DNA from: Alphaproteobacteria bacterium
GTDB taxonomy: Bacteria > Pseudomonadota > Alphaproteobacteria > MPNO01 > UBA830
Direction of reading: 5' to 3'
NCBI GenBank assembly: GCA_965243135.1
Contig: OZ251539.1
Coordinates: forward strand, 2,976,001 to 3,040,000
Length of the DNA: 64,000 bases
Made by a program: the position numbers and the translations under genes. Position 1 is the stretch's first letter; the number at the start of each line of letters is the position of its first letter. Positions 1-64,000 of this stretch are shown in pieces. A model generated the notes under the pieces. The model saw nothing but the letters and a program-made list of their open reading frames with translations, was not told the origin of the DNA and ran no database searches.

Positions 1-3000
1 TCCCGCGCCGCCGCAGGACGGCCGCCGAGAAAGGCGCGGGCCTCGTCCATGGCGTCGACCATCCGCGCATGGCCGCTCGCCGCGCGGATCAGGTCGAGCA
101 GGTCGCCCTTCTCGCCGGTCGCGGCGTCGGTCCACTTGCCCCGGCGGCCGCCCGCCAGATGGACGTAGAGCGACTGGCCGCGCTCTCCCGCCACCGACCC
201 CGCCTGCCAGTAGTTGCCGGCGCGCCGGCCGTTCGGCAGCCAGGTCCGGCAGACTTCCTCCGCCCGCGCCGCCAGCGCCGCGGACAGGTCCGCCGCCGAG
301 GGCCGCGGCGCGCTGCGCTCGGGCGCCGGCGCCATCTCCTCCTCCGCGTTCCGGAACGTGGATTCGCCGTTCCGTTCATGCCCGGGCGCGGCGGCCTTCC
401 GGTAGCCGTCCGCGCGAAGGTACTGCGTCTCGAATTCGTCCAGGTCATCCTTGCCGATCCCGGCGACGCGGTCCAGCACCGGCGCGTAGCGGCGGGGCTT
501 CGCCCGCCAGCGCGCCGCCATCTCCAGCGCCGCCGCGTGCCGCGCCAGCGTCGCGGCGAAGGCCGGCTCGGCCGCCACCGCCGGGCCTTCCCGGCGCGCC
601 CGCTCGCGCAGGTATCCCCAAGCTTCCATGATCTCGCCGCGTTCGCGCGCGAAAGCGCGCATCTCCTCTCCGTAGCGCAGGTCGAGGGCGGCGTTGCGGA
701 CGGCGCGCGCCATCCTCGCGCTCCAGTTGTCGTTCGCCGCGCGCGCCTCCGCCGTCCGCCCGGCGTCCGCGGCGTCATTGGCCGGCTCCGCGTCCCCGCC
801 GCCGGCCGCCTCGCGCCGTTCCGGACCCGCGGCCCGTTCGGCGTCCGCGCGTCCGGAGTCCGGCGCAGCCCCGGAAGTTCCGGCCGACCGCGCGTTCCTT
901 CCGGCCTTCCCGAAGGCGCCGTCCCGTCCGTCCTCGCGGCCCGGGCTCCGCCCGTCCCGCGCCGCCTCGCGTTCCGCCCGCATCCTGGCCCGCAGCTCGT
1001 CCGACATGTGGTCGACGGCCGCGACCTTCGGCTGCTCCCGCGACCACCGCTGCGCCAGATACTCCTTCACCTCTTCGTCGGTGACCGGCTCGTCCATCCG
1101 GTCTTCCGGCCGCCGCGCCGCGACGTCCATCGCCAGCGGCTCGCGGTCGACGTAGACGTCGAGACCTTTGCGATGACGGGTCGCCGCCGGATAGATCGTC
1201 TCCCTCGCCGGCTTGTCGTCGGCCAGCAGGAACGCATGGTCGACCGTCGCCCCCTGCGCCGAGGTGATCGTCAGGGCGTAGCCGTAGTCGAGCCGGATGT
1301 TGCCCCGGAAGTCCGCGATCTCGTCGTGCGCGAACGTCACCCGCCGTCCGTCTTCCGTATGCGCCTCGATCCACAGCCGGAAATCGTCCCCGCCCGAGGT
1401 CTTCCGCCCATCCGCCAGTTTCTCGATCCGGAAGTCGTCGACCGTGACGATCGTGCCGTTGAACAGCCGCTCGTCCCAGTGCGGCGCGCCGCAGCGCAAC
1501 CGGTCGCCGCGCGCGATCTCCAGCGGCGTCGCCCGCCGGTCGTCCAGTTTCCCCCGCGCGACCCGCACGACCGCCCGCTCTGCGTCCTCGCGCCCGGCGA
1601 GGACGCGCTCCCGCATCAGGAAGGACAGCGCGCCCACCTCCGCGTGCGTGCGCGCCAGAACCATCGTCGACCTGTCCGGGTTCTCGCGCCGGTAGCGGTC
1701 CCAATCGTCGACCAGCGCCGTCAGCGCGCTCTCCCGGTCCGCCGCGAGATGAAACCGCCCGCGCGCGTCCCACGCGGCGATCGCTTCCTCGGCCCGGCAG
1801 TCCTTCAGCGCCTCCGACGCCGCTACCTGCCACGGCGTGAACTCCGGCTTGTCCGCCGTCTCCGCGAACGCCCGGAGGCGCGCCTCGCGCTCCTCCGCCG
1901 GCATCATCCCGGCCTTGAGCCGCGCCGTCTCCGGGTCGAGCCCGTCGACGTGCCGCAGCACGTCGTCGATGTCAGGAAGCTGCCTGCGGATGCGGTCGAC
2001 CCGCGCGCTGCCGGCCACGTCGCGCACCAGCCGCAGTCCCGGCCCGGCCTCCACCGGCTGCTGCTGTTCGGTGTCGCCGGCCCACAGGATCTTCGCTCCC
2101 GTGAGCTTCGACAGCCGCATCAGGCTGTACGCCTGCCGCACCGAAAGCATCCCCGCCTCGTCGACGAAGATCACCGTCCGGTCGTCGATCTCGAGCTGTC
2201 CCTTCGCCGCCATCCGCAGCAGCCGGGCGACCGAATACGGCGGGATTTCGCAGTCGTTGGCGAGCGCCACCGCCGTCCGCCACGCCACCGCGGCGCCCAG
2301 CAACCTGTACCCGCGGTCCCGGTACAGGTCGGCGACCGGCCGCAACGTCGTCGTCTTGCCCGATCCCGCCGCGCCCTCGATGATCGTCACCCGGCCGGCG
2401 CGCCCGGCCGCGTGCCGGATCGCCTCCGTCTGCTCCTCCGACAGCGGGTAGCCGTCCTTCAGCAGCAGCTCGATCTTCGCTTCGATCTCCTGGGCCGGCA
2501 CCGCGAAGCCGGCGGCGCGGACGGCCTCTTCGGCCATATCCCGGATCTCCTCCTCCATCCCGACATGCGCCTTCGTCGAGAAGGCCCGCGTATGCGCGAG
2601 CCCGGCCTCCGCGTCCGCCGAGTCCTCCGGCTTGTCCATGCGCACGATCTCTTCATGGCGCAGCGCGCGCTCCAGGCAGGTCGCGATCGCGTCGCGGTCG
2701 AGCAGCCCCGCGGTCGCGTTCTGAACCCGCTCGACGATGTCGGGCAGGCGGAACACCGCTTCCTCGCGGGTGAGGTCGGCGGGCAGCTTCTCCAGGGTTT
2801 CCGTGAGCTTCCGGATCGCTTCCTGCGTCGTCTCGATCTCGTGCCCGGCCGCTTTTTCGATCATCTCGCGGACGTTCTCGACGAACGCTTCCGCCTCGCG
2901 CCGCCAGCGTTCGTGGCGCTCCTCCGAACCGTTGTCGTGATATTCCTTCCGCGCCCGGGACGACAGGTTCGCCTGCGCCGCCCGCGACGCGTTGCCCTTC

Positions 3001-3782
3001 ACCGAATATCCCTTCTTCGCCGCTTCCTCCTCGATCGTCCGCCGCCGCTTCGACCATTCCTCGACCAGATCCTCGGGGATCCCGACGATGCGCGTGAACT
3101 CGCCCCGCGCGCCGTACCGCTCCGTCCGGATGCCGAGCCGCTCCCGGAGGTTCCACGCCAGCGCGTTGCGGTAGGTCGCGCCGGCCGCCATTTTCCATCG
3201 GTAGAGCGGGTACTGGTGGACCGCCCGGAACTTCCCGTCGAAATGCGCCCGCGCGACGTTCAGGATCACGCAGTGCGTATGCAGTTGCGGGTCGTTCGCC
3301 CGCGACGAGCCGTGCTGGAACGTCGCCGCCATCAGGTCGGCGTCGACGACCTTGATGATGCGCTCTCGCGTCCGGATCCGCGTGTAGCTGCAATGCGCGA
3401 CGACGACCTCCTCGAGCGCCGTCCGCGCCGCGTCGTTGTGCGCCCGCTCGATCTCCGCCCGCAGTTCGGGGTCCGCCACCGCCCACAGCGCCGACACCGT
3501 CTTGTCCGCGGAGAACGTCATGTCGAGGCCGGCCGAACGGCCTTCCTTGCCCGCGTTCTGCGTCAGCGCCGACCCGTCGACCGGGGAAAAGCCGCCGTAG
3601 AGAGCCATCCAGTCGGCGGTCTCGACCTTGCCGCCGTCGGCGAGATCGAACAGGCCGGACGGATTGAACCAGACTCCGTCCGGCTCCTCGCCGCCGACGT
3701 AGTACGAATCGGCCGGCCGGTACGACTGTTGGCATTCCATGTAATAGGCGGCGTCCGCCGCCTGGCCGAGCGAGCAGACCAT
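1..3782 (-). CDS. MobF (TrwC/TraI-like) relaxase-helicase with C-terminal primase-type domain; 3' end lies outside the window
   Basis: Hand translation from ATG 3782: MVCSLGQAADAAYYMECQQSYRPADSYY (two YY pairs), DMTFSADKTVS, HUH motif DPQLHTH, Walker A IIEGAAGSGKTT, VIFVDEAGML. It is absent from the ORF track because there is no in-window stop; + ORF 69..3944 is its antisense shadow. Confidence 0.92.
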   Translation of the reverse strand, partial: MVCSLGQAADAAYYMECQQSYRPADSYYVGGEEPDGVWFNPSGLFDLADGGKVETADWMALYGGFSPVDGSALTQNAGKEGRSAGLDMTFSADKTVSALWAVADPELRAEIERAHNDAARTALEEVVVAHCSYTRIRTRERIIKVVDADLMAATFQHGSSRANDPQLHTHCVILNVARAHFDGKFRAVHQYPLYRWKMAAGATYRNALAWNLRERLGIRTERYGARGEFTRIVGIPEDLVEEWSKRRRTIEEEAAKKGYSVKGNASRAAQANLSSRARKEYHDNGSEERHERWRREAEAFVENVREMIEKAAGHEIETTQEAIRKLTETLEKLPADLTREEAVFRLPDIVERVQNATAGLLDRDAIATCLERALRHEEIVRMDKPEDSADAEAGLAHTRAFSTKAHVGMEEEIRDMAEEAVRAAGFAVPAQEIEAKIELLLKDGYPLSEEQTEAIRHAAGRAGRVTIIEGAAGSGKTTTLRPVADLYRDRGYRLLGAAVAWRTAVALANDCEIPPYSVARLLRMAAKGQLEIDDRTVIFVDEAGMLSVRQAYSLMRLSKLTGAKILWAGDTEQQQPVEAGPGLRLVRDVAGSARVDRIRRQLPDIDDVLRHVDGLDPETARLKAGMMPAEEREARLRAFAETADKPEFTPWQVAASEALKDCRAEEAIAAWDARGRFHLAADRESALTALVDDWDRYRRENPDRSTMVLARTHAEVGALSFLMRERVLAGREDAERAVVRVARGKLDDRRATPLEIARGDRLRCGAPHWDERLFNGTIVTVDDFRIEKLADGRKTSGGDDFRLWIEAHTEDGRRVTFAHDEIADFRGNIRLDYGYALTITSAQGATVDHAFLLADDKPARETIYPAATRHRKGLDVYVDREPLAMDVAARRPEDRMDEPVTDEEVKEYLAQRWSREQPKVAAVDHMSDELRARMRAEREAARDGRSPGREDGRDGAFGKAGRNARSAGTSGAAPDSGRADAERAAGPERREAAGGGDAEPANDAADAGRTAEARAANDNWSARMARAVRNAALDLRYGEEMRAFARERGEIMEAWGYLRERARREGPAVAAEPAFAATLARHAAALEMAARWRAKPRRYAPVLDRVAGIGKDDLDEFETQYLRADGYRKAAAPGHERNGESTFRNAEEEMAPAPERSAPRPSAADLSAALAARAEEVCRTWLPNGRRAGNYWQAGSVAGERGQSLYVHLAGGRRGKWTDAATGEKGDLLDLIRAASGHARMVDAMDEARAFLGGRPAAAR

Positions 3783-3884
3783 CAGCCGCGCTCCCGCGGC
3801 GGTGCCGGGCGGCGGTTTCCGCGCCCGTCCGGCGGGCGGATTCCCCCTTCTTTTCGGCGCTTTCGGGGCCCGGCGGGCGCCGTC

Positions 3885-3960
3885 AGGCGGAGCCGCGGGC
3901 GGGTCGGCCCCGCAGCCGCGCGCGCCGGAGGTGCACAGGTGTGAAGACCAGACATGACCT
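3885..3960 (+). promoter_or_regulatory. Putative oriT with nic at 3942/3943 (AGGTGT^GAAG)
   Basis: Lies just upstream of the MobF gene. GGTGT^ resembles MobF-family nic sites (F, R46), is preceded by a GC hairpin (gcggg..cccgc) and coincides with the duplication junction. Confidence 0.55.
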
Positions 3961-5278
3961 TTTCGCGGTTGCGGGGGATGGAGTATAGGCGCCGGTCACT
4001 GAAGAGCAAGGGGGACGGGGAGCGGTCGTGAGAGTCCGAGGCCGCCGCTCGCGAGCGTTTCGTTGCGCTGGGGGCCGCGCCGAGGGGGCAGGTTGGAGCG
4101 GCTATCGGGTACCGCCTCTGCCTTCGGGGCGAAATGGACGGCGCGCGAGCGCAATGGCAGCGGCGCGAACAGGCATCGGTTCCCCCGGGCGGCAGGGCCT
4201 GGTCAGCGAAGGGGCGGTACGACCGTCAACCGTTCAGCGGCGCTTGCCGCCTTCGTTTGCGATCGGAGCCGGAAGATCCTTCAGGCGGTCCGGGGGATCC
4301 TGCGCTCAGAGTCCGATCGCCGCATCGGGATCGCCGGCGGCGAGCGCATTCATCCAACCGAGGCAAAGCTCGCGGGATCGGAAGCTTCCGTAAGCCGCGG
4401 CTTCCTGACGTTGAACGATCGGAAAAGTCGAGTAGACGTACCGGACATCGTCGCGGTCGGTCACGCCGTAAAGGTGAAAGAAAACGGCGTCCAGCTTCGC
4501 GCGAAGCGAGAGGCGGCGATCCTCGTCCCAAAGAAACGGCGGCAGGACTTCGCCGTTTCCGTCTACGTGGTCGAGGGCGCTGGCAAAAGGGGCCATGTCG
4601 TGGGCCGTGTGAAGACCAGACATGACCTTTTCGCGGTTGCGGGGGATGGAGTATAGGCGCCGGTCACTGAAGAGCAAGGGGGACGGGGAGCGGTCGTGAG
4701 AGTCCGAGGCCGCCGCTCGCGAGCGTTTCGTTGCGCTGGGGGCCGCGCCGAGGGGGCAGGTTGGAGCGGCTATCGGGTACCGCCTCTGCCTTCGGGGCGA
4801 AATGGACGGCGCGCGAGCGCAATGGCAGCGGCGCGAACAGGCATCGGTTCCCCCGGGCGGCAGGGCCTGGTCAGCGAAGGGGCGGTACGACCGTCAACCG
4901 TTCAGCGGCGCTTGCCGCCTTCGTTTGCGATCGGAGCCGGAAGATCCTTCAGGCGGTCCGGGGGATCCTGCGCTCAGAGTCCGATCGCCGCATCGGGATC
5001 GCCGGCGGCGAGCGCATTCATCCAACCGAGGCAAAGCTCGCGGGATCGGAAGCTTCCGTAAGCCGCGGCTTCCTGCCGTTCAACGATCGGAAAAGTCGAG
5101 TAGACGTACCGGACATCGTCGCGGTCGGTCACGCCGTAAAGGTGAAAGAAAACGGCGTCCAGCTTCGCGCGAAGCGAGAGGCGGCGATCCTCGTCCCAAA
5201 GAAACGGCGGCAGGACTTCGCCGTTTCCGTCTACGTGGTCGAGGGCGCTGGCAAAAGGGGCCATGTCGTGGGCCGTGT
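3943..5278. repeat. 668-bp direct tandem duplication (3943-4610 and 4611-5278)
   Basis: Two near-identical copies. The differences I saw are ctgacgttgaac vs ctgccgttcaac. GTGT microhomology at 3939-3942, 4607-4610 and 5275-5278. Confidence 0.97.
4306..4610 (-). pseudogene. Duplicated 3' end (~100 codons) of the Type IIG RM gene
   Basis: TAHDMAPFASALD...DPDAAIGL matches the C-terminus of 4974..8981 with one aa change (VQRQ vs VERQ). Confidence 0.9.
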
Positions 5279-8200
5279 AGGTCAGTTCCAGCACCGCCTC
5301 GCGGACGATTTCTCCTGCCGACTTCGGTCCGAAATTGATCGTCTCGTAGCGTTCCCGAGGAACGACGGGAAGTTGCTCGATTATGAACAGGTTCAAGTTC
5401 TGTCCCTGGACCTTCTGGCGGACGACGTAATCCAGCGGAACCGAATTGAGGTTGGCGACCAGCAGTGCGGTAGTGCCTGCCGGATCTTCGCCGACGTTGA
5501 GCAACGGCAGGGAATTTCCGGCTCCGCACACGGGCAGGACCGCGGCGATCATCGACCGCATGTTCGTTGGAGAGGTGACATGTTTCAAGCCGAGAACGTA
5601 CGACGTACCGGGAAGTTCCGCCCCTTCCTTCAACACCCAGAATTGCGGATCAGGCAGCCAGTCCGGGTCCTGGTGCTGCTTTGCCGTCGCCGGCGCCGGC
5701 TGTGCGGGACGGTGCACGTTCTCCCGGTTCACGGCGACGCTGGCTGCCCGGTGGTCGTACGCCTGCACCATCTTGCCTTCGTAGAGCGGCAGCCACTCGC
5801 CCTTCGGGCTGTCGTAGCGATTTCCGCCGACCAACCAGGCGCCTTCCTTTTCCTCGAGTTCCCACCGCATCCGGAAAAGATGGGAATCGTTGGTCATGTC
5901 GAACATCCGGGTATAAGTCACCGGCCAGACGGCGACCGGCTCGCCCCCCGAACGGTCGACCAGAACCGGCAGGCGTTCGTAGATGGCCGTCGTCAGTTCC
6001 GCGTCGCGGGGGGTGCGGAATATCGGCGCGGTGCCGGTGTTGGGATTAACCCGCGCGAACTCCGCAGCGGTCAGCGGAAAACTGCGCTCCGGGATTTCGG
6101 AAACGGCATGCATGTAGAACGCGCACCGCGCCGGCGCGCCGGTCGGCGACCCGGAAGCGACAAAGACGCAGAATTTGAAACGGCTGTCCACATCCGGAAA
6201 AAAGCCTCTTTTGTTCTCGAAGTCGTACAGCGCCCTGAGTCGGCCCGCGGTCGCTACGCTCTTGAAGAAATCGGCAGCGGTCTTATCCGAGGCGATGCCG
6301 GAAGGCGTGAGCAGTCCGACGATGCCTTCCGGCCGGATCAGCGCCATGGCGCGCTCGACGAACAACGCATAAAGGTTCATGTCGCCGCATGACAACAGGG
6401 GATAATCGTTCGAGGCGCGCGCCATGCGCGCCATGGCCTCGGCACGTTCGCGGGCTTCGTCGTATTCCGCCGCGAGCGGATCCTCTTCCCGTTCCATAGC
6501 GGCAATCATGCGCCTGCGGTCAGCGGCGCGGGTCGCTGCCGCGATCTCCAGACGCCGCGCCGCAAACCACTCCACCTGTTGCAACTTCACCCGGTCCCAG
6601 GGTGGATTGCCGACAACCGCATCGAAACCCCCCTCGCGGTCACGCGCCTGCCAATTTCTCCAGACGCCGGGAAACGCCACCTGCCAGCTGAGAAATCGTT
6701 CGTCGGCCATCAACCCGAAGGCACGTCGGAGAAGCCCGGCGAAACGTTCCGCATCCGCGCCGGTGGCCGCCACGCCTGTCCGCCCCAGCGCTATGTCGAG
6801 CGGATCTCCGAATTGGCCGTCGAAGAAGGCATGCACGGCGCTAGTGTCTTCAGGTTCGCAAATCCAGTCGAGGGCGTGCACCAGCGAAAGAAAGGCGTCC
6901 AGCGGCGCTGTGCGTTCGCGAACGTCGTCAAAAATTTCCGCCGATCTGTCGGCTTCCGCGATTTCGGCGTCCGTCAGCGCCTCGATCGTCTCCATTTCCC
7001 TTTCCGCGGAGGTCGCCCGCCGCAACGGTTCGTGCAGCAGCAGCGGCGACCCGTGCGCGGCCGCCCGGTCGGTTCCCTCCCGAACCCAGGATCCGAACAG
7101 GCTGTTCCCGCAGCGGAGGTGGTGATCAAGGAAGCTCAGCGGCGCTCCGACAGTGAAGGTATGCAACCAGAGCGCCACCTTCGCGAGCTCTACCGCCATC
7201 GGATTCTTGTCTACGCCGTAGACGCAACGCTTGAGCACCATCCGCCGAACGATGTGACGGTCGTCGAGCCGCTCCGGGTCGATAGTCCAGCTCCCGGCCT
7301 CCGCGTTGGCCAGCACGGTGCGGCGGATGTCCGCGATGCGCGCGTTCAACGGCGAACGGTAGCCGTCTACCGCCGCCTCCGCATCGGCGATCGCGGCAAG
7401 AGTGCGATCCGATAGGTAATCCACCACGCCGACCAAGAAATGCCCTGAACCCATCGACGGATCGCACACCTTGAGCAGCAAGATCGCTTCCGCAGGATCG
7501 AGTCTCTCGAGCGATTTTTCTCCGGCCCGGGCAGCGTCCATAAACGCATCGAGGCGGGCGTCAATCAGCGGGTCGAGCGTCTCCCGCAAGACTACCCCGA
7601 CGAGGTCGTCCGGCGTGTAATAGCTCCCTGAGCTTTTGCGGGCGAAGAGGTTGGGGCGAATCGCTATGCCGCCCTCCTCGCGCGCGATCTCCTGCTCCAG
7701 CAAACGCTCGTAGATGGATCCGAGTTGTCCGACGCCGAGGTCCCGGTAGTTGATGTATCGGCGTCCGGGACCCTCGTAAGACAGGATGTCGATCACTTCC
7801 GACATCACGTCGTCGCCGATCCTGATGCGCTCCAGAAGCGGCATCCGCCTCCGGTCGAACAACCCGCCGTTGTATGGCGGCAGTCCGATCCTCGGGTCTC
7901 CCTCGCCGACGATTCGGCAGAGATCGTCGATCGCCGTCCAGTAGCGGGTGGTGGCCGGCGAAAACGGAAGCCCCTGGTTCAAGCGATTTCCGATCTCGCC
8001 TCGCACCTTTTCCCGCAGGGCGTAGTCCGCGTAACGGGGATCGCGGACCGGAAGCAGGTCGCGATCCTCCGCATAGAGAATGAAGAGCAGCCGGTAAAGC
8101 AGAATCAGCGTGGCTTCCCGTACCTCGGCAGCCGCCGCGTCCGGCGCGCCGGCCGCGATCGCGCCGGCGAGCACCGGGAAGACCCGCCCGAAGATCGTTT

Positions 8201-8981
8201 CCGACAGATTGGCGGCGACGCGTTGTTCGTAGAAACGGCTTTTCTCGATGGAGCGCTCGTGGAACGTTCGCTCGTCCGCCGGTCCGGGACGGAAGCTGTT
8301 CCGCTGGAAGAGCAGCGAGAAAACCTTGAACCACCAGCGGCGCTCGTCGGGAGAAAGTTCTCCCGAAAGGCCGAGCGCTGCCGACAGATCGACTTCCAGA
8401 AACTGTTCGGCGATCGAGCGGGCGCCGGAAAAATAGAGTCGCCACCGTTCGCCGTTCGACAGGATCCCCCAGCGAATGGCGCCGTCCGTGAGGATTTCGG
8501 CGCGGCGGAGATAGTGGATCATCTGGTGCGACGGCGCGGACAGTCCGCCGCGGTCCGACGCGCGGTCCAGCGGGAGACGCCAGCGTTTCGCCTCGACGAT
8601 GGCGAGCCCGAGCGTGTAGCGGCGCGCTTCGTCGGCAAACTCGTTAGCTCGCATTTTCGCCGCGTCGTCGAGAAAAAGAAGCCCGTCCGGAACTTCGCTT
8701 CGCCCGCGGATCGAAAGGTTCTGCTGGCGAAGGTTCGCCGTCCAGCCGAGCCGATCCAGCACCGGCCAGATCAGGTCGTCCTCGGTCTGCGTCTCGTTCG
8801 GCGTCCCGCCCGTCGGAAAAACGTCGAAAATGCCGCGGATTTCCCTTTCGAGATCGTCCGCATCACCGAGACCGCGCCACTCCGGGGTCTCGGCGATAGT
8901 GTCGGTCAGGAAATCTTCAGCGAACAGGCTGCCGCGAATAGGTATGCTCACAGGCCTCCGCTCCTCGACGTTCCACCGCAC
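4974..8981 (-). CDS. Type IIG (Eco57I-like) fused restriction endonuclease/N6-adenine methyltransferase, 1335 aa
   Basis: N-terminal PD..EAK nuclease motif (VPDGLLF...IVEAKR), SGSYYTP, SAM motif DPSMGSGHFL, GVDKNP, catalytic VVGNPPW, C-terminal specificity region. Confidence 0.92.
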   Translation of the reverse strand: MRWNVEERRPVSIPIRGSLFAEDFLTDTIAETPEWRGLGDADDLEREIRGIFDVFPTGGTPNETQTEDDLIWPVLDRLGWTANLRQQNLSIRGRSEVPDGLLFLDDAAKMRANEFADEARRYTLGLAIVEAKRWRLPLDRASDRGGLSAPSHQMIHYLRRAEILTDGAIRWGILSNGERWRLYFSGARSIAEQFLEVDLSAALGLSGELSPDERRWWFKVFSLLFQRNSFRPGPADERTFHERSIEKSRFYEQRVAANLSETIFGRVFPVLAGAIAAGAPDAAAAEVREATLILLYRLLFILYAEDRDLLPVRDPRYADYALREKVRGEIGNRLNQGLPFSPATTRYWTAIDDLCRIVGEGDPRIGLPPYNGGLFDRRRMPLLERIRIGDDVMSEVIDILSYEGPGRRYINYRDLGVGQLGSIYERLLEQEIAREEGGIAIRPNLFARKSSGSYYTPDDLVGVVLRETLDPLIDARLDAFMDAARAGEKSLERLDPAEAILLLKVCDPSMGSGHFLVGVVDYLSDRTLAAIADAEAAVDGYRSPLNARIADIRRTVLANAEAGSWTIDPERLDDRHIVRRMVLKRCVYGVDKNPMAVELAKVALWLHTFTVGAPLSFLDHHLRCGNSLFGSWVREGTDRAAAHGSPLLLHEPLRRATSAEREMETIEALTDAEIAEADRSAEIFDDVRERTAPLDAFLSLVHALDWICEPEDTSAVHAFFDGQFGDPLDIALGRTGVAATGADAERFAGLLRRAFGLMADERFLSWQVAFPGVWRNWQARDREGGFDAVVGNPPWDRVKLQQVEWFAARRLEIAAATRAADRRRMIAAMEREEDPLAAEYDEARERAEAMARMARASNDYPLLSCGDMNLYALFVERAMALIRPEGIVGLLTPSGIASDKTAADFFKSVATAGRLRALYDFENKRGFFPDVDSRFKFCVFVASGSPTGAPARCAFYMHAVSEIPERSFPLTAAEFARVNPNTGTAPIFRTPRDAELTTAIYERLPVLVDRSGGEPVAVWPVTYTRMFDMTNDSHLFRMRWELEEKEGAWLVGGNRYDSPKGEWLPLYEGKMVQAYDHRAASVAVNRENVHRPAQPAPATAKQHQDPDWLPDPQFWVLKEGAELPGTSYVLGLKHVTSPTNMRSMIAAVLPVCGAGNSLPLLNVGEDPAGTTALLVANLNSVPLDYVVRQKVQGQNLNLFIIEQLPVVPRERYETINFGPKSAGEIVREAVLELTYTAHDMAPFASALDHVDGNGEVLPPFLWDEDRRLSLRAKLDAVFFHLYGVTDRDDVRYVYSTFPIVERQEAAAYGSFRSRELCLGWMNALAAGDPDAAIGL

Positions 8982-9059
8982 TTGGCGACCTCCTTACCAT
9001 GCGCGCCGCGATTCAGGAACTCAGACGCGAAACGTGGGGTTAGCGATGCGGGAATTCTT

Positions 9060-9300
9060 GCCAACGCCCTGACGCCGGGCTTGTTCTTCCGGGGCTTGCG
9101 ACGCCCGCGACAACGGCGAAACAATAGTGGCGGCCCTGCTCGACGCCGGTGCCAATGTCGAGGCGCGGACTAAATTCGGATCGACGCCCCGACGCCCCTG
9201 CACATATGGGCACGGTCCAGCGCGTCCTTTTCCGTGGCGTCGGCGCTCGTCGACGCCGAAGTATATGCGCGGGATAGACGGGGCGTCTGCTGGCGGCTCA
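9060..9300 (+). pseudogene. Ankyrin-repeat protein remnant
   Basis: ALLDAGANVEARTKFGSTP followed by a frameshifted TPLH; no intact ORF. Confidence 0.6.
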
Positions 9301-10236
9301 ACGACGCACGCTTCGAATGACCGCCATCCTGCAGCAAACAGGACCGTCAAGGAACCCAGGCAATACGCTTCCGCGAGACCCGCCGACGGCATACCCGGAA
9401 CGGCTTGCCGAAACTTCCGCGGGGCCGGGAGCGTGACTGAAACGGGCATGACCGGCGTCAACCGCCGCTCTATGGAAGCCTCGCCGAAGTTGCCCCGTAG
9501 AGGTTTTCAAGTCGGACTTCCGGGCGGCGGCGGAAAACAAAAATCCGCGCCGACCGTCCGGGAAGCCCCGACATGCCGAACCCGGCGTTCGCTTGCCCTT
9601 GTGGCGGGAGGATTTGGCGATGCGGAACGCCTGCGACTTCTTCTTCGCTTCCCGGCGGCGCGTCAAAGCATCGGGCGGCTGGACGACATGCCGAGTTCTG
9701 CGTCGGGATCGCTTCCGGCGCGACGAGGGCGGGTCCGGCGCGGCGGACGCCCGGAACGGGGATCCGTGGCTCCCGCAAAGGCGCTTGAATAGCGGAAGTT
9801 CGCCGCTCCCGGGGGCCGTGCAAGCGGCTGCCCTCTTTTCGGTCCGGCGGGCCGCTTATCCGATATTCTCCTCGGTTCGTTGCGGGCGCGTTCCCGCGCC
9901 GACGCCGCGCTCTTTCAGCAGCAAGGGATCCTGCGGCCAACCGGACCGCAACAACGCGGCACCGACGAGGGACAGCGTGCGATGGCGACAGCACGATGGC
10001 CTCGACAGCTCTCCCGGCATCGTTGAAATCCTGGTTCGGGGCGTTGTTGGCGGCTTCGGCATCGCCCGCGCCGCCCGGAGACGCACGCCAGTCTGCGCAG
10101 CCTTCTCCCGCTTCAGGGGGACGTCCGGCGCCCATAGCGGTCGGGGCAGGGCGACCGCGCTTTTTTCGTTGCAATGGCATCCGTCCCTGGCAGCATCGGA
10201 CTGGTCGCAACGATCGGACGCAGGGAAGGAGACGGG

Positions 10237-10539
10237 ATGCAGGAAGAAGAACGCCTTATTTCTCTTCGCGCCGAACTCGAGAAAGTGAAGGCCGCCGGGG
10301 GACCGAGTTACCGGGAAGCCGTCGAAAGGCTGCGCAGCGTCCTCTTGCAAAAGGTCGCGGAAGGCGCGACGTTGAAGGCGCTCGCCGCGCCGTTCGGGGC
10401 GAACGGGGTCAGGATCCGGGAAACGTCTCTCGCGGCGTTCGTCGAGACCGGCCGTTGGCCCGGACGCATACCCTTGCGGGAACGGATACTGGCGGTGACG
10501 GACGATCTCGTCGCCGAGGGAGAAAACGATGACCGATAG
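10237..10539 (+). CDS. Small HTH protein, MobC (pTF-FC2 type)-like, paralogue 1
   Basis: RBS aggaga before ATG 10237; SYREAVERLRSVLLQKVAEGATLKALA...GVRIRETSLAAFV. Confidence 0.65.
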   Translation: MQEEERLISLRAELEKVKAAGGPSYREAVERLRSVLLQKVAEGATLKALAAPFGANGVRIRETSLAAFVETGRWPGRIPLRERILAVTDDLVAEGENDDR

Positions 10540-10846
10540 CCGAAGCGTGAAGGCCGTGGACCTCGACCGGGACGCGCTGCGCACCGAACTGCGCAAGGTC
10601 AGGCCCGAGCGGGTGACCTACCAGGAAGTGCTGGAGGAAATGGCCGATCTGCTGAAGGAGAAGGTCGCGGAAGGCGCATCCGTCAAGGCGCTCGCCGAAG
10701 CTCTCGCGAGGCAGGGCATCAAGGTCGGGGAACGCGGGCTGAAGTCTTTCCTCGACACCGGACGACTTCCCGCGCGCAAACCTTCCGCGCCGAAGAAGCC
10801 CGGCCCCGAGGAATTCCTGAACCAGCCGGAGGCGACCGGCGCCTGA
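10529..10846 (+). CDS. Small HTH protein, MobC (pTF-FC2 type)-like, paralogue 2
   Basis: TYQEVLEEMADLLKEKVAEGASVKALAEALARQGIKVGERGLKSFL; overlaps the upstream paralogue by 11 nt. Confidence 0.7.
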   Translation: MTDSRSVKAVDLDRDALRTELRKVRPERVTYQEVLEEMADLLKEKVAEGASVKALAEALARQGIKVGERGLKSFLDTGRLPARKPSAPKKPGPEEFLNQPEATGA

Positions 10847-11479
10847 AGCGCACCTCCCGTCAACGCCCCCATTTCAACTGCCGTCGGCAGTTGTCGTTGA
10901 CCCGGAGCATTCCCAGACTCCGCTGCGGCAAACACGTGGTTTGGTACGTCAGGCAGATGCCGGCCGGCCCCGGAAAGGATTGACCGTCAACTGCCGCTCC
11001 GGCCTCGCCAGACAGAACGACCCCGGACGGCTGCAGCGCGCCCTATGCTGGCCGCCGCCAATCATGTCGGCTACCGGAGCATCGGCGTCGAGCTGTCCGA
11101 GTGATATCCGGAATTGGCGGAACGGGCGATGCTCGAAGCGATCAAGTGCACACCCAGCTGTCGCGGAGCTTGCCTTCCCTGTGGAGCGTAGCAGTGCGGG
11201 TGCCCAGCTCGCCTCGCGGGTTCCTGCGAAAGTCCTCCACGCCGACGCGCCCGAGGTAGACTTCGGTGAACTTCACCGGTCCATCGCAGGTTCGGTCTCG
11301 TTGTCGACCCGGTAGACGAAGACGCACTTGCTCCCGCGCTCCGTGGATGTCCACCGCTCCGCCGGTTTTGCGCGTGCTCTTCACCTCCACGCCCGTTCTT
11401 CGGCCTGCACCGAGTTGCCCGCGTAGACGCCGTCGACGATCAGGTCGGGGTGGCAGTTGTGGTAGCTGTTCTCGACGAG

Positions 11480-11720
11480 CGCACGCGTGCCGCGCCATGC
11501 TCGCCATCATCATGTCGGAGCTGATGCAGGGGCGGCAATCCGTCGAAATCCCGTGCATTTACCTCAGCGCCGAAGCCCGCGAGGCAGCGCGTCACGTCCG
11601 AGGCCGCGCCTTCTCGAAGAAGGCCCGCGTGTTCCATTCCTCGCAGGCTGCCTGCGCGACCGCAACGGTTGTCGGCACAAACCACCAGACAACGCATGCC
11701 GCCGCCAGAATTTTCAACGT
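11480..11720 (-). pseudogene. Ankyrin-repeat protein remnant
   Basis: GAEVNARDFDGLPPLH motif in degraded sequence. Confidence 0.5.
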
Positions 11721-12027
11721 CATTTCCTAGACGAGGGTTCCTGTATGTAGGATAAGGCGGAGCTTGGGGTGTTGCCCGTCCGTATGCAGCCGAGACTTAT
11801 GCGAATCTGCAAATCGATCACCGTGTTGTGCTGGATGGTGTTGCACCATACCCGGGAATTCATGATGCCCGCGCAGCTCGTGGGCGCACTCTCGGCGTGG
11901 TGATCAATGCTGCGAACCCGCCGAAGCTGGCGTCCGCACGCATGGCTACGCTCGGTTCGATCCAGAGCACGGAAGACAGTTGGCGGCCGGCGTCGAGCTG
12001 CATCGAAGTGGAGTCGGAGGCATACGA

Positions 12028-12912
12028 GTGACGGACAAGGTTACCTATAAAGATCCGCTCTACGTCTTGGCTCGGCTGGACACGGCGCTGAAGAAGGAAT
12101 GGCAGAAGTATATAGCGACACCTGTGACGTCGGATATGGCCCCAGATCACATGGTCGCGCAGGCTTGGGGATACGTCGTCGCGGGGTACTTTCTGATCGA
12201 GCAAGGCCTCAAGGCCATTCTTTACATGCGCGGTGGTAAGCCACCCAAAACACACGCACTGTCCGTCCTGTTCACCAAATTACCAGCTGAGGATCAGAAC
12301 GTCCTGAGGAAGCATTACGACGACTTCCGCCATGCGTTCCCTGGCATGAGTTCGTTTCCGCTGACAACGCTCGACGATTTTCTGGTGAACCTGGACGGTG
12401 GGCAGAATAGCCAAGGCCGGTACATCGGCTCCTTCGATTGGCGATACTTCCTGACGGAGTCGGGAAGCGGCATGTCGATGCCGTTTGTCAGCATCAACGT
12501 CATGCATGAGGTCGTGTACGGATGCGTGCAGTTGGTCGAGGCAATCCACAAGGGAGACAATGAGGCAGCCGGGACTACTTACAGTTGGCGACTCCGACAG
12601 TGGAGATCGAGGCTCCACCGGGACTGGTTGACGGTTCGCATGAATTCGCCAGGATGGGGACAGGAAGGAGATCGGATCGAGATCCTATGGGGACCGGACT
12701 ACAGCGGCCGGTACGACTACTTCGTGTTCAAAAGCGATAGGCGCCAGTCGTTCTTTGCGCCGCTTCCGAATGCGGAGAAAGTCAAATTAGCAATGATCGA
12801 TAAGCGGAAAGAGCTGGAGTCGTTCGACCCAAAGAAAGGATTTCGGAGCATCGGGACCTCAGTAAGCTGGTCGGTGGGGCGGCAGGAACCCGAGTTCCAT
12901 CTGATGTATTAG
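12028..12912 (+). CDS. HEPN-like domain protein
   Basis: GGAGG RBS and GTG start; pattern FLIEQGLKAIL...PPKTHALSVLF...DWRY is typical of HEPN folds; GC lower than flanks. Confidence 0.65.
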   Translation: MTDKVTYKDPLYVLARLDTALKKEWQKYIATPVTSDMAPDHMVAQAWGYVVAGYFLIEQGLKAILYMRGGKPPKTHALSVLFTKLPAEDQNVLRKHYDDFRHAFPGMSSFPLTTLDDFLVNLDGGQNSQGRYIGSFDWRYFLTESGSGMSMPFVSINVMHEVVYGCVQLVEAIHKGDNEAAGTTYSWRLRQWRSRLHRDWLTVRMNSPGWGQEGDRIEILWGPDYSGRYDYFVFKSDRRQSFFAPLPNAEKVKLAMIDKRKELESFDPKKGFRSIGTSVSWSVGRQEPEFHLMY

Positions 12913-13479
12913 GGCAAACATCGGGACAATACGAGCTCGTGGCTTCGTTCTTGTCGCGTCGCAGGTATTGAGCGGAAGATGAGAGGGGCATGGAGATATG
13001 TCGGTCACCCAAGACCTACGCTGATTTGTCCGACCTGTCGTTCTCACCTTACTCCGCAACGAGTCTGTTAGTAATGGTCGGTTCGCGGCTGATCCGCGCC
13101 CTCCAGTCCCTGACCGTCTCGGTATCGATTCCCGTCGTCTGGGCCACAGCTCGGTCGAGGCAGTCGCGCATGTCGTCATCGGCTCCATTGTTCCATGGTT
13201 TGACAGGCATGTGCTTGGTGCGCTCGTAGTCGACGGTAGGCGCGCCGAGCGTCATATTGCAGGCGGCGGGCTGGATGCCGTGCGGTTGACGTCGAGGCCG
13301 CTATGAGCGCTCACGATAATCGGCAGTTTCAGGTGCAAAATAATCGAGGATGCCGCGCCTAGAAGGAAGGCGTTTCCGTTTCCTGTCACGCCTGAGAGTG
13401 ATGGGGCCGGGAAACGCCGTTTTCTTTCAACACAGCCCGCAGCGCCATGGCGTGGCCCTGGAAGGCAACCAGTGAACTC

Positions 13480-13900
13480 GGCTGCTGTCATGAGCCTTTT
13501 GATCGAGCTCTTCAAATGTTTCCATCGATTACCATGCCCATGCAGGTCGCCGCGCTCGCTACAGAGAGATGATTCCCGGCCGTGCGCCGTAACTGTGACC
13601 CCCGTACACGAGGTCGTTGAGAAGCTGTTCCCGCACGCGAAAGAGGGGTGCGGCCGTCACTTGGCCTGTCGGCACGGCAAAACGGGCGTTCACATGCAGA
13701 AAATGCGCACTGCCTTCGAGTTCGAAACACGGGCTTGTCCAAAGCGCCGCGGGCGGTTTTTCTGGACTCAACCCGGAAGCCAGATTGCCGGAGGACACGA
13801 TCTCCAGGCGGTCGTCGTAGACCGTCACGCTCACGAGGCCGCCGCGAATCGCGTAGGGCAAAAGGCGTTCACGAGAGCCACCGACGCCGCCTGCACACCG
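13480..13900 (-). pseudogene. Remnant of ATP-binding/RecG-C-terminal-like (HATPase_c_4) regulator
   Basis: GGLVSVTVYDDRLEIVSSGNLASGLSPE motif; frames broken. Confidence 0.55.
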
Positions 13901-13989
13901 GCGTTCCGCTTGCGAACGCGACAATCCTGTCCACTCTCTTTCGCAGCCTGTCCTCATTCATGGCCGTGCGGTCGATGCACTGGAGCTGA

Positions 13990-14270
13990 TCCCGGGCGAA
14001 CCAGATCGGCAGAGACGATTCCCTGAACGATTACAGTGGGGGCATCGTCGAGATCCTTCGGAAAGTTCGGCGGCTCCTGCCCGGACCGGCACGGTCTGGC
14101 TCAACGTCGGGAACTCCTACGCTTCCGGAAACCGCATATATCGGGCGGCTGACCGGAAGAACCGCGCCCGCGCCATGGCTGTTCGACCTCCGACGCCGGG
14201 AGGGCTCAAGCCGAAGGATCGGGATCCCCTGGCGTCTGGCGCTGCAGTCCGAACGGCAGGCGGTTGCGAA
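13990..14270 (+). pseudogene. Site-specific DNA methyltransferase (N4/N6 class) remnant
   Basis: Fragments across frames: IVEILRKVRRLL, GTVWLNVG, GLKPKD, GIPWRLALQ. Confidence 0.6.
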
Positions 14271-14373
14271 CGGTCTAGCATTGCGGCCCCACGGGCTTTT
14301 GGCCGGTTCCATCGTGCTGTGGTGTATTGAAGCGTGGCCCCGCAGCGCCCCGAGATACCGATGCGTCACCGGG

Positions 14374-15228
14374 TTAGAAGCGCATCCGGTAAGGTTCTGG
14401 CGTAGGCGGAGACGCCGGAAGCGGAGGCTGTGCCGGATCCTGCCACAAGGGCCGAAACCAAAGCGGCGAACCTTGGGGTGTCGTGATGTAGCGGCTCAAC
14501 AGCACGATCTTGCCCCATACGTCGATGTCCTCGGTCTCCGCATAATCCAGGAGTTCGGCATCGCTATGCGGAGAAAGTCGATCCATCGCATACGTGATGT
14601 TGTCGTCAAGGACGAGCCACCAAAAGTCGATTCCCTTCGCTCGCCCGTCTTTACGCACTTTTCGGGCTTTTGCGCTTATCGCCGAGGCGATTGCCCGACC
14701 CAGTTCGTCGCCATAAAGGATTCTGCCGATGTCCGTGCCCCACCAGTTCAAGGTTGGATTTACCGTCTCCGGCCCGACCGCAATCAATACGATGCCTCGT
14801 CCTGCTATCCTGTCCTGTGGACTGATCTGAAATTCCCGCCACGGTATATAGCATGCTTTCGTGGCTCGAACGGCCTCCCTTATTCTCTGCTTAAGTCGAT
14901 CCTTCGAAGATTTTGGAGGAAGCGGCTCCCTTTCGTCGTACTGGCAGATCCAATCAAAGCCCGAAACTATTTTCTCCTCTGCCTCGACCATTCGGATCAA
15001 CTTCTCGATCCTTCTGTGGAACGCCGTCTCCGCTGTTCTTCCCCAGCCATCTTCAATCTCCAACAGGCGCACTTCGACAGCGATTTTCTTGCCCATGAAT
15101 TCGCATGTGAAGTCCGGCGGACCTTCTCCGTGTCCCCGGCCCACATAGCGAATTTCGGTCGCCCCGATCTGCTTCAGCCACCGCTCGACGGGGATTTCGC
15201 TGTCTTTAGGTGTATCAGTGCACGCCAT
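14374..15228 (-). CDS. Hypothetical protein, PD-(D/E)XK nuclease-like
   Basis: 284-aa ORF with normal composition; GEGPPDFTCEFMGKKIAVEVR motif. Confidence 0.6.
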   Translation of the reverse strand: MACTDTPKDSEIPVERWLKQIGATEIRYVGRGHGEGPPDFTCEFMGKKIAVEVRLLEIEDGWGRTAETAFHRRIEKLIRMVEAEEKIVSGFDWICQYDEREPLPPKSSKDRLKQRIREAVRATKACYIPWREFQISPQDRIAGRGIVLIAVGPETVNPTLNWWGTDIGRILYGDELGRAIASAISAKARKVRKDGRAKGIDFWWLVLDDNITYAMDRLSPHSDAELLDYAETEDIDVWGKIVLLSRYITTPQGSPLWFRPLWQDPAQPPLPASPPTPEPYRMRF

Positions 15229-15624
15229 TCGCTTTCCTCCGCTTGCAGGCTATTTTGCGGACGCCAAGACGAAACCCCGTCCGCAACCTGTTTTCAACCT
15301 CGTCCGACTGAAACCAGAACAAAAATGTGGCTCCAGAAGACGCTTTTGGGGTTCAACTCGCCCGGCTCCTCGCTCACCCAATGTTCAGCCAATCCCTGTT
15401 CGAAGACGGAGTGGCGCTCAACCGCTTTCGGGTCTGCTCCACGGCGATTTTCAGTCGCACACATGTTTCCTCCCATCTCCCTCGGCAGGGATATAGAGAC
15501 CTTACGGCTGCCTCGCAACGGCGCAGTCAAAATATCCGGTTGTTGTTTTCGAGGGAACTACCGGTTATGTTTCCTTCCCTGTACCTGTTCCGCTTGGTGG
15601 AACTCAACAATGGAAAGAAGATCG

Positions 15625-15897
15625 ATGACGGGTTTTGACGAAAACCAACTCACGAAAGGCCAGCTTCGCAAACTGATGGCGCTGCGAAAATCCCTCGGCC
15701 CCGATATCGCCGACGAGGCGTTCGCGAAATGGATCGCCCGGCAAAGCAAATCGGTTCCTGAAGACCGCAATGCCGCCGTGATCGCCGAGGCGCTCATGCC
15801 GCTGGTCGAACAAGGCAAGTTGAGAATTCCGCGAGGAGGTTACCTCGTTCGCCGCGGCCGCGGCCGGGTGATCGCGGAGCCCGTAAAGGAAGAGTGA
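15625..15897 (+). CDS. Small hypothetical protein (90 aa)
   Basis: MTGFDENQLTKGQLRKLMALRKSLGPDIADEAFAKW...GGYLVRRGRGRVI; protein-like C-terminal part of ORF 14281..15897 behind a purine-rich RBS. Confidence 0.7.
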   Translation: MTGFDENQLTKGQLRKLMALRKSLGPDIADEAFAKWIARQSKSVPEDRNAAVIAEALMPLVEQGKLRIPRGGYLVRRGRGRVIAEPVKEE

Positions 15898-15959
15898 CCG
15901 CGGAACGGCGGCCGGCAACGACAGCCGCCCGCTGAGCAGCGGTCAGACGCCGCCGGCCC

Positions 15960-16650
15960 GAGACAGCGGAAAAACAGGATCGACCTCGGGGCCGCGCCCA
16001 TGTTCTGCTTCGGCCTGTCCCGCAACCCCCGCCTGACGGAGCGCATCGCCAGGCAGTTGCGCAAATCGCGCCGCCGCTGCGTCTCGACCGGCAAGGCGTC
16101 GCGGCGGTTCTGCGACTTCCGTTACCGGACCCGAAGGTCGTGGAGCCGGACGCGGCGGGTAGTCGCGAAGGGGCTGCCGGGTCCTCCGGCCTCAACGCCC
16201 GCTTCGTCGTGACTTCGCTGGGCTGCAAGCGGGCGGGGGCGCAGGCTCTCTACGAGGACCTGTACTGCGCGCGCGGGGAGAACCGGTCGCCGGATGCCGG
16301 AATCACACGGAGTTTCCGACCTGTACTGCGCGCGCGGGGAGAACCGCATCAAGGAACAGCAGCTCGACCTGTTCGCCGACTGGACCTCGACCGCGACCGG
16401 CGAACCAGTTGCGCCTCGACTTTGCGACGTTCGCCAGCCACCTGGTGGCGGCGATTCGGAGGGTTGGCCTGGCCGGCACCGGGGAGGACAGGGCGCAGGC
16501 CGGAACGATTCGGACGAAGCTCCTCAAGGTCGCCGTTTGCGTTCGGAGGGTTCTGCTCTCGTTTTCGCCGGTCTGGCCGTGAAAGGAGTTGTTGGCCCGG
16601 GTCCTGGCGAACCTGCAGGCGGCTGCGCCGCCGGCCCCGACCTGACGCTG
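15960..16650 (+). pseudogene. IS1380-family transposase remnant
   Basis: FRYRTRRSWSRTRRVVAK, NARFVVTSL, LYEDLYCARGENRIKEQQLDLFAD; frameshifted. Confidence 0.85.
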
Positions 16651-17269
16651 CTCGCGGACAGCCCTTTTTTGAAAGCCGGAACGCCGGCCACGGGACAGGT
16701 ATGTTCGGGCGCTGGATTCCACGGCGTCGAAGTCGTCCGCAACCGCGCAAGTTTGCGTTTCGTTCACGAAAAAGCCTTGCTTGCCGACTGCGCCCTGCTT
16801 CCCCGGCTCGCCGGTCGTCCCGAAAACCGCGCCCGCAACCCGCATCCAACCCCCTGATTCGCTCTGATGCGGGCTAGGGCGTTGCCGCATCTGAACGCCC
16901 CGACCGCGCCGCTCTGCGCCACGCTGTAGCGGGGTTGAAGATTCAGCGGCGCGACAGACCGAAGAACGGGTCGGTTTGGTTCGTGGCAAGCGTCTCCGCG
17001 AACTGCCCGCACCCGTCCGTCGTTCGGGCGGAATCACTTCACCGGTATGGCAACCCGCGAGTTCGCTCGTTCGTTGACGTTGTAAATCAGAACTTCGAGC
17101 GCCCGGAATGAAATGTTCGGTTTCGTGAACCCACGCTCGATGCGACCGGGGTATACGACACGGTTTCCTCACCTTGCGCAACTCCTTCTTGATCGCGTGC
17201 GCCTCCGTACTCGCGTTGGTGCCGGAAAGGCCGCCGCCGTTCCTATCGCGGTGCCCCGCTGGAAGCCTT

Positions 17270-18330
17270 TCGGCTTCCGGCGGCTCGCGGTCATTCGAGA
17301 ACCCGCACGACAAGCGCGTCGACGCACGGGCGCACCGTCATCTCGAACTCTCCCTTTTCGGCCGTCGGCGAGACATCGATTCGCTCGGCCAAAACTTCAG
17401 CAACGCGTCCCGCCGGGTTTCGTCGTTCGCGGCGGCGGCGGCGAACCCCTCAAGCACGCACTTCAGGGTCCAAAGCAGGTCCGCTGTCGAGCGTTCTTAC
17501 GGACGGCGCATGGACTTCACCTCGATCATCAGGGCGGCGACCGATCGCTCCAGATCACCGATGCGCCGCACGATCGCCCGGGGATCCTTTCCTCCCCGCT
17601 CGATGCTCTCAACCAGCAGCGCTATCCTTTCCCTCCCGCCTTCGATCTTCGCCTCAAGGCGGTTCCTTACTTTGCTCGTACTCGCGGATTGCGGAAGCGA
17701 GCAGCGCGTAACCTTCCCGCCACGCTTCGACCCATCAGTGCGCGGAGCGCCCGGTCTTCCGTCCACCTGACGTCGATGCGTATCCCGTTGTCGCAACCCC
17801 GCCTGTCGTACCACCTCTTGCAGGCGCAGCCTCTGCCGCTCCCTGATGGCACCGCCGCAGGTGAGCACTGCCGTCAGGGGATGCGGAACGCGTTTTCCGC
17901 CCTCCGGGACCGGTCGCTGCCTGCGTGACCCCGCAACTGCGCCCGCTCCCAGAGCTCGTCGCCCCGCGCCGCAAATACGGCACTTTCGGAACCGTCCACT
18001 CGGATTCCGGCACGGGACGCGGACCGCTTCGCCCCGCCTTGGGGTCTGTAAACCGGCGGATCCGGCCGTACACCAGAATCCCGCCGTACAGCTTGTTGTG
18101 CAGTATGCCGATCCCACGCTTCCTCCAACCCGAGGGGGCCCATTCGCACCATTCCCTGCTCCTCGAACCCGGAACGCCTCCTCGTTGGGGATCCGGCGGT
18201 CTCGCCCTCGGGGACCCCATGCAACCAGTAGTGGTGAGATATCCGGGTTAGCTTGTTCCGTCCCCTTTCTCCATATGTTGTGGTTCAACAGCATCAACGG
18301 GATGCCGCCGGAGAGGAGCCACATCGCAGT
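17270..18330 (-). pseudogene. Large serine recombinase remnant, paralogue of 25815..27341
   Basis: GILHNKLYGGILVYGRIRRFTDP, PESEW, IALLVESIERGGKDPRAIVRRIGDLERSVA align with the intact recombinase C-terminal half. Confidence 0.8.
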
Positions 18331-18443
18331 TGAGAGCCGTTTGCGCTCTGCCATTTTTTGTCGGCCTGCCGCCCGGCCGACGCCCCGCGAACCGCTCCGC
18401 CCGCCGGCGGCCCGCAAGGGCCTCGCGGGTGCTCGGTCTTCAG

Positions 18444-18508
18444 AACAAACGCTCATGATCGGCGCCTGCTCGCCCCGTAGCAGGTAACTGGTTGTTTTGC
18501 TGGCGTCG
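18444..18508. repeat. 65-bp repeat; inverted copy at 21119..21183
   Basis: Reverse complement matches at 61 of 65 positions by manual comparison. Confidence 0.9.
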
Positions 18509-18833
18509 CGCCGCAAACCCGGTGCAAGCCGGGCCGTGGCCTGAACGCAGGCGGCCAGGGGCGGCGCCCGGCCGGCCGTGGGGTGGAATCTGCGAAAATC
18601 GCGGTCCCGGTGCGGAGAATTCGCAGTTTTCCGTACCCGAGGAAAAATTCGGTACTCCTGAAAGCTGTCCGCATTTCAAGGCGTTGCGGACAGCACACGC
18701 GGCTCGTTGATTAGGGAGCTTGTGAACACATATAGGCTATGCTACAATATTTCAGATCTTGCATGAAGCTTGAGTGAAAAGCAAAAGCTTGGTCTGCATT
18801 GCGCTTGAGAAGGCATGCTATGGGGGTGTAGCC

Positions 18834-19442
18834 ATGAAGAAAACGGTAAGTACAAAGACCAAACCAGAGATTTTCATCGTTGAGTCGCTTAGTCTAGATG
18901 ATGAGAACCGTGGACGCCAAGAAGGAGACATTATTTCCCGTCTACTGCATATTGCAGGTAAGACCAAAACAAAATACTACTACATTCGAACGCGTCAAGA
19001 GCTAGAAAAGATACTCGATATCTTCGGCAAATCAAATTATCGATATTTGCATATTTCCTGTCATGCCGACTCGAAGAGCATGTACACTACGCTTGATAAA
19101 GTGTCTTACACAGATCTGGGAAAAATGCTAAGGCCGTACCTGAATAAGAGGCGTATATTTGTTTCAGCTTGTAAAATGGCGAATTACCGTCTAGCCAAAG
19201 AGCTGTTTTATGACACTAACTGTTATTCGCTTATTGGACCAGAAATCGACATAAAATACGCTGATGCTGCTACTTTCTGGATCTCGTTCTACCATCTGAT
19301 GTTCAAGAAGAATGAAGCAAAAATGAGTCGAGAAAACATGAAAGAGTGCGTAAAAAATCTATCCAAACTGTATAATGTAAAAATCAGTTATTTTGCCGCG
19401 AGCAAAATGCAAGAGAAAAATTTCGTGCGAGTCAAAATGTAA
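18834..19442 (+). CDS. AT-rich hypothetical protein with caspase/CHAT-like His-Cys motifs
   Basis: YLHISCHAD...IFVSAC...SLIGP..DI...DA..FW..FY; markedly low GC. Confidence 0.7.
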   Translation: MKKTVSTKTKPEIFIVESLSLDDENRGRQEGDIISRLLHIAGKTKTKYYYIRTRQELEKILDIFGKSNYRYLHISCHADSKSMYTTLDKVSYTDLGKMLRPYLNKRRIFVSACKMANYRLAKELFYDTNCYSLIGPEIDIKYADAATFWISFYHLMFKKNEAKMSRENMKECVKNLSKLYNVKISYFAASKMQEKNFVRVKM

Positions 19443-19518
19443 GCGTATGCTCATGGGATGACTCTTGCTTATTAGAATATTCCCTGCAGGTAAGAGTACG
19501 CTCGTGCAGCGACGATTT

Positions 19519-21098
19519 ATGCTGTGTAACTACCCCCGATCTGCCGGCCGCACAAAGCCGTTCCGCGAGATTTTTTCGCGGCGGCGTTCGCCGTTCGGAG
19601 ATTTTGCGGCGCTGAGGGCTGCCCCGTAACGCCCTGTCTTTACGCCGCGCTGCCTGGACCCGGAACGGCTATGTCGCGGCGCTCAGGCCGCCTGTCGCGC
19701 TCGCGGCACCCGTGCTCTTGGTGCCCGTGTCCGTGCCGCCCGTTGCTGCTTGACATGCAGGCGACCTTCTTCGTCCTGCGATGTTGTACATTTCGAGCAT
19801 CCAGCGAGGAGCGTTGCGCTTCACCGCCTGGTAGTCGGTCTCGGGGTCGCGGTAAGGCTTGCCGGTCCTAAGGACGCAGTAGACCACGCGAAGCAGCTTG
19901 TGCGCAGTGGCGACGATGGCGCGTTCCGCAGCGGACCTGAAGCGCCTTATGGTAGCCTTGGAATTGACAGTTGGCGGTTCGCGCGGCGCCGTGCGCACAC
20001 CAACACCAACACCCTGCGCAGCGTTGGGTTGCCCCTGCGGCTTCGTCCGCTGCGTCGCTTGCCGGCGCTTTTGTCGTTGCCGGGACAGACGCCCGACCAG
20101 GCGGCGCAGCGGATGGAGGAACCGAACACGCCGATGTCGGGGCCAAGCTCTATAGCGCACGCCGATTCCCTGCCCGGGGATCGTCTGCAAGAGAAGAAGC
20201 TGCTTCTCGAAGCTGTCGAGGCCTTCCGAGTCTATCGTAGCATGCGATCTTCTGACTCGCATAGTCGTGGCAATCGAGCAGGTCGCCTTGCCGACTGTAC
20301 GGGTCGAGGTTGTAAGCGAGAGCTTCGCGTATCGCGTTTGTCGGCAACATGGCGGGACAGCGACGCGACGATCTCCTCCCGAGGCTCTTCGGCGACTATT
20401 CCGCGAAGAATGCGCATCCCGTTGACGCCGAACACGTCCGAGAGCACTCCGCCGATGCCGTCGCGGTCCAGGATCTTGTGAACGCGGTTGCGCAGCCGGG
20501 CGCAGTCGTCGATCATCCGCCGGGCGGCTCAGCACGCGTAGACGCCGGAACTCTCGCGGCAGGACCAGACTCGGAGCCGCCAGACCGAATTGGCAGGTCA
20601 GCCACATGCTGTCGGCGACATCGGTTTTCCGGCCCCTGCTTGACGTGCTGCGCGTGCAACAGGTCGACGCCGGCGTCTTCCAGCGCGGAAGTTCCCAAGC
20701 CGGTCGCCTCCATCGCCGCGGCGGTCACGCCGTGACCACGCAACCACGCCACGAGATCGCGCATTCCGCTCTCCAGGGTGCCGAAAGCTTCGGTCTCGGT
20801 CTCGCCGCCCTCCGGCGAACACACGTCGCAGTGATCTCCATCTTGTGGACGTCCAGACCCGCCGCACGCGGGTGGACGACATGCATTTTGTCGGTTAGCA
20901 TCGACGCCTCCATGTGAGAGTTGGCGGGTGCGGGGGACCTTCGGAACGCAAGTCACGCACCGGTTCGGCCATTTTGCTGTACGTCCACAGCGCGGGGCCG
21001 GGAACAGTACGGGGCTCGAGGCCGTCGGCACAGTTTGTTTTCGGGAAACCAGCGTTCACCGCAAAAAAATCGTCCACGTGCCCGCCAACAGTCTAACC
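19519..21098 (-). mobile_element. Decayed IS110-family element (transposase pseudogene ~19770..20901 with non-coding ends)
   Basis: VVHPRAAGLDVHK, LRNRVHKILDRDGIGGVLSDVFGVNG, WSGVCPGNDKSAGKR, AIVATAHKLLRVVY, YRDPETDY; many frameshifts. Confidence 0.9.
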
Positions 21099-21177
21099 CA
21101 ATGATCGTCGGGCAGGCACGACGCCAGCAAAACCACCAGTTACATGCTACGGGGCGAGCAGGCTCCGATCATGAGAG

Positions 21178-21346
21178 TTTGTTGTGTAACTAACCCGAGC
21201 TGCCGGCCGCACGAAACCGTTCCGCGAATCGAAGATTTTTTTGCGGCGGAACTTGCCGTTCGGAGGTCTCGGGATTGCGGCGCTGAGGGCTGCCCCGTAT
21301 AGCCCTGTCTTCGCGCCGCGCCGCTTGAACGCGGAACGGTTATGTC
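21178..21346 (-). repeat. Copy of the IS110 downstream non-coding end (also at 19519..19675 and 43697..43863; diverged + copy at 21983..22114)
   Basis: Shared blocks ACATAACCGTTCCGCG, TACGGGGCAG, CGCGGAACGGTT, GTTACACA(G/A)CA. Confidence 0.88.
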
Positions 21347-21349
21347 GGC

Positions 21350-30778: not shown

Positions 30779-30930
30779 GTACTTGCCCCTCTCGACGAGG
30801 CGGCGCGCATGGTCCGTCTTGTCGACGTAGTAGCAGTCCATCCCCCGGATCTCCCGGAGGGAGGAAAAGCCGATCGGAAGCATGCGTTTCGTCATCCGAA
30901 GAGGGTAGGCCGCCGCGCCGGAGCCGTCAA
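30779..30930 (-). pseudogene. Promoter and first ~38 codons of an AAA-ATPase/PD-(D/E)XK paralogue
   Basis: Near-identical to 37797..37948; homology stops abruptly at gtacttgcccc (30779). Confidence 0.9.
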
Positions 30931-30947
30931 GAAGTCGGCGGCGGCAG

Positions 30948-32225
30948 TGTCAGTAACAGATGATATGTCCGGTCCATGTACCCTGTCCGGTTTTAGAACG
31001 CTTCCAAACCAAAGGAGGTGGCGGCGGACGGAACAACGACAGGGACTGAGGAAGGAGGTGTCGCACCCGTGTGCTGAGCCAAGGCGAGGCGGCGGAGGGC
31101 GTATCGGAACGCACCTTCCGGCGCTGGCGCTACGAGGCGGAGGGCGCAGAAGGGTTGTACGACCGCCGCCTGGGCCGGGTCTCGGCGCGCCGGGCCGACG
31201 CGGACGAGGTGGCGCAGGTTCTCGAATTGTTCGACACCCGGTACCGGGACTTCAACGCCAGGCACTTTCACGAGAAGCTGGTCGCCTGCCATGGCGTCCA
31301 GCGCAGCTACAACTGGGTCCGGTTGACCTTGCAGGCCCATGGCCGCGTGCGAGCCGCTCCGCGGCGCCCACCGGCGCAAGCGCCCGCGGCGGGCGCTGCC
31401 CGGCGCTCCACCAGGACGGCTCGCGCCACGAGTGGGTGTCGGGTCGGCAGTGGGCGTCACCATGGACGACGCCACCAGCGAGGTCTCCTCGGCCTTCTTC
31501 GTCGCCGAGGAAGGCACCCTTTCCAGGCGCTTCGCGAGGTGGTCGGCGAGCGCGGGCTGTTCTGCTCGCTCTACACCGGCAGCCACTACTTCCACACGCC
31601 CGAGGCCGGCGGCAAGGTCGACAAGGACAACCCGACCCAGGTCGGGCGCGCCCTTCGCCGGCGTCGAGCACATCGCCGCCTACTCGCCCGAGGCCCGCGG
31701 GCGCTCGGAGCGGGTGTTCGGCACCCTGCAGAAACGCCTGTCCCAAGAACTCAGGCTCGCCGGCGTCGCCGACATGGCCGAGGTCAACCGCTTCCTCAAG
31801 CAGGTCTACCTGCCGGGCCACAACCGGCGCTTCGCCACCCCGCCCGAGAGGGTCGGCCTTCGTGCCCTTCGCCGGCACCCTGGACGACATCCTCTGCGTC
31901 CACGAGGACCGTCTCGAACGACACGCGGTACAAGGGACGCACCCTGCAGATCCCGGCCGACCGCCACCACTACGTCAAGGCCAAGGTCCGGGTCCACGAG
32001 TACCCCGACCACACCCTTGCCGTCTTCCACGGCCCCGGACGCCTCGCTCTCTACCGGGCCGACGGGGCTCCGACCGCAACCCGGAAGGCCGCGTGACCCG
32101 CTTCGACGCGATTTTCCGGAGGCGTGGACAGCCGCTTCGCGCCTGACCACTTCCCCACAGGCCCAACCACCACAACGGAAGCGGTCAATTAATTTGGTAC
32201 CTACCAGTTCAAAATGTTCTTGACA
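30948..32225 (+). mobile_element. IS1202-family (IS481-like/ISNCY) element, decayed transposase, 17-bp TSD
   Basis: Ends TGTCA...TGACA; direct repeat GAAGTCGGCGGCGGCAG at 30931-30947 and 32226-32242; motifs SERTFRRW, MDDATSE, AYSPEARGRSERVFGTLQKRL. Confidence 0.9.
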
Positions 32226-34090
32226 GAAGTCGGCGGCGGCAGGCGCGTCCCCTGGCGCGGCAAGCAGCCGGCAGTTTCCGCGGCGGCACGGGCCGCCGGC
32301 GGGGAAAAGCGCGGAGGCGCAGCTACGCTTCAGGCGCTTACCGGTCGGGCGGGCGCGAGCGCTGCCGCCGGGCAACGGTTCCGTCGAACGAGAGCGTCGT
32401 CCGGTCGAGCGAGCGGACTTCCGCCGCCGAAAACCATGGGCTCGTTCGAAGCCATCAACCGAAGCGGCTCGCGAAACCGGAAACGGTGATGGCAGGCATT
32501 GGCCTCCGTTTTTGAACTCACCTGCCTGACCTCTCCGCAACATGAAAACGGTCGGTCAGCCACCACGCGCGTTGCGCTTCGAACTTGAAGGGGCGTCCGA
32601 GAGTGAGATTATTATAGGACCTCAAGTCGTAGACGGAGAAGCGATGTGCGAAAATTTAAGAATCGCAACGAAACGAGCTGGATTGCCGACAACGGTAAAT
32701 GTGTCGAAGATGCGAACCTGAATCGCAGCAGCGCTTCCGAACGACGGAAACTCAGGAAGGGAACGATTTCGTTCTCGAAGCGCAACTTGATGACTTGGCG
32801 ACTGCATCGGTGATTGCGAGGTTGTGGGGAGGTCGGGCGACAGCGATTCCGAGACTGGCTCAATGGCTATCGTCATCCGAGCGATCGGAAACGTTTCGAA
32901 ATCCATACGCTGAGAACCGGGGGGGGGCGGAGAATGGAAACGGACGGAAGTGGCGGCATCCTCAAGAGCGGCGGCCGGGGGCCAATGCGCCTGTTTCCAA
33001 CCCGTCGAGCCTACTGACGCTTCGAAGCCTCGGCCTGCAGGCTGGGTATGCCTGACAATAGCCGGCGAGACAGGAATAATCCTGCTTGGTCGGGCGGCGG
33101 GTTGCGGTAGCCGGCGGCGACGGTCAGCGCCGCTGCTTTGAGCGTCCTCGGCTTCGGCGTTCTCGGCAGTTTCGTCGCGTAGTCCTCGCTACCCGGAGAA
33201 CGAAAAAATTTCGTCCGGGGACCGGACACAGGTGCGCACTTGCGACCGACGAACGGGGGGCTTTGCCGTCGGCGACGGCCCTCCAGCGGCGGGACGCGGT
33301 GCGCCAGGAGGCGGAAACGTCGTGCGGAGGCAAGTCGGCAGGTGACGTTCTGGAAAACGTAGCGCACGCGTGCCAAGGCGGCGCGCAACGAGCTGAAACC
33401 CCTGAAGTCGGCCTCTTCGGCGAACGAGCGGGCCGCCCGCGGCGCGTAAGCTTCGCAAGTTCGGCCGCAAGAGCGAGCGCACCGCGCGGAAGAGCGACGA
33501 GAGGCCCGGCGGGGGCGACGGCCCGGGTCGCCGTCGCGCGGACGCGAGCCGCGCTTGCCGGGTTCCCGGCCGCTGTCCGCGGCAAGCCTTGCGCGGGAAA
33601 CGGAGAAAAGGTCGCTCGTCGAGTTTCGCGCCGCGGCGTTGTCGCCGGCCCCCGTTCGACGCCGAAGCGGGAGGCGCGCCGGCGCCGCGGTCGGTCGCGA
33701 ACGACGGCGCCGGGACTTGCGCCCCGCGCGACCGCGGCAGTCGCTCGACTTCGAGGTCTTGCCGGCAGGGAACGGCGTCAGGCACCCTTCGTTCGCGCCC
33801 GACCGTCGGCGTCGTTCGTTCGGCGACGGTCTCCGGCGCAGCGGTCTGGCGGCGCCTTGAGCGCCGTCATGTTCTCCTCGTGGCGGCGTTCTTCGGCTTC
33901 GCGCCGCTGCTTCGTGGCGGCGCGCTGCTGTTGCCCGCGTTGGTCGTTGGCGCGGACGCCGTACGCCGACGGCCGCGACGGCGTTGACGGAAGCGACGGC
34001 GAGGTTGGCGATCTCGAAGGGGTAATGAGCGTCCTTTCCGGAAACGGTATCCGCGGCGCCGATGCGCTCGTCAAGAGAGAGGTTTGCGCC

Positions 34091-34110
34091 AGCCTTAGCG
34101 GGAATTGCTG
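34091..34110. repeat. Orphan copy of the terminal inverted repeat of IS 38637..40280
   Basis: AGCCTTAGCGGGAATTGCTG is identical to 40261-40280. Confidence 0.8.
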
Positions 34111-36368
34111 GCGGACGAGCGCCCGAAGAGGCGCATGCCTGGCTTCCCTGGAGTGCGGATCCGAGCGCGTCCGCACCTGGCGCAACCAACTTCCGCAAGG
34201 ACCGTGAGCTTTGCGGGCGGAAATTCTTGGAAGCCGACATCTGTCGCGATCGCGCAACGGAACCCGCCTCTCAAACGCACGCCCCTGTCGTGCGCGCGAA
34301 CGTCTCGACTGGCGCAAGCCCAACGGCGGCCTGAAAGATACGAGTGCTCGCGCCGCCCTGCTGCGGAGACGGCCTCTGCCGCCGCCGTAGCGCCGGTCCA
34401 CCCGCGTTCGCCATCCAATTTCGCCGTCTCCTGAAACCGAACCGCCCTTGTTCCCAACTCCCGAACGTCAGGTCCGTCCGCTACGCACCTGTCCGCAACG
34501 CCAGCTCGCTCCGGGGAAATCCTGCCGCCCGCAGTAGGCAACCATGGTGCACGTTCGACACGCTCAATGCGCGGCCAAGAAGCCCAGGTCGGCGTTGTCC
34601 TCGACCTCGTCCGTCTTCCGGTGCAATTGACGAGAGCGTCGAACTCGCCGAGCGCGCGTTCCATCGCCCGCGGTGCGTCCACTCGCGCCGGCGGAACGAG
34701 CTCGAACGGCTCTCCGGCCTCCATGTGGGCGGGGGCGCGCCGGACGTCGTGCCTGCCCGTTCGGCCCCGGCGGCAGCGCCTTCAGATCTCGGCGACGCCG
34801 TCCCCGGCGGTCGTTTCGGCGCGCCGGCCGAGCGCCCGGTCGAAAGCGACCCTGCAGCTCCGCCGGTCGCCGTACCGTCTCCGCTTCCCTCGGGACGCGC
34901 CAGGCGACGAGCTCGCCGAGCGGATCGGTAGACGTTGGCGGACGACGTCCGGCCGTTCGCCTTCTCGGAGTCGGCTTCGAGCATGAACGTCTGCGCATGC
35001 GCTGCGCGCGTGCGGGCTGCGCGCCGTCGAGCGGCAGCCGGCCCGTCTTCCAGGCGCCGAAGGTCATGCCGGACGAGGGCGCGGCGAAAGGCCGTGGACC
35101 GTCGCCTGACGCGGCGCGGCCACGCAAAAGTCTTCGTCGGCGAGCGGCAACGCGCCCTTTTCCGCCATTTCGTTGACGCGGACGGTATCGTGCCGCTGTT
35201 TTCGTCGGCGACGACGCCCTCTTCCTGAAAACCGTAGACGCTGCGCGACGACGGGTATCGGCGCGCGCCCGCTTCCTTGGCCGTGCGGGCGTTTCGAGCC
35301 CGCGAATCCCGGCTCCCGGGTCGCCTCCTGAAACAGTTCGCCCGACGGGTCGTTGGGCGGCGAGGCGCCGCGTCGACGCCCCGCTCGCGGGTTGCGGTTG
35401 TCTTCGGCCTGCAAGCCGTTCCGCCTCCGGCATGCCGTCCGAAGAAGAACCTGTCCACGGCCTTGACGGCGTGGTTTGCCCAAGCGGGGAACAAGGGTGG
35501 CCGCCCGCGCCGGTCACCAAAACCTTCAAGCTCGTCCGCGGAATGGCGAGTTTCCTGCCCTCGGCGGGAAGGTTGGCCCTTTGGCGCGCGGCGCACCGCC
35601 CTTGCGCGGGCTGGCGCCTGCGGCGGCCGCTTTCCTCCCCGAGAGGCATGGACTGTCTCGACATGAACGGAAACGAACGGCGGAATGCCGGAACTTTGGG
35701 ACCGAAGCAACCGTCCCGCGGCGCGTCCGAACGCCCGCGCCCGTCCGCCCTCCAGGAGTATACCCGTTCCCGCTCGAGCGAGGCGGCGTTGCGCGAAGCC
35801 GGCGCCCCGTCCGCCCCTCGCCGCCGCTCCGCCTTCCTGACGAAGGCCGCGTCGCCGACCCCGCTCGTCCATCGGCGGAATCTCGGGCGCAGGCGCGGGC
35901 CGCGAACCCCGGTCGCAGGCCGGCGCGCCGGTCTCGCAGTCGTCGAGCGCGGTGAACCCCTCGGCGGTCCGTTCGGGGATTTCCGGAGGCATGAGGAAGA
36001 CTCCGCGCGCCGTGAGGTTTTCCGTAAGGGCCGAGGGCGAACGGCGCGGCCGTCCTTCCCCGGCGGTTCGCGCGCCCCGACGACGACCGGTAGATTCCTG
36101 CGAGCGGCGGCGGCGTCTTGCCCGCGCCGTTCGCGCTGGCCAGCCCGGCGCGGAAGACTGTTCTCGAGCGAGCGGCTGTCCGCGCCGCAAACGGCCACGG
36201 TCGCGGCGTCGAGCCGCAGTTCGGCGCGCGCGACCCGCCAGGCGCGGTGCATGGCCGGCGTCGCCGCCCGGCTCCAGGAAGCGGCAGTGGCGGCCGCCGC
36301 GAGCGCGCGGTCGGTCGGCGCTTTTCGCGGAGGCGCCGCCTGCGTCCGAACGGCAACGGCTCCCGGCC

Positions 36369-37913
36369 TTAGACGGTCTCGAACTCGAACCCGACGATGT
36401 TGCGCTCCTCCCGGCCGAACTCCACCCCGATCAGGTGGACCGGCACGCCCGGTCGCCGGTACTTGTCCGCGTAGCCGCGCTCCCGAATCTGCGCCAGCGC
36501 CCGGCCTTGCGGCTTCCCGTCCGCGACCTTGAACTCGAACAGGTAGACGCCGCCGCCATGCAGCACCGCGAGGTCCGAGCGGCCGCGCGCCGTGCTCTCC
36601 TCGGCGCGGACATCCATCCCCGCCGCCGCGAAGTGCGAGTAGAACACGCTCGCGTAGTGCGCCTCGTAGCCAGCCATGCCCGTGTTCGCGTACCACTCGT
36701 TCGGGATGCTCGCCAGGAACGCCCGAAACCGCCGCTCGAGGCCCGCGAAGTCGTTCTCGCGCATCAGGCGCCGCAACTCCCGGCTCTCCGCCGCGACCGC
36801 GACATCCGGCGCCATCGCCTCCAGCAGGAGCGCGTTCAGGCTGCGCTTCACCTCATGGTTCGGGTAGTCCAGCCGGTAGAGGGGCGCGTCCTCGTCCCGC
36901 TTCTCGTCGGCGACGGTCAGGTAGCCGGTCTGGAACAGAAGCGCCTCGACGGGAATGCGGTCGACGTCGATGGCCGACAGCAGGTCGTCGTCCGCGATCA
37001 TGCCCTCCAGGGCCGGCGCCGAGACCCGGCGCCGCGCCAGAAGGTCGACGAGAAAGGTCGGCGTGCCGCTCTGGAACCAGTACGGGCGGAATCTGCGCTT
37101 GTCGAACAGCAGCAGGATGTCGTGCGGATTGTAGACCCTCTCCGGTCCGAGCCAGTTGTAGCCGTTGTACCAGCGCCGGACCTTGTCCCGGTCCAGGCCC
37201 TCGAGTTCCGGGGCGAACACCGCGTCCAGCTCGTCGTCGGTGTAGCCGCACATGGCGCCGTAGCGCTCGTCCAGCGTGATGTCGTTCAGGTTGTTCAGGC
37301 CCGAGAACAGGCCCGCATGCGAGAACTTGCTCACGCCGGTAAGGAAGGCGAACCGGATATGCGCGTCGCAGTCCTTGACGACGCTGTAGAAGCCGCGCAG
37401 GAAGTCGCGGTTGGCCAGCGCCAGTTTCCGGTCGCCGAGCGCGTCCAGGATCGGCTTGTCGTATTCGTCCACCAGAACGACCGCCCGCTGCCCGGCGCGC
37501 TCGTGCAGCGTCCTTATCAGGCGCCGGAAACGGACCGCCGCCCCGGCGGGGCCCGGTTCGAGGCCGGCCAGCCGCTCCGTTTCCTCCAATTGATCTTCCA
37601 CGTTTCTCCGAACGAGGTCCGGGGAGTCGAAATTGCCGCCGCCGAAGCTGATCCGCACGACCGGATGGCGCGCCGACCAGTCCCACCTGTCGTGTATGGC
37701 GAGATCGCGAAACAGCTCCTCGCTTCCCTCGAACAGCTCTTGCAGCGTGTCCACCAGCAGGGTCTTGCCGAACCGGCGCGGACGCGACAGGAAATAGTAC
37801 TTGCCCCCTTCGACGAGCCGGCGCGCATGGTCCGTCTTGTCGACGTAGTAGCAGTCCATCCCCCGGATCTCCCGGAGGGAGGAAAAGCCGATCGGAAGCA
37901 TGCGTTTCGTCAT
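36369..37913 (-). CDS. AAA-ATPase-like plus PD-(D/E)XK nuclease protein (PF09820/PF08011 type), intact
   Basis: MLPIGFSSLREIR..YYVDKT, FLSRPRRFGKT, LVDEYDKP, FLTGVSKF, YPNHEV, GRSDL...LFEFK...ALAQIRERGYADKY. Confidence 0.93.
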   Translation of the reverse strand: MTKRMLPIGFSSLREIRGMDCYYVDKTDHARRLVEGGKYYFLSRPRRFGKTLLVDTLQELFEGSEELFRDLAIHDRWDWSARHPVVRISFGGGNFDSPDLVRRNVEDQLEETERLAGLEPGPAGAAVRFRRLIRTLHERAGQRAVVLVDEYDKPILDALGDRKLALANRDFLRGFYSVVKDCDAHIRFAFLTGVSKFSHAGLFSGLNNLNDITLDERYGAMCGYTDDELDAVFAPELEGLDRDKVRRWYNGYNWLGPERVYNPHDILLLFDKRRFRPYWFQSGTPTFLVDLLARRRVSAPALEGMIADDDLLSAIDVDRIPVEALLFQTGYLTVADEKRDEDAPLYRLDYPNHEVKRSLNALLLEAMAPDVAVAAESRELRRLMRENDFAGLERRFRAFLASIPNEWYANTGMAGYEAHYASVFYSHFAAAGMDVRAEESTARGRSDLAVLHGGGVYLFEFKVADGKPQGRALAQIRERGYADKYRRPGVPVHLIGVEFGREERNIVGFEFETV

Positions 37914-37919
37914 TCGGCG

Positions 37920-37948
37920 AGAGTAGGCCGCCGCGCCGGAACCGTCAA
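37920..37948 (-). promoter_or_regulatory. Sigma70 promoter, probably giving a leaderless mRNA
   Basis: Minus strand TTGACG-N17-TACTCT-N6-ATG with no RBS; same layout at 30930 and 48973. Confidence 0.6.
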
Positions 37949-37964
37949 GGAGGAGGTGGGTCCG

Positions 37965-38625
37965 TGTCAGTAACAGATGATATGTCCGGTCCATGTACCA
38001 AATGATCTCTTAGAAGGCTTCCAGACCAAAGGAGGTGGCGGCGGACGGAACAACGACAGGGACTGAGGAAGTTCGAAGAGGTGTCGCACCGGGGGTGCTG
38101 AGCCAGAGCGAGGCGGCGGAGGGCGTTTCGGAGCGCACCTTCCGGCGCTGGCGCGACGAGGCGGAGGGCGCGGAAGGGTTGTACGACCGTCGCCTGGGCC
38201 GGGTCTCGGCGCGCCGGGCCGGCGCGGACGAGGTGGCGCAGGTTCTGGAATTGTTCGACACCCGGTACTGGGACTTCAACGCCAGACACTTTCACGAGAA
38301 GCTGGTCGCCTGCCATGGCGTCCGGCGCAGCTACAACTGGGTCCGGCTGACCTTGCAGGCCCATGGCCGCGTGCGAGCCGCGCCGCGCCGCGGCGCCCAC
38401 CGGCGCAAGCGCCCGCGGCGGGCGCTGCCCGGTATGATGCTGCACCAGGACGGCTCGCGCCACGAGTGGGTGTCCGGTCGGCAGTGGGCGTCACCATGGA
38501 CGACGCCACCAGCGAGGTCTACTCGGCTTTCTTCGTCGCCGAGGAAGGCACCATGTCGACTTTCCAGGCGCTTCGCGAGGTGGTCGGAGAGCGCGGGCTG
38601 TTCTGCTCGTTCTACACCGACCGGC
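37965..38625 (+). mobile_element. Truncated second copy of the IS1202-family element
   Basis: Same left end TGTCAGTAACAGATGATATGTCCGG; GMMLHQDGSRHEW; 3' half missing. Confidence 0.88.
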
Positions 38626-38636
38626 GCACCTTCGGT

Positions 38637-40280
38637 CAGAAATTCCCGCTAACTTGTAGTGGTCGTGCCAAATCAGATGTAAAGGACTTTCTCGGCAGAA
38701 GGTACGACCGTCAGGACGAACGTCTAACGTTCGGCTTAATGACCGAAGCTTTCGTTGGTTATGTTTCCCCCTGAAGAACCTGCTACACACTTCGAAAATT
38801 TATTATATCAAGAAGTATCGTAAGGTTCCAGAATCGGTTTTTTGTATCCGAACGCTATAGCACGATAAAGCGCTTCCCAGCCTGGTAGTGAAAAGTTGAA
38901 GAACATAGCTCTCAACTTCTCCCACAGGTAGATGGAACGCTCGGCTTTCTTCCGTGCTCTTTGAAACAGATTGCAACATCTCTGCTGAATCTGGTCGATC
39001 AGGAAAGCCAGCATCATCAAGTTAGCAAAAACATTCGACAGATGCTTGTAACCATGACCGAAGTTGTGTTCGAAGCTGTAACCTTGGTTCTTCAGGGTGT
39101 TGAAGGTCTCGTTTTCGATACGCCAACGCGCACGCCCGGCACGCATTATCTCCATCAGGTTGTGATCTCCTACTGGCAGGTCTGTAACCCAGGAAAAGCG
39201 TTGCTTTTTGCCGTCGGGGCGCTTTTCCCAGTATTCAACAAAGTTGACTTCAAGGTCGAAATTCGCGTCGTTGAGTGGTGCCTTGTTAAGATATCTGAAT
39301 TCGTGCATTATACCTTCTTCATCGGAGAATTCGGCACGTTTCACAGATCGTGACCTGTTCACTAAATCAAACAAAAATTTATGGTCTCCCGGCTTCGCTC
39401 CCAGTATGAAGCGAAGGTTCAACTCCTTGAGATGCTTGACATGCGGGCCGTTCGAGGCAAGTCCGTCCTCTACCACTATCAATTTCAAAAACGGATGCTC
39501 CCGCCGCACATCGCGCAACAATCGTGTCGCCGCGTTGCGTTCGCAATCGTTTTTCTTCTTTCCATCTTTCTTGGTGATCGGCTCCGGCGCAAGAGGGAAA
39601 ACTTCCTTTTGTTCCGGATGTACGAGAACTGCCCCTAGCATCTGATGGTAGTACGTGATTGTTCCGTCCCTGTGGTGCTTTTCACAGCAGCTTTTACAGT
39701 GCACCTTGTGAGATGAAAAATATCCCGTTCCGTCAACGGATAAAAGATAATGCCCGCCTAGACATGTGTAACCTTCCAGACCCTTTCCACGCTGAAGCAA
39801 CTGGAACATCTTCGTGAAAGCGGGGCGTAAACTATGGGGGTCCACGTCGTCCAGACGCTCGCGCAACCTGGTATCGGAAGGCGCTCTCTCTATCCCGTAC
39901 AACGTCGCAAGATTATTGCGAACCGTTTCATCAAAACGTGCGTCGCGATCAAACTTTAAAAGAGATTTGTATTTCAAACCAAATACCGCAATCCCCGACA
40001 TCAGGCAATCCGAAAGAGCGACGCCTCGACTCGCCGTCAGATCCTCAATGCCGTCAAAAACCCCCCGGAGCGCCTTCAGCAATCCCGGAGCGCTGAGCGT
40101 CTTGCGCATGCTTGGCATTCTAGCCATTTTGGTACGATCCCGCCTCGCCTTCGAACCATTTTCCAGAGAAAAATTCTCCGCTCGAAGACAAATAGCCCCG
40201 AATCGCCTCGAAAAGTCTACGAAAATTTTTTTTCGGACCCCATATTTTCCAAGGGTTTCAAGCCTTAGCGGGAATTGCTG
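38637..40280 (-). mobile_element. Intact DDE insertion sequence with TIRs and 9-bp TSD
   Basis: TIRs CAGAAATTCCCGCTAA / TTAGCGGGAATTGCTG; flanking ACCTTCGGT at 38628-38636 and 40281-40289; lower GC. Confidence 0.93.
38808..40127 (-). CDS. DDE transposase (IS4-superfamily-like)
   Basis: LSVDGTG, VVEDGL, GRARWRIENETFNTLKNQGYSFEHNFGHG. Confidence 0.92.
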   Translation of the reverse strand: MARMPSMRKTLSAPGLLKALRGVFDGIEDLTASRGVALSDCLMSGIAVFGLKYKSLLKFDRDARFDETVRNNLATLYGIERAPSDTRLRERLDDVDPHSLRPAFTKMFQLLQRGKGLEGYTCLGGHYLLSVDGTGYFSSHKVHCKSCCEKHHRDGTITYYHQMLGAVLVHPEQKEVFPLAPEPITKKDGKKKNDCERNAATRLLRDVRREHPFLKLIVVEDGLASNGPHVKHLKELNLRFILGAKPGDHKFLFDLVNRSRSVKRAEFSDEEGIMHEFRYLNKAPLNDANFDLEVNFVEYWEKRPDGKKQRFSWVTDLPVGDHNLMEIMRAGRARWRIENETFNTLKNQGYSFEHNFGHGYKHLSNVFANLMMLAFLIDQIQQRCCNLFQRARKKAERSIYLWEKLRAMFFNFSLPGWEALYRAIAFGYKKPILEPYDTS

Positions 40281-40405
40281 ACCTTCGGTGCTTTGGCGCA
40301 TTAACCCTTTGATATAGCGCGTTTCTTTTTCGCGAAACCAGTCGGCGGGGACGGCCGCAGCGCCTGCTTCGTTCCCCGTCTGCAACGATTTCGGGGGAAA
40401 GAAGC

Positions 40406-41477
40406 ATGGTCCGTCTCAACCAACGCAGGGTCGACGCTCTCAAGCCGCGCGAATCCGCCTACGACGTTCGCGACGACGAACTCAAGGGGTTCGGCGTCAG
40501 GATCCTTCCATCGGGCGGGAAGCGATACTTCGTCCACAGCCAGCGCGACGGCAGGCGCGTCTGGAGGATCGTCGGCAAGGACATCGCCGAGGAAGAAGCC
40601 CGTGCGCGGGCGAAGGCCGTTCTGGCCTGCGGCGGACCGCCGTCGGCGGCGTCGTTCGAGGCGGTCGCGGAAGAAGTGTTCGAGCGTTACGGGCGGCACT
40701 GGAAACCCGGCACGCTCAAGGTCAACCGCTACTATTACAGGAACCAGATCCTGCCGTGGTTCGAAGGACGCCGCCGGGATAACGCGGCAGGACGTCCAGC
40801 GCTGGTTCGCTTCGCTGCACGCGACGCCCGCGGCGGCGGACCGTTCGGCGCCGATCCTGTCGGTCATCATGCGGCAGGCGGAGGTCTACGGTTACCGGCC
40901 GGAGGACAGCAACCCGTGCAAGGGCATCCGACGCTATCGGCGGCAGGGGTGCGAACGGTTCCTGACGGCTCCGGAGATTCGCCGTCTCGGGGCGGTTCTG
41001 GCGGGCCGCGAGCCCGACCGGCGCGTCGCGGTCGTCCGCCTGCTGTTGCTGACCGGCTGCCGCAAGAGCGAAATCCTGACGCTGCGATGGATCGACTATC
41101 GCGAGGGCAAGCTGCACCTCGCGGACAGCAAGACCGGACCGCGAACCGTATGGCTGTCGTCGGCCGCCCGGCATGTCCTGGACGGGCTGGACCGGCGAAG
41201 CCGGTGGATCTTCCCCTCCGCGTCCGGTCCCCTGGCCAAAAGTTCGCTGGACAGTTTCTGGCGGCCTGCGAGGATCGAAGCGGACCTTGGCGACGTCCGG
41301 CTGCACGACCTCCGCCATACCTACGCGAGCATGGCGCTGCGGCACGGAGAGACCGTGCTGACCATCGGCCGGCTGCTCGGCCACAACAAGCCGGAAACCA
41401 CCCTCAAATACGCGCATACGGCCGACGGGACGGTCCGCGAAGCGGTCGAGGCGGTCGGCGCGGCGCTGGAGGGCTGA
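40406..41477 (+). pseudogene. Tyrosine integrase with arm-binding domain, one frameshift near 40770
   Basis: DDELKGFGVRILPSGGKRYF in the first frame, then LTGCRKSE, DSKTG, LHDLRHT, LLGH, TLKY in the second frame. Confidence 0.88.
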
Positions 41478-41480
41478 GGC

Positions 41481-42611
41481 ATGAGAATCCGGCTGACCGA
41501 CGCCCGGGTCGCCGCGCTCCGGCCCCGCAAGCGCGAATATACGGTCTGGGACGAGCGCATCGCGGGCCTCGGCGTCCGGGTCCGGCCGTCGGGACATCGC
41601 AGTTACATATATCTTCGCAGCGGACGGAAGGCGTCGCTCGGTCCGGCGGCGCTGAGAAGCATCGACGAGGCGCGCCGCGAATGCGTCGGCCTCGCAGTCA
41701 AGGAGCCGACCGGGAAGGTTCCCACGTTCGCGGAGTTCGTCGCGGGTCCGTGGAAAGAAGCCTGTTGGGAGCGCTACAAGAGGACGACGCGAACGGGGAT
41801 CGAAAGCGCGCTGAACGGGCAGTTGCTGCCGGCCTTCGGCGCCCGGCCGCTCGACCGGATCGCGGCGGTCGAGGTCAACCGCTGGTTCGACCGGTACAGC
41901 AGAACGGCGCCCGGCGGAGCCAATGAAGCCTTGAACGTGTTCAAACGGATCCTGAATCGGGCGGTCGCGAGCGGCTTGATCGAGAAGAACCCGGCGCGAG
42001 GCGTCCGGAGAAACCCGCGCCCGAAACTCACCCGCTTTCTGTCGCGGGAGGAAATCCGCCGCCTGCATCGAGAATTGGACAGGTGCGCGCCGCCGACCGC
42101 GAGACCGTCCCGCAGGCGGCAGGCGGACATCGTCCGCCTGCTGCTCGCGACTGGCTGCCGGAGGAACGAAATCGTGCGTCTGCGATGGCGCGAGGTGCAC
42201 GGAGCCGTCCTCGATCTGGCGGACGGCAAGACGGGGCCGAGAAAGGTCTTCCTGAACGCGCAGGCCCGGGCCGTCGTCGAACGCCAGCCGCGAACGGAGA
42301 GCCCGTACGTCTTTCCATCAGCGTCGGACCCGGCGCGACCGGCGAACGAAAACCTCCCGCTTTGGTATGAAGCGAGGAAGCGGGCCGGTCTGGAAGACGT
42401 TCGCCTGCACGATCTGCGGCATACGTTCGCCAGCCATGCGGTCATGCAGGGCGTTTCGCTGCCGGTGGTGGCGCGCCTGCTCGGTCACCGGAGCGTCCGG
42501 ATGACGCTTCGATACGCGCATGTCGCGGACAGGGAGGTGGAGGCGGCCGCCGAGCGGATCGGGGACATGCTTTCCGCGCTTCTGGAAAGCGCCGGAGAAA
42601 AGAGCGTGTAG
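41481..42611 (+). CDS. Tyrosine integrase with arm-binding domain
   Basis: WDERIAGLGVRVRPSG, ATGCRRNE, DGKTG, LHDLRHT, LLGH, TLRY. Confidence 0.93.
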   Translation: MRIRLTDARVAALRPRKREYTVWDERIAGLGVRVRPSGHRSYIYLRSGRKASLGPAALRSIDEARRECVGLAVKEPTGKVPTFAEFVAGPWKEACWERYKRTTRTGIESALNGQLLPAFGARPLDRIAAVEVNRWFDRYSRTAPGGANEALNVFKRILNRAVASGLIEKNPARGVRRNPRPKLTRFLSREEIRRLHRELDRCAPPTARPSRRRQADIVRLLLATGCRRNEIVRLRWREVHGAVLDLADGKTGPRKVFLNAQARAVVERQPRTESPYVFPSASDPARPANENLPLWYEARKRAGLEDVRLHDLRHTFASHAVMQGVSLPVVARLLGHRSVRMTLRYAHVADREVEAAAERIGDMLSALLESAGEKSV

Positions 42612-43025
42612 CGGGCATGTCGTGCAAGGTAGCGCCGGAGAGCGCCGACGCCATGACGGTGCTGTGCAGGTGGCGGGCGGTTGCCCGCCGGTCGGCCTGC
42701 CTGAAACTGCGCTCGTCCGCGTTGTCGGCCGATTCGTCGTCGCGCTGTCGCGGACGAACCGCCCCCGGCGTTCGCCGCTCAGCGTGTGGATCAGGCAACG
42801 TTCGTCGCTGGCCAGGCGGCCGCAAGCCTCCGTTTTGACCTCCGCCGCGCCCGGCCTTTCCGCAACATGCAAACGGCCGCTCAGCCGCCATGCGTGTTGC
42901 ACTCCAAACCTCAATGGACCTCCGAGCGTTGACGGACGGGATGAAAGATGCTCTTTTACATTGCATGTCAATAGATGCCGCGCACGCTTTCAGAATACCG
43001 AGAGAGCGACCATGGGAGGAATATC

Positions 43026-43664
43026 ATGCTGACTGAGAAGCAGATCGTTTCGGCGATCTTTGAAGGAACTCGCAACGCCAATAAGAAATACGAGAAATGG
43101 ACAGGCGGCTGGTCGCTTTTGGATTCGGGAGTAGAGAGCCTCATGGTCTGCGAAATAGGGGGCGCATTAAATCGCCTCCAGAAAGGAAAAGAAAGACTTC
43201 TTTTGGAGGCGCAATTCGATTGGATCAAGGATTGGACTGGCGCGCAGACACGAGGCCGTATTCCAGGTGCAATCAGGGGCAGCAAACGGACGGACATCGC
43301 GCTTTTCAATTCCAAGGATCAGCCAGTTTGCGTTATCGAGGTAAAACGAAAATGGAATAAAAAGACTTGCATGGAAGATTTAGACAGAATATGGGAGTCG
43401 ATAAGCAGATTCGGCTTCAAGAAAAAGGGGGCGCTTCGTCGAGGTTTCCTTGCTGTACTTGTTTCGGGACAGGCAAAAGACAAGACAGCGGCAAAACGGA
43501 AAGCGGAAGGAAATAGGGAGAAAATCGAATCCATGATTAGGGAACGATTTGGAGAAAAAGCGATTGTGAAATGTGAGTATAGTAGTATTTCGTCAAAGGA
43601 AATGGATGATGCGGTGGAGCAGTGGGGAGTGTTTTGCGTTCAAATTTCATTGAAAAACAAATAG
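43026..43664 (+). CDS. AT-rich PD-(D/E)XK nuclease-like protein
   Basis: GGAGGA RBS; KRTDIALFNSKDQPVCVIEVKR. Confidence 0.7.
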   Translation: MLTEKQIVSAIFEGTRNANKKYEKWTGGWSLLDSGVESLMVCEIGGALNRLQKGKERLLLEAQFDWIKDWTGAQTRGRIPGAIRGSKRTDIALFNSKDQPVCVIEVKRKWNKKTCMEDLDRIWESISRFGFKKKGALRRGFLAVLVSGQAKDKTAAKRKAEGNREKIESMIRERFGEKAIVKCEYSSISSKEMDDAVEQWGVFCVQISLKNK

Positions 43665-43696
43665 CAAACACAATTTTTCGAAAGATTTCTTATTGA

Positions 43697-43863
43697 TTTG
43701 CTGTGTAACTACCCCAAGCTGCCGGCCGCACAAAACCGTTCCGCGAATCGAAGATTTTTTCGCGGCGGCGCTTGCCGTTCGAGAATTCGGGAGCGTGACG
43801 CTGAGAGCTGCCCCGTATAGCCCTGTCTTCACGCCGCGCCGCCCGAACGCGGAACGGTTATGT
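43697..43863 (-). repeat. Solo IS110 downstream end
   Basis: Closely similar to 21178..21346; no adjacent transposase. Confidence 0.85.
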
Positions 43864-44002
43864 ATGAGTGCTCACGATTATTGATAGGGTTTGTTTCGCC
43901 GTTTTTGATGGTTTTCCATGCCGAGAACAGGGCTGGCCGGTAAGCGTTTCCGGTTTCCGTTTCCGCCCGGTCCATAGGGTTGTCGGGAACCGGAAGGCGC
44001 GG

Positions 44003-44071
44003 GTGCGGGAGGGGGGCATCCGCCTTCGGTCGGGCTACGCCCTTCCTGCGGCAGACGCCCCCCTCCCGCAC
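44003..44071. repeat. Strong inverted repeat (REP-like hairpin) at the end of the DDE/ExeA module
   Basis: GTGCGGGAGGGGGGC...GCCCCCCTCCCGCAC. Confidence 0.75.
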
Positions 44072-44099
44072 TGCTACTTGCGACGCTTGGTCAGGATGC

Positions 44100-44967
44100 G
44101 ATACCCGTCAGGGGTATGAGCGACCCGCCCTTCGGAGACCAGTTCCTTGAGGACGCTGCTGACGGTGCTGGCGCGCATGTGTGCCGCATCCCGGATCTGC
44201 CGCTGAGAGAGCGGAGTGTCGGCGAGAAGGTTTGCGTTGACGGGGCGACTCGGTTGGCGCTTCGGAGGCGGCCTCGACGATCTGCAGCGACCGGCGTCTC
44301 GCGCAGAGTGATCTCGTCAGGGCTTGCGGAAGCCCGATGCTCTACGGTCAGCAGAATGCGCCGCTTTTTACATCGCAGATAAAGGTTGGAATCACCCCAG
44401 GCGTGCAGCTCGGAAGAACCGCGCAAAGCCTGTCCGCCTCTCGCATGGGCGCTCTTGCGGGCATGATGGACGAGGACGACGGCTGTCTCGAAGTTGCGTT
44501 GCAGGTCGCGGAGGCAAGCAAGCAGCGGGGCGACCTCGCCGGCGGCATTTTCGTCGATGGAGGCGAACCAGAGGGTCGAGGACCAGCATGCGCGGGCGGC
44601 GGACGGTCTCGAACAGCCGTTGCCTGTCGTCGGCCAGGTCAAGACGCACAGCAGGAACCACGTCGATGTCGAGATCGTCAAGACTGGTTCCTGCGGCTTG
44701 GGCGATGCCGTTCAAACGCTGGCGCACGATGTGGGCGGCGTCTTCGGCGGCGAACAGCAGAACCCGGCCCGAGGCGGCGGGGAAGCGCCGCAGGCAGGGA
44801 GTGCCGGTGGCGACAGCGACTGCGAGGTCGAGCGCGAGAAAGGATTTGCCGCATTTCGGTTCGCCGATGCCGACCGCCTGTTCGCCCCACAGCTGTTCGA
44901 CAAGCCAGCGCCGCTCCTGCGGTTGTTCGGCGAGCTCCGCGGGCCGACGGGTGGGGAAAGCATTCAT
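44100..44967 (-). pseudogene. RecA-like AAA ATPase remnant
   Basis: RWLVEQLW..GEPKCGKSFLALDLAVAVA, LFAAED, LVLDPLVRLH, LVHHARK, LRGSSELHAWGDS. Confidence 0.82.
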
Positions 44968-45709
44968 GACCGCGCTCCCCTGCGTTTGTCGGGCGTGAAG
45001 ATCTCGAAGAACAGTTTCTCGTCGAGTTCGGTGGCGTTCGGCGGCAGCGGCGAGCAGGCTATCCGCTATTTTGGTGAGGGAGCGGTAGTTGCCGGCAGCG
45101 TGAAGGGCATCCCTGAGGTTCTGCGTCCTGGGATTGCCGGCCTTCTCGAGGAGGTGGCAGGCGGCAAGTTCCTTTCGTTCGGCGTAACCCATGGCCAGGC
45201 GCTGACGGATACGGGATTCCAGGGGAAGCGCTGCGCTGCAGCTTGTCGGCAAGGCGCGCATCGCCAGCCAGCACGACGCTGAGGATGGGTCGAACTCGGT
45301 GGCGGCGAGCAGACGCAATTCGCCGAGCACTGCGGGCTGCAGTTCCTGCGCCTCGCAGCAGGACTGGACGCAGCGCTTCGAGGTGGCCAACGCGTTCGGA
45401 GAACCTTGAAGCCGCCCCTTGTGGGGGCGCAGCGGGACGTCAAAGAGTTCGCCCGCGGTAGAAGTCGGCGAGGTTGGACGGGTCAGAGCGGCGACCACCA
45501 GGTCGCGGTTGCGCGTCAGCCGGTCCGCAAGCAAGCGCAGAACCACGCTCTTGCCGGTGCCCGGTTCCCCGACGGCGAAGCCGCCGTCCCGGCGCTCGTC
45601 GACGCGCCAGCAGAAGCTTTCGACGCGCGGCGTGGTGAATAGCGCCTCGACCGGCAGGCGAGAAGGGATTCCATTTGAGGCCGTGGAGGGAAAGCAGCCT
45701 ATGTTTCAT
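44965..45709 (-). pseudogene. ExeA-family AAA ATPase (transposition helper) remnant
   Basis: MKHRLLSLHGLKWNPFSP, GEPGTGKSVVLRLL, AAGNYRSL. Confidence 0.82.
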
Positions 45710-47000
45710 CGTCCTCGTTGGTCGGAAGGAAGGCAGGGGGCAGGCCGGTCGCAGCCGCCAGGAGTTGCTTGAGCAGCGGCGCTCCCGTCGCCGGCGTGAC
45801 ATCTGTCTCGGCTGGCCTCACCTGTCGGCGTTCGCCGTCCGCGTTGGCGCTCTTGTCGAGCGGATAAAGCGCGCACAGCCAGGTTCCGTGGCCGGGGTCG
45901 ACGAGGGCAATCGTCGACAGATCCCAGGATGCGTAGCGGAGGTGGAGATGCCGCATGTGGCGATACTGCGACGGCACATCGCACGCCTCCAAGTGAAAGC
46001 GTGCCGTCCGTGTGCCGCTGTCGGCGCGTCGCTCCGGTGCGGAACGCGCGCCGCAGCGTCTCGCCGGACGGACACTCGCGCCGGGGGCTCTCGAGAAAAC
46101 GTGCCGTTGGCGTGGCACCGATTTCCCGGTGGAGGCGGTTGTTGTAGTCCTTCTGGACCCACGCTTGGGTCGCCTCGTTGATCTGCGCCAGGGAAAGGGA
46201 GTCGACGCCTTGCAGCATCGCCAGCAGACGCCCTTCCGTAACCGACACGCTCCACTTTTCCATTCTGGTTCGGGGAATACGGCAAAGTGGTGTCGTGCGC
46301 CAAGATCGTGCAGCCCGCTCCGCACCTCGCCAGCGGTCTCCGCCTTGCCGTTGTCCGTCGCCCGCGGCAAGCCATGCTTCATCAGGGCCTGCGACAGGCC
46401 GTGCACGAAGTTCTGCGCCGTCTCCCACCACTGCACATGGCAAGCAAAGCGCGAGTGGAGAACGGCCAGCAGCGTATGCCATCGTCCTCGCTTGTCGAGC
46501 ACTCGGAGCGAGCGGAAGTCGGCATGCCACAGGCCGTGGGCGTGCTCGTAACTGCGTATCTCGTACTGTTCGCGTCGTTCCGCCGCCGCCGCTTCCCCCG
46601 CCTTCTTCGGCCGCCGCTTGCGCCCGTGCGTCCGCATGTAGCGGGCCACAGTGGCATAGGAGGGGAGCGGGCCGAGCGACGGTCGGCCAATGCCTTGAGG
46701 TTGTCGTAGTGCAGCTGCGCCGACCAGTTGGGATTTTGCCGGTATTGCAATTGCAGCGCCCAGCGGCGCGAACAGCGTGCGCGCTGCGTCCGATCGTACC
46801 CGGCGACGGAGAGCGCCGACCGGATCCTGTTCGGCTCGCCGCGCCTGGTAGTACCAGCGTCGTCACGAAGGAGAAGCGGGCCGGCGCGCCGGTCACGCCG
46901 CCACTCCTGTTGCGCCAGAGCCTCGGCGCATAGTTCGCCGTGCGCCGGCGGCGCCGCCAGCAAGGTGCCGACAACGGCGAAGCGCAATCGCGCCCCCCGA
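45699..47000 (-). pseudogene. DDE integrase/transposase (rve plus Mu-like C-terminus) remnant
   Basis: YEIRSYE..GLWHADF, HGLP..TDNG, LPYSPNQNGK, YNNRLHREIGATP, LYPLDKSANADGERR. Confidence 0.85.
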
Positions 47001-47038
47001 TTTGTGTCCTGCTGCCCGCCTCCCGTTTGGCGCGGACC

Positions 47039-47590
47039 CTAAACCCCCCTCTTGGAAGAGACGGCAAGTTCTGCGGGTGCCCCGTCGCCGAACTTGCTCG
47101 TCAACGGCGATAGCCGTTGCAGGAGAACCACCGGGTCGGAGAACATCCCGACCAGTGATAACGGCAGCGTCGTCGGCTGTTTTGGGAAACGGGCGCGCAG
47201 CTTGCGCCACAGGGAGGTCTCGACGAAGGTCTCGCGCCACCAACGCCGCCAGCGCTGAAGCGTGCGTTTGTCGATGCCCAGACGGCCCGACCGGAACTCG
47301 GGACTGCGCTTTCCCTGCGACAGGGCTGTCAGAAACACGAAGACGAAGGCCACGTACACCCGGCGACCGAAGTACCGCACCGAGGGCGGCGTGACGCGAC
47401 GGCGGCACCCCGCGCAACAAAAACTCAGACGCCGCGCTCCGGCGACGAGCGGCCGCTCAACGCCGCGAGGCTTTCGCGGACGCGGCCTGCCGCCGCAGTG
47501 CGGGCAGGTACGGGCTGCCAGATCCTCGTCTATGCGTTCGAGAAAAGCCCAGGTGGTGGAGTCGACGGGAAAATCGTGGGACAATGGTCA
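47039..47590 (-). CDS. Zn-ribbon/HTH protein leading the DDE-ExeA module (possibly eroded)
   Basis: IDEDLA..CPHCGG..RKPRG..RLSFCC..CRRRVTPPSVRYFGRRVY..RTLQRWRRWWRE. Confidence 0.7.
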
Positions 47591-47719
47591 TGTCTTCTGG
47601 GTGGTAGCAGACCCGGAAGACACACCCCCTCGGCACTTGTCTGGCAAGCTCGCCGAGGGGGATCCTCAAATAATTTGATTAAAATCCACAGGAAACCTGT
47701 GCATATCCCTGCACAGCCA

Positions 47720-48973
47720 CACGCCTCGTAGCCAGCCAGGCCCGTGTTCGCGTACCACTCGTTCGGGATGCTCGCCAGGAACGCCCGGAACCGCCGCTCG
47801 AGGCCCGCGAAGTCGTTCGCCAGGCGCCGCAACTCCCGGCTCTCCGTCGCGACCGCGACGTCCGGCGCCATCGCCTCCAGCAGGAGCGCGTTCAGGCTGC
47901 GCTTCACCTCATGGTTCGGGTAGTCCAGCCGGTAGAGGGGCGCGTCCTCGTCCCGCTTCTCGTCGGCGACGGTCAGGTAGCCGGTCTGGAACAGCAGCGC
48001 CTCGACGGGAATGCGGTCGACGTCGATGGCCGACAGCAGATCGTCGTCCGCGATCATGCCCTCCAGGGCCGGCGCCGCGCCAGAAGGTCGACGAGAAAGG
48101 TCGGCGTGCCGCTCTGGAACCAGTGAATCTGCGCTTGTCGAACAGCAGCAGGATGTCGTGCGGATTGTAGACCCTCTCCGGTCCGAGCCAGTTGTAGCCG
48201 TTGTACCAACGGCGGACCTTGTCCCGGTCCAGGCCCTCGAGTTCCGGGGCGAACACCGCGTCCAGCTCGTCGTCGGTATAGCCGCAGATGGCGCCGTAGC
48301 GCTCGTCCAGCGTGATGTCGTTCAGGTTGTTCAGGCCCGAAAACAGGCCCGCATGCGAGAACTTGCTCACGCCGGTAAGGAAGGCGAACCGGATATGCGC
48401 GTCGCAGTCCTTGACGACGCTGTAGAAGCCGCGCAGGAAGTCGCGGTTGGCCAGCGCCAGTTCCCGGTCGCCGAGCGCGTCCAGAATCGGCTTGTCGTAT
48501 TCGTCCACCAGAACGACCGCCCGCTGCCCGGCGCGCTCGTGCAGCGTCCTTATCAGGTGCCGGAAACGGACCGCCGCCCCGGCGGGGCCCGGTTCGAGGC
48601 CGGCCAGCCGCTCCGTTTCCTCCAACTGGTCTTCCACGTTTCCCCGAACGAGGTCCGGGGAGTCGAAATTGCCCCCGCCGAAGCTGATCCGCACGACGGC
48701 GCGCCGACCAATCCCACTTGTCGTGTATGGCGAGATCGCGAAACAGCTCCTCGCTTCCCTCGAACAACTCCTGCAGCGTGTCCACCAGCAGGGTCTTGCC
48801 GAACCGGCGCGGACGCGACAGGAAATAGTAATCGCCCCCTTCGACGAGGCGGCGCACATGGTCCGTCTTGTCTACGTAGTAGCAATCCCTCGTCCGGATT
48901 TTCCGGAGGGAGGTCAAGCCGGTCGGAAGCATGCGTCTCGTCAGAGGGTAGGCCGCCATGCCGAAGCCGTCAA
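47720..48973 (-). pseudogene. Frameshifted, 3'-truncated paralogue of the AAA-ATPase/PD-(D/E)XK gene
   Basis: Highly similar to 36657..37948; deletions near 48700, 48120 and 48070; ends at AGYEA. Confidence 0.92.
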
Positions 48974-49280
48974 GGAGAGCGTCGGGCGCGCGTCAATTTC
49001 TTTGCATTGACGCCAGGGAGGGCCTGCGCTTTCTGCATGTACGCGCCGTGTCCACGTCCCAAGACTTGGAAACCATTCTGCGGCCGGCGTCTCCGCCGTT
49101 GTCTGGAGATCTTCGTCGGCGGACCGCCCAATTCCGCAGATGCCCAAACCCGGTTGCGACCGGGGCATGGGCCGTGCCTTCAACTAACTCGAAAGGTGAA
49201 CGGCGAGACGGGTCCGCTGCCGCGGAAACGGCCGTTCCCGACGAAGGGCATGGCGACCTGCGGCGCAGGCGGCCGGCTCC

Positions 49281-49368
49281 TTTCGCGGAGGCGCCGCCTG
49301 CGTCCGAACGGGACGGCTCCCGGCTTCAGACGGTCTCGAACCCGACGATGTTGCGCTCCTCCCGGCCG
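49281..49368 (-). pseudogene. 3'-terminal fragment of a further AAA-ATPase/PD-(D/E)XK copy
   Basis: GREERNIVGFETV* plus downstream sequence matching 36323..36420. Confidence 0.8.
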
Positions 49369-49711
49369 ACTAAAGCGAATCGGCTTCGCAGCCAACACCC
49401 TGCGCGTCCAACGCATGACAGCCTTCTTGGAACCGATGCCTTCGACCAACTCCATCGACCTGACGTCGTGGACAATCGCCGTGTTTCCGCTCTGCGCTTC
49501 GGAGACCCCCGTGCGTTGCTGTCCGCTTCGCTCTAGCCCGAGTTTACCGCGAGTTTCGCTTTTCGGCGTCCGAGTCGGCACGGAGCCGATGACGCCGAAC
49601 AACGTAACGCACTGTTTTTTCTACGATTTTTCCTCATCGAAAAATCGAACGGCATGTCGCGATCCCCTCGATTTCGTATGACCTAACACAGTCAAGGACA
49701 AGGTCCGAAAA

Positions 49712-51308
49712 ATGGTCAGCCTCGTCAAAAAACACATCCGCGGAAAGGCTTACTACTACGCGCGTCGGTCCCAACGCATCGACGGAAAGCCCACCATCGT
49801 CTAGCAGAAGTATCTCGGTCCGGCCGACCGTCGCCGTCATGACCGGCAACCCCGTCGAAGCCCTGGTGCGCGACTTCGGCGCTGTCGCCGCCCTTTACGA
49901 CCTCGCCCGACGCCTGCGTCTCGTGGACCACCCGGCACGTTCCCAAGCAGCGCAACGGACCTTCCGTCGGCACTTACCTGCTGGTCGCAGCCCTCGGCGC
50001 GGCTCCCTGCTCGAAGGCCAGCACCGCGAAGTGGTTCGGGAACACCGTTCTCAACCGCTTCATCGAGCCGCGGCAACTCACGAGTCAGCGCTTCTGGGAC
50101 AACATGAACCGCGTCCCTCTCGACGCCATCCCCAAGGCGCGACATCGTCACCCGCATGGTGCGCGACTTCGACGTCGACCTCGGGCGCGTCCTGTTCGAC
50201 GCCACCAACTTCTTCACTTTCCTTTCAACGAACGTTGCACGCTGGCTCAGCGCGGCCACAGCAAGGAAGGCCGCAAGGCGCTGAGGATCGTCGGCCTCGC
50301 TCTCCTCGTCACCGCCGACTTCCGCCTGCCGCTCCTGCACCGCACCATACCTACCCTGGAAACCAGCCCGATTCCCCCACCTTCGCCAGCCTGACCGACG
50401 CGCTCGTCGCACGCTACCGCGAACGAGGCGCGGAACACGTCACCCTGGTCTTCGACAAGGGCAACAACTCGAAGGACAATCTCAAGGCGGTCGCCGACAG
50501 CCCTTACCACTTCATCGGTTCGCTGGTTCCGACCCAACACCCCGAGCTGCTCGAAACGCCCGCCGACAAGCTGCATCCGGCCTCGACGGCGTCAGCGCCT
50601 GGCGCACCACGCGCACCCTGTTCGGCGTCGAGCGCACCGTGCTGGTCACACGAAAAGCTCTTCGCCGCGCAGTCCCAGACCCTGCTGCGTGAAATCGCGA
50701 AGCGGCGACAGCGGCTGCGGGAACTCCAGAACCGGTTGCGGCGCTGGCGCACCGGACGCGTTCGCAGCGGCAAGCCGCCGACCGTAGAGGGAACCAGCAA
50801 GAAGGTAGCAGGCTGGCTCAAGGCCCGTGAAGGAACTGTTCAAGGTGACGGTCGAAGCCGACGGTTGCCTGCCGACCCTTCGCTACCGGTTCGACCAACG
50901 CGCCTGGCAGCGACTGCAGCGCACGTTGCTCGGCAAGACTCTCATCTTTACCGACAACGCCGACTGGAGCGACGTGGAAATTGTCCGCGGCTACCGGGCT
51001 CAGCATCACGTCGAGAGCGCGTTCCGCTCCATGAAAAACACCCGTCAAATCGCCCTGCGGCCGCAGTGGACCGACCAGAAGGTGCATGTCTTCTGTTGTG
51101 TCCTCGCCCTGTTGCTGTGCAATCTTCTGGAGCGCACCGCCGCGGCTTGACGAAGTCGGCGCTGCTCGACCAACTTGGCCGAATCCGGGAAATCAGCGTC
51201 GCTTATCCCGGCAAGAAGCCCTTTGTGACGTTGTCGGAGATGACCGACGACCAGCGCACCCTTTACGAAGCTCTCGACCTGAAGCGATACCTGTCCGACC
51301 TCGCCTGA
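49712..51308 (+). pseudogene. IS1634-family transposase remnant
   Basis: KKHIRGKAYYYA, LFDATNF, LAQRGHSKEGR, YPGNQPD, VFDKGNNS, YRAQHHVESAFRSMK. Confidence 0.85.
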
Positions 51309-51374
51309 CCGTTAGGTCATACGAAAATCGTGTGATAAGTGAATCAACTATATAGAGAATCTCGCGGTAAACTC

Positions 51375-51690
51375 GGGCTAGTGGTCAACAACGCCAGATT
51401 CCTAATCTTGCCCTGGGTTCGGATAAAAAACCTCGCGTCCCCTCGCTCTGGTCGAACAGCGACTGCCGGACGATTGGGAAGGCCGCTACGCGTTGCTGCC
51501 AGTCCTGCTCGAGACTTTCTGCGAGAGCCCGCGCTTCGAAGGCACCTGCTACCAGGCCGCCAACTGGACCAGGGCCGGCCGCACTCAAGGGCGCGGCAAA
51601 CTCGACGTGCGGAACGAACGCGCCCTCCCGGTCAAGGACGCTGAGGCCCCTGCGCCGGGACTGGAGGCGGATCCTCAACAAATAAACCGT
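51375..51690 (+). pseudogene. DUF4338 (DruA-like) remnant
   Basis: VVNNARFLILPWVRIKNLAS, PVLLETFCE..FEGTCYQAANW..GRTQGRGKLD. Confidence 0.82.
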
Positions 51691-51753
51691 CACCCCGCGA
51701 CCGAACGCTTACCCATGGCGCGAACCGGGAGCCGCCGCCGCGCGGTTGGAGAT

Positions 51754-52176
51754 TTATTCGCAATTTTCGTCGATTATCCGAGAGAACGATCTGCGCGGGC
51801 CGCGCTCCAGTCTTCTTTGTCGTTCTTCCTGGTAGTCGGCAACGTCTTCTTCCAGATCCTCTGCCGTTTCCGTCTTCATTTTCCATAGCCTCATTTCACT
51901 CTTCATGGACGAAATTGTCCACCCGTCGTTCGACATGAGGGCCGCTCTGTATCGGCGTTCCATGTCGTCCAAATCCAGTGATCGCAATTCTTCCTTCAAT
52001 TGTTGCAACCGGACCTGTCGTTCTTGATACGATCTTTCCCTTTCGGCGCGGGCCAACGCTGCCGCTACGTCGTCGACCGTTCCAGGAACTTGCAGGATTC
52101 CCTTTCCCCCGTAATAACAGCCGCTCCCGCAAGAAGCCGTGCCGATCATGGCAACGATCAGCACATAGATATTCAT
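51754..52176 (-). CDS. Hypothetical exported/lipoprotein with coiled coil
   Basis: Hydrophobic N-terminus MNIYVLIVAMIGTASC; 140 aa; 4-nt-scale coupling is not seen but it follows the M48 remnant. Confidence 0.55.
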   Translation of the reverse strand: MNIYVLIVAMIGTASCGSGCYYGGKGILQVPGTVDDVAAALARAERERSYQERQVRLQQLKEELRSLDLDDMERRYRAALMSNDGWTISSMKSEMRLWKMKTETAEDLEEDVADYQEERQRRLERGPRRSFSRIIDENCE

Positions 52177-52191
52177 CGAAACTCCGCACCT

Positions 52192-52982
52192 CTACTCGTT
52201 GCACCGAAAATGGTTGCAACGAGCGAGTTCGTAATGATTCTTCGCGCCGGAAAAGTAGTACTGCCGCTCGGCCGTTGCACGGGTCGCGCGCGCCCGGTCC
52301 GAGCCGGCGGGCGCGGAACCAAGACCAGTCATCCCTGTGTTTTCTCTCGATATCCCCCCACAAGCTTGCGATAGCGTACGGATCGTAGCCGGCAAGAGCG
52401 GCATGGACGACGCCGATCTTGTCCGCCTCGTTCTCGTTCAGAACGCTGTACGCGAAGCTGGATCCCTTGGCGGGCTTGCCTTTCAGCGCGAATTGCGCTA
52501 AGGTGATCATTAGTTGTCGTTCCGTGGCCGCCACGTGGCCGATCGCCGCGGCGACGGCCGCATCGTCCCGCACTTCGTCCATCAAGCCCCGGAAAACGGC
52601 CACTCGGGTTCCGCCGGTCACGAAGGCGTTGAAACCGTCCTCCGGCAATAGGAAGGCATTCCAGCTGGGCAAAGCGGCTTACTGCGTGAACGCGATTGAA
52701 GATGTTCAAAAGCCGGTCGTAGGAACCACGGTCGACTTTCTGGTTCAGGCGGTCGTATTTCCTCAGCGCCCGCCTCATTGCGGCATTTCCTTCCGCGATT
52801 TGTTCGGTACGCGAATGGAAACTGGCCGTGCGTTGTCCGGTGACCGGATCTTCCTCGGTTAAGGATCGATGCCCATCGTACAATCCTCGGTCGATGCTTT
52901 CCAGTGTGGAGCAACCGGAAAGCAAGAAGCCCGCGGCAGAACCAATGAACTCCCGTCTGCGACATCCTGTTCCGGCTTTCAT
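52192..52982 (-). pseudogene. M48-family metallopeptidase lipoprotein remnant
   Basis: Lipobox LLSGC, FNAFVTGG, VAAAIGH, YSVLNENEADKIG..AGYDP; frameshifted and HExxH eroded. Confidence 0.75.
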
Positions 52983-53249
52983 TCGACGTATCCTTCCGGC
53001 TCAAAGTCATTATGCCAAATCGGCAATTAAACGACCCGTACGGAAAATGACCGTCCCCAACGATTTCGAAGTGCAACGTCGGCGGGCGGCCATCGTGAGA
53101 GTGGACCGGGCGGGTCGGTGAGTCAAGGCGACGCGGCGGTCGCCGGCATCGTGTTTCGGCGCGAGACCGTCGAGTCCCGGGAACGGGCGCAGGTCTGAAA
53201 TCCAAGCGTTCGCTGCCCGGGTGACGGTCTGCGATCGAGAGCCTTCTTC

Positions 53250-53500
53250 CGGTCCCGCCGCAAGGGCTTCCGGCAACGCGTTTTTCGCGTCGAGCTTGCC
53301 GCGGCCTCGCGTTTTGCCGACCCGGGTTGGCCGCGCGGCAGCAGGTCGCGGCGCTTCGCAGAAGGTCTCGAGCGGCGCAACGCGTAGCGGCGCCCCCGGT
53401 CGTCGAGCGAACGTCGCTCGACCTGTGCGAGGGTATGCAAGACGTTCCGACCCAGGACCTCGCGCCGTTGACGAAGAAGGGCAGGCTGGCGGCGCCCCCA
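53250..53500 (-). pseudogene. Second, more decayed DUF4338 remnant
   Basis: PLETFCEAPR..VGKTRGRGKLDAKNALP. Confidence 0.65.
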
Positions 53501-54148
53501 ACCGCCGTCCCGTGGCGCAATCTTCCGCGCGGCGGCGCCGGGCGCGGGCGTAAAGCCGAGGTAGCGGGAAGGCGTTCTCGGCCCTCGCCGGCGTCGGGTT
53601 CGCGGAGGACGGACCTGGCGTTCGGGAGTCGGGAACAGGGGCGGTTCGGGAGACGGCGGAGCGGCGAACGCGGACGGACTGCGGCAGCGGCGGAGACGGC
53701 GCGCGTCAAACCCTCCTTCCGGGCCGCGTTCGCCGCCCGCCGGCTGACCGTTCCCGGTTTCCGAACTCCCGAGCGCCGGCGAAGCCGGTCCGGACGTCGC
53801 GCCCGCGCGTCCCCAGGAGTTCGGGGCCTGCCGGGCGAGGCCCGCCGGCGCGGGGACTGCCTGCCGACGACCCACGCTCTGCCCCCGCCTACGCTTTCCG
53901 CCCGGCCCTTCCGGCCAACCGCAACGGATTCCGGGCCCCGGCTACGTCCCCGCCGTCTTGGTCGCCCTCGATGAGGCCGGGCGCTTCTGCGACAGGCTCG
54001 ACGAACGCCTCGACCGCGCGGCATGGACGGAACTCGCCGGACGGCCCATGTTCGCCGACATCGGCAAGAGCCGGGCGCCCGCGCAAGCCCCCGGGGAGGA
54101 ACCGCCGCTGGAATCCGGCGGCTTGCCGACGTTATGCCCGAAAGCCGG

Positions 54149-54259
54149 TCATTTCTTCTTGGGCGGGTTGTTGTCCCGGCCGCCGCCGGACTTTTTGCCG
54201 TCGTTGGTTTTGGCGGGCCAACCGGCGCCCTGCTTCCCACTTTCGCCTTGTTTCGCCAT
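54149..54259 (-). CDS. 36-aa Gly/Lys-rich small protein
   Basis: MAKQGESGKQGAGWPAKTNDGKKSGGGRDNNPPKKK with AAAGGAAG RBS. Confidence 0.55.
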   Translation of the reverse strand: MAKQGESGKQGAGWPAKTNDGKKSGGGRDNNPPKKK

Positions 54260-55169
54260 GGCTGCTTCCTTTCCGAATCGGTCTCGTCGCGAAAGGACTC
54301 TCACCATGAAATATATGGGGTGCCCGGAACGCGATGCAACCCCCGCGAGCCGAACGCCGGACCCGAAACCATCCCCGGTCCGACGCCCTCTGGCCGCTCG
54401 CCGCCGTCTTCCAGATTCCGGCGTCCGCCACCGGGACCCGGCGCCGTCTGTGCGCCGTAAAGGTTTTGCCAACTCCGGCCGGCCGGTTCGCGGCGGCGCC
54501 CGGCATGGAGTTCCGGAATCTTGGTTCGGCAAAGCCTCCTGGACGATTTCGCGCGCTTGCAGAGGTTGCTGGCGAACGAGGTCTTCGCCTGCCGCAGCGA
54601 GGCCGCGCGTGCGCAGCGCTCGGGTTTCGGGACGGACTTGACCGCCTGCAGCGAGCGGGCTGCCTGAAGGCGTCGGCGGAATTTCGGGGCGGCGTGCGCT
54701 GCCGTCGCCGACGCGGGGTGGCGCGCGGCGTCCGCGGCGCCGCAGACGGAAGCCGTTCACGGGCGTTCCGCGACGGAAAGCGCGTGCAGGGTCTTCGTGA
54801 ACGCTCTCGTTCCGCTCGACGTCGCGAACGCGACGGCGCGCAACGGGTAAACCTGGAGGTCGGAGAGGCGGCCCGGACACGCTGTCGAACTTGCCGTGCT
54901 GCGAGCGGCTCGCCGCCAGGGCGCGAAAGCGGCCGTGTACGTCGATCCGGTCGAGACGCTCGCCGTGCCTGGAAGAGCCGGAGTCGCGGCGGCGAAGCTG
55001 CGGGTCGAAAAGCTGGACGCTTTCGCCGACGCGGCCAGCGTCGGCTCTCGCGAAGAAAGCGACCGGACGACGCCGGACGTTCGCAACCGGTCCGCGTTTC
55101 GCCGCGAGGGCGACGGCCCCGTTCTTTTTTCGGGACGCGGTTCCGGAAGCGCCGGCCGCGCGCGCGAAG

Positions 55170-55586
55170 TCAACGAGGCTTCGGCGCCCCTGGAGGGCGG
55201 CTTTCGCCGTCCGGCGCCGTCCGGCTTCTCTGCGCGCCGAGCACGGCGAGACTCCACCCGTCGAGCCTTCCCTTGGCCACCCGTTCGCCAAGTTTGGACA
55301 CCTCGCCGCGGAGCGACGCGACATCGGTTCGCAGCGAAGTGAAATCGGTTCGCAGCGAAGTGAAATCGGTTCGCAGCGAAGTGAAATCGCGGCGCAATCC
55401 CGCAATGTTTTCGTTCGTCGATATGCGCAATGCCTCAATGCTTTCGTTCGTGGACGCCCGCGACGCCTCGAATCTCTCGTTCATGTCCATGCGCAACACT
55501 GCGATTTCCCTGCTCGTAGCCATGCGTCCTTCCAACGCGGCCAGCGCAATCCCGACTCCGAGTATGGTCCGCAATTCCGTCTTCAT
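55170..55586 (-). CDS. Membrane-anchored coiled-coil protein with heptad repeats (possibly eroded)
   Basis: MKTELRTILGVGIALAAL then LRTDFTS heptads and LGERVAK; tail probably frameshifted. Confidence 0.5.
   Translation of the reverse strand: MKTELRTILGVGIALAALEGRMATSREIAVLRMDMNERFEASRASTNESIEALRISTNENIAGLRRDFTSLRTDFTSLRTDFTSLRTDVASLRGEVSKLGERVAKGRLDGWSLAVLGAQRSRTAPDGESRPPGAPKPR
55323..55389. repeat. 21-bp tandem repeat x3 (ATCGGTTCGCAGCGAAGTGAA)
   Basis: Directly visible; encodes the heptad LRTDFTS on the minus strand. Confidence 0.95.
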
Positions 55587-56110
55587 CGTTCCGTACCTCC
55601 GGGACGCCCCCGGCAGCCTCTCGCCGGAGCCGGTTGCAGCCTCAAGCTCCTCTTCCGCCCGACCAGCTGCAACGGACAGAATAGCAGGAATCGCTCCCGA
55701 GGCCTGACAAATGCGCCTCCGCCGCCTGCCGATCTTTGCCTCTGGCATCCACGAAGCGCCGTCCGCCGCTGTCGACGGAATTCGGGAACCTCCCCGACGA
55801 GAACGAGCTGGGGACCTCCCTGGCTATCCCTGCCTGTGCCCCGTGGACTATCCTCCGTCCTCAAGCTCCCGCGCCCTCTCAAGCTTGAAGCGCAACATGC
55901 ATGGTGGCCGACCGTCCGCATGCAGCGGAGAGGTCAGGCGGTCGATCTCCGTCGATGAACGGCAAGGAGACATGGCCAAAGGCCGCCGACCCGTCGCCCT
56001 GAAGGGCAGGTCGAACCGCGAAGAAGCCGCTCAACCCATCCCCATACTGTCCTCGGGCTGCCGGCCGCCGGTATTGCACTTCCGAGCTGATAGCGGGCGT
56101 TCAAACGCTC

Positions 56111-56186
<76 letters not shown>

Positions 56187-56198
56187 ATCATGGTAGGC

Positions 56199-56227
56199 GT
56201 TATATTGCGGATCGGGCGGGTGCGCAA
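56199..56227 (-). promoter_or_regulatory. Sigma70 promoter of tRNA-Lys
   Basis: TTGCGC-N17-TATAAC. Confidence 0.65.
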
Positions 56228-56503
56228 GAGAAACCTGCAAGAGGCTCCAGCGCTGCGCCTCGATCGCCGCCCCGCCGCTCGAAGAGCGCGCCAAGGCGGT
56301 CGGCTCCGCTCGTACCGAAGGGCGGGCGCGGTTCGGTGCAGTTTGACGGCTCCCGTCACGCGCGCCGGCAACTCCTCGCCGTCCTCGCCCGCATGATCGC
56401 CGAACCCGGCGAGACGGTCGTGCGGCCAGCGGCGTCTCGAAGCGCTGCCTGGCCGTTCCTTCTTCCGCGACCCCTGTCGCACCGACGCCGCGACCGCGAA
56501 GCT

Positions 56504-56564
56504 CGGCGTCGGTCGCCTCCAGCAACGCCGACGGCGTCGGTCGCCTCCAGCAACGCCGACGGCG
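56504..56564. repeat. 28-bp perfect tandem repeat x2
   Basis: CGGCGTCGGTCGCCTCCAGCAACGCCGA twice, then CGGCG. Confidence 0.9.
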
Positions 56565-56714
56565 CCGGCCTTGCTGACGCCTGCGCGCGCAACGCGCCGG
56601 CCGGCCCTCGACCCCCGCCCGGCGAAGGTCGAGCGGAAAGAGAGCCCGTTTCAGGCCCGCCCGAACGGCTTCCCCGCCCCGGTCGCCTTGTCGAGTCCGC
56701 CGCCCGCCCCGGCG

Positions 56715-57854
56715 TCATTCCCGACGCTGCGGATGCCATCCTTCCGCCCGGAGGTCCGTCTGGTCGTGGTGGACGTTCACGCAGACGATCAACCCCAGTC
56801 CGATCATCACCGTCAGCATTGCGGTGCCGCCATGGGACACCAGCGGCAGCGGCACGCCGACGACCGGAATCAACCCGAGCACCATGGCGACGTTGATGAA
56901 CATGTAGCAGAACAGCATGCTCGTCACGCCGACGGCGATCAGGGACCCGAAATGGTTCCTCGACCTGAGCCCGATCGCCAGCCCGTAGACGAGGATCAGC
57001 ACGTAGAGGAAGAGCAGCCCCAGGCTGCCGGTCAGACCGAACTCCTCCGCCAGCATGGTGAAGATGAAATCGGTATGCCGTTCCGGCAGGAAATCGAGAT
57101 GGCTCTGGGAGCCGTTCAGGAACCCCTTGCCCGTGACGCCGCCCGAGCCGAACGCGATCTTCGACTGCTGAATGTGGTACCCGGCGTCGTGAGGATCGTT
57201 CTCGGGATTCAGAAACGTCAGAACCCGTTCCTGCTGGTAGGGCCGGAGCATCCTGAACACGAGCGGCATCGCCAGAGCGGACGCGGCAATCACGGAGCCG
57301 AATATCCACAGGCGCACGCCGGCGAGAAAGCACATCGCCGCGCCGACCAGGATCATGAACAGCGTCGTGCCCAGATCCGGCTGTCTCAACACCAGGACGC
57401 ACGGCGCCGCGACCAACGCCAACGGCACGATCAGATAGGGCAGCAGCCGTATCTTGTCGAAGGATATGTCGTGAAAATACCGCGCCAAGGCCAGTACGAG
57501 TCCGATCTTCATCAGTTCCGAGGGCTGCAGCGTGACGGGACCGAGATCGATCCAGCGGCGGGCGCCCATTCCGACCATTCCGGCGAACTCCACGGACGCC
57601 AGGACGGCCAGAAACAGAGCGTAAATCGTGTAGGCGTGGCGCAGCCATACGCGAAGATCGACCAGGGCCACGGCGAACAGCACGACAAGGACGATTCCGA
57701 ACCGCACCAGATGGCGCCGCGCCCACGGATCCCATGCGCCGTCGGCGGCCGAGTATTGCATGCCCACTCCGACGGCGGCCGTGGCGCAGATCAGCGCGAC
57801 GAGGCCCCAGTTGATCCGCAACGCCTTGCGGCCGATGTCGGAAAGCTCCGCCAT
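56715..57854 (-). CDS. rodA: Rod shape-determining protein RodA (SEDS)
   Basis: GARRWIDLG, LQPSELMK, QPDLGT, GYHIQQSKIAFGSGG, FLPERHTDFIF. Confidence 0.97.
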   Translation of the reverse strand: MAELSDIGRKALRINWGLVALICATAAVGVGMQYSAADGAWDPWARRHLVRFGIVLVVLFAVALVDLRVWLRHAYTIYALFLAVLASVEFAGMVGMGARRWIDLGPVTLQPSELMKIGLVLALARYFHDISFDKIRLLPYLIVPLALVAAPCVLVLRQPDLGTTLFMILVGAAMCFLAGVRLWIFGSVIAASALAMPLVFRMLRPYQQERVLTFLNPENDPHDAGYHIQQSKIAFGSGGVTGKGFLNGSQSHLDFLPERHTDFIFTMLAEEFGLTGSLGLLFLYVLILVYGLAIGLRSRNHFGSLIAVGVTSMLFCYMFINVAMVLGLIPVVGVPLPLVSHGGTAMLTVMIGLGLIVCVNVHHDQTDLRAEGWHPQRRE

Positions 57855-59678
57855 TCAGGCCTCGCTGCCCGCGACGGGCGCGGTATCTTTCCTTTGCACG
57901 GCGGAGAGAAGCTCGCGGACGATCGGAGCCGCGACTCCCGAACCGCTGCCGCCATGCATGACGACCACCGCGGCGGCGTATCGCGGGCGATGCGACGGCG
58001 CGAAACCGACGAACAGCGCATGATCGCGCCGGTTCCACGGCAGCTCTTCGTTCTTCAAGACCTTTTTCAGCCGCTCCCGCCTGGTGATTCTCCGCACCTG
58101 CACGGTGCCCGTCTTGCCCGACATCTCGAAGCCTTCCTCCGGGATGCGCGCCTTGTAGGCCGTGCCTCCGCGAACGTTGCAGACGCGGTACATCCCCTCG
58201 CGCACCACCTCCAGCGCCTCCTCCGAAACCCCGAGCGGCTCGAAGGCCGGACTGCCGGTTCCGGAAAGACGCGGCTTCACCGCCACGCGGCCGTTGGCGA
58301 GGCGCGCCGCCATCACCGCGAGCTGCAGCGGAGTCGCCGTGAGGAAACCCTGCCCGATCCCCGCGTTGTAGGTATCGCCCCGCTGCCAGGAGACGCCCCT
58401 CGTCGCCTGCTTCCAGGCTCGCGTCGGCACGAGGCCGCCCTTTTCGCCCGGAAGCCCGATTCCCGTCTTGCGTCCCAGCCCGAAGCGCACCGACATCTCG
58501 GCGATCCGGTCGATGCCGATGCGATCCGCGAGTTTGTAGAAATAGACGTCGCAAGAATGCTGAAGCGCGCCGATCATGTCTTGCCATCCGTGACCGTGCT
58601 TCTTCCAGCAATGGGCGCGCCGGTTGCCGACCTGGACGTGGCCGACGCATCTGATCCGATGGTCCGCGTCCACGATCCCCGCTTCCAGCGCCGCCAGCGC
58701 GACGATCATCTTGAAAGTGGAACCGGGCGGGAACTGCCCCGCTATCGCCTTGTCCGACAGGGGCGAGAGCGGATCCCCGGTTAGCCGCGCCCACTCCCGA
58801 GACGACAGACCGGTCACGAACGCATTGGGATCGAAGCCCGGAACGGACGCCAGAACCAGGACGTCGCCGGTCTCGACCTCCATGATGGCGGCGGCCGCGC
58901 TTTTCTGCCTCCGCAGCAGGTCCGCCGCCTCGATCTGCAAGTCGCGATCCAGCGTCAGGCGAACGTCTTTTCCCGTCTGCCCCTCGCGACGGGACAGTTC
59001 GCGGATCACCCGTCCCATGGCGTTGACCTCGACCTGACGATTGCCGGCTCCGCCGCGCAGACCGGAGTCGAACGCGCGCTCGGCCCCGGCCTTGCCGATC
59101 TTGAAGCCGGGCAGCGACAGAAGGGGATCGTTGCCCGTCTCCTCCCTGGAGGCCGCCGCCACGTAACCCAGAACGTGCGCGAAATCCTCCCTGAAAGGAT
59201 ACTGCCGGCTCTGGCCGACCTTGATGGAAATCCCGGGAAGGTCGGGCGCATTGACCTCGATTCGGGAAACGTCCTCCCAGCTCAAATTCTCCCGAACCGT
59301 CACCGGCACGAAACCGCGGCTGCGCCGCACGGTCCGCAATATGCGCCGGCGTTCGCCGTCGCCGAGTCGGATCAGGCGGGACAGCGCCGCAAGGGTCGCC
59401 TCGACGTCCTTCGCCTGTTCGGCGACCAGGATGAGCCTGTAGTCTTCGCGGTTCACCGCCACCGGATTGCCGTAACGATCGAGAATGCGGCCGCGCAGCG
59501 GCGGAAGAAGCTGCAGATTGATTCGGTTGTCTTCGGCCAAAGTTCTGTATTTGCCGGACTCGACGACCTGCAGCTGGTACATCCGGCTGACCAAAAGGCC
59601 CGTCAACAGCAGCTTGCCGCCGGCGAGAAGCGCCGCCCGGCGCGAAAACGACTTGTATTTCTCGGCGTTATTGTACAT
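57855..59678 (-). CDS. mrdA: Penicillin-binding protein 2
   Basis: RGRILDR, SxxK (GSTFK), SCD, KTGT; mre operon context. Confidence 0.97.
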   Translation of the reverse strand: MYNNAEKYKSFSRRAALLAGGKLLLTGLLVSRMYQLQVVESGKYRTLAEDNRINLQLLPPLRGRILDRYGNPVAVNREDYRLILVAEQAKDVEATLAALSRLIRLGDGERRRILRTVRRSRGFVPVTVRENLSWEDVSRIEVNAPDLPGISIKVGQSRQYPFREDFAHVLGYVAAASREETGNDPLLSLPGFKIGKAGAERAFDSGLRGGAGNRQVEVNAMGRVIRELSRREGQTGKDVRLTLDRDLQIEAADLLRRQKSAAAAIMEVETGDVLVLASVPGFDPNAFVTGLSSREWARLTGDPLSPLSDKAIAGQFPPGSTFKMIVALAALEAGIVDADHRIRCVGHVQVGNRRAHCWKKHGHGWQDMIGALQHSCDVYFYKLADRIGIDRIAEMSVRFGLGRKTGIGLPGEKGGLVPTRAWKQATRGVSWQRGDTYNAGIGQGFLTATPLQLAVMAARLANGRVAVKPRLSGTGSPAFEPLGVSEEALEVVREGMYRVCNVRGGTAYKARIPEEGFEMSGKTGTVQVRRITRRERLKKVLKNEELPWNRRDHALFVGFAPSHRPRYAAAVVVMHGGSGSGVAAPIVRELLSAVQRKDTAPVAGSEA

Positions 59679-60189
59679 TCAACCTGAGCAGCGTGTGCTG
59701 CATCCGCGCCAGAAACCACGCGACGAACGGGAAGGCGGCCACCGTCAGCGCGGCCTGGAACAACGCCGGCGCGGGATCGAGAAGAATCGCGTTCAAGGCC
59801 GACGCGAGCGCCCAGGAGGCTACCGACGTTGCGGCCGCGACCAGGGCGAAGCACCACCAGATCACGGCGAAGGACTTGTCGGCGAAGAAAGCGCGCTGCA
59901 CGGCCGCGGCGCCGCTCACGAACAGCAGCAGGAGCGCGTTCGTCCCGAGGGGCGCGCCGACGAGCACGTCCTGCCACAGGCCAAGGCCGAACGCGGCATA
60001 GGCGGGAAAGAGGTCGCGCCGATGAACGGACCAGTAGAACACCGCGATCAACGCGGCGTTGACGGCGATCTGACCGTAACCCGGAATGTGGAACGGCAGC
60101 GCCGTCGCCGTCGCCAGAATCACGCTGACGAGAAAAGGCGAAAGCAGCCTGGCGGCGCGTTCCAGCTGTCCCAGGACGCCGCCCATCAT
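59668..60189 (-). CDS. mreD: Rod shape-determining protein MreD
   Basis: Hydrophobic; VFYWSVHRRDL, FGLGLWQDVLVGAPLG; between mreC and mrdA. Confidence 0.9.
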   Translation of the reverse strand: MMGGVLGQLERAARLLSPFLVSVILATATALPFHIPGYGQIAVNAALIAVFYWSVHRRDLFPAYAAFGLGLWQDVLVGAPLGTNALLLLFVSGAAAVQRAFFADKSFAVIWWCFALVAAATSVASWALASALNAILLDPAPALFQAALTVAAFPFVAWFLARMQHTLLRLNVQ

Positions 60190-61031
60190 CGCACCAGCTC
60201 GCCGACCTCCTTGCCGGGATACCCGGTCAGGACGCGAACGGCTTCGAGCCGGTCGACGTCCGCGAAGGGCCGAATCCGGATCGGGCCGTCGGGCGGCCCG
60301 ACCACTCGGCCGACCGGCACGCCCGGAGGAAACATGCCCCCGTGACCCGACGTGACAATCCTGTCGCCGGGCCGGAGAAGGGCGTTCGGAGACACGAAAT
60401 CCAGCCCGGGCAGTCCGCTGTTGTTGCCCGCCAGGATCGCCCGCGCGCGCGTCCTCTCGGCGAGAACGGGTATGCGGGAGTTCAAGTCCGTGATCAGCAG
60501 AACGCGGGCGGAGCGCAGTCCGGCTTCGGCGACGCGTCCGACGAGCCCCTCGGCGTTCGCTACGGCGTCGCCCTTCGCGATGCCGTCGCCCGCCCCTCCG
60601 TTCACCAGCACCGTCCGCGCGTAGACGCCTCCGGAGTCGCCCACCACGCGCACCGTCACGAAGGTCTCGCCGTGTTCCGCGACATGGTTCGTCAACCGTC
60701 GGAGAACGGCGTTCTCCGACGCAAGGACGCGCGCCTTGTCGCGCCACGCCATGAGACGCGCGTTCTGCTCTCTCAGGCGCGCGTTCTCGGCGTGAACTTC
60801 CAAAAACCTGTCGACTTCCTCGACGCCCGCGGACAGGGTCGCGAGAGGGCGCGACAATCCGTCCATGACGGGCGCGACGAAATCCGTCGCGTGCACGCGG
60901 AAACGCTCCACCACCAGGGTATCGGCCTTGCCAAGGAGCATGATGGCGAACGCGGCGAGGGCGAGAAACAGAAAGCCGAGACGCTGGCCCGGTCCGCGCG
61001 TCGCGAACCTCGCGAATGAACGCGCCTTCAT
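60186..61031 (-). CDS. mreC: Rod shape-determining protein MreC
   Basis: TM, ENARLR coiled coil, GLVGRV, VLLITDLNSRIPV, VTSGHGGMFPPGVPVG. Confidence 0.96.
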   Translation of the reverse strand: MKARSFARFATRGPGQRLGFLFLALAAFAIMLLGKADTLVVERFRVHATDFVAPVMDGLSRPLATLSAGVEEVDRFLEVHAENARLREQNARLMAWRDKARVLASENAVLRRLTNHVAEHGETFVTVRVVGDSGGVYARTVLVNGGAGDGIAKGDAVANAEGLVGRVAEAGLRSARVLLITDLNSRIPVLAERTRARAILAGNNSGLPGLDFVSPNALLRPGDRIVTSGHGGMFPPGVPVGRVVGPPDGPIRIRPFADVDRLEAVRVLTGYPGKEVGELVR

Positions 61032-61067
61032 CGCAGCGCCTCCGCGCCGCGCTCCCGGCGGAAAACG

Positions 61068-62117
<1,050 letters not shown>

Positions 62118-62131
62118 TCAACCCCGCGGCC

Positions 62132-63673
62132 TCACGCAGTCTGCCGGGCCGGCCCGGCCTTTTCCCGGCCGGCCGTCAACTTGTTCAGCGCATTGACGTA
62201 AGCGCGCGCCGACGCCACCAGCGTGTCGGTGTCGGCGCCTCGTCCGTTCGCCGTCCTGCCGTCCTCCCCGAGACGAACCGTCACTTCCGCCTGCGCGTCC
62301 GTGCCCTCCGTAACGGCATGCACCTGATACAGCTGCAAGCGCGCGGTGGCGCCGGTCAGTTGCTTTATCGCGTTGAAGGTCGCGTCGACCGGACCGTCGC
62401 CGGTCGCCGTGGCGCTGCGTCTCGCGTTCTCGACGTCCAGTTCCAGTTCGGCCGTCTGCGGCCCGAACGAGCCGCACACGACACGCAGCGAAACGAACCG
62501 GATCCGGTCGCTGCCGCGCATCACCTCGTCGTCGACCAATGCGACGATGTCGTCGTCGAAGACTTCGCGTTTCTTGTCCGCGAGCTCCTTGAAGCGGCGG
62601 AAAGCGTCCTGGAAAGCGTTGTCGCCGAGCCGGTAGCCGAGTTCGCGCAGTTTTTCCCGGAACGCATGGCGCCCGGACAGTTTCCCGAGGACGAGCTTGG
62701 ATTCCGCCAGCCCGACCGATTCGGGCGTCATGATTTCGTAGGTGCTGGCGTTCTTGAGGACGCCGTCCTGGTGGATTCCCGATTCGTGCGCGAAGGCGTT
62801 CGCTCCGACGATCGCCTTGTTGGGCTGCACCGTGAAGCCGGTGACGGCCGACACCAGGCGCGAGGCCTTCGTGATCATTTCGGTTCTGACGCCGGTCTCG
62901 AAGGGCAACATGTCGTTCCGGGTGCGGAGCGCCATGACGATCTCCTCGAGCGCCGCGTTGCCCGCGCGCTCCCCGAGGCCGTTGACGGTGCATTCGACCT
63001 GGCGGGCGCCCGCGGCGACGCCCGCCAGCGAATTGGCCACCGCCAGGCCGAGGTCGTCGTGGCAATGGGTCGAGAACACCGCCTTGTCGCTGTTGGGCAC
63101 GCGTTCGATCAGCATGCGAATCAGCCCGCCGAACTCTTCCGGGATCGAGTAGCCGACGGTATCGGGCAGGTTGATGCAGGTCGCCCCGGCCTTGATCGCC
63201 CCTTCGACGCAGCGGCACAGGAAATCCGGTTCCGACCGCGTGCCGTCCTCCGGCGACCAGTCGACGTCGTCGGTGAACCGGCGCGCGTGCGCCACGCTGT
63301 CGACGACGTGCCGGTAGACGTCGTCCGGCTCCATCTGCAACTTGTACTTCATGTGCAGCGGGCTCGTGGCGATGAAGGTGTGGATGCGTCCCCGGGCCGC
63401 CGGCCGCAACGCTTCGGCCGCGCGCTCGACGTCCTGTCGCGGCGATCGGGCGAGAGCGCAAACCGTCGCGTTGCGGACCAGTTTCGCGATCTCGTTCACC
63501 GCCTCGAAATCGCCCCGCGACGCGATCGGAAAACCCGCCTCGATCACGTCGACGCCCAACGCTTCGAGCGTTTCGGCGATTCTCAGCTTCTCTTCGATGT
63601 TCATCGACGCGCCCGGCGACTGCTCGCCGTCGCGCAGCGTGGTGTCGAATATGGAAATCTTTTCGGCGTTCAT
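62132..63673 (-). CDS. leuA: 2-isopropylmalate synthase
   Basis: IFDTTLRDGEQSPG, HCHDDLG, GLGERAGN, AHESGIHQDG; RBS GAGGAG before ATG 63673. Confidence 0.97.
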   Translation of the reverse strand: MNAEKISIFDTTLRDGEQSPGASMNIEEKLRIAETLEALGVDVIEAGFPIASRGDFEAVNEIAKLVRNATVCALARSPRQDVERAAEALRPAARGRIHTFIATSPLHMKYKLQMEPDDVYRHVVDSVAHARRFTDDVDWSPEDGTRSEPDFLCRCVEGAIKAGATCINLPDTVGYSIPEEFGGLIRMLIERVPNSDKAVFSTHCHDDLGLAVANSLAGVAAGARQVECTVNGLGERAGNAALEEIVMALRTRNDMLPFETGVRTEMITKASRLVSAVTGFTVQPNKAIVGANAFAHESGIHQDGVLKNASTYEIMTPESVGLAESKLVLGKLSGRHAFREKLRELGYRLGDNAFQDAFRRFKELADKKREVFDDDIVALVDDEVMRGSDRIRFVSLRVVCGSFGPQTAELELDVENARRSATATGDGPVDATFNAIKQLTGATARLQLYQVHAVTEGTDAQAEVTVRLGEDGRTANGRGADTDTLVASARAYVNALNKLTAGREKAGPARQTA

Positions 63674-63741
63674 CTGAGTGCTCCTCTCCGGTCGGATGTT
63701 CGGCAACCCCCTGGGCGGCACTGCGGAACGCGCATAGCCGC

Positions 63742-63816
63742 TCAGGGGCATCCAAGGAGAGCGTCGGCAAGCGGACGCAGCGCGGAGACCCCACGGTCCG
63801 TTTTCGTCCGGTTCAT
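63742..63816 (-). promoter_or_regulatory. Putative leuA leader peptide/attenuator
   Basis: MNRTKTDRGVSALRPLADALLGCP* has 4 Leu codons; the stop lies in CCCCTGA, which can pair with downstream CAGGGG. Confidence 0.6.
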
Positions 63817-64000
63817 TCCGTCACTCCACCGGCATCGGCGACCCCGTTTCGCCGCCCCCGCGGCGCGGATTTCGCGCAGATGCTCTCGCAACCTGTTAAT
63901 AACCAGCATTTACGATTTATTTTTACACCTTTATCCAAGGCCATGCAACGTTTTTTTGCGAGAGCCGTTTGCGCTGTGCCACTTTTGTCGGCCTGCCGCC

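Follow-up and report, generated by a model that had tools for sequence, protein, structure and literature searches.

The DNA analysed here encodes a relaxase, a helicase and a DnaG-type primase fused in one real reading frame. The 1979-residue product is probably an intact DNA-transfer enzyme of an integrated conjugative element of more than 100 kb, with the fused primase likely priming in the recipient. The window, that is, the whole stretch of 64,000 nucleotides under study (G000:C1:2976001-3040000), contains the first 1260 codons of the gene, and the remainder was read from the extended genomic locus around it (L001).

A single frame encodes relaxase, helicase and primase

In the reading-frame listing of the window, the minus-strand frame 3..3782 begins with an ATG at 3782, has 1260 codons free of stops and leaves the window at its left end, with the gene continuing outside. 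The ORF track misses the gene because the frame is open at the window edge. In the extended locus, the full gene occupies L001 12843..18782 on the minus strand without an internal stop. The codon composition of this frame (GC3 0.90, GC2 0.52) was determined for the minus strand; a similarly long plus-strand frame, 3..3944, was rejected as an Arg/Pro-rich shadow frame of DNA with 70-77% G+C. Pfam, PHROG, AF2 (AlphaFold) and Foldseek agree on the in-frame fusion of a MobF relaxase and RecD-like helicase to a primase, and the order of parts is TrwC/MobF relaxase, SF1B helicase, linker, primase (DUF7146 and Toprim_3) and a C-terminal part of ~500 residues:

2886..3755, minus strand: TrwC/MobF relaxase domain, residues 10-299 (Pfam, NCBIfam, PDB alignment)
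1083..2444, minus strand: predicted SF1B (RecD/TraI-like) helicase, residues ~447-900 (Pfam, motifs, PDB matches)
291..1082, minus strand: linker, residues ~901-1164 (composition, orthologue alignment)
1..290, minus strand: in-window start of the predicted DnaG-type primase, residues 1165-1260 (Pfam, PHROG, AF2, Foldseek)
L001 14343-15305, minus strand: whole primase module, reaching residue ~1480 left of the window (extended locus)
L001 12843 (G000:C1:2973843), minus strand: gene end (extended locus)
3782..3955, minus strand: small upstream candidate frame, 57 codons from an ATG at 3955

The small Arg/Pro-rich upstream frame, also listed from a TTG at 4009 (75 residues), ends in a TGA that overlaps the relaxase ATG (TGATG), and a family search with it gave no match. 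A perfect 668-bp tandem duplication lies 157 bp upstream of the relaxase start codon. The search of the region upstream of the relaxase gene for oriT returned short, weak and imperfect inverted repeats only, and oriT was not located.

By domain score, catalytic Tyr/His motifs and the SF1B helicase, the protein is a predicted MOBF relaxase. Pfam TrwC (PF08751) matches residues 10-299 with 218.7 bits against a cut-off of 25 (E 8e-65), and the NCBIfam MobF model NF041492 scores 199.8 against a cut-off of 100. In the alignment to TrwC of R388 (PDB 1omh), ADSYYV is paired with ADDYYA, LDMTFSADK with LDLTFSAPK, and FQHGSSRANDPQLHTH lies opposite TrwC FRHETSRERDPQLHTH; the histidine triad (HUH-type metal site) is present, with HGSSRANDPQLHTH opposite TrwC HETSRERDPQLHTH. 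The first Tyr pair, AAYY at residues 11-14, was read off the sequence, beyond the printed alignment. In the helicase, Pfam AAA_30 covers residues 447-602 (127.6 bits, E 2e-35) and UvrD_C_2 matches residues 833-874 weakly; the motifs are Walker A GAAGSGKT (470-477), VDEAGM (540-545), GDTEQQ (569-574) and SAQGATVD (841-848), and the PDB sequence matches are RecD2 (3e1s), TraI (5n8o), Pif1 and RecD. Paralogues are known that retain the primase and lack the helicase Walker A motif.

The linker consists of an Ala/Gly/Arg/Asp-rich low-complexity stretch followed by a helical region (A+G+P+R+E+D make up 0.71 of its residues), and nothing in Pfam matched it, even at E 10. The helical region is common to primase-less orthologues, residues 1011-1162 matching G001 and residues 1014-1143 matching G023.

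A DnaG-type primase without zinc ligands

The motif AEEVCRTWLPNGRRAGNYWQAGSVAGERGQSLYVHL..GKWTDAATGEKGDLLDLIR, at residues ~1175-1240 of the minus-frame translation, had been likened to the N-terminus of stand-alone plasmid Toprim primases, and the Toprim domain to be sought downstream was found in the same frame, left of the window. Pfam places DUF7146 at residues 1272-1373 (E 7e-24, above the cut-off) and Toprim_3 at residues 1382-1476 (43.6 against a cut-off of 27.2, E 4e-11), and the PHROG profile phrog_510, 'DNA primase', matches at 9.6e-40. The AF2 model of the module has a pLDDT of 93.8 and gave 41 Foldseek matches in the PDB at E<=1e-3; among the matches listed, all significant ones are DnaG-type primases or primase-helicases (DnaG, T7 gp4, T4 gp61, Twinkle), the best being the Aquifex primase 2au3 (7e-10), followed by 1nui (3e-8) and by 5vaz, 1dd9 and 3b39 (about 1e-6 to 1e-7). 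Sequence and model alike identify the module as a DnaG-type primase with the RNA-polymerase-domain fold, predicted to be active.

The Toprim acidic residues are present as E1386/E1389, D1434/D1436 and D1466/N1468, with CEGIED at 1385-1390 and QDRDAAG at 1433-1439. Across 82 aligned relatives, E230 never varies, and E227, D275, D277, D307 and N309 are conserved at 90% or more; the query has all of them. KDANDD at 1465-1470 has Ala at the position of the aromatic residue in the 'DaN-' motif, the family consensus being DFNDDL; this motif, with the aromatic at the second place, was named by Iyer et al. 2017, who, in the available part of the paper (PMC5512222), read the Toprim_2/3/4 domains of mobile elements as active DnaG-like primases. 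The ribbon region (residues 1165-1240) holds only one Cys and one His, which rules out zinc coordination by Cys4 or Cys3His. The consensus of the 82 relatives likewise lacks Cys pairs there, and the ribbon strands are still predicted in the AF2 model despite the absent ligands.

Element context

DotI/IcmL and DotH/IcmK are encoded at C1:2921065-2922485, and a full-length coupling-protein match lies on the same element at C1:2932390-2933685. Further features of the window are:

29010-30620: RepC replication initiator
40602-42608: tyrosine integrases
22425..22748, minus strand: C-terminal tail of an ArdC-like protein, gene 22392-24026 (BLASTP to the relaxase end)

Besides the ArdC gene, the window encodes a serine recombinase. 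As reconstructed, the element would carry Dot/Icm-like type IVB secretion genes, a coupling protein, ArdC, RepC, recombinases and defence genes; since RepC is present, it may replicate as a plasmid once excised.

Distribution of the architecture

The fusion recurs: TrwC is present in 21 of the 23 long DUF7146 proteins, and the architecture described here is shared by at least 21 protein clusters. The primases of the TrwC-bearing proteins form one clade (35 rows, SH-aLRT 100) apart from the TIGR02760 and TraA_Ti primases; in the same tree, the primase of the TraI-type protein of genome G203 joins TraA_Ti on a long branch. A split form exists in G004, a genome of the same genus, in which a 1404-residue TrwC-AAA_30 protein and a 1349-residue DUF7146-Toprim_3-LPD3 protein are encoded 5 kb apart on one strand. 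Searched at E<=1e-20, the module matches 35 of 401 genomes of the class, with a frame of more than 1200 residues in G000 only; this search under-counts, because the more sensitive TIGR02760 search found further fusions. A pattern search of genome contigs for related loci gave 25 matches, with 0 confirmed.

When the whole protein was compared by tblastn with 72,556 plasmids, 0 records reached 80% coverage; the best coverage, 47%, corresponds to the relaxase-helicase part at ~30% identity. The primase module matches 1266 PLSDB records. The best 60 of these are all alphaproteobacterial and cover 92-95% of the module at 39-41% identity, which bears out the likeness to stand-alone plasmid proteins; they are annotated as 'toprim domain-containing protein' (36), 'DNA primase' (2), 'hypothetical conserved protein' (1) or not at all (21). 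A relaxase annotation was found in 0 of 120 primase-module rows (the 60 best and 60 spread).

These records bear on the possibility that the primase serves the element's own replication, in the donor or after excision, as MobA-linked RepB' does in RSF1010/R1162, a reading that we consider unlikely. The RepC gene speaks for it, but repABC-type replication is not known to require a plasmid primase. There is a MOBQ precedent, RepB' being also required for vegetative replication according to the available part of a review (PMC12857230). However, 1027 of the 1266 PLSDB records with the module are typed conjugative, and such Toprim primases always accompany T4SS-type transfer systems according to Iyer et al. 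(PMC5512222, available part).

The C-terminal part and its shared tail

Residues 1480-1979 had no Pfam match at E 10, LPD and MPTase families included, and no match among PDB sequences. The model of this part has a mean pLDDT of 70.0 and a pTM of 0.39. Foldseek found no significant structure for it (best E 0.044, a small beta-barrel of Pelota), and the wide VIA-align search returned generic spectrin-like helical bundles with Z <=9.7, below the level that counts for helical models. In the ESM Atlas, the C-terminal part falls with unnamed clusters at 0.91, one of which has LPD23 on 20% of its members, and the tail scores 0.76, which is chance level. An HExxH segment, HEIVH at residues 1569-1573, follows the primase and is kept in five aligned relatives (L006, L007, L010, L011 and P0173); the two in-genome paralogues lack it. 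The giant polyvalent-type profile phrog_10691 matches residues 73-250 of the C-terminal piece (2.5e-6), and LPD3 adjoins the same primase or HExxH module in the relatives P0013, P0009, P0033, P0037 and P0173.

The end of the relaxase (residues 1866-1973) is 46% identical over 108 residues to the tail of the ArdC-like protein (BLASTP, E 7e-23), the gene of which encodes ArdcN and MPTase-PolyVal domains. Two ArdC paralogues encoded at other places in the genome also end in this ~110-residue tail; among 31 related genomes, it is present in G000 only, at 8 places.

Conceivably, the primase-like module is non-catalytic and has a role in ssDNA binding or docking, or the giant protein is self-cleaved after translation by the HExxH segment; both proposals appear distinctly improbable to us. 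The lost zinc ligands of the ribbon and the retention of HEIVH in relatives are compatible with these proposals, as are the phrog_10691 match and, in the available part of PMC5512222, the proposal of Iyer et al. that metallopeptidase domains free primase domains from polyvalent proteins. However, conservation of every Toprim acidic residue argues against a non-catalytic module, and processing is disfavoured by the lack of Pfam and convincing Foldseek matches to the HExxH segment, by the generic nature of the helical bundles and by the absence of the motif from both paralogues.

Integrity of the gene

Other assemblies encode proteins of the same domain composition at 95% and 87% identity, and contigs from three other public studies tile the helicase-primase junction, where a stop or frameshift would have separated the two parts. 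Contig X1 covers L001 15819-18782 with 0 differences, and X2, X4 and X8 cover 15062-15715, 14456-15556 and 15684-16302, respectively; the public-run evidence consists of contigs, and among those listed none spans the whole gene. Eight indels were listed, of which five are multiples of three and two compensate each other, so that all but one preserve the frame. The exception is a 1-base deletion in metagenome contig X8 at L001 14931, inside DUF7146 (depth 12.2 of 28). On the strength of the independent proteins and contigs, an assembly artefact or frameshift was rejected.

Damaged or partial copies of the same gene are present in the genome at C1:2267763-2269726 (in two frames) and C1:2257388-2258851, and a coupling-protein fragment of 126 residues lies 12 kb from the relaxase; decay of such elements does occur here. 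That the gene itself is a relic of a decaying element which has lost transfer is nevertheless very improbable: partial and frameshifted copies, the coupling-protein fragment, transposase and abundant defence cargo between the secretion genes and the relaxase, the upstream tandem duplication and the lack of a VirB4/TrbE (PF03135) match in the genome would all suit it, but they are set against 1979 open codons with a GC3 comparable to that of the secretion genes (0.89-0.96), fully intact catalytic motifs, mostly in-frame indels in other data sets and the full-length coupling-protein match.

Proposed role in the recipient

We favour priming in the recipient. The TrwC-type HUH relaxase would nick oriT and remain covalently on the 5' end of the transferred strand, and the SF1B helicase would unwind the element. 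Relaxases of the MOBF class enter the recipient attached to DNA; a primase fused to one would thus be delivered in cis, together with the incoming single strand. Inside the recipient, the DnaG-type primase, built of the zinc-less ribbon, the RNA-polymerase domain and the Toprim domain, would lay RNA primers for the complementary strand independently of the recipient's primase. Sog (IncI) and TraC (IncP), primases that are transferred separately, have this same task. For the protein described here, we infer that it is active as a primase, that it passes into the recipient and that this brings a benefit. That one protein nicks, unwinds and primes, as the first-pass annotation proposed, is plausible. 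A more far-reaching idea, possible though doubtful, is that this clade of zinc-less-ribbon primases, almost only MobF-tethered, arose separately from the TIGR02760 and TraA_Ti fusions and is thus a second independent invention of a relaxase that brings a primase of its own into the recipient, and that the beta-rich tail shared with ArdC is an export mark for the Dot/Icm-like coupling protein.

The range of hosts open to a conjugative element is limited by how its newly arrived single strand is made double-stranded in the foreign cell. Relaxase-helicase-primase chains suggest a common solution, in which the primase would enter covalently linked to the DNA.

Comparison with known systems

In textbooks, helicases are found on MOBF relaxases, and primases on some MOBQ relaxases or as separate transferred proteins. 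The first-pass annotation started from this picture, and the available part of a 2025 review (PMC12857230) likewise presents MOBF proteins as relaxase-helicases and assigns the primase to MOBQ. A literature search on MOBF/TrwC with primase/Toprim, run largely outside the subscription journals, found no paper on a MOBF-primase fusion. The novelty implied by the annotation was overstated, the same or a similar design being already represented by the TIGR02760 model, a 1916-residue protein, TraA_Ti and the clusters described above.

The NCBIfam TIGR02760 (TraI) model itself includes this primase type at positions ~1555-1940; the primase of our protein aligns to positions 1593-1864, a part of the model also matched by stand-alone toprim proteins. 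The 1916-residue TraI-type protein of G203 has the same order in one frame (TrwC 19-304, AAA_30 1015-1213, DUF7146 1653-1754, Toprim_3 1766-1863). Our protein scores below the TIGR02760 cut-off of 929.85 (162 bits for the N-terminal 1260 residues, 66.2 bits for the C-terminal piece); unlike TIGR02760 TraI and G203, it lacks the TraI_2B / second helicase-like region, and it has an additional C-terminal part of 500 residues and a primase of another clade. TraA_Ti of Rickettsiales (G045, G421) is likewise a relaxase-helicase-primase with DUF7146 and Toprim_3, but its relaxase is MobA/MobL (MOBQ class), whereas here it is TrwC (MOBF); the R. bellii TraA_Ti with MobA/MobL relaxase and Toprim primase is in print (PMC4564193, available part). 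Against Ti-type TraA (TIGR02768), our protein scores 237.6 with a cut-off of 590.45, the best stretch, residues 281-601, being helicase only.

R388 TrwC and F TraI have the relaxase fold family, Tyr/His motifs and SF1B helicase in common with this protein but no primase, and neither matched its C-terminal 820 residues at E<=1. MobA-RepB' differs in having no helicase and a primase of another fold family. It resembles our protein in joining relaxase and primase in one polypeptide, with a relaxase of the MOBQ class unlike the MOBF relaxase here, and in RSF1010/R1162 the primase is needed for mobilisation (PMC12857230, available part). Sog (IncI1) and TraC1 (IncP) are, as here, DnaG-type Toprim primases of conjugative elements; they enter the recipient and prime there, and Sog belongs to a type IVB (I-type) system (both from the available part of PMC5512222), matching the secretion genes of this element. 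Sog, TraC1 and the stand-alone alphaproteobacterial toprim proteins (~310-360 residues, covering the whole module at 39-41% identity) are separate and delivered in trans, whereas here the module is covalently within the relaxase. Judged by its domains, the protein belongs to an already catalogued, little-studied relaxase-helicase-primase design and opens no new category; it adds a lineage that belongs to neither the TIGR02760 nor the Rickettsiales families, a naturally occurring split arrangement in a sister genome, Walker A-less paralogues that retain the primase and a primase without zinc ligands.

The relaxase, helicase and primase parts share one reading frame

The left end of the window is 70-77% G+C, and very long open frames consequently occur on both strands over positions 1-3800. 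Translation of the plus-strand frame yielded Arg/Pro-rich nonsense, and this frame was rejected as a gene. The minus-strand frame starting at the ATG at position 3782 (GC3 0.90, GC2 0.52) encodes a recognisable protein, including the motif quoted in the first-pass annotation, which had proposed a MobF relaxase-helicase fused in frame to a primase-type domain. Extension to the left of the window (G000:C1:2976001-3040000, where G000 is the source genome) along the single 6.1-Mb contig bore out this proposal: in the extended locus L001 (12843..18782, minus strand), the frame runs uninterrupted by a stop for 1979 residues and includes DUF7146 and Toprim_3 domains. Because the frame is open at the left edge of the window, it would be absent from any ORF list limited to the window, which explains why the gene was missing from the ORF track.

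Proteins with the same domain set are present in other assemblies; their identity is 95% and 87% in the C-terminal 820 residues, rising to 97% and 91% across the primase module. Parts of the gene also occur in 20 public sequencing runs (8 studies). Contigs, rather than raw reads, from 4 runs (3 studies) were aligned to it and jointly tile the helicase-linker-primase region, with none of the listed contigs spanning the whole gene:

L001 15819-18782, run X1: residues 1-988, 0 differences
L001 15684-16302, run X8: residues 827-1033, one 21-base insertion
L001 15062-15715, run X2: residues 1023-1240
L001 14456-15556, run X4 (sponge metagenome): residues 1076-1442, one 6-base deletion

Five of the 8 indels listed in the run contigs are multiples of three and two (+1/-1, separated by three bases) offset one another. 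The single frame-breaking one, a -1 at L001 14931 in X8 (depth 12.2 of 28), may derive from a decayed gene copy such as that at G000:C1:2267763-2269726 in the source genome, G000. Thus, the search for a stop or frameshift between helicase and primase in the extended frame, other assemblies and run contigs upheld the fusion, which, as an observation, is correct.

Relaxase and helicase domains

Pfam searches with the full protein identified five domains:

Residues 10-299: TrwC (1.6e-64)
Residues 447-602: AAA_30 (6e-37)
Residues 833-874: UvrD_C_2 (weak)
Residues 1272-1373: DUF7146 (7e-24)
Residues 1382-1476: Toprim_3 (4e-11)

The N-terminus matches the NCBIfam MobF model NF041492 (199.8 bits; cut-off, 100 bits). 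The relaxase part could be aligned to the solved structures of R388 TrwC and of the TraI proteins from F and pCU1, and retains their Tyr-Tyr, Asp and His-x-His motifs; direct inspection located AAYY at 11-14, DSYY at 25-28 and H157/H168/H170. The helicase part aligns to the solved structures of RecD2, TraI, Pif1 and RecD, with Walker A at 470-477 and VDEAGM at 540-545. The linker (residues 901-1164) had no family match in the Pfam search; it is partly low-complexity and partly helical, the helical part being common to primase-less relaxase orthologues.

The fused module resembles a complete DnaG-type primase core

Almost the entire stretch of residues 1160-1480 matches phrog_510 'DNA primase' (9.6e-40). 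When 1.84 billion representative proteins were scanned in full, 6867 relatives were retrieved with E<=1e-3, of which 1900 reached E<=1e-10 and 128 reached E<=1e-30. The best 150 are mostly stand-alone proteins of 310-360 residues matching the module end to end. When the module was aligned with 81 relatives, the consensus AExVCRxYLPNGRRxGxYWxVGDVxGxxGxSLxVRL...WxDxATGEHGDLLDLI reproduced the motif that the first-pass annotation had likened to the N-terminus of stand-alone Toprim primases. The Toprim residues that are invariant or nearly so (E227, E230, D275, D277, D307 and N309 in module numbering) correspond to E1386, E1389, D1434, D1436, D1466 and N1468 of the full protein.

The AlphaFold2 model of the module built on this alignment has a mean pLDDT of 93.8. 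When the model was compared with the PDB by Foldseek, 41 matches reached E<=1e-3, and all those listed are DnaG-type primases or primase-helicases: 2au3, the zinc-binding and RNA-polymerase domains of Aquifex primase (7e-10); 1nui, the T7 gp4 primase fragment; T4 gp61; DnaG cores of E. coli, Pseudomonas, Mycobacterium, Staphylococcus and Bacillus; and Twinkle. The next ranks were unrelated folds at E about 1e-2. Thus, judging from the predicted structure, residues 1160-1480 are a complete DnaG-type primase core. In DnaG and T7 gp4, zinc is held by the N-terminal ribbon domain, whereas the corresponding ribbon of the relaxase-fused module, four short strands in the model, lacks the needed ligands: it contains one Cys and one His, and Cys pairs are absent from the family consensus, so that it cannot bind zinc in the manner of these primases.

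The C-terminal 500 residues

Alignments divide the last 500 residues into three pieces:

Residues about 1500-1690: helical module bearing HExxH (HEIVH at 1569-1573)
Residues about 1700-1860: long helical part
Residues 1866-1973: beta-rich tail

The HExxH module recurs beside LPD3 in two related representative proteins, P0173 and P0009, and its motif is missing from the paralogues in G000; as a hypothesis, this segment may be a protease. The long helical part is present once in the G000 protein (about 1660-1832) and three times in tandem in the orthologue from G001, a genome of the same genus. The tail is 46% identical (E 7e-23) to the C-terminal tail (~110 residues, window 22425-22748) of the element's ArdC-like protein (ArdcN + MPTase-PolyVal, window 22392-24026) and also resembles the tails of two ArdC paralogues; among 31 related genomes searched with it, it was found in G000 only. 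Hypothetically, the shared tail could be an export signal or a docking module. Structure prediction for the last 500 residues was moderate (pLDDT 70), and fold searches with them gave no informative match.

Paralogues, orthologues and split forms

G000 encodes two 1581-residue paralogues, P0006 and a second copy with 96.6% identity to it (their open frames measure 1623 and 1600 aa), and congeneric genomes encode primase-less and split counterparts:

G000:C1:433693-438456 and G000:C1:5475520-5480262, outside the window: paralogues
L019 (G001:C148:77000-85000), ORF 743-5935: G001 orthologue
L020 (G004:C1:3725000-3743000), ORFs 12170-16384 and 2943-6992, minus strand: G004 pair

Both paralogues carry TrwC, DUF7146 and Toprim_3, keep the relaxase motifs and every primase acidic residue, and lack the Walker A and HExxH motifs. 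Each sits in another element copy with its own ArdC and coupling-protein match. The G001 orthologue is a 1730-residue TrwC-AAA_30 protein without the primase, 60% identical over residues 1-952. In G004, a 1404-residue TrwC-AAA_30 gene is followed, 5 kb downstream on the same strand, by the gene for a 1349-residue DUF7146-Toprim_3-LPD3 protein (P0009); this pair is a natural split form of relaxase-helicase and primase. A GHKL-type ATPase gene lies between the relaxase-helicase and primase-HExxH-LPD3 genes.

Two partial copies of the gene were also observed in G000, outside the window. The one at G000:C1:2257388-2258851 forms a 557-residue frame that shares 94% identity with residues 1494-1979. 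In the copy at 2267763-2269726, the matches to residues 970-1269 and 1247-1703 lie in different frames, so that this copy is probably frameshifted. In two related genomes (G003 and G030), seven stand-alone primase-module matches each contain one internal TGA (open frames of 389-798 residues), which could reflect a gene boundary, a recurrent break or recoding.

The element carrying the fusion

The genes around the relaxase include:

L017 65-1482 and 11390-12685 (G000:C1:2921065-2933685): stretch from DotI/IcmL-DotH/IcmK homologues to the coupling protein
C1:2932390-2933685: coupling-protein match
Window 4974-8981 and 36369-37994, L018 5229-10382, L001 3084-8081: defence-like cargo
Window 40602-42608: two tyrosine integrases
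Window 56718 onwards: housekeeping genes rodA, PBP2, mreC, mreB and leuA

To the left of the relaxase, the DotI/IcmL and DotH/IcmK homologues (GC3 0.93-0.94) and the coupling-protein match are followed by genes for a transposase, two giant methylases of the Eco57I type, Vsr, a NACHT protein, a PLD nuclease and a 126-residue coupling-protein fragment. To the right are ArdC, a Sel1-repeat protein, a serine recombinase, RepC and the integrases. With transfer genes at the left and integrases at the right, before the housekeeping genes, the element is >100 kb long. Secretion genes of type IVB (Dot/Icm-like) accompany the MOBF-type relaxase in this element, and no Pfam match to VirB4/TrbE was found anywhere in the G000 genome. 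Between DotH and the coupling protein lie several large genes without a Pfam match.

The defence-like cargo is heavy, comprising the Eco57I-type methylase proteins (1335 and 1718 residues), the NACHT protein (1665 residues), the PLD nuclease, Vsr, a weak HEPN match and AAA-ATPase_like + PDDEXK_9. At window 3939-5278, a 668-bp unit is duplicated in tandem almost perfectly (3939-4407 = 4607-5075 and 4414-4610 = 5082-5278, each 100%). The unit copies the 3' end of an Eco57I-type methylase gene and its downstream region, resulting in a 123-residue ORF (4306-4677) and a downstream-region copy 157 bp ahead of the relaxase start; it is either a true duplication or an assembly effect.

Distribution and history of the fusion

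TrwC is present in 21 of 23 long proteins (1088-3464 residues) matching the module, 18 of the 21 having AAA_30 too. Among the best 150 representatives, 12 carry the module deep inside a protein of at least 1300 residues, 8 with TrwC and AAA_30 and 4 with AAA_30 only; the latter may be N-terminally cut. In a quick maximum-likelihood tree of 132 primase modules (37 of 169 rows with <250 profile positions matched were dropped), all 21 TrwC-fused modules fell into one 35-row clade (SH-aLRT 100), apart from 95 mostly stand-alone rows. The clade was retained in a second quick maximum-likelihood tree of 68 rows, including one TIGR02760-type TraI and two TraA_Ti; these three long and compositionally odd rows grouped on a long branch outside all others (SH-aLRT 99). 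Both trees are midpoint-rooted, have SH-aLRT support only and sample sequences chosen by likeness to the query.

Comparison with known transfer proteins

In the best-supported reading, drawn from sequence, model and analogy, the protein would serve three functions in transfer. The relaxase and helicase parts, strongly homologous to studied enzymes, would nick and unwind the DNA, respectively, and the primase part would prime in the recipient, as suggested by its fold and motifs and by analogy with Sog and TraC1 (PMC5512222, section 18).

A 2025 review gives helicases to MOBF relaxases and primases to some MOBQ relaxases (PMC12857230), and a literature search of incomplete coverage found no published description of a MOBF-primase fusion. 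No finished-plasmid record covers at least 80% of the 1979-residue protein, and none of 120 plasmid rows inspected for the primase module is annotated as a relaxase.

The C-terminal piece matches positions 1593-1864 of the NCBIfam TraI model TIGR02760 (E 1e-18). This model matched in 63 of 401 genomes of the class. Stand-alone toprim frames match it only at about 1590-1880 (e.g. G343:C2 and G039:C22, 338 residues each); thus, what the curated model covers at these positions is this primase. In G203, two loci match positions 1-868 and 905-1904 in single frames (1916 and 1924 residues), and Pfam identified TrwC, TraI_2B, AAA_30, DUF7146 and Toprim_3 in one of them, the same set as in G000 with TraI_2B besides. 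The same search found the primase region in frames of at least 1500 residues in G341, G391, G226, G153, G369 and G231. The Rickettsiales TraA_Ti type, found in G045 and G421 (MobA_MobL, AAA_30, DUF7146 and Toprim_3 by Pfam), shares DUF7146 and Toprim_3 but has a MobA_MobL relaxase instead of TrwC; its primase domain has been described in print (PMC4564193). Thus, the G000 protein represents a further lineage of an architecture that has been catalogued before but has received very little study, to which it adds a split form, helicase-dead paralogues, a zinc-less ribbon and a tail shared with ArdC.

Follow-up and report, generated by a model that had tools for sequence, protein, structure and literature searches.

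Genes and features at the locus

The window, that is, the whole stretch of 64,000 nt that was analyzed, is best explained as part of a large island of the conjugative type that is integrated in the chromosome of an alphaproteobacterium; no VirB4-type ATPase (PF03135) was found in the genome. Toward its left end lie a relaxase gene, an intergenic region with a predicted nic site, a tandem duplication, and a gene for a restriction-modification (RM) enzyme (Table 1).

Table 1. Features around the predicted nic (positions are those of the window).
Feature	Position	Strand	Description	Basis
Relaxase gene, 5′ part	3..3782	−	TrwC relaxase, SF1 helicase, DUF7146, Toprim	Pfam, NCBIfam, PDB
Imperfect inverted repeat	3922..3934	+	Arms GCGCC (3922–3926) and GGTGC (3930–3934); loop GGA (3927–3929); one G-T pair	Sequence
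Spacer ACAG and U-turn GTGT	3935..3942	+	Predicted nic 3942/3943; +1 = G	GTGTG invariance, matrix rank
Duplication copy 1	3939..4606	+	668 nt; copied 367-nt intergenic stretch and 3′ RM-gene fragment	Offset comparison, repeat search
Orphan RM 3′ fragment	4306..4610	−	Last ∼100 codons and stop	
Junction GTGT	4607..4610	+	Reads ..GGGCCGTGT/GAAGACC..	Sequence; X7 record 21
Duplication copy 2	4607..5274	+	668 nt; runs into the intact RM gene	Offset comparison, repeat search
Type IIG (Eco57I-like) RM gene, intact	4974..8981	−	1335 aa	Pfam Eco57I 1e-19
Partner-site GTGT	5275..5278	+	GTGT^AGGTCAG	

The relaxase reading frame starts with an ATG at 3782, comprises 1979 aa, and extends ∼2.16 kb past the left end of the window, where it stays open and free of stop codons. 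Its product matched the Pfam TrwC family PF08751 (8.1e-65; 219.7 bits against a cut-off of 25), the NCBIfam MobF family NF041492 (199.8 bits, with the cut-off at 100), and the TrwC structure 1omh in the PDB (E 8.5e-23 over ∼270 residues). The helicase part is represented by AAA_30 (1.7e-35) and AAA_19, with a match to TraI_hel_assoc_N (24.7 bits) that fell under the 27-bit cut-off; DUF7146 and Toprim_3 make up the C-terminus. The residues of the HUH motif and the third histidine (H157, H168, and H170) lie in a stretch, FQH...LHTHC, that aligns with FRH...LHTHA of TrwC. Two tyrosine pairs are present, 13/14 and 27/28, the second of which (SYY) aligns with DDYY of TrwC. Y13, Y14, and the three histidines are invariant in eight relatives. 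Judged from these matches, the gene at 3782 is an intact MOBF/TrwC relaxase gene with its catalytic residues present. The clade is large; most of its members come from alphaproteobacterial genomes assembled from metagenomes, and a genome often has several copies.

The RM gene, which also weakly matches NCBIfam families of PglX/Alw26I-type methylases (below cut-offs), is the first gene 3′ of the nic on the predicted transferred strand. Its orphan 3′ fragment differs from the intact copy by an E-to-Q exchange and one synonymous change. A small ORF on the minus strand (3782–4009), which overlaps the predicted nic, was considered as an accessory gene and dropped because it has neither a Pfam match nor a coding-type GC3 excess. 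Rfam gave no match between 3000 and 6000, and a promoter scan returned none. Four terminator-like sites were found, two per copy of the duplication (1.7 expected).

A predicted nic upstream of the relaxase gene

The sequence 160 nt upstream of the relaxase gene, GCGCC-gga-GGTGC-ACAG-GTGT^G, combines an inverted repeat, a short spacer, and a tetranucleotide directly 5′ of the putative cut; to the left of the cut, the strand reads ...ACAGGTGT. In most MOBF plasmids, GTGT is located directly 5′ of nic (positions 22–25), and a purine is required at +1 (Carballeira et al. 2014, PMC4176350, in part), a rule for U-turn and +1 position that GTGT^G at 3939–3943 fits. The hairpin of the window is weak: when folded as DNA, 197 of 200 shuffled sequences folded as well or better (z +1.71). 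At the same position, relatives carry GCACC/GGTGC or GCACT/AGTGC, and a stem of 5–6 bp is present in seven of nine aligned sites; the two paralogues in the genome of the window lack the stem. Across ∼40 loci, the inner pair of the hairpin co-varies between C-G and T-A. GTGTG is invariant in the alignment (A1) and in 37 sites from other genomes.

A strict regular expression for the nic matched at 9 of 30 order-level loci and at 44 of 79 genome-contig loci; in ∼40 of these 44, the motif was in the expected place, 123–299 nt upstream of the relaxase gene. Five more loci were found with a looser expression; overall, ∼45 of 79 related relaxase genes have the motif upstream. Neither expression recognized a site within 1.5 kb at the remaining 30 of the 79 loci and, therefore, not every member of the family has the motif. 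When 26 genomes of the family were searched with the DNA of the intergenic region, all matches fell in coding regions. Exact-pattern scans for the sequence right of the nic gave no hit in genome contigs and none in metagenome contigs; these two collections thus contributed no further carrier of that sequence, whether duplicated or in single copy.

To rank the site within its own genome, a matrix was built from 37 distinct nic sites, all from other genomes, and scored on the 14,023 GTGT sites of this genome. The three predicted nics of the genome took ranks 1–3 (scores of 16.3, 14.6, and 12.2; the next site scored 6.4), and that of the window ranked third. The sequence-only reading had mapped nic to 3942/3943; this placement, between T3942 and G3943 on the plus strand, is now strongly supported by the conservation of motif and position, the co-varying hairpin, the MOBF geometry, and the matrix rank; it is at this bond that the relaxase would cut. 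A conserved site, for which related elements were to be checked, is present at a majority of the related loci, and the proposed orientation, with the RM gene leading and the relaxase gene entering last, holds in every relative that has the motif.

A 668-nt tandem duplication bounded by the predicted nic

The window contains a real tandem duplication with a unit of 668 nt. In an offset comparison at that distance, 3939–4610 corresponds to 4607–5278 over 672 nt with two mismatches, and the sequences flanking the duplication on the left and right are unrelated to each other. A repeat search returned an identical pair (300 nt, 100%) at the same spacing; Tandem Repeats Finder missed the duplication because the longest period it considers, 500, is shorter than the unit. 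The right end lies within the RM gene, as had been read from the sequence alone, at a distance of 305 nt from the gene's 3′ end. GTGT forms all three boundaries (3939–3942, 4607–4610, and 5275–5278) and, therefore, five crossover registers are equivalent. The unit originally described, beginning at 3943 right after AGGTGT and giving the junction GCCGTGT/GAAGACC, is one of the five. The junction is a hybrid, its left side being derived from the partner site within the RM gene and its right side from the nic.

Logan contigs of the public sequencing run X7, which may come from the very sample used for the assembly, lend outside support at low depth. The junction is spanned by record 21 (56 nt, 4581–4636, depth 3) and the left boundary by record 16, and record 18 is exactly 3939–4610 (672 nt) at a depth of 5.63, with flanking contigs at 3 and 4.2. 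The piece spanning the junction is thus about as deep as the flanks, and the unit is about twice as deep. That the duplication arose during assembly or polishing is hardly credible, given junction-specific 31-mers in read-derived contigs at flank depth, the doubled depth of the unit contig, and the occurrence of the G at 4413 also in a metagenome relative (X1), even if one point speaks for an artifact: at the two variable positions, the sole X7 unit contig has the letters of copy 2, and the differences between the copies are not seen in it. These differences (A versus C at 4408/5076 and G versus C at 4413/5081), which the sequence-only reading had noticed, are, therefore, borne out in the assembly and have no independent support from X7. 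In X10, no junction contig was found; its depth is low (2.4–4.4) with holes and, therefore, it is uninformative on copy number.

The relative X1, from a sponge metagenome and ∼95% identical, has the undivided single-copy order; its record 2 covers 3890–4610 and continues directly with AGGTCAG. Gene conversion from the two paralogous RM tails in the same genome was considered as the source of the differences between the copies. Both tails have the copy-2 letters (GAA CGG), and X1 has C at 4408 in addition to its G at 4413, which decides nothing; the history of the E/Q position is, therefore, ambiguous.

The partner site does not resemble a nic

In the single-copy form, the partner GTGT is the first GTGT 3′ of the nic on the plus strand. 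Beyond this tetranucleotide and a purine at +1, it has nothing in common with the nic: an equivalent of the proximal arm is absent in register, its rank on the outside-built matrix is 11,861 of 14,023, with a score below that of the mean GTGT site, and folding of the region is not distinctive (z −0.77). The initial idea of a pseudo-nic in the RM gene was, thus, not supported. This bears on the reading in which the relaxase cut the partner as a true secondary nic by means of its second tyrosine, followed by strand exchange, either among sister copies or with a copy arriving from outside. GTGT^A does have the required purine at +1, but the poor rank and the missing arm argue against it, as does the fact that the look-alike targets accepted by TrwC matched the essential core (Agundez et al. 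2012, PMC3264647, in part). Moreover, cutting both sites on a single strand would be expected to release a 668-nt circle and leave a deletion; a duplication would require extra steps. Altogether, we regard a true second cut as very improbable. The hybrid site at the junction ranks 5,748 of 14,023 and, therefore, is not expected to function as a second nic.

The position of the breakpoint argues for an involvement of the nic

One breakpoint lies exactly at the predicted nic, within the four-nucleotide ambiguity that remains, and its 5′ partner, G3943, is the nucleotide expected to become tyrosine-linked; the microhomology at the breakpoint coincides precisely with the tetranucleotide of the U-turn. 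This match would be a coincidence if, while the chromosome was being replicated, RecA-independent slippage or a template switch had occurred from one GTGT to another at a distance of 668 nt. It would account for the 4-nt microhomology at both ends, for a partner unlike the nic except for GTGT, and for the lack of recurrence in relatives, and a partner at 668 nt is unremarkable because GTGT occurs about 1.15 times per kb and strand. Yet, slippage would have had to strike one particular tetranucleotide. Among the 4-nt microhomology pairs in the window with a spacing of 50–1000 nt, only 2 of 207,429 use the GTGT block of the nic, and the chance of landing there by position alone inside the 523-nt spacer is about 1%. 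This argument is not circular, since the nic prediction was confirmed by data that the sequence-only reading had not used. Slippage beside an uninvolved nic is an alternative to be taken seriously, if an unlikely one.

Because of its position, the duplication is best explained as the scar of an aberrant closing reaction at the nic, in which the relaxase joined the 5′ end it held to a 3′ end terminating in GTGT; we assign this reading a probability of roughly 0.55. The relaxase would cut GTGT^G and retain a covalent bond to the 5′ phosphate of G3943, while replacement synthesis would extend the free 3′-OH and displace the old strand. After 668 nt, the growing 3′ end would read ...GGGCCGTGT (5266–5278), terminating in the first downstream GTGT, that is, in the tetranucleotide whose U-turn presents a 3′ end to the active site. 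The usual joining chemistry, acting on the wrong 3′ end, would link it to the held G3943, so that the plus strand would carry two units, and the following round of replication would fix the tandem duplication with its junction ..GCCGTGT/GAAGACC.., leaving the true origin and the RM gene intact. The polarity of the joint, 3′-OH to the 5′ side of the nic, is that of the normal termination reaction, which favors joining by the relaxase. TrwC is described as joining its bound 5′ end to other DNA in oriT-specific recombination and as catalyzing strand transfer to and integration into non-cognate DNA (PMC3264647, in part). According to the same part of that source, 6+2 nt are needed for nicking and strand transfer on oligonucleotides, and the known look-alike targets are matches to a 17–18-nt core.

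Several observations count against joining by the relaxase: the event is single, without recurrence in motif-bearing relatives, the partner is unlike the nic beyond GTGT and the purine, a 4-nt microhomology is also typical of RecA-independent slippage, and the hairpin of the window, with its G-T pair, folds no better than shuffled sequence. As to recurrence, none of the 44 loci found with the strict expression has a second copy of the right-of-nic sequence within 3 kb, and, apart from the duplication in the window, no nic-anchored repeats were found at 12 matching sites of nine order-level loci (eight besides the window's own).

The relaxase may also have provided only a nick that persisted, or a 5′ end blocked by protein, from which replication restart or end-joining by the host made the joint. 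Repair of this kind would account for the position at the nic just as well as joining by the relaxase does. It would not require the enzyme to act on a 3′ end that is not its cognate one, in keeping with the 6+2 rule and with the low score of the partner site. On the other hand, a 5′ end linked to tyrosine through its phosphate should not be ligatable by host ligase without processing, and processing should shift the junction. A fork running off at the nick would stop at +1 and, therefore, GTGT could not serve as pairing microhomology there; that the partner has GTGT as well would have to be put down to chance a second time (about 1 in 256 per position). We consider a joint made by the host distinctly improbable. 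Joining by the relaxase alone explains both the coincidence with the nic and the GTGT at the partner, and we infer from this one junction, the product of one event, that the relaxase and not a host enzyme probably made the joint. The duplication is probably neutral because the origin and the RM gene are intact and all that the extra copy contributes is an orphan tail and a hybrid site without likeness to a nic.

Comparison with known systems

R388 with its relaxase TrwC, the MOBF prototype, shares with the window the fold family of the relaxase (1omh), the HUH motif with a third histidine, the paired tyrosines, and the plan of the site, that is, a hairpin (putative in the window), a short single-stranded spacer, a four-nucleotide U-turn immediately preceding the cut, and a purine following it at +1. 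The proximal arm GGTGC is identical to that of the R388 oligonucleotide (PMC4176350, in part), and in both systems, the relaxase gene lies downstream of the origin and is transcribed in the direction leading away from it. The relaxase domain is nonetheless distant from TrwC (E 8.5e-23 over ∼270 residues). The U-turn is GTGT instead of GTCT, and 4 nt instead of 5 nt separate it from the arm (PMC4176350, in part). Unlike in R388, the hairpin has a 3-nt loop and a G-T pair in its stem, no trwA-like gene lies between origin and relaxase gene, the relaxase has a C-terminal primase-type domain, and the element is chromosomal. The known side reactions of TrwC, as far as covered by the part of PMC3264647 drawn on here, involve full or near-consensus targets and yield cointegrates or deletions, whereas the window has a tandem duplication at a site sharing only GTGT.

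A literature search found no paper combining a relaxase, a tandem duplication, and a nic site. Michel and Ehrlich reportedly described in 1986 that the M13 gene II protein and pC194 Rep, both initiators of rolling-circle replication, give rise to illegitimate recombination at their nick sites. There, an HUH enzyme reportedly ends at a wrong site that shares only a few nucleotides with its origin, with one endpoint exactly at the nick; those cases are reported to be deletions in plasmids or phages made by replication initiators, whereas the window has a conjugative relaxase, a chromosomal location, and a duplication. Henckaerts et al. are said to have reported in 2009 a partial duplication of the AAVS1 target locus driven by AAV Rep. 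Going by the title, nicking by an HUH enzyme, followed by replication from the nick, leads to partial duplication of the nicked locus, as proposed for the window, but in a eukaryotic virus and its host and coupled to viral integration.

Implications for the relaxase clade

Nick sites of conjugative elements are usually located by biochemistry, and we know of no experimentally mapped nic for any member of the clade to which the relaxase of the window belongs. The conserved hairpin-GTGT^G motif offers a testable predicted nic for this clade, and the duplication is an independent, nucleotide-precise pointer to the same predicted bond. If the match is a coincidence, the locus holds an ordinary neutral duplication beside a well-supported new oriT. 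If the relaxase made the joint, the locus would be natural evidence that side reactions of relaxases remodel the DNA that is first to enter the recipient; such reactions are so far known from engineered TrwC assays (PMC3264647, in part). More tentatively, and with a good deal of doubt, relaxases of integrated conjugative elements may now and then join the 5′ end they hold covalently to any 3′ end, nascent or displaced, as long as it terminates in the U-turn tetranucleotide, giving rise to nic-anchored tandem duplications and to reciprocal deletions or minicircles. If so, this would be an unrecognized, enzyme-driven source of rearrangements in leading regions, and such scars would allow nic to be located with nucleotide precision in sequence data alone, in this case for a whole clade of alphaproteobacterial elements that are uncultured.

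Structure of the duplication

A self-comparison of the window at a 668-nt offset aligned 3939-4610 with 4607-5278; the match spans 672 nt and is broken at two positions (4408/5076 and 4413/5081), and beyond the duplicated block the sequences are unrelated on both sides. The duplication unit is 668 nt long. Because GTGT stands at all three boundaries, five registers of the crossover are equivalent; one of them, that of an earlier sequence-only reading, makes G3943 the first base of the unit and gives the junction as ..GCCGTGT|GAAGACC... The 668-bp tandem duplication claimed there was borne out by this comparison and by a junction contig from run X7 (see below), and the two differences claimed between the copies are the two mismatches of the assembled window. 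Copy 2 runs on into the intact restriction-modification gene. Copy 1 repeats the 367 nt to the right of the breakpoint and also carries the last ∼100 codons of that gene, with one E-to-Q and one synonymous change compared with the intact gene. Two paralogous tails elsewhere in the genome share 73-77% DNA identity with the duplicated gene fragment.

Features of the duplicated region, its island and related loci (window coordinates unless stated; L044 and L045 are DNA left of the window)
Feature	Position	Strand	Remark
Relaxase gene	3-3782, plus ∼2.16 kb left of the window (L045:17843-19999)	-	starts at 3782; left flank of duplication
Proximal hairpin arm (predicted)	3930-3934
Spacer ACAG (predicted)	3935-3938
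U-turn GTGT (predicted)	3939-3942
+1 nucleotide, G (predicted)	3943
GTGT at duplication boundaries	3939-3942, 4607-4610, 5275-5278
Restriction-modification gene, Eco57I-like type IIG, 1335 aa	8981->4974	-	right flank of duplication
ArdC-type anti-restriction/metallopeptidase gene	22392-24026	-	predicted leading side
Large serine recombinase, RepC-type gene, two tyrosine integrases			predicted leading side
Core genes rodA, PBP2, mreC, mreB, leuA	from ∼56.7 kb
Defence-type gene cluster	20-37 kb left of the window (L044) and L045:654-7426		1799-aa DEAD helicase with MrfA Zn-binding domain; 1718-aa Eco57I-type methylase; 1074-aa SNF2 helicase; DDE transposase inserted among the large genes; Vsr endonuclease; PLD-domain protein
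Paralogous relaxase loci (L036, L028)	genome 433693 and 5475520		near-identical MOBF genes
Paralogous restriction-modification gene tails (L003, L004)	genome 5633353-5633564 and 5635843-5636033

Read-derived evidence

The window (positions 2,976,001-3,040,000) lies within a single 6.1-Mb contig, and Logan contigs from four public sequencing runs were aligned to its positions 3400-4660. Run X7, which contains 0.97 of the words, yielded a 56-nt contig (4581-4636, depth 3) that is the exact set of junction-specific 31-mers, and a 672-nt contig corresponding exactly to 3939-4610 (depth 5.63), with flank contigs at depths of 3 and 4.2. These depths agree with two copies in most cells, but because X7 may be the assembly's own sample and its depths are low, this support is technical, not biological, replication. 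That the repeat is an artefact of assembly is very improbable, given the junction contig. At both variable positions the unit contig of X7 agrees with copy 2, and the two differences therefore lack independent confirmation from this run.

A contig from X1 (a sponge metagenome), ∼95% identical to the window, covers 3890-4610, the entire unit included, and continues directly into AGGTCAG..., which is the undivided, single-copy form. It has C at 4408 (like copy 2) and G at 4413 (like copy 1), and the copy-2 letters are present in the two paralogous gene tails; the history of the two differences is thus ambiguous. Copy 1's G at 4413, at least, is a letter occurring in nature. The duplication finding rests on one event.

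The relaxase and its island

The relaxase gene encodes, uninterrupted by internal stops, a 1979-aa fusion of a TrwC-type relaxase domain and an SF1 helicase with C-terminal, primase-type DUF7146 and Toprim domains. It scores 199.8 bits against the curated MobF model (cut-off 100); its closest solved structure is the relaxase domain of R388 TrwC (1omh, E 8.5e-23), and the metal-binding histidines and tyrosine pairs are in place. The same genome encodes two paralogous relaxases, 60% identical to that of the window over 407 residues. Each comes with a separate AGTGCATAAGTGT^GAAGG site and, at a distance of 50-59 kb, a coupling-protein gene, so the chromosome carries three related large islands. 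Most members of the family come from metagenome-assembled Alphaproteobacteria, and a single genome often has many of them (loci L046-L124), with at least nine loci on contigs of one assembly; candidate stretches encoding a relative number at least 552.

The island reaches tens of kilobases both ways. A coupling-protein gene lies ∼47 kb to the left, a distance similar to that in each paralogous element; a VirB4-type ATPase was looked for in the genome and not found. The ardC gene is oriented like the restriction-modification gene, and the predicted transferred strand would be the template of both. In run X11 (same organism code), positions 3400-4264 are covered without difference and nothing is covered from 4265 on, a contig hole that proves nothing; because coverage ends there, the restriction-modification gene may be variable cargo beside oriT.

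The left breakpoint and the predicted nic

The regions upstream of the two paralogues have diverged from that upstream of the window's relaxase gene, save for one island ∼150 nt before the start codon, which reads GGTGCACAGGTGT|GAAGACC in the window versus AGTGCATAAGTGT|GAAGGCT in the paralogues. Within the order, 78 genomes gave 30 homologous loci, and nine of these have the motif [AG]GTGC-N-GTGT^G upstream, counting the window's own site and the two paralogues. Among the 79 loci from genome_contigs, this strict pattern matched 44 (∼40 where a nic would be expected, at 123-299 nt upstream; four resembling chance matches) and a looser one five more; 30 had no site recognised by either. GTGT^G is invariant in genuine sites. 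The proximal arm GGTGC pairs with GCACC, AGTGC with GCACT and, in two loci, TGTGC with CACA; since arm and facing arm change together (GGTGC/GCACC, AGTGC/GCACT), the inner base pair of the short hairpin co-varies across loci. The window's own hairpin is weak (one G-T pair; an equally good fold in 197 of 200 shuffles), and the sites of the two paralogues have no stem.

According to Carballeira et al, 2014 (PMC4176350), the R388 nic site forms a hairpin whose loop is 4 nt long; its distal arm tolerates change, and its proximal arm (GGTGC in the printed oligonucleotide, nucleotides 12-16) is essential, as is the single strand to the cut; nucleotides 22-25 form the U-turn placing the scissile bond (GTGT for most MOBF plasmids, GTCT for R388), and a purine is required at +1. 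The window site seems to share this plan: hairpin arm, spacer, GTGT U-turn and purine at +1. On a weight matrix that draws exclusively on other genomes (37 distinct sites), the three predicted nics of this genome rank first, second and third among 14,023 GTGT sites (16.3, 14.6 and 12.2; next site 6.4). Conservation, hairpin co-variation and matrix rank thus argue for a nic at 3942/3943, where it had been proposed. The + strand would then be transferred 5'->3' from 3943, with the restriction-modification gene leading and the relaxase gene last to enter, as also proposed; every motif-bearing relative has the same orientation.

In two contigs, other sequence adjoins that of the window close to the nic. 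X1 record 3 is identical over 3890-3946 and diverges after GTGT^GAAG into GCTATCG..., which resembles the sequence right of the nic in the paralogues. In X11 record 15 another left flank is joined at 3920|3921, immediately left of the hairpin. Both share with the window a core of ∼26 nt, made up of the hairpin, the nic and the next 4 nt; this could reflect element exchange at oriT, or no more than the limits of conservation.

Origin of the duplication

The U-turn tetranucleotide coincides exactly with the microhomology of the duplication, and the nucleotide that the catalytic tyrosine is expected to hold lies on the junction's 5' side. In the single-copy window, 2 of 207,429 exact-4-nt pairs spaced 50-1000 nt apart, and 3 of 614,914 spaced 50-3000 nt, use the U-turn block; granted that the breakpoint falls within the 523-nt spacer, the chance is ∼1%. 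The agreement is not circular, because the sequence-only reading was made without conservation, co-variation or matrix evidence. Chance slippage, possible but a distinctly weaker candidate, accounts for GTGT but leaves the position at the nic unexplained. Host repair triggered by a nick would account for that position; it is unlikely, as it must cope with a protein-blocked 5' end and makes the partner GTGT (5275-5278) a second coincidence.

The partner is the first GTGT 3' of the nic on the + strand of the single-copy form. It resembles the nic solely in GTGT and the purine at +1, and its score on the family matrix is below the mean (rank 11,861 of 14,023); for the junction's hybrid site the rank is 5,748. 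On oligonucleotides, TrwC requires six nucleotides 5' and two 3' of the nic for nicking and strand transfer, and the foreign targets described as accepted matched a 17-18-nt core (Agundez et al, 2012, PMC3264647). Given this rank and these requirements, the proposal that the relaxase recognised the partner as a pseudo-nic is not supported, and the matrix score makes a true second cleavage there highly improbable.

We favour an aberrant closing reaction by the relaxase at the nic (probability roughly 0.55). Rolling-circle initiators make nick-anchored deletions, and a Rep-linked partial duplication is reportedly known from AAV. Relaxase-catalysed oriT recombination and integration into look-alike targets have been described (PMC4176350; PMC3264647). 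A search of open-access papers found no report of a tandem duplication that arose naturally in a chromosome, is anchored at a relaxase nic and has no homology other than the U-turn tetranucleotide. In the favoured reaction, the relaxase would cut GTGT^G and keep hold of the 5' end, while the 3'-OH is extended and the old strand displaced. After 668 nt the nascent end would read ...GTGT, enter the active site and be ligated to the retained 5' end through the chemistry of normal termination, giving a strand with two units that would be fixed at the next replication round. Such a reaction would cover both the nic position and the partner GTGT; a second cut would be unnecessary, and the product would be a duplication, not a circle.
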